This document shows positions 1 to 64,000 of a DNA stretch of 64,000 nucleotides, piece by piece. This stretch comes from a virus. Taxonomy: Duplodnaviria; Caudoviricetes. Within the stretch, counting starts at the first letter, position 1; every line of letters begins with the position of its first letter. Below the pieces are notes generated by a model. It made no database searches. It was given only the letters and a program-made list of their open reading frames with translations, and was not told the origin of the DNA. The position numbers and the translations under genes are program-made. The DNA lies in IMG/VR virus record IMGVR_UViG_3300047539_000055; one strand, given 5' to 3'.

Positions 1-2
1 TT

Positions 3-416
3 GTTTTTGGATTGGATTGGGTAAAGCCAGAACATGAATGGGTATTTGTAACCGAAGGATTGTTTGATGCTCTGAGTGTAAAATGTTTGGCCGTTATGCA
101 TAATGAAATTAGTGATGCTCAAACTGAAATGATTTGTGATCTTCAGAAAAAGGTAATCGTTGTTCCCGATCTTGATAGGGCTGGACTTGCAAATCAAAAC
201 AATACACTAATCAACACCGCATTGGATAATGGTTGGTCGGTTTCCTTCCCACAATGGCCTGATAAGGATATCAATGCCGCATATGTAAAGTATGGTCAGT
301 TGTTTGTAATCAAACATTTGTTGGATCAAGCCACAGATAGTACAACAACAATCAGAGTGAAACAAAAATTATTGTTGAATGAATTGAAATCAAGAAAAGA
401 CCATAATTCATATTGA
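3..416 (+). CDS. DNA primase, C-terminal TOPRIM part (5'-truncated by window)
   Basis: VTEGLFDAL, VVPDLDRAG and KDIN TOPRIM motifs; directly upstream of the helicase; frame open to the window edge. Confidence 0.85.
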   Translation, partial: VFGLDWVKPEHEWVFVTEGLFDALSVKCLAVMHNEISDAQTEMICDLQKKVIVVPDLDRAGLANQNNTLINTALDNGWSVSFPQWPDKDINAAYVKYGQLFVIKHLLDQATDSTTTIRVKQKLLLNELKSRKDHNSY

Positions 417-442
417 CTATGCAATGTAATCAGCGATATACT
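413..442 (+). promoter_or_regulatory. sigma70-like promoter for the helicase
   Basis: TTGACT-N18-TATACT. Confidence 0.5.
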
Positions 443-468
443 TATATGGACTATAGAGGTAATATTTA

Positions 469-1857
469 ATGGCAATAGAAAAAAGCACACCCGAAGTGCA
501 ACGACTGTATCTCGATTTCATTCTTAGTAGTGGCGATCTTTTCACTCGCGTCCAAAATATTTTTAACCCACAAAATTTTGATCGCAGTCTTCAAAAAGCG
601 GCAAAATTTATTCAAGATCATGTACAGAAGTATAGTGTAATTCCAACAGTTCAACAAGTGAATGCCGTTGCTGGAACAGAATTACAACTAGTTTTAGAAG
701 AGGTTCGCGCAGCAGGAAACAACGAGTGGTTTTTAGATGCATTTGAGACATTTACTAAACGAGAAGAACTTGAACGAGCAATTTTAAAGAGCGTTGAATT
801 ACTTGACAAAGGAGATTTTGATCCTGTTGAAAAATTGATCAAAGATGCAGTACAAATTACGTTGACACGAGATTTGGGTATTGAATATTTTTATGATCCT
901 CGCGGAAGACTTATGCGAATCAAAAATAACAATGGTCAAATCAGTACTGGTTGGAAAGATATTGATGAAAAATTATATGGTGGTTTCAATCGCGGTGAAT
1001 TGAATATTTTTTGCGGAAGTGCTGGAACTGGTAAAAGTACATTTTTGCAGAATCTTTCATTGAATTGGATGGAAGCTGGCCTCAATGGAATTTTTATTAC
1101 CTTTGAAATGGGTCAAGACCTTGTAGCAATGCGTATTGATAGCATGATTACTGGCTTTGGTAGTAGAGACATTTATAAGAATCTTGATGATGTTGAATTG
1201 AAAATCAAAATGGCCGGTAAGAAATGTGGCCGATTGAAAATCAAATATATGCCTTCACAGAGTACGGTGAATCAAATCAAGGCATATGTAAAAGAACTTG
1301 CAATTCAGGAAAATTTCATACCTGATTTTATTTGTTTGGATTATCTGGATTTGATTATGCCAAGTGGAGCTAAGGTTGATGTAAGCGATGTGTTCACAAA
1401 AGATAAGTTAGTATGCGAAGAGTTGCGTAATTACTCAATTGAACTACGAGTCTTGCTGGCATCTGCATCACAATTGAATCGTAGTGCCTTTGATGAAATT
1501 GAATTCACTGGTGGAAATATTGCTGGTGGGTTGAGCAAACTGAATACCGCAGACAACTTATTTGGTATCTTTACAAATCGTAGTATGAAAGAACGTGGAG
1601 TAATTCAATTACAATTTATGAAGACTCGTAATAGCGCTGGTGTTGGAGCAAAGGTTGATTTGGATTGGAATGTGAATTCATTACGCATTACAAATTCAAC
1701 TCAAATTAGCGATCCTTCTGTCATGACGGGCAGTAATATTTTGGCACATATCAAGAGCGGTAAAAATGCTAACGCAACAACTATTGTGAGCAATGTAACT
1801 GACAACAAGCAGGGCAGTCTTCAATCTTTATTGGCTTCTATCAAGAAGGATGCATAG
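469..1857 (+). CDS. Replicative DNA helicase (T4 gp41/DnaB family)
   Basis: Walker A GSAGTGKS, ICLDYLDL Walker B, ASQLNR, MKTRN arginine finger. Confidence 0.95.
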   Translation: MAIEKSTPEVQRLYLDFILSSGDLFTRVQNIFNPQNFDRSLQKAAKFIQDHVQKYSVIPTVQQVNAVAGTELQLVLEEVRAAGNNEWFLDAFETFTKREELERAILKSVELLDKGDFDPVEKLIKDAVQITLTRDLGIEYFYDPRGRLMRIKNNNGQISTGWKDIDEKLYGGFNRGELNIFCGSAGTGKSTFLQNLSLNWMEAGLNGIFITFEMGQDLVAMRIDSMITGFGSRDIYKNLDDVELKIKMAGKKCGRLKIKYMPSQSTVNQIKAYVKELAIQENFIPDFICLDYLDLIMPSGAKVDVSDVFTKDKLVCEELRNYSIELRVLLASASQLNRSAFDEIEFTGGNIAGGLSKLNTADNLFGIFTNRSMKERGVIQLQFMKTRNSAGVGAKVDLDWNVNSLRITNSTQISDPSVMTGSNILAHIKSGKNANATTIVSNVTDNKQGSLQSLLASIKKDA

Positions 1858-1859
1858 AA

Positions 1860-2021
1860 ATGCATCATATGATGAATATGTTCTTATCAAGCATTGTTGG
1901 AATATGTTTTATAGTTTATGTATTTGGTGATTTTATGGTTTCTGTAATTAAGGACTGGCGACATACGCATCCATGGTTTCCAAACAAAAAGAAATGGGTT
2001 CTGAGAAAGTTTGAGGAATAA
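1860..2021 (+). CDS. Small membrane protein (53 aa, not in ORF track) ending WVLRKFEE
   Basis: Hand translation MHHMMNMFLSSIVGICFIVYVFGDF...KKKWVLRKFEE*; 3' end identical to that of the next gene. Confidence 0.6.
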   Translation: MHHMMNMFLSSIVGICFIVYVFGDFMVSVIKDWRHTHPWFPNKKKWVLRKFEE

Positions 2022-2022
2022 T

Positions 2023-2352
2023 ATGATATTCTCTTTGATTATCGGATGGTTACTTATAGGCTTTCTTGGTTTATATAATGCAATTGCCACTACTGGTAGT
2101 GCTACTGGTAATGAAGATAATAAAAAAGACTGGTGGAAAGATTTTACCGTAACTGATATTAAATACATGATACTATTCATATTATTGGGGCCGGCCGGAC
2201 TAATACTGGTCATTTGGGTTAATATAACAGAATGGCGAGAGTTTGAATGGCACTATGTTCCATTGCTAAGCACAGTAAAAGATATGTGGGGAACTTGGCG
2301 ACATAATCATCCAACAAAAGAAGAATGGGTTCTGAGAAAGTTTGAGGAATAA
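2023..2352 (+). CDS. Two-TM membrane protein ending EEWVLRKFEE
   Basis: Two hydrophobic segments; GAGG SD upstream of ATG 2023. Confidence 0.7.
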   Translation: MIFSLIIGWLLIGFLGLYNAIATTGSATGNEDNKKDWWKDFTVTDIKYMILFILLGPAGLILVIWVNITEWREFEWHYVPLLSTVKDMWGTWRHNHPTKEEWVLRKFEE

Positions 2353-2353
2353 A

Positions 2354-2566
2354 ATGACAAAAAGTGCAGAACGATTTGAAAAAATTGAACATTTAGAACA
2401 AGCTTTGCGATCCATCGCATTGTTGGGTGGAAATCTCCATGATGATCGTTTGACTGGCAACACTGGGCCAAATGATGCGGCGGCTCGTGGCTTGATGTAT
2501 ACTGGTGCAAGAAAGATTGCGATGGATGCGCTTGGTATCAAAACCATAGAGGAACTTTGGAAATAA
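2354..2566 (+). CDS. Hypothetical protein
   Basis: ORF with SD, tight packing. Confidence 0.6.
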   Translation: MTKSAERFEKIEHLEQALRSIALLGGNLHDDRLTGNTGPNDAAARGLMYTGARKIAMDALGIKTIEELWK

Positions 2567-2567
2567 T

Positions 2568-2753
2568 ATGACAAAATTAAATTTTGAAATTTATGTGAAT
2601 GACTATCTATTAGAAACAGTACATGAACCAAGTGAAATGTTAGCAACTGATGAATGGGTAGCAAATTATTTGAACAAACATCCAGAAATTGACCGAGAAA
2701 CAGCCAAGGTATCAGTTAAGATTGTTAAATCTGATTGTAAAACCTGTTCTTGA
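2568..2753 (+). CDS. Hypothetical protein
   Basis: ORF with SD, tight packing. Confidence 0.55.
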   Translation: MTKLNFEIYVNDYLLETVHEPSEMLATDEWVANYLNKHPEIDRETAKVSVKIVKSDCKTCS

Positions 2754-2765
2754 ATAAATAGTAAT

Positions 2766-3179
2766 ATGGCACTCAGTCTAGCATCTAAATTTGGTATCGC
2801 CGCAAGCATTACAAGTATTCTTGCTGTGGCTGGTACTGGGATTACTTGGGATATAAATGAACATCTTACTCTTGAAAAACGATTTGAGGCTATTCAACAA
2901 AATCAACAAAGTACCAATGCAGCCGTAAGAGTCATTGCATCCGAATTGACATCACAAAAACAAGACCTTATTGAACGATTGTTAACGGCGCAAAAACAAG
3001 AATTGAAAGAGGATGCGTCTTTACATCGTCAACTAAAAGAAAAAGATCAAGAGATACTTGCCGCAGAGAAAATGAATGGTACAGGTTTTAGTTTTGGACA
3101 CTACGCACAACAATATGCAGCCGATGCACCCGCCATTCCAGCCCAAAAAGGTAAAACAGTTCCTCCCGTAATTTACTAA
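2766..3179 (+). CDS. Late N-terminal TM plus coiled-coil protein (spanin-like architecture, unproven)
   Basis: TAAATA 5 nt before ATG; N-terminal hydrophobic helix followed by a Q/E/K-rich coiled coil. Confidence 0.5.
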   Translation: MALSLASKFGIAASITSILAVAGTGITWDINEHLTLEKRFEAIQQNQQSTNAAVRVIASELTSQKQDLIERLLTAQKQELKEDASLHRQLKEKDQEILAAEKMNGTGFSFGHYAQQYAADAPAIPAQKGKTVPPVIY

Positions 3180-3207
3180 ATCATTTATTTTCAATAACAT
3201 AATTTAG

Positions 3208-3237
3208 TTGACACCAAACCATAATTTATGGTATACT
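3208..3237 (+). promoter_or_regulatory. sigma70-like early promoter with extended -10
   Basis: TTGACA-N18-TATACT, TGn before the -10. Confidence 0.75.
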
Positions 3238-3245
3238 ATAAGTGT

Positions 3246-4268
3246 ATGAAAATACTATTTTCCACACAAAGCGGGTCACAATTATACGGCACTTTTACCT
3301 CGACTTCAGATGTTGATTTGAAGCATGTGGTTTTGCCATCTTTGAATAATATGTTGCTCGGTAAAAGACTCACTAATGAAGTAATCAAAACCAACAACAA
3401 AAAATTTGAGAGAAATTCTGCCGAAGATGTTGATATTGAAAATATTCCTGTGCAGATTCTTGCATATGATTTTCTTGGTGGTCAGACTTATGCCTTGGAG
3501 TTGGCCTTCGCAGTTGATTACACCGAAGCTGGTCAGATTATTCATGATCCGTTGATCCTTGGATTTTGCAGGGAACTTCGTTGCAGATTTCTGACTTCAA
3601 ATATGTCAGCATTGATTGGTTATGCTGTCAATCAGGCATCCTTGTATTCTTTCAAGGGTGAACGATTGAATGCTGTTCGCGCTGTCAAGGATTTATTTTT
3701 GAATATTGGATTGATTCATGGCCCTACTGCCAAACCAAACGAATATTCAGTTGAGTTTGAAAATATGGCTAAGGAAATTGAAAAACAGTTTCCAAAGTCT
3801 TTTTCTATAACTGAATACGAAGTTGATTGCAATGGAACTATGAAACCTTGTATCAAGGTGTTGGAAAAGATTTTGCCTTATACTAGCACTTTTGAAACTA
3901 GTCTCAAGGTTGTGAATGCTCAGCTAAAGAAATATGGTAGTCGTGCAGATGCGGCCTCCATTGATAACGTGGATTGGAAGGCTACTTCTCATGCTTTGCG
4001 TGTTGTGGAAGAGGGCATCACTTTGTTGAAAGACAGAAATCTTATTTTTCCATTCAATAAAGAGTATGTTGATTTGCTTGTATCAATCAAATTGGGCAAA
4101 CTTCCATACAATGAAGTTATTGATATGATCAATGTTAGACTGGATGAATTGAAGGCATTGGAAGTTGTATCTACCTTGCCAAAGAGCAGTCCAGAATTGG
4201 CAGAGTCATTGAATACATGGCTTGCAGAATGGTTGAGGCAATGGTATGGACTCCCGTACACGATCTAA
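3246..4268 (+). CDS. Nucleotidyltransferase, Pol-beta superfamily (RlaP-like phage NTase)
   Basis: GSQLYG...SDVDLK motif; C-terminal DWKATSHALRV...IKLG typical of phage NTases; start moved to MKIL. Confidence 0.8.
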   Translation: MKILFSTQSGSQLYGTFTSTSDVDLKHVVLPSLNNMLLGKRLTNEVIKTNNKKFERNSAEDVDIENIPVQILAYDFLGGQTYALELAFAVDYTEAGQIIHDPLILGFCRELRCRFLTSNMSALIGYAVNQASLYSFKGERLNAVRAVKDLFLNIGLIHGPTAKPNEYSVEFENMAKEIEKQFPKSFSITEYEVDCNGTMKPCIKVLEKILPYTSTFETSLKVVNAQLKKYGSRADAASIDNVDWKATSHALRVVEEGITLLKDRNLIFPFNKEYVDLLVSIKLGKLPYNEVIDMINVRLDELKALEVVSTLPKSSPELAESLNTWLAEWLRQWYGLPYTI

Positions 4269-4506
4269 AGGTTGTGTCGTAAATATTCCACAGATGGGCG
4301 TGGCATATATTCACGCCTATACACCATGTATACATTCAATACGGGAGAATGGATTTCCATTGAGCATAAGAAAGTTTAAGAAATATTGGAAAGAAAAATA
4401 CAATGTACGAATTGTTTCTCCACGTAAAAACGGAGGATATAGTGATTACAAATTCATCTTTGAAGATGAAGGCGCTTATGTATTGTTTATGTTGGAGTGG
4501 GCATAA
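4246..4506 (+). CDS. Array A protein 1 (C-terminal YVLFMLEWA)
   Basis: Shared family motifs. Confidence 0.7.
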   Translation: MDSRTRSKGCVVNIPQMGVAYIHAYTPCIHSIRENGFPLSIRKFKKYWKEKYNVRIVSPRKNGGYSDYKFIFEDEGAYVLFMLEWA

Positions 4507-4754
4507 TGCTTATAAAAAGTTGGAAACTAAAATCAAAATATTTTGATTCGCAATTTGATAGAGTTGCCAATACTATATGGTATATATGGTGTGATGAACG
4601 AATGAATCAGGCGAAAGATGTATTAGATGCCGAAAAATGGGAAGAACGCTTTCATTGTAAACCATTGATTTCTAAATCAGAAAAAAATACTTGGGATGGA
4701 TTGATTTTTAATGATGAAGCGCATTATATGCTATTTCTTTTGGAGTGGGCATGA
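4506..4754 (+). CDS. Array A protein 2 (HYMLFLLEWA)
   Basis: TAATG coupling; shared motifs. Confidence 0.8.
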   Translation: MLIKSWKLKSKYFDSQFDRVANTIWYIWCDERMNQAKDVLDAEKWEERFHCKPLISKSEKNTWDGLIFNDEAHYMLFLLEWA

Positions 4755-4996
4755 TTGAAAAAATTTGGGATAAAAATTTACCTGATTACGATAAAAATTT
4801 TGATCTAATTAGCGATAATATTTGGGATGCTTGGCGTGAAGAATGTAATAGTAAGCCTCTTGATCTTCATAATGATGCTGTAAAATTTGAAAGAAGATTT
4901 AGTTATAAGCCAATAATTGGTGAAAGTAAGAATTGGAAGGGTTTAAGATTTAGAAATGAAGGCCACTATATGCTGTTTCTTTTGGAGTGGGCATGA
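4751..4996 (+). CDS. Array A protein 3 (HYMLFLLEWA)
   Basis: ATGA coupling; close paralog of 2 and 4. Confidence 0.8.
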   Translation: MIEKIWDKNLPDYDKNFDLISDNIWDAWREECNSKPLDLHNDAVKFERRFSYKPIIGESKNWKGLRFRNEGHYMLFLLEWA

Positions 4997-5220
4997 TTAG
5001 AAAAATTTGGAATGCTGATTCACCTAATTACGATAACCAGTTTGATAAAGCCAGTGACAATCTTTGGGATGTTTGGCGCGAAGAATGTGGGGATGTTCGT
5101 AATAGGAAAAAATTTATAGAAAGATTTGGTTATAAGCTATTTGTAGACTCAGGCTCTTGGGATGGTTTGATATTTAGAAATAAGGGCCATTACATGCTGT
5201 TCTTATTGGAATGGAGCTGA
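4993..5220 (+). CDS. Array A protein 4 (HYMLFLLEWS)
   Basis: ATGA coupling; paralog. Confidence 0.8.
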   Translation: MIRKIWNADSPNYDNQFDKASDNLWDVWREECGDVRNRKKFIERFGYKLFVDSGSWDGLIFRNKGHYMLFLLEWS

Positions 5221-5221
5221 A

Positions 5222-5461
5222 ATGTATAAAGCTTCCGTTGAATATATGGGCATCACTTTTGAACATGCGTGGCAACATGCAGTTGATGAGTTACCACTAG
5301 GATGCAGCGGAGAGGCAGTCATTCGTTATTTCAAAGAAAATTATGATGTTGAACTCATTTATGGAATTTCGACTGAGAGGTATGGTAACAATTTTGGGTG
5401 GCAGTTTGCCGAATTTAAAAGTAAATCAGCATATGTGATGTTTATGTTGGAATGGAGCTAA
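5222..5461 (+). CDS. Array A protein 5 (AYVMFMLEWS)
   Basis: Shared motifs. Confidence 0.8.
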   Translation: MYKASVEYMGITFEHAWQHAVDELPLGCSGEAVIRYFKENYDVELIYGISTERYGNNFGWQFAEFKSKSAYVMFMLEWS

Positions 5462-5716
5462 ATGGCATATCAAGTGTGTATCAAACCTGGAAGTAAGCAA
5501 TTTACACCCTTTGTTCATACTATATTTCATAGAGCGCACGAGGCAATATTTGAGTCTTGTACTAATCCTAGTATGAAGGAATTGCGTGATGCTTGGTATG
5601 AGAAATTTAAAGTAAAAATCATTTATAAAAAATCACTTGAAACTTGGACGCATCTTGAGTTTGAAAATAAAGGGGCATATATATGTTGTTTATGCTGGAG
5701 TGGTCATGAAATATAG
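5462..5716 (+). CDS. Array A protein 6, C-terminal tag frameshifted
   Basis: GCATATATATGTTGTTTATGCTGGAGTGGTCATGA: removing one AT restores AYMLFMLEWS*. Confidence 0.7.
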   Translation: MAYQVCIKPGSKQFTPFVHTIFHRAHEAIFESCTNPSMKELRDAWYEKFKVKIIYKKSLETWTHLEFENKGAYICCLCWSGHEI

Positions 5717-5930
5717 AGCAACTTATAAGAGTATATTGCCTACTTATAACAAGGCATGGGGGGCATTACATACTCCATTCATTCTTAATTGGACTTGGGA
5801 AAAAATTGAAAAAGAATTCAAGGAAAAACATCACGCTACTTTAATTCGTTCAGCAGAAACAAATTTTTTTGAATTTATTGAATTTGAAAGTGAAGGCGAT
5901 TTTGTATTGTTTATGTTGGAATGGAGTTGA
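5706..5930 (+). CDS. Array A protein 7 (DFVLFMLEWS)
   Basis: ATG overlaps the restored TGA of protein 6. Confidence 0.8.
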   Translation: MKYRATYKSILPTYNKAWGALHTPFILNWTWEKIEKEFKEKHHATLIRSAETNFFEFIEFESEGDFVLFMLEWS

Positions 5931-5931
5931 A

Positions 5932-6171
5932 ATGTACAACACGACACCTAACAAACTTGGCGTAGCATTTGATAGAGCATGGGATGCAGCATCCGTATCC
6001 ATAGATGAGGGTAGTATAGATCAAATAGAAAAATATTTCAAAGAACGATGGAAAATTACTTTATCTGATAAAATTCTTGAAAAATCTGAAGCTTGGAATC
6101 CGTATGTATGGGAATGTGTAAGTTTCAAAAGCAAAGCGGCGTTTGTATTGTTTATGTTGGAATGGAGTTGA
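5932..6171 (+). CDS. Array A protein 8 (AFVLFMLEWS)
   Basis: Shared motifs; SD inside the previous tag. Confidence 0.8.
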   Translation: MYNTTPNKLGVAFDRAWDAASVSIDEGSIDQIEKYFKERWKITLSDKILEKSEAWNPYVWECVSFKSKAAFVLFMLEWS

Positions 6172-6435
6172 ATGAAATACCAAACAACAGCAAAAGCATT
6201 GGGAAATGCATTTCACAATGCACATCAATCATTATGGAAGAATGGTGAATTCAATCATACCCTATCGGTTAAGAAACAAGTTCAGGGTTGGAAAGATAAA
6301 TTCCATGTTAAAATAACTGGTGGACATTTTGATAATGTTTTTTCAACAGGAGAAAATGAATGGAATACTGAAGATGTTGTTCTTGAATTTGAAAGTGAAG
6401 CAGCATGTATGTTGTTTATGTTGGAATGGAGTTGA
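6172..6435 (+). CDS. Array A protein 9 (ACMLFMLEWS)
   Basis: Shared motifs. Confidence 0.8.
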   Translation: MKYQTTAKALGNAFHNAHQSLWKNGEFNHTLSVKKQVQGWKDKFHVKITGGHFDNVFSTGENEWNTEDVVLEFESEAACMLFMLEWS

Positions 6436-6436
6436 T

Positions 6437-7006
6437 ATGGCAATCTTAGTAACGGCTGATCCGCACTTCGGGCACCGCAATATTTTGAAATTTTGTTCTC
6501 GTCCGTTTGCAAATGTAAACGAAATGGACGAAGTGTTGATCAAAAATTGGAACAGTGTAACTCGACCGGAAGACGAAATTCATGTTGTGGGTGATTTTGC
6601 GTTTTGCTGTACGATGGATTATGCGTTGAACATCATGAAGAGATTGAACGGCACAAAGCATTTGGTCACTGGTAATCACGATGAACTTGCTCTCAAGATG
6701 AATGATATACGACCAGGCACTTGGAAGACGATCAAAGAAATGAATGAAATTGTCATTCAGAATCAGAAAATTGTTTTATGTCATTATCCAATAGCCGATG
6801 GACATTGGCATCATGCGTATAAAGGAGTATGGATGCTATACGGTCATGTTCATGGAACTTTTCAAAATCCAGGAAAATCATTGGATGTAGGCGTTGATTG
6901 TTGGAATTACACACCGGCAAACTTTCAAGATATCAAAAAGAAAATGGATGATCGGCCAAATCCATTTGTAATACAGAAAAAAGATCAATGGGATAAATCA
7001 GAATGA
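6437..7006 (+). CDS. Calcineurin-like metallophosphoesterase
   Basis: DPHFGH, GDF, GNHD, CHYP, GHVH motifs; start at MAILV. Confidence 0.9.
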   Translation: MAILVTADPHFGHRNILKFCSRPFANVNEMDEVLIKNWNSVTRPEDEIHVVGDFAFCCTMDYALNIMKRLNGTKHLVTGNHDELALKMNDIRPGTWKTIKEMNEIVIQNQKIVLCHYPIADGHWHHAYKGVWMLYGHVHGTFQNPGKSLDVGVDCWNYTPANFQDIKKKMDDRPNPFVIQKKDQWDKSE

Positions 7007-7157
7007 AAAGAGAAACAATGAACGCATTTTTCAATAAAGTTTGGCACGCAATAAGAACTTTCTTTGTTGCGCCTGATCATGTGTTTGCAGATGAACTCAC
7101 TGACGAAACTGGTCGTCCACTAACCGATGAATCTTTAGATGATATCACAGAGGAATA

Positions 7158-7442
7158 ATGCCTAGAAAGTTGAATCATATGATGAAATGGCAAGATGATA
7201 CTGGAGAAGAATTACATATCGGGGATGTTGTGCGGTTTGCTAGTAATAATGAAAATTTTTATTATCCAGCAGAATTTCCTAAATTAATGGGAAAAATTGT
7301 TCCTTTATCATTTGGTGATGGTGATACAAATATAATATGTATTCAATGCGAAGGCAATTCATCAACAAGAAATTTGCGAAAATGTTGGTCAACTAGAAAG
7401 GTATCAGACGAAGAAGCAACACTTTTTATGTTTGGATTCTGA
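7158..7442 (+). CDS. Array B (KOW/SH3/YopX-like) protein, tag SDEEATLFMF
   Basis: ELHIGDVV at the N-terminus; C-terminal tag. Confidence 0.7.
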   Translation: MPRKLNHMMKWQDDTGEELHIGDVVRFASNNENFYYPAEFPKLMGKIVPLSFGDGDTNIICIQCEGNSSTRNLRKCWSTRKVSDEEATLFMFGF

Positions 7443-7444
7443 TT

Positions 7445-7747
7445 ATGAAAAAAAATTTTTGGGACAAAAATGCAAATAAATTACGTCAAGGAGATTTAGT
7501 TTTTATTACTGTGTATGAGCCAATGCTAAGGCATACTGCCCCCACACTTATGTTAGGCAAAATAATGCTGCGACCACCTGACTATTATGGAAATACTAAG
7601 GTTGATGTGGATTTGGGTGATAGTTGTCTTAGTAAAAGAACACGATACTCAACCACGTTAGAACTCGCAAATGGGTTGGAAGACGAATATAATCAACAAG
7701 TTAAGGATTATGACCAATATTTGATGCTTTATATGTTTGAGTCATAA
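7445..7747 (+). CDS. Array B protein, tag QYLMLYMFES
   Basis: DKNANKLRQGDLV; tag. Confidence 0.7.
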   Translation: MKKNFWDKNANKLRQGDLVFITVYEPMLRHTAPTLMLGKIMLRPPDYYGNTKVDVDLGDSCLSKRTRYSTTLELANGLEDEYNQQVKDYDQYLMLYMFES

Positions 7748-7748
7748 A

Positions 7749-7783
7749 AATCCCAAGTCTCTGAAAATAAAGGACTTGGGATT
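7749..7783. terminator. Hairpin (terminator or operator) before the CCA gene promoter
   Basis: AATCCCAAGTC / GACTTGGGATT 11-bp inverted repeat. Confidence 0.55.
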
Positions 7784-7793
7784 GCTGTTTCTA

Positions 7794-7833
7794 TTGACTT
7801 TCTAATTGAAATTTGGTATACTATATTTGTAGT
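7794..7833 (+). promoter_or_regulatory. Early promoter cassette copy 1
   Basis: TTGACT-N17-TATACT followed by ATATTTGTAGT, as at 14037 and 16738. Confidence 0.85.
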
Positions 7834-7837
7834 TGAA

Positions 7838-9187
7838 ATGGGGTATTCAGTGACCAACACCAATGAAATGAGAAAGGCCGCGCTGAGTGTTATGTCTACA
7901 CTCACTAAGGCAGGTTTTGTCTCCTATATGGTTGGCGGTTGCGTTCGTGATACTCTGCTTGGCAAGGAGCCAAAGGATTTTGACGTAACCACCAATGCTA
8001 CTCCCGATCAGGTTGCTGCACTTTTCAACAACTCTGCTTTCGTTGGTGCACATTTTGGTGTGAGCCTTGTAAAGTTTGAGGATGCTGATGTGGAAGTTGC
8101 TACTTTTCGCCGTGATGGTGAATATAGCGACAATCGCCGCCCTGACTCTGTTGAATTGACTTTGGATGTTCGCGAAGATGTTACTCGCCGCGATTTTACT
8201 GTCAATGCTCTGTTGATGGACGAAAACGGAAATGTGGTTGATCATGTTAACGGTTTGGTTGACTTGAACAATCGCGTTCTGCGTTGCGTTGGAAATCCTG
8301 ATGATCGTTTTAATGAGGATTCTCTGCGAATGCTTCGCGCAGTTCGTTTCTGTGCCATGCACGAATTTGTGCTTGAGTCTGATACTTTCAATGCGATAGT
8401 TCGTAACGCACATCTTGTCAAGAATGTCAGCGCAGAACGTGTTGCTGGCGAATTGTCCAAGATGCTTGTCAGCGGTCATGCCGATGTTGCTTTTGATCTT
8501 CTGTTGGAAACTGGTTTGGCAAAGTTTGTAATGCCTGAACTCTGTGACTTTGTAGGTTGTGAGCATAACTCCAGCTTTCACCCCGAAGGCGATGTTGCGA
8601 ACCATGTTCGTCTCTTGCTTGCTGGTTTGGAAAAGGGTTGCTCTTTGACTCTTGCATTGGCAGTTTTGCTGCACGATGTGGCGAAGCCGCGTACTCGTGG
8701 CGTTACTAAGGAAGGTAAGACTCATTTTCGTGGTCACGAAAATGTTGGCGCTGATATGGCAAAGGACATACTGCATCGTTTGAAGTTTTCTAACGATGTT
8801 ACCGATGTTGTTGTCAATCACGTAAAGAACCATATGAAGTTTTTCGTTGCGCGTCAGATGAAGCGTAGCACTCTTATGCGTTTCTTGCGTTTGCCGAACT
8901 TTGCTGAACTTCTGGCACTTGGCAAGTTGGACGTTGGAGCCTCTAACAAGGATTTCAGCGATGTTGAATTTGTTGAGCGTTTTTTGAAGGAACACGGTGA
9001 TGAACTGACTCGTGAACGATTTGTAAATGGTGACGACTTGATAGCGATGGGTTTTGTTCCTGGTCCTAACTTCAAGGTGTTGCTTGAGCAGGTTGAAACT
9101 GAGCAGTTTGAAAATCGCTTGACTACTCGTGAGGCCGCGCTGAATTTTGTTCGTGCGCGGTCACCACGGCGAGAAAAGAGAAAGTGA
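7838..9187 (+). CDS. cca: tRNA nucleotidyltransferase (CCA-adding/poly(A) polymerase class II) with HD domain
   Basis: VGGCVRD, DFDVTT, EVATFR, RRDFTVNA, RFNEDSLRMLRAVRF, HPEGDV, LLHDVAKP. Confidence 0.93.
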   Translation: MGYSVTNTNEMRKAALSVMSTLTKAGFVSYMVGGCVRDTLLGKEPKDFDVTTNATPDQVAALFNNSAFVGAHFGVSLVKFEDADVEVATFRRDGEYSDNRRPDSVELTLDVREDVTRRDFTVNALLMDENGNVVDHVNGLVDLNNRVLRCVGNPDDRFNEDSLRMLRAVRFCAMHEFVLESDTFNAIVRNAHLVKNVSAERVAGELSKMLVSGHADVAFDLLLETGLAKFVMPELCDFVGCEHNSSFHPEGDVANHVRLLLAGLEKGCSLTLALAVLLHDVAKPRTRGVTKEGKTHFRGHENVGADMAKDILHRLKFSNDVTDVVVNHVKNHMKFFVARQMKRSTLMRFLRLPNFAELLALGKLDVGASNKDFSDVEFVERFLKEHGDELTRERFVNGDDLIAMGFVPGPNFKVLLEQVETEQFENRLTTREAALNFVRARSPRREKRK

Positions 9188-9390
9188 TGACAGTCGGTGA
9201 TTATTTTGAATGTAAAACAATTGTTAATGATGGCTGTAAAAATATAACTAACGTTGGAACATTAGTAGGTATTTTTGGTGAAGGACTACTAATGATTCAG
9301 ACGGAAAAATTTTTACTTCATTTTGAAAAGAAAGATTGCCGCAAAATGTCCGATGGTGAAGCAATGCTTGCGAAATTGGAGAGTGAGTAA
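9187..9390 (+). CDS. Array B protein, tag SDGEAMLAKLE
   Basis: TVGDYF; tag. Confidence 0.75.
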   Translation: MTVGDYFECKTIVNDGCKNITNVGTLVGIFGEGLLMIQTEKFLLHFEKKDCRKMSDGEAMLAKLESE

Positions 9391-9614
9391 TGAAAATCGG
9401 TGATTATGTAATGGTTAGATTTTCAGCCATGGATATTTCTTTTGGTAAGATTATTGAGGTAGGATCGCGGAAGACAAGGATGGATAGTAGAAGTATTATT
9501 AGAGTTGAATTAATCAATGACCACGATGGCGTCGATCCAAGATATAAAGTACCACCTGAGTATCTAACAGTATTGACTGATGAAGAAGCGATGCTCAAGC
9601 GATTGGAGTATTAG
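9390..9614 (+). CDS. Array B protein, tag TDEEAMLKRLEY
   Basis: KIGDYV; tag. Confidence 0.8.
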   Translation: MKIGDYVMVRFSAMDISFGKIIEVGSRKTRMDSRSIIRVELINDHDGVDPRYKVPPEYLTVLTDEEAMLKRLEY

Positions 9615-9615
9615 A

Positions 9616-9822
9616 ATGAAAGTCGGTGATTTTGTAATAGTTAAGTTTCGACAAGATGATATTTGCTTTGCGAAAATTATTGAACTGAGTTCATCTCAAA
9701 ATATTCTGGTTAAATTAATTGGGGATGATCCAAAAAATTACGAATTAACGGTTGGACTAAGTATGGTAACAGTATTGACTGATGAAGAGGCGATGCTCAA
9801 GCGATTGGAGTATTCAGAATGA
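9616..9822 (+). CDS. Array B protein, tag TDEEAMLKRLEY
   Basis: KVGDFV; 3' end 47/48 nt identical to the previous gene. Confidence 0.8.
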   Translation: MKVGDFVIVKFRQDDICFAKIIELSSSQNILVKLIGDDPKNYELTVGLSMVTVLTDEEAMLKRLEYSE

Positions 9823-10055
9823 CCACTACACCAAAAATCGGTGATTATATCACGGCTGATATACCTGCTCATGGCAGTGTGAAAGCATTTCATATGTTTG
9901 GTCAATTGTCATCAATTTTGGATAAAAAAGAGTATATGTTCATATTTATCGTTACCGATTTTAAAAACCATGATCATCGAGTTGGTTTTTTAGAAAACGA
10001 ATTGATAATCCTTTCTGATGAACAGGCAATGTTACATATGTTGGAGGCCGAATAA
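9819..10055 (+). CDS. Array B protein, tag SDEQAMLHMLE
   Basis: KIGDYI; tag. Confidence 0.8.
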   Translation: MTTTPKIGDYITADIPAHGSVKAFHMFGQLSSILDKKEYMFIFIVTDFKNHDHRVGFLENELIILSDEQAMLHMLEAE

Positions 10056-10267
10056 TGAAAGTTGGTGATTATGTTATTACATATAGCCGTACTAATGATG
10101 ATATTGTCCATTTGGATCACATAGTTGCCTGTGGTGTTGCTACAGAGTTTGGTGCTGATACCACAGTAATTGTGAAGGATCGTTTTGGAAATAAAGATTG
10201 TGCTTATATCGACAGAGCCGAAAAAATTGATGAAGGTCGTTATATGTTATGGATGTTGGAGAACTAA
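10055..10267 (+). CDS. Array B protein, tag DEGRYMLWMLEN
   Basis: KVGDYV; tag. Confidence 0.8.
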   Translation: MKVGDYVITYSRTNDDIVHLDHIVACGVATEFGADTTVIVKDRFGNKDCAYIDRAEKIDEGRYMLWMLEN

Positions 10268-10527
10268 TGAAAGATGTAAACAATAACGAACTCCATGTTG
10301 GCGATTATGTCAAATTCAAGCACCCAAACGCAATTGACTTTACTATGAGTGCTAGAAACGGTATTATTATAAAAATTAACCAAAACCAAAACCTAATAGA
10401 AATTAACCAATACCTATCTGATGGTGTTGTAATTGATGAATATGGAGATGGAAAAATTTGGAAAATTCCATCAAACGTTCAGCTTATGACTGATGGTGAA
10501 ATAATGCTGTATATGTTGGAGAACTAA
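10267..10527 (+). CDS. Array B protein, tag TDGEIMLYMLEN
   Basis: KDVNNNELHVGDYV; tag. Confidence 0.8.
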   Translation: MKDVNNNELHVGDYVKFKHPNAIDFTMSARNGIIIKINQNQNLIEINQYLSDGVVIDEYGDGKIWKIPSNVQLMTDGEIMLYMLEN

Positions 10528-10730
10528 TGAAAAATACCTTACAAAACGGTGATTGGGCCAAATTTGAAGATTTGATGTTTGTAAAAGTGGTGCAGGTTAA
10601 CCTTAATAATGTCAAAATTTCTTATAAAGGCACTGAATATCTAATTCAAAAGGAGAAGCTTAAAAAAGCAACTGATGGCGATCTGATGTTGTGGAAACTT
10701 GAACATCCAGACGAGAAGATTGGAAGCTAA
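10527..10730 (+). CDS. Array B protein, tag TDGDLMLWKLE
   Basis: LQNGDWA; tag. Confidence 0.75.
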   Translation: MKNTLQNGDWAKFEDLMFVKVVQVNLNNVKISYKGTEYLIQKEKLKKATDGDLMLWKLEHPDEKIGS

Positions 10731-10731
10731 T

Positions 10732-10962
10732 ATGACAGACAAAAATGGAAGCAAACTTGAAATTGGCGATGTGATTTATTTTGCGTTCAAAAAATTATCA
10801 AAGGAAGTTTATATCATCAATAATATATCTCGGCAACCTACTTGGCAACCTATTGAATGGGCGGAAATTCGTAACAATCATTATGGTACAATGTGGCAAG
10901 CTGGCTGTGATATTGAAAAATTATCTGATGGGAAGGCAATGCTATGGATGTTGGAAAACTAA
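10732..10962 (+). CDS. Array B protein, tag SDGKAMLWMLEN
   Basis: DKNGSKLEIGDVI (YopX-like); tag. Confidence 0.8.
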   Translation: MTDKNGSKLEIGDVIYFAFKKLSKEVYIINNISRQPTWQPIEWAEIRNNHYGTMWQAGCDIEKLSDGKAMLWMLEN

Positions 10963-10973
10963 GGAGAATTGAA

Positions 10974-11186
10974 ATGAAAACTAAACTAAAAGTTGGCGAT
11001 TACATAAAAAATACTAATGCCGAAGGTAAAGTTATTGGCAAACTCGTAAACATCCACGAATTAGATGATGATGATACTGTTTACTGCCCGGCAGAATGCC
11101 AGACCGATAATTGGATGATATATCCGATTGAATTCGTAGAAAAGGCAACAGACGAAGAAGCAATGCTGTTTATGTTGGAAAACTAA
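10974..11186 (+). CDS. Array B protein, tag TDEEAMLFMLEN
   Basis: LKVGDYI; tag; AAGGAG SD. Confidence 0.8.
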   Translation: MKTKLKVGDYIKNTNAEGKVIGKLVNIHELDDDDTVYCPAECQTDNWMIYPIEFVEKATDEEAMLFMLEN

Positions 11187-11197
11187 AGGAGAACGAT

Positions 11198-11337
11198 ATG
11201 AAAAAGATTATTGGGAAAGATATCAACGGCGAAATCATTAGAGAAGGCGATTTTATGACTCATAAAACAAAAGGATTTGTTATATGGACAAGAAATCAAC
11301 AAGAGAAGCATATGTTTTATGGATGCTTGAAAACTAA
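11198..11337 (+). pseudogene. Decayed array B member (tag out of frame)
   Basis: KDINGEIIREGDF start; EAYVLWMLEN* reads in the -1 frame at 11305-11337. Confidence 0.6.
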
Positions 11338-11368
11338 CGCAATTCTAACCGAACTAAAGGAGACTGAA

Positions 11369-11701
11369 ATGAAAAAAAGAGCATTTGATCCGAACAAAGA
11401 TTTATATTGGCGTGATAAAGACACTGAAGAGGTTGTATATGTTGAGCAAGATGGAAAGTGGGTTCTTGCCCCGCACAAAGAAACCGACGAAGAGTTTGTC
11501 AAAAAACTATATCCCGAAGCAAGGCTGGAACTGGTTCATTATTTGCCTCCTGCCAGAGATAATTTTTATCAATATCAAATAAATCTTGAACCCGAAGCAC
11601 GAAAGCAAAATCATACAAGCAGGGGCAGACATCCGATCAAGGAATGGACTAAAGCCAGAAATAAGATTGACAGAGAAATTCGGAAAAAGTTTGAAAACTA
11701 A
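11369..11701 (+). CDS. Hypothetical protein ending REIRKKFEN
   Basis: Own AAGGAG SD and ATG 11369; the ORF track fuses it with the upstream relic. Confidence 0.7.
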   Translation: MKKRAFDPNKDLYWRDKDTEEVVYVEQDGKWVLAPHKETDEEFVKKLYPEARLELVHYLPPARDNFYQYQINLEPEARKQNHTSRGRHPIKEWTKARNKIDREIRKKFEN

Positions 11702-11732
11702 CGCAACAATAACCGAACTAAAAGGAGACAAT

Positions 11733-11954
11733 ATGAAGACGCAAAAGTTCAACAATTTTAGATATGTTCAAGAATTTTATTTTGATAAGGCTATAACCCT
11801 TGAAGAAATGAAAAAGCGATCCGCAGATTGGGAAGACGATTTATGGACGCCTTGGGCAGATAACAACATAAAAGGGGTGGAGATCACAGCGATGGCTTGG
11901 TTTGAAAGTGTAAAACCAGGCGAAGAACGAGCAAAAAATACAAAGGAGAACTAA
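11733..11954 (+). CDS. Hypothetical protein
   Basis: AAGGAG SD, ATG 11733. Confidence 0.65.
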   Translation: MKTQKFNNFRYVQEFYFDKAITLEEMKKRSADWEDDLWTPWADNNIKGVEITAMAWFESVKPGEERAKNTKEN

Positions 11955-11955
11955 A

Positions 11956-12168
11956 ATGAGTGATTGGGAAGAACGTAAGTCGTTATTGAAAATAATGCTT
12001 GCCGAAATTGAAGCCGATGAATTGGCAAAAAAGCCGAAGCGTGGCAGACCGCCATTATACACTAAAGATGAAATCAAGGAACGCGTTCGACAGCAACGCA
12101 AGAAGTGTTGGGATAAACACGCGAAACAATATTACGAGAATCGACGTAAGAAACTGAAGGAGGTCTAA
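11956..12168 (+). CDS. Small basic protein with AT-hook-like KRGRP motif
   Basis: KKPKRGRPPLY plus a basic helix. Confidence 0.6.
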   Translation: MSDWEERKSLLKIMLAEIEADELAKKPKRGRPPLYTKDEIKERVRQQRKKCWDKHAKQYYENRRKKLKEV

Positions 12169-12169
12169 A

Positions 12170-12466
12170 ATGGAAGTCCTGACTTGGATATGGGCAATGT
12201 TTTGGATATTTGTAGCAATACTGATTATACTGCTTATAGGATTGTCTATAGTATCCTACGCAATCAAGAAAATCAAAAAACCGCAACCGATAATCAAGAA
12301 AATCAAAAAACCGGTCAAAAAGCCGATCAAAATGAAGGAGGAAACGAGCGGGCTTGTTAGACTGCTCAAGATGATCGTAAAATTCGTATTGTGTTGGTGG
12401 TTGTTTTGTTTGTTGTTTTGGGGAATAGCAATTGTCCTGGTTGCGGCCTTCACTCTTATCAACTAA
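12170..12466 (+). CDS. Two-TM membrane protein
   Basis: Two hydrophobic helices with an IKKIKKP x2 linker. Confidence 0.65.
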   Translation: MEVLTWIWAMFWIFVAILIILLIGLSIVSYAIKKIKKPQPIIKKIKKPVKKPIKMKEETSGLVRLLKMIVKFVLCWWLFCLLFWGIAIVLVAAFTLIN

Positions 12467-12491
12467 ATCAAATATTTGGTGTAAAGAACCG

Positions 12492-12680
12492 ATGGAAAAC
12501 AATTTTGACAAGAAAGGAGTGGGTATTTTTAAAAAAGGTTATGAAAATAGTTCGCACGTTTTCATAGCAGTGGTGGACTTAATTTGGCCAGAGCGTGTTT
12601 CTGATTATGGAAAATATTCACAAAACATTCGTTGTATGACAGATGGTGAAGAAATGTTATGGATGCTGGAGAACAAATGA
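12492..12680 (+). CDS. Array B-type protein, tag TDGEEMLWMLEN
   Basis: Tag present; N-terminal GD motif missing. Confidence 0.6.
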   Translation: MENNFDKKGVGIFKKGYENSSHVFIAVVDLIWPERVSDYGKYSQNIRCMTDGEEMLWMLENK

Positions 12681-12922
12681 AAGACATAAATGACACTCCG
12701 TTAAAAATTGGAGATTATGTTGAATTTCGAACAAGCGGTGCATTATATTCAGTTTTTGCTACACCATTTGATAAATTTGGTATTATTGAAGAAGATGTCG
12801 GGAGCATGATTAGAAGTAGATATATTGTTAATGGTGTCAGTCGTACTCAAGCAAAATATCCTGGAAATTTGCGTAAATTAACTGACATTAGCAAAATTAT
12901 GTTGCTCATACTGGAGAACTAA
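12677..12922 (+). CDS. Array B protein, tag SKIMLLILEN
   Basis: KDINDTPLKIGDYV. Confidence 0.8.
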   Translation: MKDINDTPLKIGDYVEFRTSGALYSVFATPFDKFGIIEEDVGSMIRSRYIVNGVSRTQAKYPGNLRKLTDISKIMLLILEN

Positions 12923-13170
12923 TGAACGATTTTTATTTTGATGTAAATGGAAATGAAATTGTATTTGGCGATCTTGTTTGGTTTCAAGATAGTACAAATT
13001 TTCATGCCGTTGGAAAATTTGAAAGTAAATGTAAATGTGAAGCGTATACGGATGAAGAGCGTGCCTGGTTTCATATATCTTTTACTAACGCGACAACACA
13101 GCATAGAACATTGGAAGGAATAAAACGAATCCCTGATACACATTTGATGTTGATAAAATTTGAAAGCTAA
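12922..13170 (+). CDS. Array B protein, tag THLMLIKFES
   Basis: DVNGNEIVFGDLV. Confidence 0.75.
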   Translation: MNDFYFDVNGNEIVFGDLVWFQDSTNFHAVGKFESKCKCEAYTDEERAWFHISFTNATTQHRTLEGIKRIPDTHLMLIKFES

Positions 13171-13171
13171 T

Positions 13172-13393
13172 ATGAGCCAAATACTAAAAGTCGGGGACTA
13201 TGTAAGATACGATGCCAGCAATGGTACGTTACCACCATTGATTGGTAAAATAGTTGCGCGAGATGAAAGAAAGCATTATTGGAATGTACGTTACCACCTT
13301 GATATACTTCCATCACAAAGTAAATATCTTACTAAAATGAGCAACGAAGACGCGATGCTGTATATTTTGGAAAATAATGGAACAAAAATTTAA
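13172..13393 (+). CDS. Array B protein, tag SNEDAMLYILEN
   Basis: LKVGDYV. Confidence 0.8.
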   Translation: MSQILKVGDYVRYDASNGTLPPLIGKIVARDERKHYWNVRYHLDILPSQSKYLTKMSNEDAMLYILENNGTKI

Positions 13394-13607
13394 AGTCGGT
13401 GATTATGTAAAATACGGTGTCCGTGATGGAAAGGGATATAGCGCTCTGGCTAAAATTGTTTGTAAAGATGATGAAATTTTTTCAGGCTGGCAGACTTGGA
13501 GAATATCATTTGTTACTGATGCTAATGATGTTTCCTATCCAACATCAGAAACATATATTACTAAACTTTCAGATGATGAAGCAATGATATGGATGTTGGA
13601 GCTATAA
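13377..13607 (+). CDS. Array B protein, tag SDDEAMIWMLEL
   Basis: FKVGDYV. Confidence 0.8.
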   Translation: MEQKFKVGDYVKYGVRDGKGYSALAKIVCKDDEIFSGWQTWRISFVTDANDVSYPTSETYITKLSDDEAMIWMLEL

Positions 13608-13840
13608 TGGAAAACTTCAAAGCCGGAGACTTCGCAAAATTTGATTGTACTGATGGAAGGTCACCCGGATTTCTTGTTAAAATTCTTAGTAAGGATCGTG
13701 TAGATAATATGATGTATGATGCATGGAAGGTAAAATATAAAGGGCGAGAGTATGGTTACATAATGGAAAAACATCTTACCAAAATGACAGACGAAGAAGC
13801 AATGTTGATGATGTTTGAGGAGCAATATGAAAGTCGGTGA
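13607..13840 (+). CDS. Array B protein, tag TDEEAMLMMFEE
   Basis: FKAGDFA. Confidence 0.8.
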   Translation: MENFKAGDFAKFDCTDGRSPGFLVKILSKDRVDNMMYDAWKVKYKGREYGYIMEKHLTKMTDEEAMLMMFEEQYESR

Positions 13841-14021
13841 TTTTGTCAAATATGATGTCAAGGGTACTATGGTGCATGTTGGTAGATTGATTGAATACAA
13901 ACCAACAGTGAATTATTGGATGGTATTTTATTTTCAGCCACAATGCATTCTTCCATCACTGCCTGAATTCCTTACTAAAATGAGCGATGAAGAAGCCATG
14001 TTGTATATGTTTGAAAAATAA
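13827..14021 (+). CDS. Array B protein, tag SDEEAMLYMFEK
   Basis: MKVGDFV. Confidence 0.8.
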   Translation: MKVGDFVKYDVKGTMVHVGRLIEYKPTVNYWMVFYFQPQCILPSLPEFLTKMSDEEAMLYMFEK

Positions 14022-14036
14022 GGACTTAGAATAATC

Positions 14037-14085
14037 TTGACTTTTGGGCATAAATTTGGTATACTGTATTTGTAGTCGAGAGGGA
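14037..14085 (+). promoter_or_regulatory. Early promoter cassette copy 2 plus SD
   Basis: TTGACT-N17-TATACT-GTATTTGTAGT-CGAGAGGG. Confidence 0.85.
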
Positions 14086-14088
14086 ACA

Positions 14089-14484
14089 ATGAGTACTCGT
14101 AGCGCAATTCTTGAAAAGACGGATTCTGGTTATCGTGGAATCTATTGTCATTCAGATGGTTATGTTACAGGTGTCGGCAAAATGCTTGTCGAAAATTTTA
14201 CTGACCCTGCAAAGGTATCTGCGCTTATTGATCTTGGTGATATTAGTTATCTTGAGGAAAATCTTGTTCCGACAGAATTTCATTCATTTGACAAGCCACA
14301 AGAAGGCGTTGTCGTAGCTTATGGCCGTGATCGTGGTGAAACAGGCACGAAAGCGGTTCGAGGAAAAACCATCAAAGCAGTTGCGAAAAAGATTGATCAC
14401 GCATATTTGTATGTTTTTGAGGATGGTCATTGGTCGGTAGACGGGAAATCAATAGATGCCCTGCTACTTAAGTTGGAGTCATGA
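14089..14484 (+). CDS. Conserved phage early protein (IYCHxDGY family), ends DALLLKLES
   Basis: MSTRSAI...IYCHSDGY...AYGRDRGE...YLYVF pattern recalled as common in large phages. Confidence 0.75.
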   Translation: MSTRSAILEKTDSGYRGIYCHSDGYVTGVGKMLVENFTDPAKVSALIDLGDISYLEENLVPTEFHSFDKPQEGVVVAYGRDRGETGTKAVRGKTIKAVAKKIDHAYLYVFEDGHWSVDGKSIDALLLKLES

Positions 14485-14650
14485 TGTTGATTGTTATGCT
14501 CATATGTGCTGGATTATTGATTTGGTCAGTTATCCATGAAATTCGTGACATACGCAAAAAGGAATTCCTCGCAAAGTTAATGGATTGCGAATATGTCCAA
14601 ATTGGGTATGGAGATTATTTCATACCCAAAAATTGAAAAGGAGAATCAAA

Positions 14651-15022
14651 ATGGCATTGGAAAATTTAGGTAGTTTCACAGGTTCAGAAAATTTTCACCG
14701 CAATGGAATGAATCGCAGGTTCATTTATACCGATGGCGCTAAGTATGTTGCCGATGAAGCTGGTGCATATTGGCTCATTGATGATATCGCGATTGCGAAC
14801 GCATTTGACCAGAATCTAAAGGGCGAAGAGTTTCAGACTTGGACTCTCACGAAGACAGGAAACTCCGCGACCCTTATTGCCACTGACGGCAATGATAGGG
14901 TTTTGTATTCCAAGGGAATTGAGTACACTGATTTTCCGTTGGAATCCATCAAGTTTTATGTGGTTTCCGCCGAAGATTTTGGTGTGAACCATTTGATGCT
15001 GATGTTGCCTAGCGAATACTAA
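14651..15022 (+). CDS. DUF6876-like protein
   Basis: FTGSE...TDGAKYVA..AGAYWLID.IA...EFQ.W.L...DGN...I.YTDFP...MLPSEY pattern (recalled). Confidence 0.7.
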   Translation: MALENLGSFTGSENFHRNGMNRRFIYTDGAKYVADEAGAYWLIDDIAIANAFDQNLKGEEFQTWTLTKTGNSATLIATDGNDRVLYSKGIEYTDFPLESIKFYVVSAEDFGVNHLMLMLPSEY

Positions 15023-15023
15023 A

Positions 15024-15242
15024 ATGACAGAAACCAGAAAAATCCCGAACAAAAAGCCTCTTCGTGAATTGGTAGCTCGTGCTATATATGCAAGTCAAGG
15101 GTGTCCTATTGATTCCGCTGGTGTGTGGTATGAAATCGTCAATGACAAGAAAGTAGTTATGGACGGCTTTGAAAAGTGGTATGTAATGGCCGACGCTGCG
15201 ATCAAGGCAGTCAGAAAGTACAATAGAAAGCGTGGCAGATAA
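15024..15242 (+). CDS. Hypothetical protein
   Basis: ORF, tight packing. Confidence 0.55.
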   Translation: MTETRKIPNKKPLRELVARAIYASQGCPIDSAGVWYEIVNDKKVVMDGFEKWYVMADAAIKAVRKYNRKRGR

Positions 15243-15327
15243 TGTTTGATCATCGTTATCATCTTGCCTTGGATAAGGTATTTCCGATTCTGAACCAGGT
15301 TCCAGAACCGCCAAAGGAATTGAGATA

Positions 15328-15528
15328 ATGACAGCCCATTTTAGTTTTGAAGCCACAATAGGATTTCGTAAAGAGATAAGGGATTTTCTATTGCGATGCA
15401 AGATGAAAAATCCCTTGATTACTTTTGACGAATCAAAGGGTTTTTTAGTAAATACATTTTTTGTATGCGGTCCTGAAAAAGAGATACAGAACATTTATGA
15501 CGTTCTTGATGGATGGAACAAAAATTGA
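15328..15528 (+). CDS. Hypothetical protein
   Basis: ORF. Confidence 0.5.
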   Translation: MTAHFSFEATIGFRKEIRDFLLRCKMKNPLITFDESKGFLVNTFFVCGPEKEIQNIYDVLDGWNKN

Positions 15529-15670
15529 GACGTGCCAACATCATTGGCTAGTCGGAAGTCTAAACCGATAAAGAGAAGCGAGAGTGATACTCGTAAAACA
15601 CGGACGCTGGAGAACAGGGTGGAATTTCGGGGGAGCCAACTGCTATGATCCTGCCCACCCTGCCAGAGAA
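15529..15670 (+). ncRNA. Candidate structured non-coding RNA (family unassigned)
   Basis: GC-richer ORF-free gap with a multi-stem junction and a long CAGGGTGG/CCACCCTG stem. Confidence 0.5.
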
Positions 15671-15680
15671 AAGATGAATT

Positions 15681-15884
15681 ATGACTGACAAAACATTAAA
15701 AACAGGAGATATGGTTAAGATTACATTTGTCCACGGTCCTCCCCCTAGACTTGGGTGTGTTAAAGACGTTTATTCAGATACAATCATTGTAAGTTTTGAA
15801 GGTCATGGAAGTTATGGATATTTTCCTAGTATGGTTAGAAAAGTATCTGATGAAGAGGCAATGTTGATGATGTTTGAGCGATAA
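15681..15884 (+). CDS. Array B protein, tag SDEEAMLMMFER
   Basis: LKTGDMV. Confidence 0.8.
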   Translation: MTDKTLKTGDMVKITFVHGPPPRLGCVKDVYSDTIIVSFEGHGSYGYFPSMVRKVSDEEAMLMMFER

Positions 15885-15885
15885 T

Positions 15886-16089
15886 ATGAAAAACAAAATG
15901 TTTGGAATAGGCGATATTGTTAGTGTTTCTTTTAGTCAAGTTCCTCGGCAGATTGGATGTATTTTGTATGTTGATAATCACGTAATCACTGTACGTTTTG
16001 GGGATAAAAGAACCGCTCCCTGTTTTCCTAATATGATTAGAAACGTTTCTGATGAAGTAGCAATGTTGTGGATGTTGGAGAACGCATAA
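15886..16089 (+). CDS. Array B protein, tag SDEVAMLWMLEN
   Basis: FGIGDIV. Confidence 0.8.
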   Translation: MKNKMFGIGDIVSVSFSQVPRQIGCILYVDNHVITVRFGDKRTAPCFPNMIRNVSDEVAMLWMLENA

Positions 16090-16404
16090 TGACGCTCAAT
16101 AGTATGATAAGCATATTTCTTTACAGGTTTGCTGGAATATTTTGGTATATTTTACCGCGCACTTGGTTTGATAGCATTACATATCCAATTGATCGTTTAC
16201 GATGGTGGTTTGAAGATCATTTACCGAAGGAGAAGGAATGACGAGTGTAATGAGAACTATCAAATTGAAAGAAAACCTGGTAACTTTTATAGAACGTGAA
16301 CCTGATGTGCGTCCACACGAGCAAGCATGGAGCGAAGATTTTCCAAACGCATACGATCACAATGCAAAATATTTTGGGTGGTTTGTCAAAACGTTGGGTG
16401 CATA

Positions 16405-16674
16405 ATGAAAATTGAAATTGGCGACTATGTAAAAATCGTTGCATGTGTAACTTCTGTTAGCGCATACGAGCAAGACGGCGAACCTGAATATGTTCGCGTT
16501 CGCGTTGCTTACACTTCAATTTATGACGTTCCAATGAGTAGTATTGTTGAAAAACTTTCTGATGAAGAGGCGTTTCTTTTGAAATTGGAGGAACCTGTTC
16601 GACAGTCAGGTACTCATAGTGGGGCATCTAGCGGTCCATCGCTATCTCACCATCGCAAATGGCGTCATTACTGA
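16405..16674 (+). CDS. Array B protein, tag SDEEAFLLKLEE plus extension
   Basis: MKIEIGDYV. Confidence 0.7.
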   Translation: MKIEIGDYVKIVACVTSVSAYEQDGEPEYVRVRVAYTSIYDVPMSSIVEKLSDEEAFLLKLEEPVRQSGTHSGASSGPSLSHHRKWRHY

Positions 16675-16737
16675 TAAAGAAGCCATAAATTGCTAGCAAG
16701 TCCTTTGTTTTCATAGCCATAATAACTAATTTTTTGG

Positions 16738-16788
16738 TTGACTTTTGCCTGTGAATTTGGTATACTATATTTGTAGTCAAGAGAGGGT
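16738..16788 (+). promoter_or_regulatory. Early promoter cassette copy 3 plus SD
   Basis: TTGACT-N17-TATACT-ATATTTGTAGT-CAAGAGAGGG. Confidence 0.85.
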
Positions 16789-16795
16789 AAATCAA

Positions 16796-17023
16796 ATGGC
16801 AAATCAAAGAGTTCGAGTCAATTCGATCTACACGTATGAGCCTGTTTTACTTGATCTTTATGATGGTAGAACGAATCTCAAAATCGGTGACAAGGTGCGC
16901 GTGATCAATGTTTATGGATGCCCCAAGGCTAACACGATGGGCATGTGCTATGTTGGCGATGTTGATACTCGCAAGTTCATTGGCATGGTTTGCACCAATT
17001 CTCTGACGAAGGTGGCGAAGTAA
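16796..17023 (+). CDS. Small SH3-like protein (untagged)
   Basis: LKIGDKVRV; first gene after the promoter cassette. Confidence 0.65.
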   Translation: MANQRVRVNSIYTYEPVLLDLYDGRTNLKIGDKVRVINVYGCPKANTMGMCYVGDVDTRKFIGMVCTNSLTKVAK

Positions 17024-17906
17024 TGGAAAATTACACATCGCTCTCGCCAGTTTTGCAGGTCATGGTTATCGTCCTTGCCGTGTTTTTTGTTGTTTGTACC
17101 AGTTTCTATATTCACGCATTGATTACAAGAAAGGAAAAGTAATGAATTTTTCACTTATGACATTTTTTCTAACCATGACACTTTGGTTTCTATCGTGTTC
17201 TGTGATCGTTGCAATTCTGGCGATTGTTACTATAAACCCAGAAACTAGACACAAGGATCAGCGCCATGCTTGTATTATTTTGACGTTGCTCTTTACTGTT
17301 TTGTATCTTGGCGCTACATATTTTGGCATTTAATGAAACTTTTTCTTACGATATGGTGGTTTGCTTTTGGTACTTGGCTTGTGGTTTTAAGCCTCCCAAA
17401 TCATCTTAACACTCATCAATGGCTTTATGCGGTGATGGATGTGATTTTTGCGTTTATACTATTCATGTTCGCATTGAAATCAGTGGAGAAAAGAAATGAC
17501 CAATGGCGAAAAAATGCTCCGAAAGCTTGAAGGCTGGTTGAGCGATAAAGAATTGGCCGATAAACTTTCAGATGCTTACTCTACAAATGGATATCGAAAT
17601 GGATGGGTAAACTGCGTTCATATGTTACGCAAGCGGGGATATCTCTTCGTTCAAAATTAACTAGATGGGCTAGAGATGTGTCGAGTAACAAATATGGATT
17701 CAATAGCGCAAATGATCTTGCACGATATATGGATAAAAATCCCGAAGCGGTTAAGGAATTATTGAAATGACCAAAGCACAAAAAATTAAAATCATTTGTT
17801 TATTCACAGGATTTTTGGCCGCATTTATAGCGCAACATCATCTGTTTTTAGGAATAGCTGTTGCTCTTATATCTGTCGCGGTGTCTTTATATACTTGGTG
17901 GAATGA

Positions 17907-18278
17907 ATGACCCAATTACAAAAACAACTAATTGAACGAATCAAGCAATCTGGTGGCGTGATCTTTGCTAGTCCATATGGATTATATACACAGTTTGGTC
18001 AATATTTTGCGTTTACAAATAGTGTAAAAAATCCTCAAAACGCTCGAAACACATTCCTCAACAAGTTCTGCGTTTCCATCTCCGTTGCCGAGCGCACAAA
18101 AATCAAAGCACAACATATTCGTAATTTGAATCGTTATAGGCGACTCGCGATCAAGTGTCTGGAAGAGTCAAAATTTGAAGCAGCACAGCGATTATCAGGA
18201 AGGGCTATGTCACTTTCTGAATCTTTGGATGAAAAGAATTACTACAAATACTATTACAGATTGAAGGAAGGGTTATAA
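17907..18278 (+). CDS. Hypothetical protein
   Basis: 123 aa ORF. Confidence 0.6.
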   Translation: MTQLQKQLIERIKQSGGVIFASPYGLYTQFGQYFAFTNSVKNPQNARNTFLNKFCVSISVAERTKIKAQHIRNLNRYRRLAIKCLEESKFEAAQRLSGRAMSLSESLDEKNYYKYYYRLKEGL

Positions 18279-18286
18279 CTTTTCTC

Positions 18287-18316
18287 TTGACAATCGTGCC
18301 CTAAACACGCTACACT
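18287..18316 (+). promoter_or_regulatory. sigma70-like promoter
   Basis: TTGACA-N18-TACACT in an intergenic gap. Confidence 0.6.
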
Positions 18317-18331
18317 ATAAAAGATATAATT

Positions 18332-18646
18332 ATGAATGATTATCAAAAAGCCGTAACTCTTGGATTGACAAAACATACAAGATGGAAAGACGGTACGCCA
18401 CATCACCCAATGTCTGAAAGACTTATGGACTTTCTTGCCGATCATGACTTCAATGATTGCGGTGATAGTTTTTGTTGGGAAACTGGCGGTGATGGTGATA
18501 ACGGCGAAAACCTGATGTATGAGATGGATGTATATTTTGATTTGATGGATCAAGATAAGTTGCCAGCAAAAAATGAAGTTGATGAAAAGATGGAACTTGC
18601 TAAACGATTAGACGCAGAAATGGCCTCAGTACGAATACGCAATTAG
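18332..18646 (+). CDS. Conserved phage hypothetical (HHP...D.FCW..GGDGDNGE.LMY)
   Basis: Distinctive motif; follows a promoter. Confidence 0.65.
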   Translation: MNDYQKAVTLGLTKHTRWKDGTPHHPMSERLMDFLADHDFNDCGDSFCWETGGDGDNGENLMYEMDVYFDLMDQDKLPAKNEVDEKMELAKRLDAEMASVRIRN

Positions 18647-18661
18647 ATAAGGAAAAGTGAT

Positions 18662-18886
18662 ATGAACTTGTGGAAGAAATTCCTTTTATGGAAGAATGAA
18701 TACTGTACCATTCATGGTATTAAAAAGACTTACAGGTATGGCAGCAGAAAATTTGTTTGTTATATTTGCAATGATGAACGTCACAAAAAAGATAGAGCTA
18801 AATATGCCAAAGAACAAATTTTTGAGGCACAACTTGAGGGATACGCCCAAGAAATAAAAGATGAAAGATCAAAAGGACAATTATGA
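18662..18886 (+). CDS. Small Cys/His protein
   Basis: CTIHG...CYIC. Confidence 0.55.
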   Translation: MNLWKKFLLWKNEYCTIHGIKKTYRYGSRKFVCYICNDERHKKDRAKYAKEQIFEAQLEGYAQEIKDERSKGQL

Positions 18887-19197
18887 ACCTGTGGAAATCA
18901 AAAAAGAAAGAAGTAGTTGTAAAACCATTGCCCAAACTTCCTCCAGCAACAATGACTTTTGGCGCAGGTTTTGCTTGTAAAAATTTACATATCGTCATGT
19001 ATGAAATGCCACAAAAAATTTGCAGGACTTGTGGCGAATTCAATAGACCATGTGTAGTCGAAATGACGCATACTCCTTTTAATACAGTGTGTAATGAACG
19101 TGGTTATAATGATTATCGTTATGAAACAACCTATAAATTTAATCGTTGGTTGCCAAAAACAAAGGAAAAATTAAATGAAAACAGTCTCAATGTTTGA
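18883..19197 (+). CDS. Putative Zn-binding protein
   Basis: CKNLH...CRTCG. Confidence 0.55.
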   Translation: MNLWKSKKKEVVVKPLPKLPPATMTFGAGFACKNLHIVMYEMPQKICRTCGEFNRPCVVEMTHTPFNTVCNERGYNDYRYETTYKFNRWLPKTKEKLNENSLNV

Positions 19198-19441
19198 AGT
19201 TCTTAGATGTGTAGATATGGTAGAAGCGCGGGGGCCATTTGTTCACGTCAACTATTTTACTGTGGAAGCCGATGCAGTGAATGCCGCAAAGATTTATGGA
19301 ATCTTTGGTGAAACCAAATTTGTAACTATCGAAATTTTTGAGAGTCTTCCAGAATTTGTTGAAGACAATCGCCAGCAAACTATCAAGAAAGCACTTACAA
19401 AATTGTCAGAAGAAGAAAGAAACGCTCTGCGCGTTGGATAA
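19175..19441 (+). CDS. Hypothetical protein ending KALTKLSEEERNAL
   Basis: ORF with a C-terminal motif common in phages. Confidence 0.6.
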   Translation: MKTVSMFEVLRCVDMVEARGPFVHVNYFTVEADAVNAAKIYGIFGETKFVTIEIFESLPEFVEDNRQQTIKKALTKLSEEERNALRVG

Positions 19442-19913
19442 AATATGATTGGCTGGCTTGATCTATTATTAGATAGTTTGGTTTGGATATCGGCTCTAGT
19501 TATGTTAGTTATTGGAATAAGGAATAATTGGTATATTTCCAAGTATTCTGTTCTCAGTTTTTTCCGAAGAAAACAAAGCACATTCGCAGATATACCCAAC
19601 CAAACTATCCAATTATTTTCTTTGGCATGGCGACGAATTATGTGCTATACTAAAAGAGAGTTGTAGAGGGCGTATTGCTAAAAACCATAAAAATATATTT
19701 GGATAGAATCCTTGTCAATGGCTTTGACCTCAAATTATTTTTTGTGGCTGGAGCGTTTTTTGTTGTTGGTATGCTGTTACAACTTCGAAATGAGATAGCT
19801 GGTTCCGATGCTTGGTTTACTGATATGTTGGTTGCCGTATTATGTCTCGCACTTGCTGGCATAATGTTTCTCATGATGATTATCAAGATGTGCAAGGAAC
19901 CGAAGGAAAAGTA

Positions 19914-20063
19914 ATGAGTCATTATATCAAGAAATGTAAAGAGTGTGGCGCTGTCATAGAACAGTGTCGATGTTTTGCTTTAGATAAAACCGTTACATAT
20001 GGTTTATGCGAAGATTGCAAAGCAAAAATGCCCAAGGAAGCTGTACAAAATGTCATTAGATAA
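19914..20063 (+). CDS. Small Zn-finger protein
   Basis: CKECG...CRC...CEDC. Confidence 0.55.
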   Translation: MSHYIKKCKECGAVIEQCRCFALDKTVTYGLCEDCKAKMPKEAVQNVIR

Positions 20064-20258
20064 TGGTTTTGCAAATTTTATGCGTTCTCTTATGTCGGTT
20101 CTTTGCAGAGCATTCTCATTCTTTTCAATGTATATATTGGTGACCAATATTGAACATTTACCAGAAGTACCAATGTTCAAAGAATTTTTGGCTACTATAA
20201 TTCTATGCATAATTTCCGCAATCGCATGGAAGTTTGCAAACGATCTTGAGAGTAAATT

Positions 20259-20504
20259 ATGACGCGCCCATACACTATTTTGATTTTACTTTGCCTATTG
20301 ACAATGGTGGGCTGTAATGATAATCAGATAAAAAGAGCAAGATACGTTCGTGATCATCAGTGTAAATTAAAAGTTCGTATACCAGATATACAGATTTGGG
20401 ACGATGTTTCTATGTCTATGAAAACTTATCCTGGATATAAAGAGTTTGCCTGTGATAATCCAGCAGGTTCAGTCATTATTCCTGATAATGAGATTCAACC
20501 ATGA
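20259..20504 (+). CDS. Putative lipoprotein
   Basis: Hydrophobic signal followed by the lipobox-like MVGC. Confidence 0.55.
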   Translation: MTRPYTILILLCLLTMVGCNDNQIKRARYVRDHQCKLKVRIPDIQIWDDVSMSMKTYPGYKEFACDNPAGSVIIPDNEIQP

Positions 20505-20708
20505 AAGGAACAACAATGACTAAGACAACTCCTGATTTTATTTGGGATATGAGAGTGAAACTCAGGGAAGCCAGTAGAATTTGGTCTGAATTTCCACAGA
20601 AGGCCACTGCTATCCAGTATTCACATTACAACAATGTTAGATCACTTCTGGATATTTTAGAGCGTTCTGTTGAAATGGCCAATCAAGAATTGATAAAGGA
20701 GGAAAACC

Positions 20709-21038
20709 GTGACTGATACGAAGATACCTGAAGATTTGAAAGAAGCATATATTATAACTGAAAGTAATCGTCATAATATTGGCACTTGGTCTGATATGTT
20801 TGTACGAGGACTTATTGAACGTTCCGCCAAGGCTGAAAATGAAGTGGAACGATTGAAATCAGAAATACACGCTGTCATTGAAGGTATGCCGTTAGAGTTA
20901 GTTGTGCATGTTCGTGAAGGCGGCGGTTTAGAAGACGAGACAGCAACATTGGCTATATCTGTAGCCAAGACGACTGCTATTTATGAATCACTCAAGCATT
21001 ATGCGTGGAGATTATCGGAAGTATTGGAGAGAAGATAA
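20709..21038 (+). CDS. Hypothetical protein
   Basis: ORF with GGAGG SD. Confidence 0.55.
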   Translation: MTDTKIPEDLKEAYIITESNRHNIGTWSDMFVRGLIERSAKAENEVERLKSEIHAVIEGMPLELVVHVREGGGLEDETATLAISVAKTTAIYESLKHYAWRLSEVLERR

Positions 21039-21340
21039 TGAAAAAACTCAAAGTAATAAAACTCAGTAAGGGTGCTACTGCAAGGCATCTCACAAAAACG
21101 AGTAAGACCACAAAGAATCATAAGCGATGGAAAACTGTGCGTTCCGCACGTAATCACGTGCTTGAAATGTTTGGTAAAAATGTTTCTCCCATCAAATCCG
21201 GTCCAATTTTCTTTGGAGGAATTGACGCACATCTGATATATGCTTATTCAAAGGAAAAATATTGGGAGAAGTTGGAGCAATATTCCTATTCACTTCTTGC
21301 AGAAGATTTACAAAAGATTTTGGAATATGTCAAGAGGTAA
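21038..21340 (+). CDS. Basic hypothetical protein
   Basis: TAATG coupling. Confidence 0.55.
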   Translation: MKKLKVIKLSKGATARHLTKTSKTTKNHKRWKTVRSARNHVLEMFGKNVSPIKSGPIFFGGIDAHLIYAYSKEKYWEKLEQYSYSLLAEDLQKILEYVKR

Positions 21341-21500
21341 AATAATATGTGGTCAGATCAATATGGAGAGCGCCGACGACACGATGATGAAGAGTATGAT
21401 ACTGAATCATTGCTGAAAACTCTGTTGCCTTTGAGTAGACAACAGCGGGAACGCGGCGATAAACGGACTCCAACAAGATGGAAGGATTGGCGAAAGAATA

Positions 21501-22370
21501 ATGAAACTCAGAATGATGAAAGGCTTACCAGGTAGTGGTAAAAGCACCCTTACAAAACAATTCGTGAAGGATAGCGGAAACGCTGGCCGTATCAATCGTG
21601 ACGATTTACGTGCCATGATATTTGATGGTGTATGGACCGGTCCTCGCGAAAAAGTCATTGTTGAGATTGAAAAAGCAATTGCTCAAGTTCTTGCTAAGAA
21701 TAAGATGATACCAGTTATCGACGATACTAACTTATTTCAATCGCATGAAGATATGTGGAAGAATTTTGCCAAAGAAAACAACCTTGAATTTGAAAAGGAT
21801 GATGTTGGAACTGATCTTGCCACTTGTATTGAGCGCGACAAGAAACGTGACAAACCCATTGGAGAAGCCATCATTCAGCGTATGGCACTTGATGCTGGAA
21901 TGATTGATTTTGGTGAGAAAAAAGTTATTTGGGTAGATGTGGATGGAACTACCAGCAATGGTTCACATCGTGAGCATTTTGTAACTCTGAATGAACAGCG
22001 CACTAAAAAAGATTGGTATGGCTATTTCACCGAAATGGTGTATGATGAACCTATTCAACCTATCATTGATTGGGTAAATGAACTCGCAAAGGATTATACA
22101 ATTTGTATCGTATCTGGAAGACCAGATACATATCAATTGGAAACCTTGTATTGGTTGCGCCATGTAGCTAAAATACATTTTGATTATATATTTTTACGTC
22201 GAGGTTCAGATAAACGACAAGACTCTGAAACCAAAAATGATATTTTAACTAAATTACCAAAAGAAAACATTTTATTAGCCATAGACGACAGGCCATCTAT
22301 CATTTCTTTGCTCCGTAAAAATCAAATTATGGTAATTCCTGTACGCGGAGAGTGTGAGGATTTCTACTGA
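21501..22370 (+). CDS. pseT: Polynucleotide 5'-kinase/3'-phosphatase
   Basis: GLPGSGKST, NRDDLR, IDDTN kinase domain; HAD DVDGT, VSGR, IDDR phosphatase domain. Confidence 0.93.
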   Translation: MKLRMMKGLPGSGKSTLTKQFVKDSGNAGRINRDDLRAMIFDGVWTGPREKVIVEIEKAIAQVLAKNKMIPVIDDTNLFQSHEDMWKNFAKENNLEFEKDDVGTDLATCIERDKKRDKPIGEAIIQRMALDAGMIDFGEKKVIWVDVDGTTSNGSHREHFVTLNEQRTKKDWYGYFTEMVYDEPIQPIIDWVNELAKDYTICIVSGRPDTYQLETLYWLRHVAKIHFDYIFLRRGSDKRQDSETKNDILTKLPKENILLAIDDRPSIISLLRKNQIMVIPVRGECEDFY

Positions 22371-22546
22371 CAGACAAAGGATATGTTCTTACAATACGAC
22401 CAAATGCAAAATGCGTTCACATATATGAACTACATTTTCAAATTAATGATTCTAAAGATATTCTTGGTTGCGGTCATACAAAAGAACAGGCTTGGAAAAA
22501 TGCTGCTCTATATGTTAGAGCGGAAGAATTTATAAAGGATTTCTAA
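22367..22546 (+). CDS. Paralog of 22546..22767 with a CTG start (59 aa, not in ORF track)
   Basis: xTDKGYVLTIRPNAKC...LGCGHTKEQAWKNAALYVRAEEFIKDF*. Confidence 0.6.
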   Translation: MTDKGYVLTIRPNAKCVHIYELHFQINDSKDILGCGHTKEQAWKNAALYVRAEEFIKDF

Positions 22547-22767
22547 TGACAGACAAAGGTTATGTATTAACATATTATCCAAAAGCAGTATGTATATCTG
22601 TATCCATACCTAAATCAAGTCAATGGCATTTTATCCATACTCATCCAGAATCTAAAAAAGTTATTGGTTCTGGTAATACAACTGAAGAAGCATGGCATTG
22701 GGCCAAACTATATGTCGGTGCGGAGCAATTTTTAAAGAATCAGGAAGAACTTATAAAGGATTTCTAA
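22546..22767 (+). CDS. Small protein, YPxA...GxGxTxxxAW family
   Basis: MTDKGYVLTYYPKA...IGSGNTTEEAW. Confidence 0.7.
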   Translation: MTDKGYVLTYYPKAVCISVSIPKSSQWHFIHTHPESKKVIGSGNTTEEAWHWAKLYVGAEQFLKNQEELIKDF

Positions 22768-23057
22768 TGACCAAACTTGAATACTTTAATTTTGATGAAG
22801 ATGTAGCCGCCGAGTATAGCGACGAAAAAACTTGTACTAAGTCTGATTCTGGTTATCATTGTTGCTGTTATGATAAAGGAATTGAATGTCATTTATGTTT
22901 TGAGGAAAAAGATGAAACAACACCTTCATAAAAGACCACATACTTGTAAATGCTCTATGACAGCATTGGAACCACACGAAGATTGCCCAATTCATAGTTT
23001 GGGTGAATGGCCTCCACGATGTGAAATTTGTGGACAGTTTATAAAAAGGAAAACAAA

Positions 23058-23429
23058 ATGAAAAAGTTATTTACAGTAGTTGCAGTTATATTATTCGCGT
23101 CTCAGATGGTCATGGCAGAAAATGTTTGGCCCCTATCCATCACGGTACTTTCAACACAAGAAGTTAACAGCAGACACGGAAGTTTTTATACACCATCTTC
23201 ACCAGCGGGTTTATTTCGTAGAAGCGTAAAGCATATTTTTGTGGATGCCGAAGATGGTAATACATATGATTTGGTTCCGTCAAAGTCAGATGATACTTTG
23301 GTTCCAAATGTCTATCAATCAATTCTTGAGCCAAGTGATTTGAAGGTTTGTGTACTCAATGGCAAAGATAGATGTAAGGGTGTAAAGTTTCACATTGCAA
23401 ACTCTGCACCAACTATTCAAGTGCAGTAA
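23058..23429 (+). CDS. Secreted/periplasmic protein
   Basis: MKKLF...VMA signal peptide. Confidence 0.65.
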   Translation: MKKLFTVVAVILFASQMVMAENVWPLSITVLSTQEVNSRHGSFYTPSSPAGLFRRSVKHIFVDAEDGNTYDLVPSKSDDTLVPNVYQSILEPSDLKVCVLNGKDRCKGVKFHIANSAPTIQVQ

Positions 23430-23705
23430 GAAAGGGAAACATGAGTATCTTCAGCATTATACCATTATGGGCATATACACTAATTGTTGGACTTGCTTTT
23501 GGTTTTGTTATCGGTATATGTTATAGTGCATATCGTTTAACCAAATTTATGACGGGCGATTAGGAGAAAGTATGAATTATAATTGTTGGCAATTTATGGG
23601 CGATCATCCTATGGTTACGCTTGTTATCGCATATTTCATATGTAAGATGATAGTGGATGTTGTAAGACGCATTTGTAAAACAATTAAGGATAAGAGAGAT
23701 GAACA

Positions 23706-25064
23706 ATGAAATTTGAAGAACCAAAAAACGCGAATTATGTAGCCACAGTTGTAGCTCTAAAAGAGTTTGTAATTCTTCCAAACTGCGATAATGTGAAAGC
23801 TGCGCTTATTTTCGGCAACTCTGTTATTGTCGGCAAAGATGCACAAGCTGGCGATCTTGGTTTGTTTTTCCCTGTGGAATGTAAACTCAGTGAAGGTTTT
23901 TTGAGCCAAAACAATTTGTATCGTCATGCTGAATGGGGCAATGTTGACAATACTAAGGTAGGATATTTTGAACAGCATGGCCGAATCAAGGCTATGAAGT
24001 TCCGTGGCAACAAGTCCGAGGGATTCTTCATTGGTATTGAATCTCTGAATTACATTGATGTAGTTGATGTGAAAGTCGGAGATACCTTTGACAAGATTGA
24101 CGATCATCTAATTTGCGAAAAATATGTTCCTGCACACAACACTGTGGGTATCGGTAGCGAGTCAAATGGAAAGAAAGCAAAATTGCGTGATAGCATTGTT
24201 GATGGACAATTCTGTTTCCATTATGATACGGACAATCTTCGTAAAAACATTCACAAGATTCAACCAACTGATACGATTAGTATCAGTGATAAATGGCACG
24301 GAACCAGCGCCATTTTTAGCAAGCCTCTTATTCTTCGTAAACTGCCTTGGTATGAAAAGGTATTGAAGAGTCTTGGTGTCAAAATTCAGGAAACAGAATA
24401 CGGAACTGTCTACAGTTCTCGTAAAGTTGTCAAGGCTGTCAATGGTGTTGATAGATGTAATGGTGTTAACTATTATGGCGTGGATATTTGGGGAGTTGTT
24501 GCCAAAGAAATTGAAAGCAAGATTCCAGCAAGTTATACCATTTATGGGGAAATTGTAGGCTATACTCCAACAGGTTCTCCAATTCAATCTGCCTCTGGTG
24601 GAAGACCTTATCACTATGGTTGCGCCAAGGGTGAACATAAACTTGTTGTTTATCGTGTGGTAACGACAAACATTGATGGAAAGAGATTGGAACTTTCGTG
24701 GCCACAAATGACAGAGTTTTGTACAAAGTATGGATTTGAAATGGTTCGGGAATGGTTCTATGGTGATCCAGAATGGTTGGTTCCATTTATTGATGGTGGT
24801 TATACTGAAAGTGGATCATATGACGATGGAATCAAATTATGGCAAAATGCATTGCTGAAATATATTGAAGAAGCATATGTAGGTAGTAAGCCTTGCTCAT
24901 ATTGTAATAACGAAGTTCCGGCCGAAGGAGTCGTTGTTCGTATTGATCATCTAACAGAGTGTGAATCTTGGAAACTCAAGAACTTCGCATTCCTTGAAGA
25001 TGAAACAAAGACTCTTGATGCAGGTGTTGTTGATATGGAAACCGTGGAGTCGGAAGAACAATGA
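23706..25064 (+). CDS. ATP-dependent RNA ligase (DRB0094/Rnl2-like with N-terminal OB fold)
   Basis: Motif I DKWHGTS, YGEIVG, AEGVVVR, KLKN; N-terminal OB fold (NCDN...FFPVE...KFRGNKSEG). Confidence 0.85.
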   Translation: MKFEEPKNANYVATVVALKEFVILPNCDNVKAALIFGNSVIVGKDAQAGDLGLFFPVECKLSEGFLSQNNLYRHAEWGNVDNTKVGYFEQHGRIKAMKFRGNKSEGFFIGIESLNYIDVVDVKVGDTFDKIDDHLICEKYVPAHNTVGIGSESNGKKAKLRDSIVDGQFCFHYDTDNLRKNIHKIQPTDTISISDKWHGTSAIFSKPLILRKLPWYEKVLKSLGVKIQETEYGTVYSSRKVVKAVNGVDRCNGVNYYGVDIWGVVAKEIESKIPASYTIYGEIVGYTPTGSPIQSASGGRPYHYGCAKGEHKLVVYRVVTTNIDGKRLELSWPQMTEFCTKYGFEMVREWFYGDPEWLVPFIDGGYTESGSYDDGIKLWQNALLKYIEEAYVGSKPCSYCNNEVPAEGVVVRIDHLTECESWKLKNFAFLEDETKTLDAGVVDMETVESEEQ

Positions 25065-25261
25065 AAAAATTTGAAGTCATGCTTACTATTGAGGATGCCA
25101 ATGACCTATTCACTAGTGAAACATTGATTCCAAAGATTGAACCATATTTCAATCAAACTTTGGGATTGAAAGTGACTTGGGGATCGGTCAAAGCAATACT
25201 TTATCCAAAAGAAGTTGATGGAAGACCGGTAATATACAAGGATGGCAAAATGTATGTTTAA
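25061..25261 (+). CDS. Hypothetical protein
   Basis: ATGA coupling. Confidence 0.55.
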   Translation: MKKFEVMLTIEDANDLFTSETLIPKIEPYFNQTLGLKVTWGSVKAILYPKEVDGRPVIYKDGKMYV

Positions 25262-25463
25262 CTGGATTAGAAAGTTATCAAAATCAATAGCAGACGAACA
25301 GAATGAACAAGAGGATAGTCTTGAACGGAGAGTTCGAGGGCGCTTCTACGAAGTCCGAGATACTAATAGAGAAGATATAGAAATAATGATTGCGGCTGAT
25401 ATCATAGAGATTGTGCGTAGACACGATAAAAATCATAGATGGAATCAATTGTAAAGGAGTATT

Positions 25464-26132
25464 ATGAAGACACATTATTGGCCTTACAACACACTTTATA
25501 ACATTCACTGTTATATTCGTAATCGTTGGATTGATCATTCTCATGCAATGATTGCCAGCAAAGATCATATTAAGCGTGGACAATGGTGCGACGTGGACTA
25601 TCGTTTCCTGCCTTGTCTTTTTGATACTCTTGTTAACTTTGTTGAACAAGAGTATGCGTGGGAAGCAACGTGGAATAATGACAAATATAATGTCCCATTC
25701 TGGCAAAACATCAAGTTGTTGAGACTTGGTGGTTGGAGAAGTCGTGAAGCAGGAATTGATAATCTTCGCTGGGCAATGGCTCTTATCAATGATGAAAATA
25801 ATAATTATCAACCAAGCGATAAAGGTTATGGTCAACCAACACAGCAAGCCATAGCAGCAAAGGAAATTCTTGATCTTTACCTATGGTGGACTGATGTTTA
25901 TCCACTTCGTCCTGATGCTCATATTGCTTCTGGCTTTTCAGCATATTGTGAAGAAAAACGCAAGCTGGGTGGTAATTTACTTGATTTTAACCATCTTAAT
26001 GAATCAGAAGAATTGAAAAAGCGTGGAAAAAAGGCTTTTAAACTCTCAAGGAAACTTGAAGAACAGTACGAAAAAGAGGATACGGATCACCTGATTCGTT
26101 TGATCAAAATTAGACACTCTTTGTGGACTTAA
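25464..26132 (+). CDS. Conserved large-phage hypothetical protein
   Basis: GQWCD...LF..LV.FVE.E...EI..LY.WW...ED...LIRLIKIR..LWT pattern; AAGGAG SD. Confidence 0.75.
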   Translation: MKTHYWPYNTLYNIHCYIRNRWIDHSHAMIASKDHIKRGQWCDVDYRFLPCLFDTLVNFVEQEYAWEATWNNDKYNVPFWQNIKLLRLGGWRSREAGIDNLRWAMALINDENNNYQPSDKGYGQPTQQAIAAKEILDLYLWWTDVYPLRPDAHIASGFSAYCEEKRKLGGNLLDFNHLNESEELKKRGKKAFKLSRKLEEQYEKEDTDHLIRLIKIRHSLWT

Positions 26133-26163
26133 AAGAACTAAATAGTAAAATAACGGAGGCGTT

Positions 26164-26634
26164 ATGAATTGTATTAAAATGGTAGTTTTATCAGCGTTAC
26201 TTATGTTTGGTATCACAGCAGCAAATGCGCAATTCGGTGTAGTTGTTGGTGGGCCAGAATTTGCTTCTGTTCCACCTGATTGTCAGTGGGGCTATTACGA
26301 TTATTCACCTTATAGTTGTGCCGATTATGGTTATTATGACTCAAATTATTTCTATAACGGAATATTTATTGGTGTAGGCCCTTGGTACGGATGGGGCTAT
26401 GGTCACGGTTGGGGAGGTCATCGTTTCTATGGTGGTAATCGAGGAAACGGATATGGCAATCGCAGTGGATATGGAAATCGCGGCGGTAATCGCGGTGCAG
26501 TTCGCGGCGGAACAGTAAGAGGCGGCGGTGCAGTTCGCGGCGGAACAGTAAGAGGCGGTGGCGGTGCCAGAGGTGGTTTCGGCGGCGGTGCAATTCGCGG
26601 CGGCGGTGGTTCACGCGGTGGTGGACATAGATAA
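26164..26634 (+). CDS. Secreted Tyr/Gly-rich protein (Acidobacteria-like)
   Basis: Signal peptide; PPDCQWGYYDYSPYSCADYGYY...GIFIGVGPW; RGG-rich tail; TAAATA upstream. Confidence 0.75.
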   Translation: MNCIKMVVLSALLMFGITAANAQFGVVVGGPEFASVPPDCQWGYYDYSPYSCADYGYYDSNYFYNGIFIGVGPWYGWGYGHGWGGHRFYGGNRGNGYGNRSGYGNRGGNRGAVRGGTVRGGGAVRGGTVRGGGGARGGFGGGAIRGGGGSRGGGHR

Positions 26635-26741
26635 ATAACAGTACTCAATACTGAATCTACGCGGTTTGAGTCAGGAGGATCGTAGATAATTATAATATAC
26701 TAAAAATAATATAATACTCGTACAACACCAAATAGTTATAC

Positions 26742-26779
26742 AATGAGTGGGAACCTCAATCCCACTCATTTCTATTTGT
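26742..26779 (+). terminator. Rho-independent terminator
   Basis: AATGAGTGGGA / TCCCACTCATT stem plus T-rich tail. Confidence 0.7.
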
Positions 26780-26803
26780 GGATAAATACACCAGAGGATT
26801 AAT

Positions 26804-29800
26804 ATGCCACTTCCAGTTGAAAACACATCAGCGCAACTTGTAGATTTTCTAAAAGATCGCTATGAAATAGCTGATTCAGTTAATGATAAGGGCGTCTTCA
26901 CCGATGATCCATCAGAAATTAAGGTTTTTAGTTTCAATTACATTAATAAAAAAGGCGAAGACAAAGGCTCTGTTGTTATTTCACTGCTTGATGATAGTGA
27001 ATCCAGCAACTCCCTAAAAATCTATTTTGGTCAGGATTTGGGGGATGCTGATTCAGAAACTCGCACTGAATGGTATGAATTCCTTCAAAGTATCCGACAG
27101 TTTGCAAAAATGCACCTTCTTGGCTTTGATGTAAGAAACATCAATAAGAGCCAGATTACTAAGCGCGATGTTGAAAAAGACTTGATTCTAACTAAAGAAG
27201 ATATCGAGCCAATGTTTGAAAGTTCATTCGGCCCAATTGATGGCACTGTGAAGACTAGCAGACAGCCTCTTGACAAGATGACTATCATTATCAAACATTC
27301 AGCGCGTGTTGATCCGAGTGTCAAAAACAGCCGTTCTCGTAGAATTGAGAAGATTTATCTCGCCAATGAAAAGGGAGAACGCTTTTTACTGCCATTCAAG
27401 AGCCTTTTAGCGGCTCGTGCCATGGCTCGACACATTGAAACTGGCGGAACCCCTTATGACAACATAGGCAGGGATATTTGCCAATTGGTTGAAGAGATGA
27501 TTTCTCTCAACAAATTCTATCGTAAGCAAAAGAAATCGCCATCAGCTTCTCAGTCATATGTTTCATCCATTCTTGACGCAACAAAAGAGCGCGTCTTTGA
27601 TATCAAAAAGACATTAGCAAGTTTATCCACAAAAGGAGGATACGCTAAAAATAGTCCGTCTCTAACAGGAAATGCTGGTGAAATTGAAGATGATGATGAA
27701 GTATTTGAAGATGCTTTTGATGGAGCAGACTTAGATGAAGAAAGTCAGCTTGCCATTCCTCATGTTATGAAAGCATATCATAATCGTCATATGAGTGAAG
27801 AAGAAAATGAATATAACAACTGGGTAAAGAAAGACGAAGCTGATTATGAAAAATGGGATAAAGCCTCAGATAATGATGGCGAGGGTCTTGAAGCTTTGGC
27901 TGCTGAAAATGACGATGAAGCCTATGATGATTGGATAGACGCCGCCAATGGTCAAGGCGAAGGCGACGAAGTATTGACTGATGCTGAAGAACCAAATTAT
28001 CCAGAAAGTTGGGATTGGCCTGTTTGTGAAAAATGTTTGGAAGCACACGATCCAAATCATTGCCCACTTGATGACGATGAACTTCATGAATCCCAGTCTA
28101 AAAAAAAATTTAAATGTCCTGAATGTCGTGAAGTCCTACCAATAGAACTACAAGATGAAACCGGCCTTTGTATGGATTGTTATGGTTTAAGTTTAGAAGA
28201 TAATATTTTCACACCGGATGATTTTGAACATTCTAAAGTAAGAGATGACGAACCTGTTCACGGCCCAGATCAAAGAACCACACAATACATCAACATACCT
28301 GGAAGTAATGAAAGCAAAGAGAATAGTGGAAAAGCTTTGAATGAAGGTAGTTTATTGCCGACAAGCTATGCGAAAAAACAAGTACTAAACAGTGTGCCTA
28401 CAGCTAAAATTAGAAAAAATAAAACCGGCTTGTATGATATTGGTTATACTCACATTAATACAGATAAAGATAATCCAAATGATTATTGGTATGGTAAACC
28501 CAAAATTTTTGTAAAGCTTACTCCACGACCAGCATCAACGCCTCGCGAAGCTTGGAATTATGCGTTGATGTATTTAAAAATCAAAGACAATACTCATGCT
28601 GGCGAAGCTTTGAAAGAAGATAGGTACGAACCTGGCGAACCATGGACTTGCTCTGCATGTGAAGCTCACAACTTCGTAAATATGAAGCATTGTCGTAATT
28701 GTGGAGAAGCACGAAAAAACAAGAAAATTCAACGATCTTCTTCAAAATTTGATCATAATGATAAACAGTTAAGTCACGCAGAAAGATTGGCTTTAACAAC
28801 TTCGCGCAAAGTTGATGAATCAATTCCAGATAGAGAAGATAATGATTTGAGAAATGAATGGACTGCCTGTGAAGAATATGGACACCGTTTTGATATTGAT
28901 GGCGAAGAGTATTCATCTTGTGTAGATTGTGGTGAACCAAGATATTCTGATGAACCATATATTCCGGACCCAATTGTAGCAAGAGAACGCGAACAATTGA
29001 ATGGAATAGATTTGAATGACGGTTATGATACCCCATATGTAGAAGACGATCCACATGTATTGGCAGATTTAGAACGAATTCATGGTGATGAACCATTAGA
29101 AGAATCCAAAATCGCAATGAAAGTAGCATGTCCGGATTGTGGCGCGAAGAAAGGCGATCCTTGTAGAACTAAAAGAATAATTAATTCCGCCGACAAGAGA
29201 ATGACCACTGTTCATTCCGGTAGAATCATTTCCGCAAAGCATGTGAATGAAGGGGTTTTTTCAAACTTGTTTAACGGAAAAAAATCAGCGCAACAAGAAT
29301 ATAGAATTTTAGGAATGATGTTGACTGATTCTGGTTTTGAATTAGTTAAAACCGATGAAGATTTGTCTCAACTTTGGCAACAAGGTTATTTTAAAATTTT
29401 TGTTAATGTCGTCAATAAAAATGGCAAACATAAAACTGTTTGGATGATGAATAGATCCGGTAAATCAGTAGCACACGGAATTGGTTCTTATTCTTTTATA
29501 GAAGAATTGTTTGTGAATCATCCAGAATTTAGAGACACATATAAAGTCTTACAGCAAAAAGTTGCTGATCGAGATACAAATTTTAATAAAGGTGTGAATG
29601 AAGGACTACTCGATTTTATTGATCCAAACTCAGATAGAAATATTCATAAATTTGCATTGAGAATCTTTGACATCAATCAATTTTTATATCAAATGGATTT
29701 TAAAATAATTCAACGTGATATCGAGGCTTCCAAAACACTTTGGCGCAAGGGCTATTTTAATATTTTGATTGCTCCAATACAAACTACTTTTGGTTACGAT

Positions 29801-30268
29801 GCTGGTTGGGTCATTCAAAGAAATGGTAAAATAAAAGCCAAAGGGACTGGCGAAAAGAATTTGATACATGAATTGGTAAGGAATAACAAAGAGTTTCGTG
29901 ATGCTTATGAATATTTCACAAATAAATATCCGACAGCTAAGGTAACAGAAGATACTGGCATCATCGCTGATCTTCTCAAAGAATATCAAAGTTCGTTTGT
30001 TTCCGAAGCCGATGTTCCAGCATCGAATTCATATGGAAGTCCATTATCTTTTGTTCAGAAAGCTTTGGGATCAAAGTTTCATACCAATAAAGAGATTGAG
30101 GATCACGCCACTACTAATGGTAAAATTTCTCCATTCACCTTATTGAGTTCTCCAGAAAAAGATGTGGATGATGACAATAAAGAAATTATAAGATTGGCTG
30201 ATTTGGCAAAGGCACCACGACCAAATCCAGAAAATTCTGGTGGACGCGGAAACAAACCTGGGAATTAA
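26804..30268 (+). CDS. Large late protein: conserved N-terminal domain plus modular Zn-finger insert
   Basis: TAAATA and SD; RSRRIEKIYLANEKGERFLLPF..L.AARAMARH...GG.PYD motif; repeated [VLI]xE-delimited CxxC modules. Confidence 0.8.
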   Translation: MPLPVENTSAQLVDFLKDRYEIADSVNDKGVFTDDPSEIKVFSFNYINKKGEDKGSVVISLLDDSESSNSLKIYFGQDLGDADSETRTEWYEFLQSIRQFAKMHLLGFDVRNINKSQITKRDVEKDLILTKEDIEPMFESSFGPIDGTVKTSRQPLDKMTIIIKHSARVDPSVKNSRSRRIEKIYLANEKGERFLLPFKSLLAARAMARHIETGGTPYDNIGRDICQLVEEMISLNKFYRKQKKSPSASQSYVSSILDATKERVFDIKKTLASLSTKGGYAKNSPSLTGNAGEIEDDDEVFEDAFDGADLDEESQLAIPHVMKAYHNRHMSEEENEYNNWVKKDEADYEKWDKASDNDGEGLEALAAENDDEAYDDWIDAANGQGEGDEVLTDAEEPNYPESWDWPVCEKCLEAHDPNHCPLDDDELHESQSKKKFKCPECREVLPIELQDETGLCMDCYGLSLEDNIFTPDDFEHSKVRDDEPVHGPDQRTTQYINIPGSNESKENSGKALNEGSLLPTSYAKKQVLNSVPTAKIRKNKTGLYDIGYTHINTDKDNPNDYWYGKPKIFVKLTPRPASTPREAWNYALMYLKIKDNTHAGEALKEDRYEPGEPWTCSACEAHNFVNMKHCRNCGEARKNKKIQRSSSKFDHNDKQLSHAERLALTTSRKVDESIPDREDNDLRNEWTACEEYGHRFDIDGEEYSSCVDCGEPRYSDEPYIPDPIVAREREQLNGIDLNDGYDTPYVEDDPHVLADLERIHGDEPLEESKIAMKVACPDCGAKKGDPCRTKRIINSADKRMTTVHSGRIISAKHVNEGVFSNLFNGKKSAQQEYRILGMMLTDSGFELVKTDEDLSQLWQQGYFKIFVNVVNKNGKHKTVWMMNRSGKSVAHGIGSYSFIEELFVNHPEFRDTYKVLQQKVADRDTNFNKGVNEGLLDFIDPNSDRNIHKFALRIFDINQFLYQMDFKIIQRDIEASKTLWRKGYFNILIAPIQTTFGYDAGWVIQRNGKIKAKGTGEKNLIHELVRNNKEFRDAYEYFTNKYPTAKVTEDTGIIADLLKEYQSSFVSEADVPASNSYGSPLSFVQKALGSKFHTNKEIEDHATTNGKISPFTLLSSPEKDVDDDNKEIIRLADLAKAPRPNPENSGGRGNKPGN

Positions 30269-30478
30269 AATGAATTATTGTGATAGAGAAAAAATCCCGT
30301 TACTGATTATTCCATATACCGAAAAACAAATAGAATTGTCCTTAAAAATATTTTTAAAATCTATACAAAATAAACCAAAGAAATATATTGTAAATGATAA
30401 ATAGAAGTGCTATAGTAATTATATAGCAACATGGAATGTAACAAATATTATGGTAACATGGACATAAGGAGAACTATC

Positions 30479-31471
30479 ATGGGAACAATTTCAACCCTCG
30501 CTGCAATAAGGGCGCGACTGGCTCAAGCCGAGCAAAACAAAACAACAAATTATGATAATGCATTTTATCCTTTCTGGAATGCCAAGACAGGCTCAACGTC
30601 TACTCTTCGCTTTCTTCCAGATGGCAACCAAAACAATACCTATTTTTGGGTAGAAAAACTACAAATCAAACTTCCTTATAATGGCATCAAAAACGGTGAC
30701 GCAAAACCAATCACTGTCAGCGTACCTTGTGTTGAAATGTTTGGACGTGAAGAATATCCTCAAGGATGCCCTATCCTTAGTGAAATTCGCGTATGGTACA
30801 AGGACGAAACCCTCAAGGAAAAAGCAAACAAATATTGGAAGAAACCTTCCTATATTATGCAGGGATTTGTTCGTGAAAACGCAGTTGCAGACGATAAAGC
30901 ACCAGAGAATCCAATTCGCCGTTTTAGTTTGAACAAGCAATTGTTCAATTTGGTAAAGGCTGGTTTGATGGATGCAGATATGATCAACATTCCTTCTGAT
31001 TATGAAAAGGGAAGCGATTTCCGCGTTAGCAAAACACAAGATGGTTTGTATGCGGATTATGGCACAAGCAAGTACACTCGTAACGAAAGTCCTCTAACTC
31101 AGGTCGAACTTGACGCAATTGAAAAGTTTGGTTTGAGTGATCTTAGTGGATTCCTTGGTAAGAAGCCAACGGCAGAAGACCTCAAGATTATTCGTGAGAT
31201 GTTTGAAGCCTCTGTTGATGGTGAAGCTTACGATAATGAAAAGTGGGGTAACTTCTATCGCCCAGCAGGTTTGAAGAGTGATAAGACTGAAGAAGCCAAG
31301 ACAGAAACAAAGTCAGTGGCAACAGAGACTCCAGCCGATGAACCAGTTTCGCATGTTGAAACTGCTTCAGTTGAAGCCGTAGTCGCTCCAAAAATCGACG
31401 CAGCCGAAATCCTTAAGAAGATTAGGGAACGCAGTAACAAGCCAGCAAAAGAAGCAGTAAAAACAGCATAA
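30479..31471 (+). CDS. Single-stranded DNA-binding protein (T4 gp32-like)
   Basis: LRFLPD, CVEM..CPI, YWKK.SY, G.DF...KT...YADY.TS; acidic C-terminal tail; start at MGTIS after AAGGAG. Confidence 0.88.
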   Translation: MGTISTLAAIRARLAQAEQNKTTNYDNAFYPFWNAKTGSTSTLRFLPDGNQNNTYFWVEKLQIKLPYNGIKNGDAKPITVSVPCVEMFGREEYPQGCPILSEIRVWYKDETLKEKANKYWKKPSYIMQGFVRENAVADDKAPENPIRRFSLNKQLFNLVKAGLMDADMINIPSDYEKGSDFRVSKTQDGLYADYGTSKYTRNESPLTQVELDAIEKFGLSDLSGFLGKKPTAEDLKIIREMFEASVDGEAYDNEKWGNFYRPAGLKSDKTEEAKTETKSVATETPADEPVSHVETASVEAVVAPKIDAAEILKKIRERSNKPAKEAVKTA

Positions 31472-31483
31472 TTTACAAATGCT

Positions 31484-31531
31484 CATATGCAGTGATAACA
31501 CCCGCATCACTGCATATGTTCCATAGCGGGT
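31484..31531 (+). other. 13-bp hairpin with potential H-type pseudoknot
   Basis: CATATGCAGTGAT/ATCACTGCATATG; loop ACCCGC complementary to GCGGGT at 31526-31531. Confidence 0.55.
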
Positions 31532-31557
31532 ATATTTGAATTTGGAGATAAAACCCA

Positions 31558-31722
31558 ATGAATGATAAAAAGACAGAAGTTGAACAATTAATCACTAAAG
31601 CAGTAAAAGCTGAAAAATCAGAGGATGCATTGCGTTTCTCTCAAGCCGCCTGTAATGCTGCAAATGCATTGATTTGTGTGGTCAATAGAGAAAAATTAGT
31701 AGCAAGTTATAGTCACAGATAA
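31558..31722 (+). CDS. Small protein (54 aa, not in ORF track)
   Basis: GGAG SD; MNDKKTEVEQLITKAVKAEKSEDALRFSQAACNAANAL... Confidence 0.55.
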   Translation: MNDKKTEVEQLITKAVKAEKSEDALRFSQAACNAANALICVVNREKLVASYSHR

Positions 31723-31859
31723 AATATCTGGAAAATCGTTAACATCAACAGTTGATCACTCAGCCATAAAAAGAGCCAAAAAATTACATCATGTTGATTT
31801 AGTAGCTGAAATTATAGAAGCATTAAAAAGAATAATGCCAACCGAAAAAAGAGGATAGC

Positions 31860-32924
31860 ATGGGAAAACCATTTGATTTAAGTAAGTTCCGACGCGGTAT
31901 CACGAAATCAATTGAAGGTATTTCAGTGGGATTCCACGATCCAAAGACTTGGATTAGTACTGGGAACTTTGCTTTAAACTATTTGATATCAGGGAAATTT
32001 GAGGCAGGAATTCCCCTTGGAAAAGTAACCGTATTTGCTGGTCAACCAGCCAGTGGAAAGAGTTTGGTAGTAAGTGGCAATATTATTAAGCACGCGCAAG
32101 ATATGGGAATCTATGTCATTCTTGTAGATACTGAAAACGCTTTGGATGAACCGTGGCTCCAGGCTTTCGGTGTTGATACAAGTGAAGACAAATTACTCAA
32201 ACTAAGTTTATCCATGATCAATGATGTTGGCAAGTTATTGAGTGATTTTATCAAGAGTTATCGCGAAGATGACCCAGAAACTAGACCAAAAATATTGTTT
32301 GTAATTGACAGTCTTGGAATGCTTCTATCACCGTCAGACGTAGCACAATTTGAAAAGGGCGATATGAAGGGTGATATGGGCATCAAACCCAAGCAGTTAA
32401 AAGCATTAGTAAAGAATGTCCTCAATCAGTTTGCCGATCTTGATATCGGTTTAGTTGCAACTAATCATACCTATGCAAGCCAAGACCCTTACAGCCCTGA
32501 TGATATCGTCAGTGGTGGTTCTGGATTCATTTTCGCGGCCTCAATCGTTGTTGCTATGAAACCATTGAAACTGAAAGAAGATGAAGACGGTGTAAAAGGT
32601 ACAAAGGTTTTGGGTATTCGTTCTGGCTGTAAGATTATGAAGACTCGTTATAATCAACCGTTTACCACAACAGAAGTTGTTATACCTTATGATCAAGGTA
32701 TGTTACCATATTCAGGATTGTTTGAATTATTTGAAGAACAAGGGTTACTAACCAAGGAAGGAAATAGTTATTGCTATACTGATAATGCTGGTAAGGTTCA
32801 TAAAGCATTTCGTAAGAAATATCTCAAAAACGAAGACGGAATACTTGATTTGATTATGAGTGAATATAACACTGAACAAGTCAGACCAAACTTAACAAAT
32901 CCTCAACTTTTAGAGGATGAATAA
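31860..32924 (+). CDS. uvsX: RecA-like recombinase
   Basis: AGQPASGKS, DTENAL, VIDSLG, TNHTY, SGGSG, MKTRY. Confidence 0.93.
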   Translation: MGKPFDLSKFRRGITKSIEGISVGFHDPKTWISTGNFALNYLISGKFEAGIPLGKVTVFAGQPASGKSLVVSGNIIKHAQDMGIYVILVDTENALDEPWLQAFGVDTSEDKLLKLSLSMINDVGKLLSDFIKSYREDDPETRPKILFVIDSLGMLLSPSDVAQFEKGDMKGDMGIKPKQLKALVKNVLNQFADLDIGLVATNHTYASQDPYSPDDIVSGGSGFIFAASIVVAMKPLKLKEDEDGVKGTKVLGIRSGCKIMKTRYNQPFTTTEVVIPYDQGMLPYSGLFELFEEQGLLTKEGNSYCYTDNAGKVHKAFRKKYLKNEDGILDLIMSEYNTEQVRPNLTNPQLLEDE

Positions 32925-33177
32925 TATGACCCTGATGCAATTAGAATCACACATCTCAATTCCTGAAATTCATCACAAGATATTACAGAATTATACAGGA
33001 GCATATGCACTTGGGGTCACGCGCCTAAATGCTGAAAGCAACGAAGGAGCGTTTCATCTTCATGTGACTGGTGAAACTCTTGCCGAGTTTCCAGATCAAG
33101 TTGAGATTGATGGGGAGGATGTGCCTGTATTGGTTAACAGAAATTGGACTCCTCCAATTACTCAGGCTCACGATTAG
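32917..33177 (+). CDS. Hypothetical protein
   Basis: ORF with GAGG SD; 3' end overlaps the convergent kinase. Confidence 0.5.
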   Translation: MNNMTLMQLESHISIPEIHHKILQNYTGAYALGVTRLNAESNEGAFHLHVTGETLAEFPDQVEIDGEDVPVLVNRNWTPPITQAHD

Positions 33178-33820
33178 TATCCCCATAACTGAATACTGCA
33201 TAAGGATCAGTTATAACTATTGTTCCGTCTGATCGTTGCATTACATTACTTCTACCCATATCATTTAAAAAACCTTCCATGTACTTACCGACAAGTCGCA
33301 AAGCGTCCACTAATGATGGGTCATTTTTTAGATAATAAGGAACTGGAGCACCAAAGGGATATAATTCTTCTAGTGACCTAGTCGGATATTGAATTATTCT
33401 AAAGAAAGTAGATGTATCAATTCCATTATCGCGTCCGAGTGCGGATAATTTTTCAATCAAATATATGTAAAATTTTCTGCCATTGATATTCATAACTTTC
33501 ATATCGCCAATTTTTGGAAAATGAACATTGTCAAAGTCTTTAATTAAAGTAGCGTAATGTTCAAAACCCTTATCTGGTGATTTATTTATTTTTAATACAA
33601 ATGGTTTTTTATCGTTGGTAAATACTGCACTGAAATGCCCATCATTCAAATAATGCCAACCCAGTTTGCTTAATTTAGCTCGTAATTCCGTATCTTGAGT
33701 TGACATTTCTACAGGGTTTTTTGTTTTGTGAGCTATATTGCGTTGTGGGAAATAATTAAACGCAGCATCCTCAACATCTTTATCAATCATCGGAGTGTCA
33801 TCAAATTCGTATAGTCTCAT
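33158..33820 (-). CDS. T7 gp0.7-like Ser/Thr protein kinase K5
   Basis: LNDGHFSAVF, FVLK, YLIEKL, NDMGRSNVM, ITDPY; start MRLYEF. Confidence 0.8.
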   Translation of the reverse strand: MRLYEFDDTPMIDKDVEDAAFNYFPQRNIAHKTKNPVEMSTQDTELRAKLSKLGWHYLNDGHFSAVFTNDKKPFVLKINKSPDKGFEHYATLIKDFDNVHFPKIGDMKVMNINGRKFYIYLIEKLSALGRDNGIDTSTFFRIIQYPTRSLEELYPFGAPVPYYLKNDPSLVDALRLVGKYMEGFLNDMGRSNVMQRSDGTIVITDPYAVFSYGDTNREPE

Positions 33821-33824
33821 AATA

Positions 33825-34448
33825 TTACTCAGAATAAGGATCGGTAAGTACAATCGTTCCATCTTTGCGTTTCATAAAATTATCAGCGTGCAAATCCAAC
33901 CAGCCGTTCTCAACATTGTTTCCAATTATTCGTAAGGCTTGTACCAGCTTTGGATTTTCCGCTAAAATATCAGGTATTGGTGAATCATAGTGTTGTCTGA
34001 ATATTTCTTTCAATGATTTTTTTGGGAAATTTAGTATTGATTGAAATGAATCTCGATAATATTCTCGACGATCTTTATTTGAAATTGGATATAGTCTCTC
34101 AATGAGATAAATATAGTAATTAGTTTCACCAAATGTCAAAGTTTTAACAGCGCTAATTTTTGGAAAGTGAGGATTTGGATTACCCTGTAAAACACGGACA
34201 TATCGAGCATATCCTGTATCTTCTCTAAAGGTTAGTTTGACAACATAGTTTTTCTTTGGATTGAAGAATACGGAAGCAAATTTGCCATTGTCTAAAAACT
34301 TCCAACCAAGTTCAGCCATTTTGTGTTCAAACTTTTTATCATATGTATAATCATACGAACTATCTGAACCATATGTATTATCACGATCAGCAAGGTACTC
34401 TGATGCGTAATCACTTAGTTTCGGTTTGTTGAACTCAATAAGTTTCAT
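33825..34448 (-). CDS. T7 gp0.7-like protein kinase K4
   Basis: LDNGKFASVF, YVVK, EDTGY, DLHADNFM, LTDPY; start MKLIEF. Confidence 0.85.
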   Translation of the reverse strand: MKLIEFNKPKLSDYASEYLADRDNTYGSDSSYDYTYDKKFEHKMAELGWKFLDNGKFASVFFNPKKNYVVKLTFREDTGYARYVRVLQGNPNPHFPKISAVKTLTFGETNYYIYLIERLYPISNKDRREYYRDSFQSILNFPKKSLKEIFRQHYDSPIPDILAENPKLVQALRIIGNNVENGWLDLHADNFMKRKDGTIVLTDPYSE

Positions 34449-34450
34449 TT

Positions 34451-35155
34451 TTACCAACCATCGTCATCCCAACCACCGTAATCCTGTTTTTCACTACTCT
34501 CTATAAAAGAATAAGGATCAGTAATTACAGCCGTTCCATCTTTTCGTTGCATTATATTACCAGCGTGCATATCAATTTTAAACTTTGATTTCTTAGCCCA
34601 AGATGCCACAAGCTTAATTGCTGTGACAAATTCATCATTGGAAAGTACTTTCTCAAGAATACTCTGCCAATTTGCTTGTGTATAATTAGATGGTGCCGAT
34701 ATATTCTGAATTGTAAGCGCACCAGCACCACCAATCATTGTTCTTAAAATTTTACTGTATATCTCACCCCAAGGAGCTTCCATTTCAACTAGTTTTTCAA
34801 TGAGATACATTCCGAACGTTTCACCGCCACTTTTCAAAGTTTTCAAATCACTTAAATGCGGAAAATACTTGTTTGGATGTGCCTTGATCAATTTGACATA
34901 CTCTGCATATCCAGGATCAGAAACCATTGCTAATTTTAATACATACGATTTTCTAGGATTACTAAATACATAACTAAAATTTCCGTGACCTAACCTCTGC
35001 CAACCTAACTTGCTGAGTTTGTTAATCAATTCCTCTTCATCTTCACCAAATTCTGAGTCATCAACATATGTCATACTGCCTTTTCGGAGGTAGTTTTTTG
35101 CCACTGTTTCTTCGGACTTACTAATTTTTGGCTCTCTTAATTCAAATATTTTCAT
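34451..35155 (-). CDS. T7 gp0.7-like protein kinase K3
   Basis: LGHGNFSYVF, YVLK, DMHAGNIM, ITDPYSF; start MKIFEL. Confidence 0.85.
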   Translation of the reverse strand: MKIFELREPKISKSEETVAKNYLRKGSMTYVDDSEFGEDEEELINKLSKLGWQRLGHGNFSYVFSNPRKSYVLKLAMVSDPGYAEYVKLIKAHPNKYFPHLSDLKTLKSGGETFGMYLIEKLVEMEAPWGEIYSKILRTMIGGAGALTIQNISAPSNYTQANWQSILEKVLSNDEFVTAIKLVASWAKKSKFKIDMHAGNIMQRKDGTAVITDPYSFIESSEKQDYGGWDDDGW

Positions 35156-35156
35156 A

Positions 35157-35807
35157 TTACTTACCCGTATGTGATAGATTGAATGTATGGAACATTGAAT
35201 ATGGATCGGTGATAACCAAATCTCCATTAGCACGTTGCATAATATTTTCATCGTGTATGTCAATGTTGAAACCGAATTTACGAGAATAAATACGAAGCCA
35301 TTTTAGAGCTTCCATCAACTCATTATTATTCCGAATAAACTCTGGAACACCGTCTGGAAATAATTCAGAAATTGGTTGAGAATAATTAGCAATAATGGTT
35401 TCTAATGCTTCAGACCAATCCCTGCTAGTCCTATAAGAAATGTGTTGCAATTTCTCAATGAGATAAACGTAAAAATTTTGCTCACCAGCTTTTAAAAGTT
35501 TCTTATCACTGATTTGTGGGTAATACTTATTTGGATGCTCATGAATCAAATTTACATATTGTTCGTACCCAGGATCGGGTTGTTTGTTTAACTTTAGAAC
35601 ATAAGATGATTTTTTACTGTTTGCAAAAACTATGCTGAATGCACCAAAACCAATTTCATACCAGCCAAGTGATCTTAGATTATCTTCTAGTATGACACGA
35701 TCATCAAAAAACCGAGATGTATTGTTAACCCAGTCAGATGTGGCTTCCTCTTCTTCTGGAGTTATGTGAGGCACGTCGAGTTCATAGTCAAATTCAAATA
35801 TTTTCAT
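35157..35807 (-). CDS. T7 gp0.7-like protein kinase K2
   Basis: IGFGAFSIVF, YVLK, DIHDENIM, ITDPY; start MKIFEF. Confidence 0.85.
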   Translation of the reverse strand: MKIFEFDYELDVPHITPEEEEATSDWVNNTSRFFDDRVILEDNLRSLGWYEIGFGAFSIVFANSKKSSYVLKLNKQPDPGYEQYVNLIHEHPNKYYPQISDKKLLKAGEQNFYVYLIEKLQHISYRTSRDWSEALETIIANYSQPISELFPDGVPEFIRNNNELMEALKWLRIYSRKFGFNIDIHDENIMQRANGDLVITDPYSMFHTFNLSHTGK

Positions 35808-36539
35808 TTAGCTTCCTGGAAAATTTGGAGGTCTGCTATTAGTATTTTTTGTAGACTTATCCTTAAAATTGAATGATTGTTGCCCGGAGCGAGAACCATA
35901 CCCATTATAAGCCATCTTTGGAAAAGAATAAGGATCAGTGATTACTAATGCTCCACTCTCTCGTTTCATAATATTACCACTATGGATGTCAATGATATAA
36001 CCATATTTACGAGAATAAACGCGAATCCATTTCAAGGCCGTTATCAACTCTTGATTATCAACAATAATATCTGGAACACCATCTGGAAATATCTCATTTA
36101 TTGGAGTATGGTATTGCCTGATTACTCTTTTTAGATCGCTACTTAGTCCATAGGGGTCTTCGTCTTCTCTATACGGTTTCAATTTTTCAATCAAATATAC
36201 ATAGTATTTGCTATCTTGAATATTTAAAAGTTTCATATCACTTATTTGAGGGAAATACTTATTTGGGTGTTTCAGAATCAAATCAACATATTTTTGATAA
36301 CCAGGGTCGGGTTGAATATTAACCTTCAGAACGTATTTTTTGGATGGATTTACTAAAACCATACTAAAAACGCCACTTCCTAATACTTTCCAACCCAGTT
36401 TTTCGAACTGTTCTTGCATCATATCCTTGTCGGCATAAAGCGCAGGGTAACCAAATTTTCCAATAGCAGTCGAAGCGGCCTTTTCCTCTTCAGGAGTGAT
36501 TGCTTGATCGCGAGGTTTGAACAACTCAAGAATCTTCAT
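35808..36539 (-). CDS. T7 gp0.7-like protein kinase K1
   Basis: LGSGVFSMV, YVLK, DIHSGNIM, ITDPYSF; start MKILEL; TAAATA 7 nt upstream. Confidence 0.85.
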   Translation of the reverse strand: MKILELFKPRDQAITPEEEKAASTAIGKFGYPALYADKDMMQEQFEKLGWKVLGSGVFSMVLVNPSKKYVLKVNIQPDPGYQKYVDLILKHPNKYFPQISDMKLLNIQDSKYYVYLIEKLKPYREDEDPYGLSSDLKRVIRQYHTPINEIFPDGVPDIIVDNQELITALKWIRVYSRKYGYIIDIHSGNIMKRESGALVITDPYSFPKMAYNGYGSRSGQQSFNFKDKSTKNTNSRPPNFPGS

Positions 36540-36557
36540 TATACAGTATTTATTCTA

Positions 36558-36586
36558 TTGACTTGTTTTGGCTGTTGATCTATAAT
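36558..36586 (+). promoter_or_regulatory. sigma70-like promoter for the uvsY operon, back-to-back with the kinase late promoter
   Basis: TTGACT-N17-TATAAT; TATTTA (minus-strand TAAATA) at 36547-36552. Confidence 0.75.
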
Positions 36587-36629
36587 GATTGTATACACCT
36601 AAATAGACGGTAATTATAAGGAAACTAAA

Positions 36630-36863
36630 ATGCAAAAAGATACACCAGAAGTTATTACTGAATGTTGGCAACTTCTCGTGGAGTATATTCCACATCGTGA
36701 TCGCGCCACCGCCGCCGAACATCTTTTCAGCTATCTTGGAAGTGTTTTAAGCAAAGAGGAACAGGAAGCAATTTCCGATCTTGACGGTGCCGATTTGTCC
36801 GACGCATATTTTGCGAATTTGGACGAAGAAAACTCAGACAAATATAGGGAAGAAGACGAATAA
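36630..36863 (+). CDS. Conserved acidic hypothetical protein upstream of uvsY
   Basis: W..L.EYIP..DR..AA.HL pattern. Confidence 0.65.
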   Translation: MQKDTPEVITECWQLLVEYIPHRDRATAAEHLFSYLGSVLSKEEQEAISDLDGADLSDAYFANLDEENSDKYREEDE

Positions 36864-37315
36864 TGTGGTATAATCGCATAGTGGCATCCCTTGACGAAAT
36901 ACCTAATTTCATAGATCATTATGAACAAGAACTGGCTCTCGCTAAAAAAGAGATTTATATCAAGGGTAATGTGGAGAAGAATCTCGCAGACCTACCAGGA
37001 ATCACCGAAAACAGATTTAACCAGTTAGAAGAAGTAGAAGCAGTCCTAAACTTTCTAAATCTACGATTACGAAAGATTCGACGCAAGCATTTTCAAATAT
37101 ATTTGGAAGGATATAACAGAGTATTGACTAGCCGAGATGCCGAGAAATATGTGGATGGTGAGGAAGAGGTTGTAGAGTTTGAAATGCTTATCAATGAAGT
37201 GGCTTTATTGCGTAATAAATATCTTGGAATTATGAAAGGTTTGGAATCAAAGAACTTTATGATTGGACACGTAGTAAGGCTTAGAACAGCCGGAATGGAA
37301 GATGTAAGCTTATGA
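36863..37315 (+). CDS. uvsY: Recombination mediator
   Basis: YLEGYNRVLTSRDAEKYVDGE...K.F.IG..VRLR.AG; located near uvsX. Confidence 0.8.
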   Translation: MWYNRIVASLDEIPNFIDHYEQELALAKKEIYIKGNVEKNLADLPGITENRFNQLEEVEAVLNFLNLRLRKIRRKHFQIYLEGYNRVLTSRDAEKYVDGEEEVVEFEMLINEVALLRNKYLGIMKGLESKNFMIGHVVRLRTAGMEDVSL

Positions 37316-37386
37316 TAAAACAATGTCTCTGGTCTGGTGGTTTAGATTCAACATATAATACACAAAATAGCTCTCAGAGGAAAATA

Positions 37387-38367
37387 ATGACAATCAAAAT
37401 GAAAAGCGACGACGATTTGTTGAATGACGCATTAGATAAAGAATCAAGCGGTGCTGACAGTGCGAATCGTGGTCAAACCGCAAAATCTCGCGATCCGTGG
37501 GATGATGAAGAAGAGTCTGGAAGTGAAGGAAGTTTTGAATTCAAACAATGGCAAGTTGGTGCCAATGATATATTTAGACCAGCGGGAACCACTCGTCAGT
37601 CTATTCCTTCAGGAGTTTTTGAATTTGATCGTGACGATAGCGGTTTATATGCCAAGAAAATCAATGTAATTACAGATTCATTGGTTGAACTTCCTGACAA
37701 TGCCAGTGAAAGAGTTGTTAAAGGAATGAAGAAATTTTGGAGTATGGAAGCTCGTTATAGAGAGCATGGACTGTTATACAAAAGAGGAATACTTTTATGG
37801 GGGCCGCCAGGATCGGGCAAAACTGTCACAATTAGTTTGCTTAATAAATACCTCATTGAAAATGGTGGAATTGTTGTAATGTGTAGCCATCCTAAACTTA
37901 CATCAATGGGTTTAGAAGCAATCAGGCGTATTGAACCAACTCGTCGCATCATCTGTATTATGGAAGATATTGACGAAATCATTGAGAAGTATGGCGAACA
38001 CGATTTGCTATCGCTTTTAGACGGTGAAAATCAAGTGGAAAATATTGTCATGTTGGCAACTACCAACTATCCAGACCGTCTTGGTGCGCGTATTGTCAAT
38101 CGTCCTTCTCGTTTTGATGAAAGAATTTTGGTTGATATGCCAGGTTCATCAGCACGTAGAGTGTATCTTAAGAATATCATTGGTGAATGTCCAGAGTTAA
38201 CCAAATGGGTTGATGAAACCGATGGTTTGAGTGTGGCTCATCTTCGTGAATTAACCGCTGCTGTTCGCTGTTTGGATCAGGATTATGATGAGGTTTTGAA
38301 TCGTCTCAAGAAGATGAAGCAGAAGGTCAAGAGTATTGAAGGGAACGAAACAAAGGTGGGATTCTGA
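37387..38367 (+). CDS. AAA+ ATPase
   Basis: RGILLWGPPGSGKT, IMEDID, LLDG, ATTNYP, NRPSRFD second region of homology. Confidence 0.9.
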   Translation: MTIKMKSDDDLLNDALDKESSGADSANRGQTAKSRDPWDDEEESGSEGSFEFKQWQVGANDIFRPAGTTRQSIPSGVFEFDRDDSGLYAKKINVITDSLVELPDNASERVVKGMKKFWSMEARYREHGLLYKRGILLWGPPGSGKTVTISLLNKYLIENGGIVVMCSHPKLTSMGLEAIRRIEPTRRIICIMEDIDEIIEKYGEHDLLSLLDGENQVENIVMLATTNYPDRLGARIVNRPSRFDERILVDMPGSSARRVYLKNIIGECPELTKWVDETDGLSVAHLRELTAAVRCLDQDYDEVLNRLKKMKQKVKSIEGNETKVGF

Positions 38368-38850
38368 TGAATGAATTTAATAAAGCCTTTTGGAAACGAT
38401 TTGCCAAAGCAAGGATAGGATGGACTGAGAAATTACAGCCATTAGTTGATGCTTCTCTTGTTTGCGAAAAATTAATAATGAAAGACGTTGAATTTAAACC
38501 AATTATTACAAAGGAATTATTAATTCCTTTGTCAAAGGAATTATGATAACTAAAGTAGTAGATTTTGCCAATAGATTTAATGATAAATTCTGGTCAATCG
38601 CGGGGCCAATAATTCTAATGGTTATGACAATATGGTTCTGTTGTTTAATGTTTTATATAACATATAGCATTTTTGAATGGACAGCGCATATTATGAAAGG
38701 ATAATTATGAAAACAATTGATACAGAAGAAAGCGTTAACATTGATTTTGACAAGGAAGAACAAGAACTTGTTGAACTCTCAATGAATGATATTACAATGG
38801 AAGACCAAACGTATTTTGATTCAGAAGATAATGGTAATCAACCATCATAG

Positions 38851-39249
38851 ATGAATAACCTTAACACTGACGATCAATGGAATATGCTGAGTATGGCACT
38901 TTCCTCACGAATAGTAATTGATACTTTGATTGGCTTTTATGACGGTAAAGTAATGTGGACTGCCGCCGAAGAAGGCATTAGAACTATTGAAGAAGTTCGT
39001 GAAATCCTGCGTCATTTGTATGATAGGGACAAGGTTGATCCAACAGTTTTTTGGTCAAGACAATTCACCAGATTTAACAATTATAATCAACAAAAGTTCC
39101 TATTGGAAGTAGCTGAAGAGAAGCGATGGATGACTTGGGAAGATGATTTAGAACAATGGATGACGAATAAAGAGATTCTAATTGATTATTTTTCAGCAGT
39201 GGAAGCTAAAGCCTTGGCTTATTGCCGACATGGTAGAAGTTGTATTTAG
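38851..39249 (+). CDS. Hypothetical protein
   Basis: 132 aa ORF. Confidence 0.55.
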   Translation: MNNLNTDDQWNMLSMALSSRIVIDTLIGFYDGKVMWTAAEEGIRTIEEVREILRHLYDRDKVDPTVFWSRQFTRFNNYNQQKFLLEVAEEKRWMTWEDDLEQWMTNKEILIDYFSAVEAKALAYCRHGRSCI

Positions 39250-39285
39250 AGAGGGTATTTGTTTGCTGGTGGGATAAATACTACT

Positions 39286-39540
39286 ATGAAATCGCAAACA
39301 AAGTCACTATTGGAAAGTCTTGTGGATTTGCACCCTTCTCAAGATACTTCCCTTATTATTGAGTCTCGCGGATCACATATCATAGCCTCTGCAATCGCAC
39401 TATTAGAAACAATTGAAGAAGAATACGGCCAACAATTAGCAGAAAACCTCGAAAAAAGACTACTCAGTAGTATCCGCAATAAAAACAATGGAAAATTTAC
39501 AAGGGCCACAAAAGCTCTTGGAAAACTAACAAAGAATTAG
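39286..39540 (+). CDS. Conserved late hypothetical protein
   Basis: TAAATA-N5-ATG; IESR..HII.SAI.LLE...LEKRLL.SIR...KF.R. Confidence 0.7.
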   Translation: MKSQTKSLLESLVDLHPSQDTSLIIESRGSHIIASAIALLETIEEEYGQQLAENLEKRLLSSIRNKNNGKFTRATKALGKLTKN

Positions 39541-39548
39541 GAGATATT

Positions 39549-39812
39549 ATGTATAAGAATCATAGATATGGTCTTGGTTTTCAGCCTGGTCAGACATTCA
39601 AATTGAACCCGACTGCAAAGAAGATTTGGCTTGCTTATAGTCTTGGCCCAGCACTCTATGCTTTGCCTCTTAATTCAAAGATTGGAAAGCGATTGTTTCA
39701 GGATATGATTAACAATGTCATTGAAGATAAGGAATTTCATGCCAAGGCTTTTGCAGAATCAACAGCTTTCTGGCCAGATGCTTTGAAAGATGCAATTTTA
39801 GTTGAAAATTAA
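39549..39812 (+). CDS. Hypothetical protein
   Basis: GGGAG SD. Confidence 0.55.
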   Translation: MYKNHRYGLGFQPGQTFKLNPTAKKIWLAYSLGPALYALPLNSKIGKRLFQDMINNVIEDKEFHAKAFAESTAFWPDALKDAILVEN

Positions 39813-40018
39813 CCCCAAGAATGTTCAACGGGATTACATCTTCTACTTATTTCTTCAAATCCCAAATTGTTCAGAACAGTTTTTAAACATTCAGCAGATG
39901 CTTTGTCTGAAAGCTTTATGGCATTTGGACTGAGATAACTAACCATCTTCAAATACCCACCATTTTCGCAAACACCAACACACATCCTTCCATCGTCCAA
40001 AAGCCAAGCAATTTGCAT
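39809..40018 (-). CDS. Hypothetical protein
   Basis: AGGAGG SD. Confidence 0.55.
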   Translation of the reverse strand: MQIAWLLDDGRMCVGVCENGGYLKMVSYLSPNAIKLSDKASAECLKTVLNNLGFEEISRRCNPVEHSWG

Positions 40019-40027
40019 TGTGCCTCC

Positions 40028-40717
40028 TTAAGAATAAGGATCGGTTATGACTAGTGTTCCGTTGGCTCTTTGCATCATGTTGTTTTGATGCAAATCCATA
40101 TACTTACTTCCTTGATCATTAGCGATAATGTTCAATGCCAAGACTAAATCTGGATTCTGTTTAAAAATTAGTGGGATTTTTCCATTAAAATATAAAACCA
40201 AAGACTCAATATCCGGTGTGTTAGCGGCACGAAATTGACTTGCCATCGCTGTATCAAATATTTTTTCATATCGTTGTGCGCGTGCCAGTGGGATTTCTTC
40301 TAACTTTTCAATTAGATAAACGCAGTAATTATTCTTGCCTATTTTCATTACCTTCATATCACTGATTTTAGGAAAGAATTTATTTGGATTCTTTTTAATA
40401 ATCGTTGCATATCGTTCATAGCCTTTATCTTCTCGCTTGTTAACCTTCAGAACAAATGATTTTTTGGGGTTGCCATAGATAGAACTAAACACACCCCAAC
40501 CAATTTTTTCCCATCCCATTTTTTCAAGATTGCTTGTCAATGTGTCATCAACATCAGCAATTGCATTCATACGAGCTTCAATATCATTTGTGCTTAAACT
40601 ATTGGGTAATTTAGATGACAATGATTTATTATATGGATGACGCTGTCTGAAGTAATCAAACGCAGTATTGGTTACACGCTTTCCAATCTTTGGTCGGGTT
40701 AATTCATTGATATTCAT
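40028..40717 (-). CDS. T7 gp0.7-like protein kinase K6
   Basis: IGWGVFSSIY, FVLK, EDKGY, DLHQNNMM, ITDPYS; start MNINEL. Confidence 0.85.
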   Translation of the reverse strand: MNINELTRPKIGKRVTNTAFDYFRQRHPYNKSLSSKLPNSLSTNDIEARMNAIADVDDTLTSNLEKMGWEKIGWGVFSSIYGNPKKSFVLKVNKREDKGYERYATIIKKNPNKFFPKISDMKVMKIGKNNYCVYLIEKLEEIPLARAQRYEKIFDTAMASQFRAANTPDIESLVLYFNGKIPLIFKQNPDLVLALNIIANDQGSKYMDLHQNNMMQRANGTLVITDPYS

Positions 40718-40725
40718 ATCATTTC

Positions 40726-41154
40726 CTAAGAATAAGGATCAATAATAACTATTGTTCCATCTTCTCTCTGCATTATATTAAATCTTCATAAGCACCCATA
40801 ATACTGCCATTAATTTGCCCGCTATTCCCCATGGAATCTTATATAATTTTTCAATCAGATAAACATAATAATTATTCCCATTAAAGCGTAATTTTTTCAT
40901 ATCGCTAATGATTGGAAAATGTTTGTTTGGGTGTCTATGTATGAGTCTGACATATGCCTCATAACCTATATCTGGATCATTTAGTTTTTTCAAAATATAT
41001 GGTTTACTTTTATTTCCATAAACAGAAGCAAACGATCCAAAATCCAATTCAATCCATCCAAGTTTTTCCATATGTTCTTCAAACGCGACTCTACTCAACT
41101 CTCCTTTGAATGAAGAAAATGCCAATTTTTGATTGGTTCTGTAATTTTTGGCAT
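40726..41154 (-). pseudogene. Decayed kinase paralog K7
   Basis: N-lobe LDFGSFASVY/YILK/YLIEKL intact; NIMQREDGTIVIIDPYS* out of frame; catalytic DxH segment deleted; MPKITEPIK start also frameshifted. Confidence 0.75.
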
Positions 41155-42578
41155 TATATTATTAGCCTCCAAGAACCGGCATCATATGGCCCTTCATAAC
41201 CTCTCACCCAAACATTGCCATTCCATTGACATTGAAGATTTATAGCATTGTCATAAACAAACGATATATTTCCAATATTATTTTCGGCTGAGAATGTTGT
41301 CACCCAACTGTTTCCAGTATAGGTAATAATATCATTCACATTTGCCGTAGCCGAACTGTTTCCAGAATCGTAAGGCCAAGCCGATCCAATAGACGAAGTA
41401 ATTAAATATGAATCACCGATATTAGCATTGGATAACCCGTATCCTGGCGCTACTTGTTCTGGATTGACAATTGAAATAATAGCTGGCAGTGTATTTGCCG
41501 GCAGTGTTGCGACATTTGCATTGTATAGAAGAATAGTAGGATCGGTTGGATCAACAGTAATTGTTCCAAGGATTTCATTGACACTGTAATCATAAGACAA
41601 TCCAATCTGAGAAACACCCGGTCTAACATTTCCATAGGTTCCAAGCACGGCGGTCCAATCCAATGGACTTCCAAAAAAGAAAGGAGAAGCTGTTAAATTA
41701 GCTGAAAGATTGGCAGAGCTTAGAGTATTTGAAGCGTCCCAAAAAGCAATGGGATTATCGGTATGAGTCACATTCGCAGTTGGCCCTTGTTGTAAGATTC
41801 TGATTTGACCATTGGTTACAAGTAAACCATAATTGTTAAATGTAACAACTTGGCGAGTATTCAACACCAAATCATTCAAATCATTTGTGGCATTGATATC
41901 CATAATAACTTTGAAAATGACACCCATCTTGCTAACTTGTGCAGGAAGAGACATCCATATTGGTGCTTCAAATTGCAGGGTGCATACATCATAGGAACTA
42001 TCACTATTTTGACCAATTGGAATTGATCTATTAGTCCAAGTTACATCCATCAATTCCAAATAACTAAGACTTTCCCAATCCAAATAGTTATCTGTCTTTT
42101 GAATTTCTAATGCTGGATTAAACAAAGGAAGAATTTGCTCAAGAATTTGTGTTTTTTGCTGTGTATTTGATGTAACAATATCAACCTTGATTTCCAATTT
42201 GTAAGGAACTGGCATGAATCGTTTAACAGTATAAGCATTGGCTTGCGCAGGTAAATATGCGCCGACATTCGCATCGTATTGGCGAGTTCTAACAGATAAG
42301 GTATCTTGAAATGTTGGGGTTTGAGTTCTGGGACGATCAAATTTCAAATTTGAGATATAGATACTAAACATTGGAAACGATGCCATCACGTTTTCTGAGT
42401 TCAATCTTAAAATTGTGGCGGCGGAAAATGTGCTATCTCCATAAATTGCAGGAACAGTGCTGTATGCTTGACTGCCATCGGAATTCAAACCATAAGTGAC
42501 AGTAAAACCAGAAAATAAACGAACGATCTGATACATCCACTTACGGAGATTTTCATCGTAAAAATATTGACTTCCCAT
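41154..42578 (-). CDS. Tail sheath stabilizer/terminator (T4 gp15-like) with C-terminal extension
   Basis: QYFYD...R.F, MPVPY.L, QILEQILPLFNP, TLQF..P.W...P. Confidence 0.8.
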   Translation of the reverse strand: MGSQYFYDENLRKWMYQIVRLFSGFTVTYGLNSDGSQAYSTVPAIYGDSTFSAATILRLNSENVMASFPMFSIYISNLKFDRPRTQTPTFQDTLSVRTRQYDANVGAYLPAQANAYTVKRFMPVPYKLEIKVDIVTSNTQQKTQILEQILPLFNPALEIQKTDNYLDWESLSYLELMDVTWTNRSIPIGQNSDSSYDVCTLQFEAPIWMSLPAQVSKMGVIFKVIMDINATNDLNDLVLNTRQVVTFNNYGLLVTNGQIRILQQGPTANVTHTDNPIAFWDASNTLSSANLSANLTASPFFFGSPLDWTAVLGTYGNVRPGVSQIGLSYDYSVNEILGTITVDPTDPTILLYNANVATLPANTLPAIISIVNPEQVAPGYGLSNANIGDSYLITSSIGSAWPYDSGNSSATANVNDIITYTGNSWVTTFSAENNIGNISFVYDNAINLQCQWNGNVWVRGYEGPYDAGSWRLII

Positions 42579-42687
42579 TGTTTTTCCTGTATAATTGAAC
42601 TATATATATTTAGCCAAAAAAGATAAATAGATATGTAGTTCGCGGTGATCAGACCCAACTACTCTAAGGCTTTTAGGAGCATCAGCT

Positions 42688-43488
42688 ATGAATATTTATT
42701 CAACTAAATTTTTCCAAGACAATAGATTCTATGTCTATATGTATCTGCGCGAAAAAGACTCAATATATGGCTTAGCAGGAACTCCTTACTATATTGGTAA
42801 GGGAATTGGTAATAGAGCATTTGCTCCACATCATAAAGGAATATCTGTACCAAAAGATAAAAACAGAATTCAATTTATTTGCGAAAACATAAAAGAAATA
42901 GATGCTTTTAATTTAGAAATATATCTTATTTGTTTATATGGTCGTATAGATTTGAAAACTGGATGTCTTCACAATATGACAAATGGCGGCGATGGTAGTT
43001 CTGGCCATATTAAGTCTCAGGAAACAAGACAAAAACTTTCAAAAGCCTTAAAAGGAAAACCATTATCAGAAATTTCAAAATATCATAAATCATTAGCAGC
43101 AAAAGGCAGAAAACTTACCAATAAACAAAAAGCCAGCTTGTTAAAGGCAAATATTGGCTCCAAGCGTACTGACGCGCACAAATTGGCAATAAGTAAATCA
43201 CTCCAAGGAAGAAAATTCTCAACACAACATAAAGAAAATTTAAGATTATCTCAACTGGGAAAGAAAGCATCTGTAGAAAGTAAAAAGAAAATGTCCGATG
43301 CTAAGATTGGTAAACCTGGACATTTACATACTGCTAAAAGTAAGCTACAAATTAGTCTAAAATTACGAGGAAAGAAACGAAAATTATATGAATGTAACGT
43401 GTGCCATAAACAAATTGGCGGAATAACAAATTTAAATCGTCATTTATTCAAACATTCTAATATAATTGACTACTACTTGTGCTCATAA
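42688..43488 (+). mobile_element. Free-standing GIY-YIG homing endonuclease with NUMOD3 repeats
   Basis: FYVYMYLR...PYYIGKG...LE...N.T.GGDG; SQETRQKLS-type repeats; opposite strand to its neighbours. Confidence 0.85.
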
Positions 43489-45046
43489 GAAAGGGAAGTG
43501 GCATCGTAAAATCATTTGTCTCTCGTACTTCTTCTATAGATGGAATATAATTTTTAAGTGTTTCCATCATACGAATCAAAGTTAATAATGATGTTACTAA
43601 ATCATCAGTTTCTCCTGGTTTAGCTCTATAAGTATTTTCTACACTAACGAAAGTTTTTAATTCACTAATCAATTTCTTACTATATATTTTCATTTTTTGA
43701 GATTCAATTAAACTCTTCAATTTAGCGCAAGCTGTGAGTTTGTTGGTATTGGTGGTGTTGAATCCCTTGCGAAATTTACGAGCCTGACCTAATTTAACTG
43801 TTTCAGTTAGAAAAATACCGGGAATGTTTTCCTCTCCAATGCTCCGAATAGTAACTAAACAAGCCTCGCCAATGGTGTTATTTTCTACACTCCAATAAAC
43901 ATCAGTTGGATTCTCTGTTATACCCACTAAATATTTGGTGATTTCTTTCAGCAAATTCACTTGATTTTCAATACTTGTTTTGTTGTGACACCATTCAGCT
44001 ATTTGCTGACGAGTTGATGCTTCAAATACCTGAATAGCGGCCGGGTCGCCTCCCGTTCCAATAGATGGATCAAGAGCGCAAACATAGATATTTCCCTTAG
44101 TTGGTTTAACATACCAACGAACTTGTCCTTGATGTTCAATGGGTTCCACTCCATCCAATTGATTCAGAATAAATGGATTGATAAGCGTTTCATCAAAGGT
44201 AATAAACTTACAAAGAACTTCACGTTCAAACTGTTCGTCCCCTACTAATTCCCTTTGTTCCGTTGCCCACGCTTCGTCTCTATCTGGGTGTTCGTCCCAT
44301 TTCGCCGTAATCGCGTGGAAGCCGTTGACCCCCAGTTCACCCGAAATAGTATTACCAGACTCGTCTTCAGTCTTGTTAGCGTTGTGCCAGATGTCTGCGA
44401 ATAAATCGTCTGAATTATTGGGAGTGGATGTAACAATGGCTTTACCGCCTGTACTTAGAGTTAGAGAACATGAAGTCCAAAATTCTCGTGCGATTGTTGG
44501 ACGAACTGATGACATTTCATCACTATATAAAATTGAAATTGCCATACCTCGACCAGTTGTTTCAGTTGTTGTTTGTGCTAGGATTCTTGAACCGTTATCA
44601 AAAACCATGCTTTGTTTATTGTATTCTGTAATGCCAGCACGAATAAAATCTGGAACAGATTCATATCCAAAACGAATACGATTCATGATTTCCATAGCAC
44701 CAGTAAACTTGTGTGCGGCGATTAGAATAGTCTGATCGCTGTTGAACATGGCAGACCATAGTAAATAACCGGCGGCTGTTACAGTCTTACCGCATTGTCG
44801 AGGCATCATTGCCACAATACGGTTATAACGATGATATGCGTCGATTAATCTAACTTGATAACCATAAGGCTTATACAATACCTTGCCTTTCTTTGGATGC
44901 TGAACATAAAAGAAATTGGACATGAAATAGTGAGGTCCGGTCAAAGGATCAATACATTTCTTAAATTCCTCAAGTTGTTCAGTCGTAAACGAGGTTTTAC
45001 CGTGCGGTTTTTTGATTAGAGCTGTTTCGCCGTATGATTTACTCAT
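43457..45046 (-). CDS. Terminase large subunit (T4 gp17-like)
   Basis: YQVRL, PRQCGKT, YSDE, TSTPN; nuclease LDP, ENN, DDLV. Confidence 0.95.
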   Translation of the reverse strand: MSKSYGETALIKKPHGKTSFTTEQLEEFKKCIDPLTGPHYFMSNFFYVQHPKKGKVLYKPYGYQVRLIDAYHRYNRIVAMMPRQCGKTVTAAGYLLWSAMFNSDQTILIAAHKFTGAMEIMNRIRFGYESVPDFIRAGITEYNKQSMVFDNGSRILAQTTTETTGRGMAISILYSDEMSSVRPTIAREFWTSCSLTLSTGGKAIVTSTPNNSDDLFADIWHNANKTEDESGNTISGELGVNGFHAITAKWDEHPDRDEAWATEQRELVGDEQFEREVLCKFITFDETLINPFILNQLDGVEPIEHQGQVRWYVKPTKGNIYVCALDPSIGTGGDPAAIQVFEASTRQQIAEWCHNKTSIENQVNLLKEITKYLVGITENPTDVYWSVENNTIGEACLVTIRSIGEENIPGIFLTETVKLGQARKFRKGFNTTNTNKLTACAKLKSLIESQKMKIYSKKLISELKTFVSVENTYRAKPGETDDLVTSLLTLIRMMETLKNYIPSIEEVRETNDFTMPLPFLMSTSSSQLY

Positions 45047-45061
45047 AATTATATTTAGCTA

Positions 45062-45466
45062 TTATTTGTGTGATTTACTATTAACTGGGCTGATTTTGTG
45101 GACTTCTTCCTGTTCTTGTGAATATCTATTAGATAATTTGGCTGGTGTAAACCCACAAAGTTGTGCGGCACGATCAATAATTTTTTGATCCCAGTCCGAA
45201 TATCCTGCTGAAAATGGATGATCTGACACTGGAGATGATTTTGACATTTTTGGTTCATTTGGAAGACTTGCGGCCATAACAAGCGAACGCATGTGTCCAT
45301 AAGGTGTCATCTCTGGATACCATGCGGCGTTTGGCAATGCTGAAGAATGATCAGGGTTTAGTTTTCCTTCACCCTGACCACCAGAATCACTATCAGCAAC
45401 CATCATATCTTCTTTGGATTCTTTTACTGAGAATCTATGTGGACGCATTGGACTGATTTCTCGCAT
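45062..45466 (-). CDS. Hypothetical late protein
   Basis: In the late operon upstream of terminase; SPVN end motif. Confidence 0.65.
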   Translation of the reverse strand: MREISPMRPHRFSVKESKEDMMVADSDSGGQGEGKLNPDHSSALPNAAWYPEMTPYGHMRSLVMAASLPNEPKMSKSSPVSDHPFSAGYSDWDQKIIDRAAQLCGFTPAKLSNRYSQEQEEVHKISPVNSKSHK

Positions 45467-45978
45467 TAAATATTACCATCCTGATTGGTTAGACCGCCAA
45501 TAGGAACGATTTCAAGATTCTTTTCTTTTAAGAATTTGTCAATGAGTTCTACAAAGTCATCACCAGCACCGCCAAATTTTGAATTTAATAGATCACCTAA
45601 TTCTGTTACTGGATCATTTCCATCAACTTCTTGTTCACTACCATCGCCTTCTTTGTCGTTAAAATCCCATTTTGTTTCCGGACCATCTGGCTCACTACCA
45701 TCGCCTTCGTCGTCGTCGTTAAAATCTCCTGGCCCCCAATCCGGACTGCTACCGTCTGTGCCATTATTCGTTGGATCAGCATCATCTTCTCCAACACCAT
45801 TGTTGTCTTCTATCGCTTCATCTCCTGGTTCTTCATCACTAGTATCCCATCTGTTGCCATTATTCGTTGGCTCAGACGCGCCTTCTGGTTCAAAATCGCG
45901 CCAATTATCTGGATTACCGTCTGCTTCCGAAATCATCTGTGAATACTCTCTGAGTAATTCGCCTTCTGTCTTTTTCAT
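45466..45978 (-). CDS. Acidic putative internal head protein
   Basis: MKKTEGELLREYSQMISEA leader; D/E-rich repeats. Confidence 0.65.
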   Translation of the reverse strand: MKKTEGELLREYSQMISEADGNPDNWRDFEPEGASEPTNNGNRWDTSDEEPGDEAIEDNNGVGEDDADPTNNGTDGSSPDWGPGDFNDDDEGDGSEPDGPETKWDFNDKEGDGSEQEVDGNDPVTELGDLLNSKFGGAGDDFVELIDKFLKEKNLEIVPIGGLTNQDGNI

Positions 45979-45988
45979 TATATCTCCT

Positions 45989-46513
45989 TTAGTCGCAACT
46001 ATCCCATCTGGTGCCAACAAAAATCCATTTTCCATTTTCATTTTGTTTAACCTTCAATCTTGTACCATATCCAGCAGGGTGAAAATGCCTATAATATCTA
46101 TCTGAAGCTTCTGCGGCTTGCTCTTCAAAGTCAAATTCCTTTGACTTGACTTCCATCTGTCCTTCAATTAGAGGATCACCTTGTGCTTCAGCAATAATCT
46201 TGGAATACTCTCTCAGCATTTCCCCTTCAGAAAAAATCTTATCTGTCTTGTCCTGATCATAATATGTTTGGCCCGGTCGTGCAGGAGTTTCATTGGACAA
46301 TCTTACAGCATTACTCCATCCAGCATTGTATCCTTCACTATATTCATCTATTCCATTACTGGAATACTCACTCTTACGACCAAGTTTAAAATCTGACAAG
46401 GCAGAACGATAACCTTCAGACCATGCGGCATGATGACTTCTATAGTCTTCTGGAAATGCTTCGGCAAGAATCGTTTGATATTCTTGTAATAGTTCTGCGG
46501 TTGTCTTTGCCAT
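45989..46513 (-). CDS. Putative internal head protein with two LLxEY...AEA motifs
   Basis: ELLQEYQTILAEA and EMLREYSKIIAEA. Confidence 0.65.
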   Translation of the reverse strand: MAKTTAELLQEYQTILAEAFPEDYRSHHAAWSEGYRSALSDFKLGRKSEYSSNGIDEYSEGYNAGWSNAVRLSNETPARPGQTYYDQDKTDKIFSEGEMLREYSKIIAEAQGDPLIEGQMEVKSKEFDFEEQAAEASDRYYRHFHPAGYGTRLKVKQNENGKWIFVGTRWDSCD

Positions 46514-46515
46514 AA

Positions 46516-49500
46516 TTACTCCGTGTCGGCATCAGCAATAATATCTGAATATGATCTTAGTAAAGAACCTTCGGATTCATAGATACCTTTGCCAATATCC
46601 TTTACCTTGCCAACGGCGGCGGAATCACCACCATTAGTTTTTGGTTCATCACTCTTGGTTTCTTTCTGTCCCTCTGGCTTTGGTTCAGCTTCCTTTCCTT
46701 CTTCTGAAGCTTCTTTATCTTTCTTGGCTGGCTTATCATCAGACTTGCCAAAAGACTTCTTTGGCTTATCGTCAGATTTCGTCAGATTTTCTGATTTATC
46801 GTCAGAACCTTTCTTTGGTTCATCGGATTCCTCAGACTCTTCGTGCTTGCCTTTCAAAGAAGTCTTGACTGCTTCAAGCTTATCAGTGAAGCGTTCCAAA
46901 GATTGAGAAATCTTGGTTTTGGCAGATGGTGGCGCACTTAATTTCTTTACCTTCTTGCCAAGCGAATCCACTAAATCTCCGAGTTTCTTTGCCTTTGATT
47001 TGTTTATTGCTTCTAATACATCTTTTGGTTTCATTGTATCCTCTTTAACTTTTTTCTTGGCGGCGTTTTTTGCTTTGATACTGTCACAAGATGTCCAAGT
47101 TTCTTCAAAATGTTGAACCTTATCCCAATCTCCATCATCTACGGCTTTATGATACGCATTTAATGCTTTTTGATTTGGCGCAATATAATCATCGCCCGAC
47201 TCTGTTTTGAATTGTATGCCTTCTTTTACGGCCGGCTTATGTTTTTCACAAGGTTTATCCTTTGTACGCCAAAGACATCCCTTCACCTTGCAATAATCTT
47301 CTGGATGGTCGTTCTTTTTCTTGGCTACTGTTGCTGCGACGCGTTCTTCATTAACATTCCCTTTTTTCGCTTCATCATAATCACTTTTTGCATCTTCAAA
47401 ATCTTCTGTCGCCGCATCTCTTTCTTTAGTACTTGATTTTGGATTTGCAAACACATGATCCATTTCTGCTTCTGCATAGAGCATTGCATCTCTGGCAGAC
47501 GAAAGATAAGTATCGGATTCATTAGTTACTTTTTTCAAGGGAGATAGTTTAGTATTCATAGTAACTACCCCTTTTCCATTACAATGTGAACAAGTTACTT
47601 TTCCTTCCTTTCCAGAGCCGTCACAAAGATTACAAGTCTTCTTTTTTACATCCTCATCAACTTTTTTCTTACCTTTGCCTTCTGGATGATCCTTCTTGTA
47701 GCATGTTGGACATTGATCAATATCACTACCAGTTTTGATTCTCTTGTCGCATGAAACACAGAAGTCTTCTTTCAAAGTAGACTCTTTTACCGCATCATCA
47801 AGTTGCCACGTCAATCCTTTATAAAGAGGACTTATTCCCCATGCATCCTTGACTTCATCAGACGATGGAATAGAACCCTTTTCTGGATTCACAGAGTTCA
47901 ATGCTGGCTTGACTTCACCACTTGCTGTTTTTGCGCTAACCTTCATCGGAAACTTCAACGCTGGTCTAACTTCTCCAGAAGTTGCTGGTCTAACAACGGC
48001 TGGTGGCTCAGTTGCAGGAGGAGTGGCCCATTCATTTACTTTCTTAGGTGCTATAAAATTTTTACATTTGCAGGTGGGTTCACCATTCTTTGACGTATCA
48101 TCACCAAACATACACCCATAACTTCCGTGATTCCACATTGTATGCCCACAAGTATTACATTTTGTCTTTTCCGGAAGCTTTTCTTTACCTTCAGTCGCAA
48201 TGACTTCTTTATCGCCCTTACTTCTAAAAGGTTTGTCTTCTTCCTTCAAAGCCGAAAACTTCTTCTGAAGTTTCTCAGCAATAGCATTGATGCCAGCATC
48301 TTCGTGAAGTTTCTCTTCCTTCTTGTTCTTGGCAACAGTAAGAATATTGTCGCTTCCCTTGACAGGATTAAACATATCATGGGGTTGACTTAAACCATCA
48401 GTATCTTGGATGAGTGCTCTCCATCCGGCAATCTGTTCATTTGGTTCGTTAGACCAGCCGTGTGCTGCTCCATTCAACCCTTCTTTGCGACGTTCTGGTG
48501 TTAATGATTCATTCATTTTAGTTTCCTCTTTTCCACTTAACTTAAGTAATTCATCAATTCCTTCGCGAACACTGTTTGCGCATCTACCACAAATAACTCT
48601 GGATGGTGTGTTGCCATTTTTCGGAGTTTGAATTCCACAATTGTAGCAGCGACCATCGCCTTTATCATGCTTATTATTTTTCTTTTTACTTTCCGAAATG
48701 CTTTTATCATTTAATACTGGCACAATTTGTAATCCATACATCATAAATTTCTGTTTCGCATCCGCAGCAATTTTTTTGGCCTCATTTGCATCATCAAAAA
48801 TTGTCGCCTGAGACTTATCTAAAACTCGCACAAACTCTGGGTTTTCACCGGGATTACGATCATAATTCATTTTTATATAGATACGAACATAATGATCACG
48901 TCTTTGTGCATAATGACCCGTAATGTAATATCCAGATGCTTCTTTTAATACCTTACCATCCTTATTTACCGATTCAAATTCATCTCGGTAATCATCAGCT
49001 TCATTTTGGTTATAAGTTTCAAAATCATCAGGTTCCGAATCCTGACTTGAATCATATGACAAATCAATACCTGCATCATGAGTGTATTTGTAGCAATCCG
49101 CACAGAGTTTTTCATCATCTGCATTGCTATTGATTCCTTCTTCTCTTGGTGCTCCACAATTAGCGCAAACTTTAGTGTCTAAATCATATATATGTCCTTC
49201 ATTCACTTTGCTTTCAGTAAAATCGCCCACTTCAATATCGTTATCAAAATTCTGAATATCTAAATCTTCACGATCATCCATTGGCGCTGGTGCATCATGA
49301 CGAAGTGCTTGAAAACAAGCTGTACACAAACCACGAATAATTGAATTGGCTTCTTCGCCACATTCTTTACAAGTACCTACGCCTTCTAATTCATCGTCAA
49401 CAAGATTGCCAAAATCAGCATCTTCTTCGTTTCCTTCTGTCCAATCTTCATCTTGCAAGTCATTATCAATAGCGTTACCAAACTCGGAATCAACTTTGTT

Positions 49501-51111
49501 TTGTGCGTTCCATTCATCGTCTGAGCCATTGTATTCTGGAACTATATCTTCTATTACAGCACCAGCAGGATTTGGAACTGGAGCGATTTCCGCTTCAACA
49601 GTTTTATCATCCTGTGGCAACATTCCACTCAACTTGAGAATATCTTCAAGTTCGTCGGCTTTCTGATTGTGAGCCGTTACAGTAATACTATTTTCACCCT
49701 GTTCACTGTCATAAGACGTATTAACAGATATTGAATCGCCTTCGCTTATATTTTTCATTGACTCACCTTCTGCTATTTTTTGAATAATTGATGGAATTTG
49801 ATCATCTGATGCTGGAACTAATTTATCTAATGACACATCAATTATTTCACCAGAATATAAATCCTCTGTTTGAATTGTTTGCCAACCAAGTTTCTTAGCA
49901 GCAAAATAACGATGGTTTCCGTCTTCAATATAAAATAATCCATTCTTAGCAACAACTGATATTGGCTTTTTCTGACCAACTAAATTCATTGACTCCCAAA
50001 CCTTTTTCTTCTTGAAAAGCTGATTTTTGATAGTTTCAACATCAGCATCTACTCGTGGTTCTCGCCATTCATTCTTTCCGAAATTTTTACGATTTCGTAA
50101 TTTACCTTTGGTCTTACAAGTACAAGGTTCATTGCCACAACTAATACATTTACCTTTTAATTTTCTTTTTGCTAATTTAGAATACACATCAATGGTTTCT
50201 TCTATGGGCATTACTCTATCCGTTGCTCTACGACGCTGATTTGCGTTATCAATGGATTTATCGTACCACTTTTTATAACAAGGATCACAAAGTTCCAAGC
50301 GAGAAGTAAGAGTTTTTCCACCGCATTGCAAACATTTACCAGCTTCAGATTCTTCAATATGTTCTTGTTCAAGTTGATCATCCACTGTCAAATCATGATC
50401 GTTGATATCTTCATCGCTATATTTTTCACCAGCAATATCATTCTTGAAATGATTTCGTGCTGGTTTCTTATAGTTATCATGTGTTGCTACTTGACCATCG
50501 CCATACTTGCCGGTTGGGCCTTGAGCATCGTTTTCAGAAACAACGGTTTCGTCCATATTTCCTTTTAATCTCTCATCTCTTGCAATTTTTGATTTACATT
50601 GCCATCTTTGACAAGGTTGTTTTCCTGTGCCATCACAGTGACCACAACCTAAAGTTTCTCTCCAACCAATATATATCCAACCATTACCATCACAGTTTGA
50701 GCAATCCATCCCTTCAGGATCACCATAACAAAAAGGGCATTTATAATTATCTGCTCTTTCAACAGACTCCATTGCCTCAACACTTTCCTGAGTAATATAA
50801 TCACCAACCTTTCCAATCTGATGCATAAGAATCAAATGTTCTAAATGATCTTGAGCAAGAAGAGTATCCTTTCTCTTGACCAAGGTAATGATATCTTGAA
50901 TCTTATCCTTCGCCTGTTGGTCAGCTTGCTCAAACGCATTTTCAAGATGTTCAATTGTATCTTCAAAACTGTATCTGATTTGACGCTTGGCGATAAGTAA
51001 TTCTTCTAAAACAGATAAGGGAACATTCTCTGGTGTAAAGCTTGGTGCTGTGCCAGAGAGGTTATTGTTCTTGAAGCCATTGAACACCGAAAGTATTTTA
51101 CCCATATCCAT
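46516..51111 (-). CDS. 1531-aa modular Zn-finger polyprotein (putative head core/internal protein)
   Basis: About 10 Cys-rich modules, a ParB/Srx-like DGNHR module, recurrent [VLI]xE[SGD] sites, ILKLSG motifs. Confidence 0.75.
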   Translation of the reverse strand: MDMGKILSVFNGFKNNNLSGTAPSFTPENVPLSVLEELLIAKRQIRYSFEDTIEHLENAFEQADQQAKDKIQDIITLVKRKDTLLAQDHLEHLILMHQIGKVGDYITQESVEAMESVERADNYKCPFCYGDPEGMDCSNCDGNGWIYIGWRETLGCGHCDGTGKQPCQRWQCKSKIARDERLKGNMDETVVSENDAQGPTGKYGDGQVATHDNYKKPARNHFKNDIAGEKYSDEDINDHDLTVDDQLEQEHIEESEAGKCLQCGGKTLTSRLELCDPCYKKWYDKSIDNANQRRRATDRVMPIEETIDVYSKLAKRKLKGKCISCGNEPCTCKTKGKLRNRKNFGKNEWREPRVDADVETIKNQLFKKKKVWESMNLVGQKKPISVVAKNGLFYIEDGNHRYFAAKKLGWQTIQTEDLYSGEIIDVSLDKLVPASDDQIPSIIQKIAEGESMKNISEGDSISVNTSYDSEQGENSITVTAHNQKADELEDILKLSGMLPQDDKTVEAEIAPVPNPAGAVIEDIVPEYNGSDDEWNAQNKVDSEFGNAIDNDLQDEDWTEGNEEDADFGNLVDDELEGVGTCKECGEEANSIIRGLCTACFQALRHDAPAPMDDREDLDIQNFDNDIEVGDFTESKVNEGHIYDLDTKVCANCGAPREEGINSNADDEKLCADCYKYTHDAGIDLSYDSSQDSEPDDFETYNQNEADDYRDEFESVNKDGKVLKEASGYYITGHYAQRRDHYVRIYIKMNYDRNPGENPEFVRVLDKSQATIFDDANEAKKIAADAKQKFMMYGLQIVPVLNDKSISESKKKNNKHDKGDGRCYNCGIQTPKNGNTPSRVICGRCANSVREGIDELLKLSGKEETKMNESLTPERRKEGLNGAAHGWSNEPNEQIAGWRALIQDTDGLSQPHDMFNPVKGSDNILTVAKNKKEEKLHEDAGINAIAEKLQKKFSALKEEDKPFRSKGDKEVIATEGKEKLPEKTKCNTCGHTMWNHGSYGCMFGDDTSKNGEPTCKCKNFIAPKKVNEWATPPATEPPAVVRPATSGEVRPALKFPMKVSAKTASGEVKPALNSVNPEKGSIPSSDEVKDAWGISPLYKGLTWQLDDAVKESTLKEDFCVSCDKRIKTGSDIDQCPTCYKKDHPEGKGKKKVDEDVKKKTCNLCDGSGKEGKVTCSHCNGKGVVTMNTKLSPLKKVTNESDTYLSSARDAMLYAEAEMDHVFANPKSSTKERDAATEDFEDAKSDYDEAKKGNVNEERVAATVAKKKNDHPEDYCKVKGCLWRTKDKPCEKHKPAVKEGIQFKTESGDDYIAPNQKALNAYHKAVDDGDWDKVQHFEETWTSCDSIKAKNAAKKKVKEDTMKPKDVLEAINKSKAKKLGDLVDSLGKKVKKLSAPPSAKTKISQSLERFTDKLEAVKTSLKGKHEESEESDEPKKGSDDKSENLTKSDDKPKKSFGKSDDKPAKKDKEASEEGKEAEPKPEGQKETKSDEPKTNGGDSAAVGKVKDIGKGIYESEGSLLRSYSDIIADADTE

Positions 51112-51121
51112 TTAGAATTCC

Positions 51122-51346
51122 TTAATCTTCTGATTCCAATATGTCTTTAATATTTTTTAATGATGTTAAAATTTCGAAGTCAGCCGAGTATTCACCATGC
51201 CATTCTGAAACAAGTTTTGATAAGTCATCTACTGCTTCAATCGCACTATAGATTCTTGAACGCAAGTTCATGGACTCCACTTTGTCTGGACTTCTACCAC
51301 CAACCCAACCTTCACATATTGTCATTAATTCACGATCTGTTTTCAT
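51122..51346 (-). CDS. Small putative head protein
   Basis: MKTDRELMTICEG leader. Confidence 0.55.
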   Translation of the reverse strand: MKTDRELMTICEGWVGGRSPDKVESMNLRSRIYSAIEAVDDLSKLVSEWHGEYSADFEILTSLKNIKDILESED

Positions 51347-51348
51347 AA

Positions 51349-51996
51349 TTACCTCGCGAACGATTTCACAACTTGCTTCTTTACTTTTGTGCTACCAACT
51401 GCGGAATCTTTGCCAACCTTGAATTCAGCATCGTTCAAAGTTTTGCCCTTGGTCTTCTTGAATTCAGCAGGAATCAATTGATCCGTGCTTCCAATGGAAT
51501 TCTTGACAAGCTTCTCATTGTAAGTATCGCCAAAGTTTTCGCCACTGATTTCTTCATTATTCTGAACATCATATGGCTTTTCCAATAATGGCTTTTCGCT
51601 TGTATTCTTGGCAGCAGCATCGCCTTCCTTATTCATGCTGTCAGAATGACTTTCTTCTCCATCAGGGAAATACATATCGTTTGGCTTACCAGTCAACACA
51701 GCCACGGTTTCAAAAGCAAAACCAACAGACGCGATTGTATGTCTGATAGTATCCTGAGAAGCCGGATAAGAAACTTCAACATTGAAAACATAGGTTTCTG
51801 GTGACTGTAAACCAGGAAAATCCTTGTCAACTCGCTGAATTGGGAGACTCTTTGGCTTGGTAATTGAAATAAGGTTATACTTTTGCAAAGCATTCTCAAT
51901 TGCTGTCATCATTTCATTATCTGGAAGGAAAGATAACTTGATAATATACTCGTAATTACGAATACTTTCGGCTAAAACGGCGCTAAATTTTTTCAT
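51349..51996 (-). CDS. Conserved late protein
   Basis: TAAATA and GAGG SD; MKKF...LAES...Y.IK leader. Confidence 0.7.
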   Translation of the reverse strand: MKKFSAVLAESIRNYEYIIKLSFLPDNEMMTAIENALQKYNLISITKPKSLPIQRVDKDFPGLQSPETYVFNVEVSYPASQDTIRHTIASVGFAFETVAVLTGKPNDMYFPDGEESHSDSMNKEGDAAAKNTSEKPLLEKPYDVQNNEEISGENFGDTYNEKLVKNSIGSTDQLIPAEFKKTKGKTLNDAEFKVGKDSAVGSTKVKKQVVKSFAR

Positions 51997-52029
51997 ATGG
52001 ATTCCTCTTCTATATTTATGATTATTGAG

Positions 52030-52512
52030 TTATTTTCCCAACAAATGTCGCAGGATTTCGTTACGATCCAGCAATTTACTATCGCCCGGTAATTCTTCTA
52101 ATACTCCTGGTTCTTTTGTTTTATGATCTGCCAATTGTTTCTTGAGTTGCAGAGCAATCATATCCAATTTCTTCTTGATTTTGTTGGTTCTGGCGTTGAG
52201 TGCATGACCCAGCATATTTGCGGCTGCACCAGCAACTTCCCCAGCAAATCGCTGTTCCACAATGAAAGCAAGTTCAATCAAATCCTTATGAGCCTTTATA
52301 CCATAATCGGCAAGGTCATCAAATTCCTTATCAGACGCATCCAAACCACAAACTTGTGGTAATGCACGCTCAATCTTATCTAAATCCTTATATTGGAGTA
52401 GGGACACGGTTTCGGCTACTTCTAACTCAGTGTTTTCTGATTCTGGCTCTACTTCATCAGGGTCTAAATGAGTTAAATTGAATTCTTCTTCTAAATTCTT
52501 ATTGATTATCAT
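52030..52512 (-). CDS. Putative terminase small subunit
   Basis: LEEEFNL...D.LA...DL..L...VE.R.AG...A..ML..A..A...K..KKL; position beside gp4; assignment from recall. Confidence 0.45.
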   Translation of the reverse strand: MIINKNLEEEFNLTHLDPDEVEPESENTELEVAETVSLLQYKDLDKIERALPQVCGLDASDKEFDDLADYGIKAHKDLIELAFIVEQRFAGEVAGAAANMLGHALNARTNKIKKKLDMIALQLKKQLADHKTKEPGVLEELPGDSKLLDRNEILRHLLGK

Positions 52513-52940
52513 AATTTTCCTTTGAATAGAATATCCTCTGTTATTAATCGAAACTGTAAACCATTCTTGGCGCAATATGCCAATGCACTTTGCCATTTTG
52601 CGTGATTTTTAATGATCTGTGCATTATTGACTGCACTTTTGGTTTTCTTCTCTCCAGTTTGATTTTTTGGTTTCACTTCAATAATCTCGGCATGTTTCTC
52701 ACCAGCCGCATCTACATAAACCATAAAAAAATCTGGAAAATATCCCTTTTGTTTATTAGTTAGTGGATCGCGGTAAGGGATTCTAATAGACTCACTGGCC
52801 CATTGTAACACACTCGGATGCAGATCAAGAAATATACAGAATGTACGCTCCCAACTACTTCTACAAATAGGATTTCTGCGGCCAACATATTTTTCCTTAT
52901 TTTTAACCATATATAATGATTTTTGAAATTTGTTTGCCAT
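52509..52940 (-). CDS. Head completion nuclease (T4 gp4-like, TnsA-type)
   Basis: KY.G...RSSWE...WASE...IPY...YFPDF...EVKP...KW..A..YC...F..ITE. Confidence 0.9.
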   Translation of the reverse strand: MANKFQKSLYMVKNKEKYVGRRNPICRSSWERTFCIFLDLHPSVLQWASESIRIPYRDPLTNKQKGYFPDFFMVYVDAAGEKHAEIIEVKPKNQTGEKKTKSAVNNAQIIKNHAKWQSALAYCAKNGLQFRLITEDILFKGKL

Positions 52941-53248
52941 TATGCTGCTATCTCCCGTAAAACAAAATTTGGTGTTGTTAGATTTGGCGCAACACCAAGC
53001 AATGCATTTCTTGGACGAACATTATTCAATTGTGCGGCCAAATAAATGGCTTGTGCAGCAGTATTTCCTTTACTTTCTAGCAATTGTAAAAAGCTATAAA
53101 CACTAATCCCTAAATTTTGTGCAATGAGAAAGTAAGCTTGCTCCAATTCAGAAACAACTGTTGGATTAGAAGATTGCGTTTCTGCATAGGCACGAGCATA
53201 GTCAAAAGAGTTTCTTTCCGCGCCAAGTAACATTGAAGTTGTTGACAT
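52940..53248 (-). CDS. Hypothetical structural protein
   Basis: In the late operon. Confidence 0.6.
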   Translation of the reverse strand: MSTTSMLLGAERNSFDYARAYAETQSSNPTVVSELEQAYFLIAQNLGISVYSFLQLLESKGNTAAQAIYLAAQLNNVRPRNALLGVAPNLTTPNFVLREIAA

Positions 53249-53249
53249 A

Positions 53250-54398
53250 TTATGCTCCGAGGACTTCTGGAGGTTGACCACTGGTACCATAACCATCTAC
53301 CACGGTTGGAACTGCCATTTGTAATGTGTTTCCACCAGTCAATGCTAATCCAACAGCTTGTGCAGTGGCAATGCTTTGAGTTAGAACTGTAGCTGTTGTG
53401 GCCTGACCAGTATTGACGCCCTTTTGAACCAATTGATTAGCAAGTTCAAATGAATTGGCAAGCACAGAACCAAGTTGATTATTGCCCCCTGGAGTTGTAT
53501 CGGTTAATGGACTTGGTTCTGTATCAAAGAATCGTTGTAATACAGCATCCCAACTTGCAATTTCATTATCGTTAACAATACCAGCATTATACAAAACAGT
53601 TTCATATTCGATACTCATTTTATTTTGCATAAATTCAGAATTTGCTAAATCAACAGTATCGTGTGCAAATGAAGTAATAACCGGATTTACCAATACATAT
53701 TCACTATATTGTGGCCCCACATTTGGATCAGTTGTACGATTGAATTGATAGATACGAATGCTGCGAAAAAATGGATTGGTGCGATTTAGTGGAGAACCAA
53801 GCGCATTAACGGTGTCCAAACCATAATTCACACCCCAATTAGTTGAAGTGCTATATAAAGTTTCAACATCACTAGTGCTTGGTGACCATTGATTTGGAAT
53901 GGAAATGCCTTGTAATTGTGTAGCTTGAAAATTCACATATCGAGGGTCTTGAATCATATATTGATAATAAGCATACCAAAATCCACGAATAGCATCAACA
54001 GTATCATCCCAAAAAGTGAGTTCAATTGGATCATAATTAATTTTTGTTGTGATTAAACTTGGACGATTGTATTGATTTTTCGTTTCAACTTTAAATTTGA
54101 AATCTGGTAACTTTGCTGTTCGTGCCAATATACCCAAAATTGGCAAATTACTAGGAAGCCAGTTAATACTCAAATTTGATACTGCGGAACCTAACGCGGC
54201 GGTTACTGCGGTAACAGCGGCCGGATCCATTTCAAAGAAAATATGAAACCAATTTTTGCTTTTTGGTAGAAAGCTGGAATTATTTGGTCGAAAAATCTTA
54301 GAAGCGTGTTGATAATCACGTAAAGTCGTAAAATGGTTATTCGACTGACGCTGTAAAGCGTTGAATCCTGTCGCGAGTATTGAACTTAGAGTTCCCAT
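53250..54398 (-). CDS. Tail-tube-like baseplate protein (gp48/gp54-like)
   Basis: LRDYQHAS, LP.F.....NQYNR, YDPI...F.DD, NP.ITSF.HD, M.I.YE.V.Y tube-fold pattern. Confidence 0.65.
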   Translation of the reverse strand: MGTLSSILATGFNALQRQSNNHFTTLRDYQHASKIFRPNNSSFLPKSKNWFHIFFEMDPAAVTAVTAALGSAVSNLSINWLPSNLPILGILARTAKLPDFKFKVETKNQYNRPSLITTKINYDPIELTFWDDTVDAIRGFWYAYYQYMIQDPRYVNFQATQLQGISIPNQWSPSTSDVETLYSTSTNWGVNYGLDTVNALGSPLNRTNPFFRSIRIYQFNRTTDPNVGPQYSEYVLVNPVITSFAHDTVDLANSEFMQNKMSIEYETVLYNAGIVNDNEIASWDAVLQRFFDTEPSPLTDTTPGGNNQLGSVLANSFELANQLVQKGVNTGQATTATVLTQSIATAQAVGLALTGGNTLQMAVPTVVDGYGTSGQPPEVLGA

Positions 54399-54416
54399 AG
54401 TTATATTTATACAAAT

Positions 54417-55649
54417 TTAGGAACGTTGCAGAGCAGCGATTTTTACTTTTTCGCTGGGGTTTTTGAGATGAGAAAGTGCACCCCCGTTCCGTTTTACCGC
54501 AGCAAGTTGCATTTTTTCGCTGGGGTTTTTGATGAATTTAATTGCATATCCGTCTTGTTTTACCGCAGCAAGTTGTACTTCTTCGCTGGGGTTTTTGATA
54601 TATTGAATTGCATATCCGTCTTGTTTTACCGCAGCAAGTTGTACTTCTTCGCTGGGGTTTTTGATGAATTGAATTGCATTTCCGTAGTCATTTACCGCAG
54701 TGAGTTGCGATTTTTCGCTAGGGTTTTGAATATATTGAATTGCATATCCGTTTTGTTTTACCGCAGCAAGTTGCACTTCTTCGCTGGGGTTTTTGATGAA
54801 TTGAATTGCCCATACATATACATTCTGTTTTACCGCAGCAAGTTGTATTTCTTCGCTGGGGTTTTTGATAAGGGGCAAATACAAGTTCTTAATGGCAATC
54901 GGTTCAAATATTTGATACAAAATTGGGTACTTGTTTGCCAATTCTTGTGGATTAATTTGGGTATCTTGAGCATTCATAAACTGACCTGAGCCAAAGTGAA
55001 ACTGATATTTTTCGTTTGTTCCCTTGGTGATTATTATATAAAGAGGGTCATTTGGTTTATTGTACTGAGAAAACATATTATTTTTGGTAGTAGCAGCAGT
55101 ACACCACTTGGTACCTTTTCCAAAGAAGCAACTTGCTTGTTCCGTTTTTGGTATTAGGACTTTGATTTGATTGTCGTTATATAATAGTTTTGCTTGATTT
55201 TTGCTGTAAAATGTCTGTTCTTCTGTATTTGCCTGTTCTTTATTGGAGACGACTTGTTTTGGTTGGTAGGTATCAACTATTGATTCCAAAGACGAAAGCC
55301 CCCTCACCTGGTTGATGTCTCTTACTTGCAACGGAGGAGTTAGATTTGGTTTTCTCAACAAAGCTTTGAATTTTTCAATTTCTGGAATTGCTCTACTAGC
55401 AATATCTTCGTATCTCTGAATGCCCCCGTTAAATTTTGGATTATCGGAGTTTGCATAGTTCATGACTAACCAGAAAGTAAACTCTTTGTTTGGGGTTTGG
55501 TCAAGATTGGATATTTGCTGTATGATTTCCTGTGATGTTTTGTTTTTTGGAGCAGTTGTATCTGTCTTGCTTTTAGCTACTAACTTATTGGCAAAGTCAT
55601 TGAGCAGTCTTTGTTCATTATATTCGTTGAGTATTTCTGCGCATTTCAT
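54417..55649 (-). CDS. Late protein: PcfJ-like WC domain plus DUF4116-like 22-aa repeats
   Basis: MKCAEILNE leader; ASCFFGKGTKWCTA...PLYII...KYQFHF; NPSEEVQLAAVKQDGYAIQYIK repeats. Confidence 0.75.
   Translation of the reverse strand: MKCAEILNEYNEQRLLNDFANKLVAKSKTDTTAPKNKTSQEIIQQISNLDQTPNKEFTFWLVMNYANSDNPKFNGGIQRYEDIASRAIPEIEKFKALLRKPNLTPPLQVRDINQVRGLSSLESIVDTYQPKQVVSNKEQANTEEQTFYSKNQAKLLYNDNQIKVLIPKTEQASCFFGKGTKWCTAATTKNNMFSQYNKPNDPLYIIITKGTNEKYQFHFGSGQFMNAQDTQINPQELANKYPILYQIFEPIAIKNLYLPLIKNPSEEIQLAAVKQNVYVWAIQFIKNPSEEVQLAAVKQNGYAIQYIQNPSEKSQLTAVNDYGNAIQFIKNPSEEVQLAAVKQDGYAIQYIKNPSEEVQLAAVKQDGYAIKFIKNPSEKMQLAAVKRNGGALSHLKNPSEKVKIAALQRS
54425..54870 (-). repeat. 66-bp coding tandem repeat, 6 full plus 1 partial unit
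   Basis: TCGCTGGGGTTTTTGAT...TTTACCGCAGCAAGTTG recurs. Confidence 0.9.
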
Positions 55650-55663
55650 AGTTATATTTATCC

Positions 55664-55698
55664 AAAAAGAAAACCCGCCGAACATAGTTAGGCGGGTT
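55664..55698 (-). terminator. Terminator after the tail tube gene
   Basis: AACCCGCC/GGCGGGTT stem with a minus-strand U tract. Confidence 0.75.
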
Positions 55699-55717
55699 AA
55701 AGTAGTTCAATACTTTA

Positions 55718-56329
55718 TTAAATCGCGAGAACACCTAGTGTACGAGGAACTGGTGAACCAACTCCATAGGCTGTCTGAATTGCGTTATCAAATAGGATAT
55801 TCAAGGTGATTTGAACGGGGTCCGAAGTCTTATAATCCAAAGAATCATAATCTGCGCTGCTAATATAGCAACCAACCAAGTCCCAAGTTTCAGTAATTGT
55901 TGGCTCACTGATACCATTACCACCATCCAACATCTGGCAAAGCATTTCAAATTTATAATCGGATGCGGAAGCAGCAGATGCTTGGTTCAAAAAGTCAAAC
56001 TGACGCTGAACTTGCTGTCCAACCAAAGTTTGAATCTGTGACTCAACATCATCACGAATCTTAACTGTAATTGCTTCCCATGTTGGCTTGCCAGCATAGT
56101 GAACTTTGGAGTTATAAACATCAATAACCTGTTCATCAAACTTCACTGATGGACGTTTGAAATCTACAACTTGCTTTGTTAATTCTGTAGTGTCGGTAGA
56201 AACACCAAACCCAATAAACAGAATACGAAATCTGTACTTGAGTTTGGGCATTATTAGCCCCTGACCGCTGGCCGAATTGCCAATATCACTAAGTGGAACG
56301 GTAAAATTAAGCAACGATGCTGTACTCAC
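55718..56329 (-). CDS. Tail tube protein (gp19-like)
   Basis: MPKLKYRFR, RP.V.F, YNS...AGK.TW, RDD, DYKF, LDG, W...GC, I.FDNA. Confidence 0.88.
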   Translation of the reverse strand: MSTASLLNFTVPLSDIGNSASGQGLIMPKLKYRFRILFIGFGVSTDTTELTKQVVDFKRPSVKFDEQVIDVYNSKVHYAGKPTWEAITVKIRDDVESQIQTLVGQQVQRQFDFLNQASAASASDYKFEMLCQMLDGGNGISEPTITETWDLVGCYISSADYDSLDYKTSDPVQITLNILFDNAIQTAYGVGSPVPRTLGVLAI

Positions 56330-56363
56330 GATGTATCTCCCGTATAAATTATACTGATTATAT

Positions 56364-57374
56364 TTATACTTTTTTCAAATTTTCTAAAATCATACTTTTA
56401 ATCTTAAATGAGTTTTCTAACCAGTCATCTTCCCAAAAGGAAAGCAACTTGATATCATTATTAAGACACATTTGATATTTGTATTTATCCTTTTTCCAAA
56501 TTTCTGAAACCGCTATTTTCCCACGGTTTGAGCGAACCATATCAGTTGGTTTATACAATTTTGGATTTCCATGCCAGTAATTTCCTTGAATCTCAATGGC
56601 CACTTTATATTCTGGTAAATAGAAATCTAATTCCTTTGGCTTTATTTGTTTCATATCATTTTGCTTAAATTCTATATTATTTTCTTTTAACCAATTTGCT
56701 AATTCAACCTCATAACAAGAACGAACTCTTGAAATGATATTCAATCCTAACTTACGATGATAAACAACAATTGTACTTTTACTAACATTTAATTTATCAG
56801 CCATTTTTCGAGTTCCTAAATTTAATAACATTTCAGAAAATTTTTCTTTATTGTTTAATGTTTCACGAGCAAGTTCAGTAAAATGTACTTGTTTTTCGTG
56901 TATAACACCATAATCAGAGATACAATTTTGTTGTCGAGTATTAATTTGTTTTTTCATTATATCTTTATTACCATTAGCACTTATCGAACCATATCGCATT
57001 AAACAAGTTTGTTTTGTTTGTTCTTGAATGGTTGATAATCCTTGTATTCCTAGAACTCCATACTTATTCAACATTGTCTTATTTCTATTGTCAATAGTAC
57101 ACTGACATGATACTTTACAATTGAATTGAGAACCCTTTCTACTTTTTTTGAATTTTTGTTTTAATCCGTATGGACAAATTAACTTAAATCCATTGTGTAA
57201 TAACAACCAAACTTTTGCTGACAGCGATTCTGTTTCGTTAGGATAATTCTTTTCAAATTTAACTTTAATAAATGAAACTAATTCTCTGTCTCGTTTAATC
57301 GCGTCAATTGCTCTATAATGGCCAATTTCTTGAATTCTTAATACTTCGGCAATAGCAGTTTCTTCTGTATACAT
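56364..57374 (-). mobile_element. Free-standing PD-(D/E)XK/Vsr-like homing endonuclease between sheath and tube
   Basis: T.L.KYGV repeats; ELDFYLPEYKVAIEIQGNYWH...K...C...I.L...WE.DW. Confidence 0.75.
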
Positions 57375-57420
57375 AATGGTAACATCCTCTTTACTAACTC
57401 TATTTAGCCTGATACAAAAG

Positions 57421-57449
57421 AAAAAGGCTGGGATTATCCCAGCCTTTTT
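57421..57449. terminator. Terminator after the sheath gene
   Basis: AAAAAGGCTGGGA-TTA-TCCCAGCCTTTTT. Confidence 0.8.
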
Positions 57450-57466
57450 AAGTTATTTTGGTTTAA

Positions 57467-60400
57467 TTATCCGGCGGTTACGCTACTTGTTGTGATAACG
57501 CCCTGTCCAACCAAGGTTAATGGAATATAAATGAATTCCACAGCGGTTGTTGGAGCAATAGCAACATCGACATAAAGTTCATTTGCGTCAATGGTTGCTG
57601 GTGTATTGTTTGTCAAATCGCATACAATTGCGTAATCAGTGATTCCACGAAGTGCTTGAAGACCCTTGAGGAATTCTCCAATCTGGTATGAAATTCCGGA
57701 ACGAGTAATGGAATCGTTTTGTTCAAATACATACTGTCCACCAATCGTGTTAAGTGCGCCACGAAGATAGATAACCAAACGAGCCACGTTGATACGGCTG
57801 AGTTCTGTATCCTGACCGCTACGAGTCTTCTGTCCGTAAATCTGAATACCACTAGCTTGGAAATTGCTAATTGGGTTCACATATGCAGGATAGAGAACAT
57901 CGCGCAAGGCTTTGGAAATACTGTTAGTGATGTAATCGCCAGTCTGACCATCAACATAACCAAGAGAGCTAACGTTTGTTACTACGCCTCTACGTGGTCC
58001 TGCTGGTGCAAACCAAGGATATGAAACTGCATCACTTTGAATGATGGTTGGTAATGCCATATAAGCGGCTGGAACAACAATTTCATTACCACTAAGATCG
58101 GTGGTTAGACCGGCAGGGTAATAAACTGCTGCGTAATCGTAAAAGGTTACCAAACCATCAACTCCATCAGTCGTTGCTTGATTGAGATTGTTGGCCCAAG
58201 TATTCAAAGCATTTGCATTGGCTTGTAGTGTCAATGGACTGTCGGAAACAATAAATGCTGTTTCACCGCGAGCTTCATTGAGAGAAACAAGCGTTGGCAG
58301 AACCTCTGGATATCCTGGAACTGTCATTAGATTGAAATTGTAAAATTCATCTTGAATCTGCGTGCTATTTTCAACAGCAGAGATAAGAGCCTTTACAACC
58401 ACGTTGCGTTGTGCTGCACTTCCTTGATATGCAACTCCGCTTTCATTGTTTCCACTTAGGGTTACCCAAGTATCGGCAAAAGGAACAGCGTCAGTCACAG
58501 TAAAGTGATTAGCATTGAACTGCTTCACATTCATTCCGCTTCTGCGGGTGTTGAAGAGAAGAGTTCCACGAGGAGACAAAGCATAAATTGGTGCATCGGT
58601 ATCCAAAGCAACTGGAGTGATGGTTACCAATGTGCTGATTGGTGTAAGAACACCCAAACCTGGATCAACATTACCATAAGCAGACCAACGAGCGTCAGCA
58701 AAAATGATACCATTGCTGCTGGTATGATCGGCATTATTGATTTGTGTCCAAACATTGCCAGTGCTAAAGCGATAGATGTTTGGAAGTGTATCCAAATCTG
58801 AAGTATTGAGCCATAGATCGCCATAAGCAAGTGCATTACCATTGTTTTGAGTCAATGGTGCAGATGCGGCGGCAATTGGCCCACTTGCATCAGTCAATGT
58901 TAGATTGAATCCACGAGCATCAGCCGAAACTGTCTTATAACTTGCCCACGCGCTACCAGTATTGATCAAAATATCGGCAACGGTTGGATCATCATAATAC
59001 CAGATTGTCTGATCTGCTGGATCAGCGGTTGGTGCAACACCACCAACGACATAAGTTGGTGCTACCCAATTGCTCTGCTTACCAACTGTGAATCCAAGGG
59101 AAGCAAGAGGAGTATGTGTTCCATCATATAGATAGAATGTTGCTCCATCAGAGTTTTCAATGTAAACTTGGTTAGTTGCATTGATTCCAGAAGAAATTCC
59201 TGGGATTGATGCGCTGTTTACTGCGGCAACCAAATTGCTTGGAAGTGTACCAACAGTTGTAATTGTAACATTACCCAAGAACGTGTTGTTTCCTTCTTCT
59301 GCACTATTGATGTAGAAAATAGAATTGGCAGTAAGGGTGGTAACTGCGCTATTGGCTGTTCCCGTTGCAACAACTGGCCCAACAACACGCTCCAAAAGAA
59401 CCGAAGCTGCGTTAGAACCGAATGCGCCATCTTCCAAATACAATGTTCCTGCTGGAATATTGATACCGCCGCCAACTGGATCAAGTTGATTGTTGATAAC
59501 TGCATCATTGAGTGCAACAATTACAGCATCAACAGACCAAGAATCACTGGTTGAATTGAACTCACGAACAACAATGTTTGCACCCTCTTGCTGTGGAGTT
59601 GTGTTGAACCATACTGAATCTGTTGGTTCTGGTGTGGCATCAGTTGGAAGCCATTGAGGAACGTCTGTAAATGGACTTGCCTGATATGCTGGTGCAAAAT
59701 AAGTTGCAGCCTTGATACCGACATTTCCAAGAACCGAAACATCGCCGCCAACAACTACATTGCCGTTTCCACCGTTTCCAGAATCATCAACAAAAATGGC
59801 GAGACGGCCGGAAATTGCGGCTGCATTTACGCCTGTGATATCTGCTGCGTTGATTCCGCTTACAATAGCAGACAAGTTGTTTGCTGTGAAGCCAACGTTA
59901 GAACCGTTCAAAATGATATTGCCAGTTACCGTTGGACTAGTGTTTGCTCCAATAACAGTAGCAACAGTATCTTGCCATGCCAAAGAACCAACAAGCACCC
60001 AAGTTCCAAGATAATTCTGATACCAAACTGGATTGCTTGCGGCAGTTGTAACTACAGCATAATCACCTGGCTTTCCGATTGAAGAAAGTGGCTGGCAGTT
60101 TGAACCAAGGAATGCAGTCAACGGACTAATATTTCCAGTGGTCTGGTTTACGCTGGTAATAACGAATAACTTACCGTTTCCAGATGCATTTGCTGGAATA
60201 ATTGGAGAGAATGAAAGAGATGCTGCATCCCACTCAAACAAACCCCAATCTGTTGCCGAAGTATCAAGCCATAGAGTATTGTTTGGTGGTAATCCAACAG
60301 GAGCGGTGAGTGAGCCAGAAAGTGCGGCCAAATCAACTGGCGCTCTCATAATATAGGCGGCATCGCTTACACCAAGAGCAGAGTAGGCAGTGATTAGACC

Positions 60401-60673
60401 ATATTCATTTTGTTCGCTGGCATTGACAGGAGTTCCCTGCACTGTTTCAAAAATTGGTGCGCCGAAATCATTGATTAGGCTACGCTGACTTGTTTCCAAA
60501 ATCATTGTTCCAGCGGTGTTTGCTGTTGTGTATTGTGCAAGGGTACTGCTTTGGTTTACTTTGTTTTCTGCTGTTGCCAACAGAATGAATGGAACTGTAC
60601 CAGTTGGTGCGCTTGTAAACTGGGTTTCATCAACCACAGTTACTTGGACGCCAGGCGAGATTAATGTACTCAT
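57467..60673 (-). CDS. Contractile tail sheath protein (gp18-like) with large central insertion
   Basis: LISPGVQVTVVDE, PGYPE, YPWFAPAG.RRG, VNPI, GQKT, RINVARL, FEQND, EFIYIP. Confidence 0.95.
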   Translation of the reverse strand: MSTLISPGVQVTVVDETQFTSAPTGTVPFILLATAENKVNQSSTLAQYTTANTAGTMILETSQRSLINDFGAPIFETVQGTPVNASEQNEYGLITAYSALGVSDAAYIMRAPVDLAALSGSLTAPVGLPPNNTLWLDTSATDWGLFEWDAASLSFSPIIPANASGNGKLFVITSVNQTTGNISPLTAFLGSNCQPLSSIGKPGDYAVVTTAASNPVWYQNYLGTWVLVGSLAWQDTVATVIGANTSPTVTGNIILNGSNVGFTANNLSAIVSGINAADITGVNAAAISGRLAIFVDDSGNGGNGNVVVGGDVSVLGNVGIKAATYFAPAYQASPFTDVPQWLPTDATPEPTDSVWFNTTPQQEGANIVVREFNSTSDSWSVDAVIVALNDAVINNQLDPVGGGINIPAGTLYLEDGAFGSNAASVLLERVVGPVVATGTANSAVTTLTANSIFYINSAEEGNNTFLGNVTITTVGTLPSNLVAAVNSASIPGISSGINATNQVYIENSDGATFYLYDGTHTPLASLGFTVGKQSNWVAPTYVVGGVAPTADPADQTIWYYDDPTVADILINTGSAWASYKTVSADARGFNLTLTDASGPIAAASAPLTQNNGNALAYGDLWLNTSDLDTLPNIYRFSTGNVWTQINNADHTSSNGIIFADARWSAYGNVDPGLGVLTPISTLVTITPVALDTDAPIYALSPRGTLLFNTRRSGMNVKQFNANHFTVTDAVPFADTWVTLSGNNESGVAYQGSAAQRNVVVKALISAVENSTQIQDEFYNFNLMTVPGYPEVLPTLVSLNEARGETAFIVSDSPLTLQANANALNTWANNLNQATTDGVDGLVTFYDYAAVYYPAGLTTDLSGNEIVVPAAYMALPTIIQSDAVSYPWFAPAGPRRGVVTNVSSLGYVDGQTGDYITNSISKALRDVLYPAYVNPISNFQASGIQIYGQKTRSGQDTELSRINVARLVIYLRGALNTIGGQYVFEQNDSITRSGISYQIGEFLKGLQALRGITDYAIVCDLTNNTPATIDANELYVDVAIAPTTAVEFIYIPLTLVGQGVITTSSVTAG

Positions 60674-60783
60674 GGCTTCTCCTCTCTAGTGCTACTATCA
60701 AATTGTCTATGCTACCGTATGACAATATTTATCATACAACATCAAAACAACCTGTTTTAGCGAGGCATTGTCAAAAGTATATT

Positions 60784-61473
60784 TTACACAAACAAAGCAT
60801 CTATGAACTTTATCTTTTCTTGCCGAAGAAGGTTATCCAACTTCAAATATAATTCTTCCAAAGTTCCATTGTTTTCAATTTCAAAATCCATTTTTTCGTT
60901 TACCCATCCCCACTCACTAATATGAACATCTGGATATTTTGAATCCATTGAATTTTCAAAGCCGCTGGATTCATCACCATTTTCATCAAAGGAAATGTCG
61001 CCAGTAAGCAAAGTGTTTTTAGCGGTAGCATACCATTCTGGCAATTCACCACGACGAATATTGATTAAAATACCCTCTTGTTGGCGTATAAGTTTCATTT
61101 CATTTGCAAAACGGCAATCATCAATAACAACATCCGAGTTATTATTTACCAATTTGTTTTCAAGAGAGGCAATCCAAATATCTGGATGAAAGTTATTACG
61201 ACAAACCTCTGTTCCCCATTGCTGTAAAACCCATCTTGGTGTAAGTCCACGAATTTGAAGTTTTTCACTCCACCATGGATCAACAGTTTCCCGCCATTCC
61301 CTGCTTTCTGGAGTTAACCCTTGTAATAGTTCAAATGACCAACCAAACACTGCTGAAACAGCTTGCTTAAGAGAATCCGCAAAACTGAGTCGTTGAAAAT
61401 TATATTTTTGTTGAAGATATTCAGATGCGGCATTTTTCCCGCTGCCTATAAAACCACAAACACCAATAATCAT
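60784..61473 (-). CDS. Deoxynucleoside monophosphate kinase (T4 gp1-like)
   Basis: IIGVCGFIGSGK, SFADSLK, TPRWVLQQWGTE, DCRFANE, H.SE. Confidence 0.92.
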   Translation of the reverse strand: MIIGVCGFIGSGKNAASEYLQQKYNFQRLSFADSLKQAVSAVFGWSFELLQGLTPESREWRETVDPWWSEKLQIRGLTPRWVLQQWGTEVCRNNFHPDIWIASLENKLVNNNSDVVIDDCRFANEMKLIRQQEGILINIRRGELPEWYATAKNTLLTGDISFDENGDESSGFENSMDSKYPDVHISEWGWVNEKMDFEIENNGTLEELYLKLDNLLRQEKIKFIDALFV

Positions 61474-61504
61474 AAAGTCCTTTGGATATTTCTAATATGC
61501 TATG

Positions 61505-61533
61505 AGTATACTATGATAGGAATAAAAATACAA
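61505..61533 (-). promoter_or_regulatory. sigma70-like promoter for the dNMP kinase
   Basis: Minus strand TTGTAT-N17-TATACT. Confidence 0.6.
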
Positions 61534-61559
61534 GCTAATATATCAAGGAATCCATTCTT

Positions 61560-62330
61560 TTAGCCAATGATCAATGAAAGTGGTTGTTCACCAAATCTAA
61601 AATTACCAATATCTTCGTGAAGCTTATCTATACCAAGCTGTGCTTCTGCTTTCAATTGTGCGCCATTCAATGTAGTTCCGCCGCCGGGTCCAGGAATTGT
61701 TCCAAATTTTTCACGAGCTTGTCCAAGTTGCCATTTACATAAACATAATACATATTCTTTGATGAAGGTAAGACTACGATAGTCAGTAAGCAATTGAACC
61801 AAAGGACGCATATTATATGTTTGGAGGAGCAAAGTTTCATTAGTACCGTAAGGACGGCGAATCAAAGTCAATTTTTTGGTAATTGAGTTGAAATTAAAGT
61901 CGATCTGCCCTCCAAACATACGGTCAACTTGGAATTCATAATCTTTGAACAATTCATAATTTAGAACACCACCAGCACGACCACTGTTCAAAATGTAAAC
62001 ATTCAAATAACCTTGGCTAAATGGATCAATTTGAGTTCCGGCATTACCAAGATCACCAAGACTTCTACGCCAAATCTGACGAACATATTGAACTTCTTCT
62101 GGCATCGTATAAATCTGAACGTCACGTTGCGTAGTAAGAAACGCAAATGACTCCTCAACTGCCGCAGAACTTCTGGTTTGAAATACTTCCACCGCCCGAA
62201 TTAAGGCGTTTTCATAATGGGCGGGTTCCAATTCAACTTTTGTCATTAAATCACCAAGCATTAGTTTACAGAAATCAAAAACTCCAGTTTTAAGTTTTGC
62301 CAAATCCACTATATTTCTCTCTTCGGCCAT
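61560..62330 (-). CDS. Neck protein (T4 gp13-like)
   Basis: LG....VEL...HY, LGQAREKFGTIPGPGGGTTLNG..LK.EA. Confidence 0.88.
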   Translation of the reverse strand: MAEERNIVDLAKLKTGVFDFCKLMLGDLMTKVELEPAHYENALIRAVEVFQTRSSAAVEESFAFLTTQRDVQIYTMPEEVQYVRQIWRRSLGDLGNAGTQIDPFSQGYLNVYILNSGRAGGVLNYELFKDYEFQVDRMFGGQIDFNFNSITKKLTLIRRPYGTNETLLLQTYNMRPLVQLLTDYRSLTFIKEYVLCLCKWQLGQAREKFGTIPGPGGGTTLNGAQLKAEAQLGIDKLHEDIGNFRFGEQPLSLIIG

Positions 62331-62356
62331 AAAATTCTCCGTAATTTCAATAGTAT

Positions 62357-63307
62357 TTATTTCTTTTTACGATTTCGCAAAATTCCCATACCTAACATAA
62401 AACCAAGATCAATACAAAATTGAAGTTCTTCTTTATTAATATATTTTATCATTTGACCATTGTTAATACATATTTTGCCAATATGTGCCAATGAATTTTT
62501 ATATTTACTCTCCTCCGATGATATAATTCCTGTTTTAGCTAACCCCATTTTTTTGCGAGTTTCTTCAGAACGAGTAATACCAGTCAGGGTGTCTGATATC
62601 TTCTTTTTAATTTCTTCCTTCATTGGCCCTAATCCTTTACCTTTACGACCTTTTGATAAATTTTTTCGTGCTTCTACTGATACTATTTTACCCATATTTT
62701 TATCGGCAATTTTTTGTTTCGTCACAGCATCCATTGGAAATCTACCCTGTTTATATCCCCTCACAATATATGATTCTAATGAATATTTTTCGATTCGTTT
62801 TTGTTCTAAACCATTATTAACCCATATTCTATTCTTAAATCTATTTGATTGATCTTTTTTAGACTGTTCACTTTGAGATAATCCTCTTTTTATAAATCCT
62901 TTGGATTCATATTCTGGCCAGTCTTGTAAAGATATCTTTTTTTGAATTTTATCTTTGATAACCGATATTTTCCCTGTAATACCAACCGTTGAAAAATTTT
63001 TGCCACCGTTATGTTGATTATACCAATTTGGATTATTAGCTGCGTTCATTCGTAAAAGAAATTTATTTTCGTGTTCTCGACAAGCTTCAGTAGAATTGAA
63101 AATTCGTGCCACTCTAAATTCAAAAATATTGACACCCTCAGTTTTTATCAAATGTTTAATAATTTTACTTCCTGAAAAATAAGAAGTCCAAAGATGTTCT
63201 GGTTTACATCCTTTAGATGTTTTACACCCATAATATTTCATTTTGGTTATCTTATGTCTAAGAAAATAAGTAAATGGTGTTCTATCTCCCGCTAAAAATG
63301 ACGACAT
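62357..63307 (-). mobile_element. Free-standing Seg-like GIY-YIG homing endonuclease with NUMOD3/NUMOD1-like repeats
   Basis: PFTYFL...KYYG...YFSGSK...E...L...WYN; WVNNG and SEETRKKM repeats. Confidence 0.8.
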
Positions 63308-63412
63308 ATAAATTTCTCCCATTAGTATATACCTATTTATCTTATTAGGTGGTAAAATTTGTGACTATTACAAAATATTTTAATACCACTAAATATGATA
63401 GAGGCAACGAAA

Positions 63413-64000
63413 ATGGGCAGGATTTCGCTTTGGGAAAATGAAAAGCTGGGAATGGATTTCAAGTGGTTTGATGCCCATGTGCTTGAGCAATTCACATATG
63501 GTGGCCTAGATGCATACATCCATAAATATTTGGGAGCCGCCAACCCAAACGTGACAAATGATGCCACTCAACCAATTTACCCAAATCTATCAGCACAAAA
63601 CATTCAAGATTTACTTTTTCAGGAAAATCGTGATAGAATCTATGACAAAGATATCTATAGACTACGCTGCCATTTCAATGTGCAAGATTTGGATTTGGAT
63701 TTAAGTCAGTTTGGTTTGATGATTGCCAGCGGAACCCTATATATTACATTCCATATGCTGAATATGGTTGAAACTTTTGGACGCAAGCTAATGTCTGGAG
63801 ATGTTCTGGAACTTCCAAATTTGAAGGAATTCTATAGCCTAGATGAAACTGTTCCAATTGCATTGAAGAGATATTATGTGGTACAGGAAGGAACTAGACC
63901 TGCCGGTGGATTTTCTCCAACTTGGTGGCCTCATCTTTGGAGAGTAAAATGCACTCCTCTTGTTGATACTCAGGAATTTGCAGGTATTCTCAATCAAATT
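63413..64000 (+). CDS. Neck protein (T4 gp14-like), 3'-truncated by window
   Basis: Hand translation MGRISLWENEK...IHKYLG...IQDLLFQENRDR.YD...DLSQFGL...ITFH...GRKLMSGDVLELP...WWPHLWRVKC; TAAATA and GAGG upstream. Confidence 0.8.
   Translation, partial: MGRISLWENEKLGMDFKWFDAHVLEQFTYGGLDAYIHKYLGAANPNVTNDATQPIYPNLSAQNIQDLLFQENRDRIYDKDIYRLRCHFNVQDLDLDLSQFGLMIASGTLYITFHMLNMVETFGRKLMSGDVLELPNLKEFYSLDETVPIALKRYYVVQEGTRPAGGFSPTWWPHLWRVKCTPLVDTQEFAGILNQI

Follow-up and report, generated by a model that had tools for sequence, protein, structure and literature searches.

Predicted T7 gp0.7-type kinases form a fast-evolving multigene family with a common N-terminal motif in an uncultured peat jumbo phage

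Kinase genes at two sites

The window, a stretch of 64,000 nucleotides from an uncultured jumbo phage of peat, carries a set of six intact kinase genes and one decayed copy, all on the minus strand (Table 1). Five of them form a tandem array (33158-36539) bracketed by uvsX and uvsY, and a second site behind a gp15-like tail gene holds one intact copy and one pseudogene. The initial annotation had placed seven paralogues at these positions, which is borne out, and the N-termini that it quoted for the intact kinases are correct. The other paralogues are 32-38% identical to K1. Within the array, K4 to K1 trail K5 with gaps of 0-4 nt. At the second site the ATG of K7 overlaps the stop codon of gp15 (TAATG) and opens a frame encoding MPKITEPIKN..., which is then lost to a frameshift; the catalytic-loop segment is deleted, and a C-terminal remnant, MQREDGTIVIIDPYS, is retained at 40726-40773. 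The small co-oriented ORF downstream of K6 has no Pfam match.

Table 1. Positions of the kinase genes and associated features in the window; the starts of K1-K7 were chosen with family support.
Feature	Position	Strand	Description
uvsX-like recombinase (array flank)	31860-32924	+	RecA/UvsX-like sequence; syntenic gene in relatives 61-80% identical
K1	33158-33820	-	220 aa, start MRLYEF; catalytic loop DMGRSN, Asp and Asn retained
K2	33825-34448	-	207 aa, start MKLIEF; Gly-loop LDNGKFAS
K3	34451-35155	-	234 aa, start MKIFEL
K4	35157-35807	-	216 aa, start MKIFEF; ATG directly abuts K5 stop
K5 (first gene of array)	35808-36539	-	243 aa, start MKILEL; low-complexity C-terminal tail
ATAAATA late-promoter-like box	36547-36553	-	7 nt upstream of K5 ATG
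uvsY-like mediator (other array flank)	36863-37315	+	phrog_231 E 9e-15; synteny
69-aa ORF	39809-40018	-	GGAGG ribosome-binding site; directly downstream of K6
K6	40028-40717	-	229 aa, start MNINEL; downstream of gp15 and K7 pseudogene
K7 pseudogene	40726-41154	-	read from the sequence; HMM match spans positions 21-127 only
gp15-like tail sheath stabiliser/completion gene	41154-42578	-	phrog_11196 E 4e-75; phrog_227 E 9e-22
CTAAATA box	42607-42613		upstream of gp15
Late protein with T4-like motif	45466-46041		ELLQEYQTILAEA
Late protein with T4-like motif	45989-46513		ELLQEYQTILAEA

The multi-copy state, which the initial annotation had wished to see checked in relatives, is real and conserved. 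Related phages carry 2-7 copies between uvsY and uvsX and 0-2 after gp15, that is, at the same two sites, and the order of gp15 followed by kinases is kept in four of them (L004-L007). In a phylogenetic tree K4 is the sister of K5 (support 98/97), K3 pairs with a copy from another phage (L001_3679-4479; 57% identity, support 99/99) and K6 with the copy at the same position in L004 (support 95/96), and paralogue lineages common to several phages occur alongside copies that duplicated recently. Between phages, kinase identity reaches 57% in the best pair, against 60-80% for the flanking core genes; the kinase copies outpace the core genes in evolution, through duplication and loss.

Family membership and fold

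Profile and fold comparisons agree in assigning the kinases to the T7 gp0.7 (T7K) family, as the initial annotation had proposed. The six intact copies match phrog_15752 (T7 gp0.7) at E 1e-11 to 8e-16 (K5, E 7e-15) and phrog_2828 at E 1e-7 to 7e-4, and profile-profile alignment to T7-like kinases with hhalign gives a probability of 98.7% (E 2e-16). In a fold search of BFVD the top named matches are T7-like phage kinases. Foldseek reaches a probability of 1.00, and VIA gives Z scores of 5.6-7.3 across ~130 residues, with only protein kinases among the matches listed in either case. Kinship with APH or choline kinases had been raised in the initial annotation as the finding that would speak against it; none is among the top structural matches listed, which does not by itself exclude a family outside that list. 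Searches of a local copy of Pfam, which seems to lack or miss PF27024 (Phage_T7_kinase), gave no significant match for any kinase copy or for the protein P0033, which carries a weak PF27024 assignment in precomputed Pfam. Cultured phages yielded no megablast match to the region. The family comprises 4484 representative proteins at E<=1e-3.

Every motif listed in the initial annotation is present in the alignments (the Gly-loop, V[LV]K, DxG[YF], YLIE[KR]L, D[ILM]HxxN and [IL]TDPY), and the T7 motifs that it cited (LGNGHFSA, EDSG, DMHSGNIM, ITDPVSF) are correct. There are variants: DMGRSN in K1, loss of the first loop Gly in K1 and K2, and DPY in place of DPV. Six positions are invariant in 131 family members (K91, D97, E137, D208, N213 and D226), and six copies have kept the catalytic Lys, Asp, Asn and Asp; from their sequences these look catalytically competent, with one further copy decaying. 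An AF2 model of K6 was built from 131 sequences (mean pLDDT 92.5, pTM 0.88). The fold is bilobal and of Hanks type: an N-lobe sheet and alphaC helix are followed by the hinge, the catalytic loop and DFG, but with no chain left after DPY it lacks the activation segment as well as helices alphaF to alphaI. Across the copies the chains stop 1-40 residues past DPY, and the C-terminal shut-off/DNA-binding domain of T7K is missing, as is usual in the jumbo-phage branch of the family (PMC13645617). Each protein consists of a kinase core and a helical N-terminal extension of ~65 residues.

The closest known system is T7K itself (phrog_2828, phrog_15752, PF27024). The core is homologous, with GxGxFS, VxK, (E)DxG, DxHxxN and TDP in both, and T7K is likewise phage-borne, truncated right after the DFG-like Asp and preceded by a helical extension of similar length. 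However, the T7 gene is single-copy and lies upstream of the phage RNA polymerase in the class I early region of a member of the Autographiviridae, whereas the peat phage is T4-type and has six or seven copies on the strand of its tail and terminase genes, behind a late-type promoter or in a tail operon. The peat kinases also lack the shut-off domain, have DPY for DPV and share a conserved [LI]xE start. The description of T7-type kinases as single-copy early genes holds for T7, but homologues of T7K in jumbo phages, namely Munch (a phage of Salmonella) and G17 (a phage of Escherichia), have already been reported (PMC13645617). The Munch and G17 kinases resemble those described here in being divergent T7K-type enzymes of very large phages that have lost the SO domain and relaxed the Val of DPV. 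A tblastn search with K5 found no match in either phage (E<=1e-3), and their kinases are therefore best placed on a different branch; paralogues or multiple copies are not mentioned in that report (PMC13645617).

The N-terminal motif and possible virion delivery

All six intact copies have [LI]-x-E at residues 3-5, as do ~95% of 131 relatives, with Glu at position 5 in 115/121 sequences and Leu or Ile at position 3 in 114/120, such that M-K-[LI]-x-E-[LF] is a family-wide start. Motifs of this type extend beyond the kinases, beginning two non-kinase late proteins, one of 531 aa in L019 and one of 384 aa with DUF4116 in G001, the latter behind ATAAATA-5-ATG, and occurring on the non-kinase N-terminal region of P0123. 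The junctions inspected in poly-kinases of 2-5 domains carry hydrophobic-x-E, usually [LIV]xE[LM]. The start, in the broader form M-[KRN]-[LI]-x-E-[LF], may therefore be a portable module-boundary motif, and it agrees with the (L/I)-x-E site at which prohead proteases of the T4 type act.

The initial annotation had likened these starts to the capsid-targeting leader of T4 internal proteins, and this part of the claim fares poorly, whereas the family-wide [LI]xE start stands and is more like that of T4 Alt. IPII and IPIII (MKTYQEFIAE) are also late proteins with a Met-Lys start, a Glu-Phe pair and (I/L)-x-E near the N-terminus, but their ten-residue targeting sequence, with targeting residues 4 and 7, is absent from the kinases. 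The kinases also lack the T4-like capsid-targeting-type motif of this phage (ELLxEYxxxIxEA), which is found on other late proteins; in the window two of these carry ELLQEYQTILAEA, which is much closer to T4 MKTYQEFIAEA than the kinase starts are. Alt, from whose start, MELITE-LF, six residues are removed at ITE-6 (PMC5694885), itself does without an IPII/IPIII-type targeting sequence. It is a host-modifying enzyme that is made late, packaged in the head and injected, with a short I-x-E propeptide cut by gp21, and its start compares with MKILE-LF in K5 and MKITE-LY in a copy from L002, although the resemblance is short. Alt appears to be the better precedent for the kinase leader. It differs in having an unrelated fold and chemistry, a single copy and a C-terminal propeptide that is also lost; moreover, its packaging and cleavage are proven, whereas those of the peat kinases are putative.

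Since the kinases are apparently made late and share a head-protease-type start tag, they may be delivered with the virion. The fit to the (L/I)-x-E site and to the Alt propeptide makes the leading delivery model, albeit a tentative one, a route in which the kinases enter the prohead, are trimmed there and are injected when the next cell is infected, and delivery by any such route is conceivable rather than probable. Equally short of an even chance is the fuller proposal that the kinases are true capsid cargo with an Alt-like loading and processing tag common to wider late effector modules, including the Acb1 fusions described below, such that T4-type jumbo phages would inject ready-made promiscuous kinases and disarm defences before any phage gene is expressed. 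A propeptide of five residues is short for a targeting signal. Internal [LI]xE is not depleted (2.6 observed against 1.7 expected, with the invariant hinge LIE included, which makes the test uninformative), and a search for prohead protease PF03420 in fragments of three relatives gave no match in a run whose own control was also silent.

Alternatively, and this too is possible though somewhat doubtful, the kinases could be made late, act in the cytoplasm and never be packaged. Their targets would then be host sensors of late structural proteins, or phage proteins, in keeping with the finding that most proteins of host and phage are phosphorylated by T7K (PMC13645617), and the leader would be a structural piece of the N-terminal extension or an aid to translation of near-leaderless late mRNAs. 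The missing capsid-targeting-type motif speaks for this. In a first AF2 model (K5, six sequences) residues 1-9 have low confidence, but the deeper K6 model places the N-terminus with moderate confidence (mean pLDDT 77 for residues 1-10), so that the leader may be docked as part of the fold. A matching segment may be present in T7K, a protein that is not packaged and not cleaved, as MAFFT aligns the leader to PIxEL at residues 17-21; the hhalign alignment does not reach the T7K N-terminus, leaving this homology unsupported and the PIxEL alignment a weak lead. A search with T7K retrieved nothing beyond close T7 relatives, and these are too similar to reveal N-terminal variation across the T7K family. 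The spacing of 5-7 nt between box and ATG points to transcripts with almost no leader, and their first codons may be under constraint. Against this alternative, the leader codons vary while the residues are kept, the motif is retained at the internal junctions of poly-kinases, where initiation is irrelevant, and it is present on non-kinase proteins and modules.

Expression timing, function and significance

The initial annotation had put all the kinases behind a TAAATA promoter or gp15. The array does lie behind such a box and K7 and K6 directly after gp15, but only K5 has a box of its own, with none before K7 or K6. In every uvsY-side array that lies fully on a contig ATAAATA stands 5-7 nt before the first ATG, and box and spacing are identical before the first uvsY-side kinase of L001, L002, L004 and L009; the poly-kinase genes are likewise preceded by it. 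Boxes of the same type precede the tail tube, TerL and gp15 genes, and from this sharing, here and in relatives, we infer late expression, as had been proposed.

It is improbable that the box is not the working promoter and that the kinases are produced early, or all through infection, as T7 gp0.7 is. A short, AT-rich motif in a genome of ~37% GC, the box has 30 of its 44 copies away from gene starts, and one 11-of-12 sigma-70-like site lies within K2, pointing toward K1. Contigs from RNA libraries of four peat studies cover kinase genes, in line with transcription in nature, but carry no strand, transcript ends or timing, and such libraries can include DNA. However, 14 of the 44 [ACT]TAAATA sites lie upstream of an ORF start at a distance of 40 nt or less, where ~3 are expected (~fivefold enrichment), and the box keeps its place ahead of the first kinase in relatives despite diverged coding sequence. 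K7 and K6 sit within the tail operon, the number of sigma-70-like sites equals the shuffle expectation, and a promoter scan found no sigma-70-like promoter facing K5 and the array.

It is very unlikely that the proteins are small-molecule kinases akin to APH or choline kinase, or pseudokinases that serve as inactive decoys. In favour of this reading, the C-lobe beyond the DFG-like Asp is missing, chains can end two residues past DPY and K1 has DMGRSN for DxHxxN; against it, T7K has an equally truncated core and is a proven hyperpromiscuous protein kinase (PMC13645617), the structural matches listed are all protein kinases and the family shows no variation at the catalytic Lys, Asp, Asn and Asp.

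The most probable explanation, leaving packaging aside, is that the genes encode T7K-type protein kinases under late control that act on host proteins. They would form a fast-evolving multigene family of minimal kinases, in which a T4-type late promoter abutting the first ATG drives five tightly coupled genes and the gp15 tail transcript carries K7 and K6. T7K, shown experimentally to phosphorylate indiscriminately, disarms many defence systems in this way (PMC13645617), and by analogy the likeliest substrates of the peat kinases would be numerous host proteins, including those of defence, with paralogue-specific preferences that may be set by the tail and by a variable helical insert between hinge and catalytic loop. 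In one natural protein Acb1 (PF23474, E 3e-23) is fused to three kinase domains of this type, and a Gad2-family gene lies ~3 kb away from another poly-kinase; no longer fused relatives of K6 turned up in a word-based search. We infer protein substrates and a role in counter-defence, to which the Acb1 fusion links the family, and the fusion is a naturally occurring case in which the idea of protease-cut effector chains could be examined.

T7K is known as a single early gene of small podophages. Here its catalytic core appears amplified into arrays of 2-7 genes with quick turnover, placed under apparent late control in giant phages of the T4 type that peat and permafrost commonly harbour, and fitted with a short tag that matches a head-protease site. 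If they are packaged, no phage kinase would have been seen to be injected before them, and they would add a second enzyme class, after Alt, to those delivered via a T4-type head; if they are not, late kinases directed against defences with sensors for structural proteins would likewise be new.

Seven paralogous kinases at two loci

The minus strand carries seven paralogous ORFs at exactly the positions given by the initial annotation. Five of these (K1-K5, with K5 read first) form a tandem array that reads from 36539 to 33158, with intergenic gaps of 0-4 nt, antisense to both flanking genes, one uvsX-like (31860-32924) and the other uvsY-like (36863-37315). The remaining two follow a gp15-like gene: K7, whose ATG overlaps the gp15 stop, is frameshifted and has lost its catalytic-loop segment, leaving a detached terminal remnant (MQREDGTIVIIDPYS), and is followed by K6.

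Each of the six intact copies has a match in phrog_15752, the family of the T7 gp0.7 kinase (E 1e-11 to 8e-16), as well as in phrog_2828, which includes the T7 gp0.7 protein kinase (T7K) itself (PMC13645617). Profile-profile alignment of the six copies, or of 131 relatives, with a T7-like kinase profile gives 98.7% probability, and the T7 motifs quoted in the initial annotation are correct and align with the local ones. A confident predicted model of K6 built from the 131-sequence alignment (pLDDT 92.5, pTM 0.88) has T7-like phage kinases as the top named hits among viral models, and protein kinases alone among the solved structures listed (Z 5.6-7.3). Small-molecule kinases of the APH or choline kinase type are absent from the structural matches listed, which does not of itself exclude those families. 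The closer kinship to such kinases that would have counted against the initial annotation is thus not seen. Six residues do not vary across 131 family members: the beta3 Lys and the Asp following it, the Glu of the hinge, the catalytic Asp and Asn, and the DFG-like Asp. As in the T7K core, the chain stops two residues past the DFG-like DPY; unlike T7K, the proteins carry no C-terminal shut-off/DNA-binding domain.

The source of the window is a T4-superfamily jumbo phage, whose large terminase (TerL) shares 53% identity with the Pseudomonas phage PA5oct enzyme. The gene adjoining the second kinase locus matches tail sheath/sheath stabiliser families (phrog_11196, E 4e-75). Cultured phages gave no near DNA match to the kinase region, and in public runs the phage turns up in the peat and permafrost metagenomes of many studies. 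The structural module is broken up at two points by genes of homing-endonuclease type (see table), and a family of small ORFs of about 70 aa, every one starting MK[IV]GD[YF]V, occupies 9187-10267 and 13827-14021 on the plus strand.

Features of the window and of one related contig
Feature	Position	Strand	Remark
K6	40028-40717	-	intact ORF
Late-type box before K5	36547-36553	-	7 nt from ATG
Late-type box before TerL	45052-45058		
Late-type box before tail tube	54404-54410		
Late-type boxes	2754-2760 and 39274-39280	+	
Sigma-70-like TTGACT-17-TATAAT	36558-36586	+	K5-uvsY spacer
CTAAATA box	36599-36605	+	K5-uvsY spacer
GIY-YIG-like gene	42688-43488	+	between gp15 and TerL; by sequence look only
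Gene matching homing/HNH endonuclease PHROGs	56364-57374	-	behind CTAAATA box
T4-capsid-targeting-like motif carriers	45989-46513 and 45466-46041	-	late proteins beside terminase genes
T4-capsid-targeting-like motif	C-terminus of protein at 46516-51111		beside terminase genes
384-aa DUF4116-repeat protein	L022 (relative, contig G001) 2-1153	-	start MKIIELLLEYNEQ behind ATAAATA-5-ATG

Birth and death of kinase copies in relatives

An exhaustive profile search returned 4484 representative proteins at E<=1e-3, 169 of them at E<=1e-30. The multiplicity first noted in the window extends to its relatives, with 2-7 kinase copies per locus in nine viral-contig loci. Two insertion sites recur in conserved order, namely TerL, gp15 and then 0-2 kinases, and uvsY, 2-7 kinases and then uvsX. 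In the tree, deep paralog lineages are shared across phages (K3 groups with a copy from relative L001, and K6 with the same-position copy of L004), while K4/K5 and pairs inside L004 and inside L002 are recent local duplicates. Kinases of different phages share at best 57% identity, whereas flanking core genes share 60-80%. The family is undergoing birth-and-death evolution, as is expected for genes in conflict with the host. Also in relatives, the uvsX-like gene of L009 (6270-8787) and the AAA ATPase gene of L004 (2354-4384; likewise in L005-L007) each match in two pieces 1-1.5 kb apart, which points to the insertion of introns, inteins or endonuclease genes.

Late-type promoters and transcription

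The T4 late promoter is TATAAATA, which the [ACT]TAAATA box of this phage resembles. Within the window, 14 of 44 such sites lie no more than 40 nt ahead of an ORF start (about 3 expected), including those of the tail tube, TerL, gp15 and K5 genes. At a spacing of 5-7 nt the box also precedes the first uvsY-side kinase in L001, L002, L004 and L009, and a gene for a five-domain poly-kinase. No sigma-70-like site faces K5, the strong one in the K5-uvsY spacer pointing towards uvsY. K7 and K6 lack a box of their own and follow gp15. From box enrichment and conservation, the absence of a K5-facing sigma-70-like site and the position of K7 and K6, the late expression initially proposed for the kinases is therefore a well-supported inference.

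The spacer itself (36547-36605) is compact and divergent. The tabulated boxes before TerL, the tail tube and K5, and the two on the plus strand at 2754-2760 and 39274-39280, stand 5-7 nt before an ATG with no Shine-Dalgarno sequence; T4-like start-site spacing would leave these late mRNAs with little or no leader. Pieces of K1-K5 occur at >=99% identity in RNA-library contigs from four peat studies, and contigs of the gp32-like ssb (30400-31470) are several-fold deeper than those of its neighbours in four peat RNA libraries. Together these suggest that the phage is genuinely transcribed in the field, and they say nothing on timing.

A probably portable leader and the possible role of the kinases

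The kinases start with a leader, MKIFEL and its variants, which the initial annotation likened to the capsid-targeting sequence of T4 internal proteins. That likeness does not hold up well: T4 IPII and IPIII begin MKTYQEFIAEA, which MKIFEL-type starts match only loosely, and far closer versions (ELLQEYQTILAEA, EGEMLREYSKIIAEA, EGELLREYSQMISEA and EGSLLRSYSDIIADA) occur in late proteins encoded next to the terminase genes. Those proteins are better head-cargo candidates than the kinases. The kinase start does fit the (L/I)-x-E cleavage-type site of T4 gp21, and resembles MELITE|LF of T4 Alt, which loses six N-terminal residues at ITE-6 (PMC5694885).

Among 131 relatives, position 3 is Leu/Ile in 114/120, position 5 is Glu in 115/121 and position 6 is hydrophobic; the leader varies less than most of the kinase protein, its residues being kept while codons vary. 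Poly-kinases of 2-5 domains carry hydrophobic-x-E, usually [LIV]xE[LM], at those junctions read. P0102 carries [RKL]-L-[DS]-E-[LM] ahead of its three kinase modules and ahead of the first two units of a non-kinase repeat; its last domain is an anti-CBASS Acb1 (PF23474, E 3e-23). Leader-type starts also occur on a non-kinase late protein of 531 aa adjoining P0102, on the DUF4116 protein of a relative and at the head of P0123, whose non-kinase N-terminal region looks GNAT-like by eye and has no Pfam match. A DNA pattern for the motif matches one 80-kb contig at four places and the reversed control at none.

Conservation, the gp21/Alt likeness, the poly-kinase junctions, the non-kinase carriers and these pattern matches favour a portable boundary tag as the probable nature of the leader. 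The less favoured reading is a purely structural element of the kinase. Against the tag, the model gives residues 1-10 a pLDDT averaging 77, the kinases are without the T4-like capsid-targeting motif of this phage, and internal sites are not depleted in them; T7K may also hold a homologous PIxEL segment, but profile comparisons do not confirm this. Delivery of the kinases in the virion, as initially proposed, would be plausible, though somewhat less likely than not.

P0102 (L019 3254-8563; 1769 aa) contains several copies of a PYGYWY repeat module, three T7K-type kinase domains and Acb1, with an L-x-E motif ahead of several modules and a CTAAATA box upstream of the gene. Natural single-chain kinases of three to five domains are also seen in P0033 (L020 193-3258), P0082, P0142 and P0151; the P0033 gene is preceded by CTAAATA-7-ATG and has a Gad2-family gene some 3 kb away. 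On contig G001, a second copy of the ATAAATA promoter and first 21 codons of the MKIIELLLEYNEQ gene (3408-3488, plus strand) lies 2 kb away and heads a 26-codon ORF.

Jumbo-phage T7K homologues have been published (PMC13645617); the sources searched contained no description of the tag, of the arrays and their late control, or of the pair of fixed insertion sites. Collectively, the genes appear to form a diversifying set of minimal T7K-type kinases under late control. Because of what is known of T7K, the Acb1 fusion and the Gad2-family gene near another poly-kinase, the best guess at their function is that they may serve in counter-defence.
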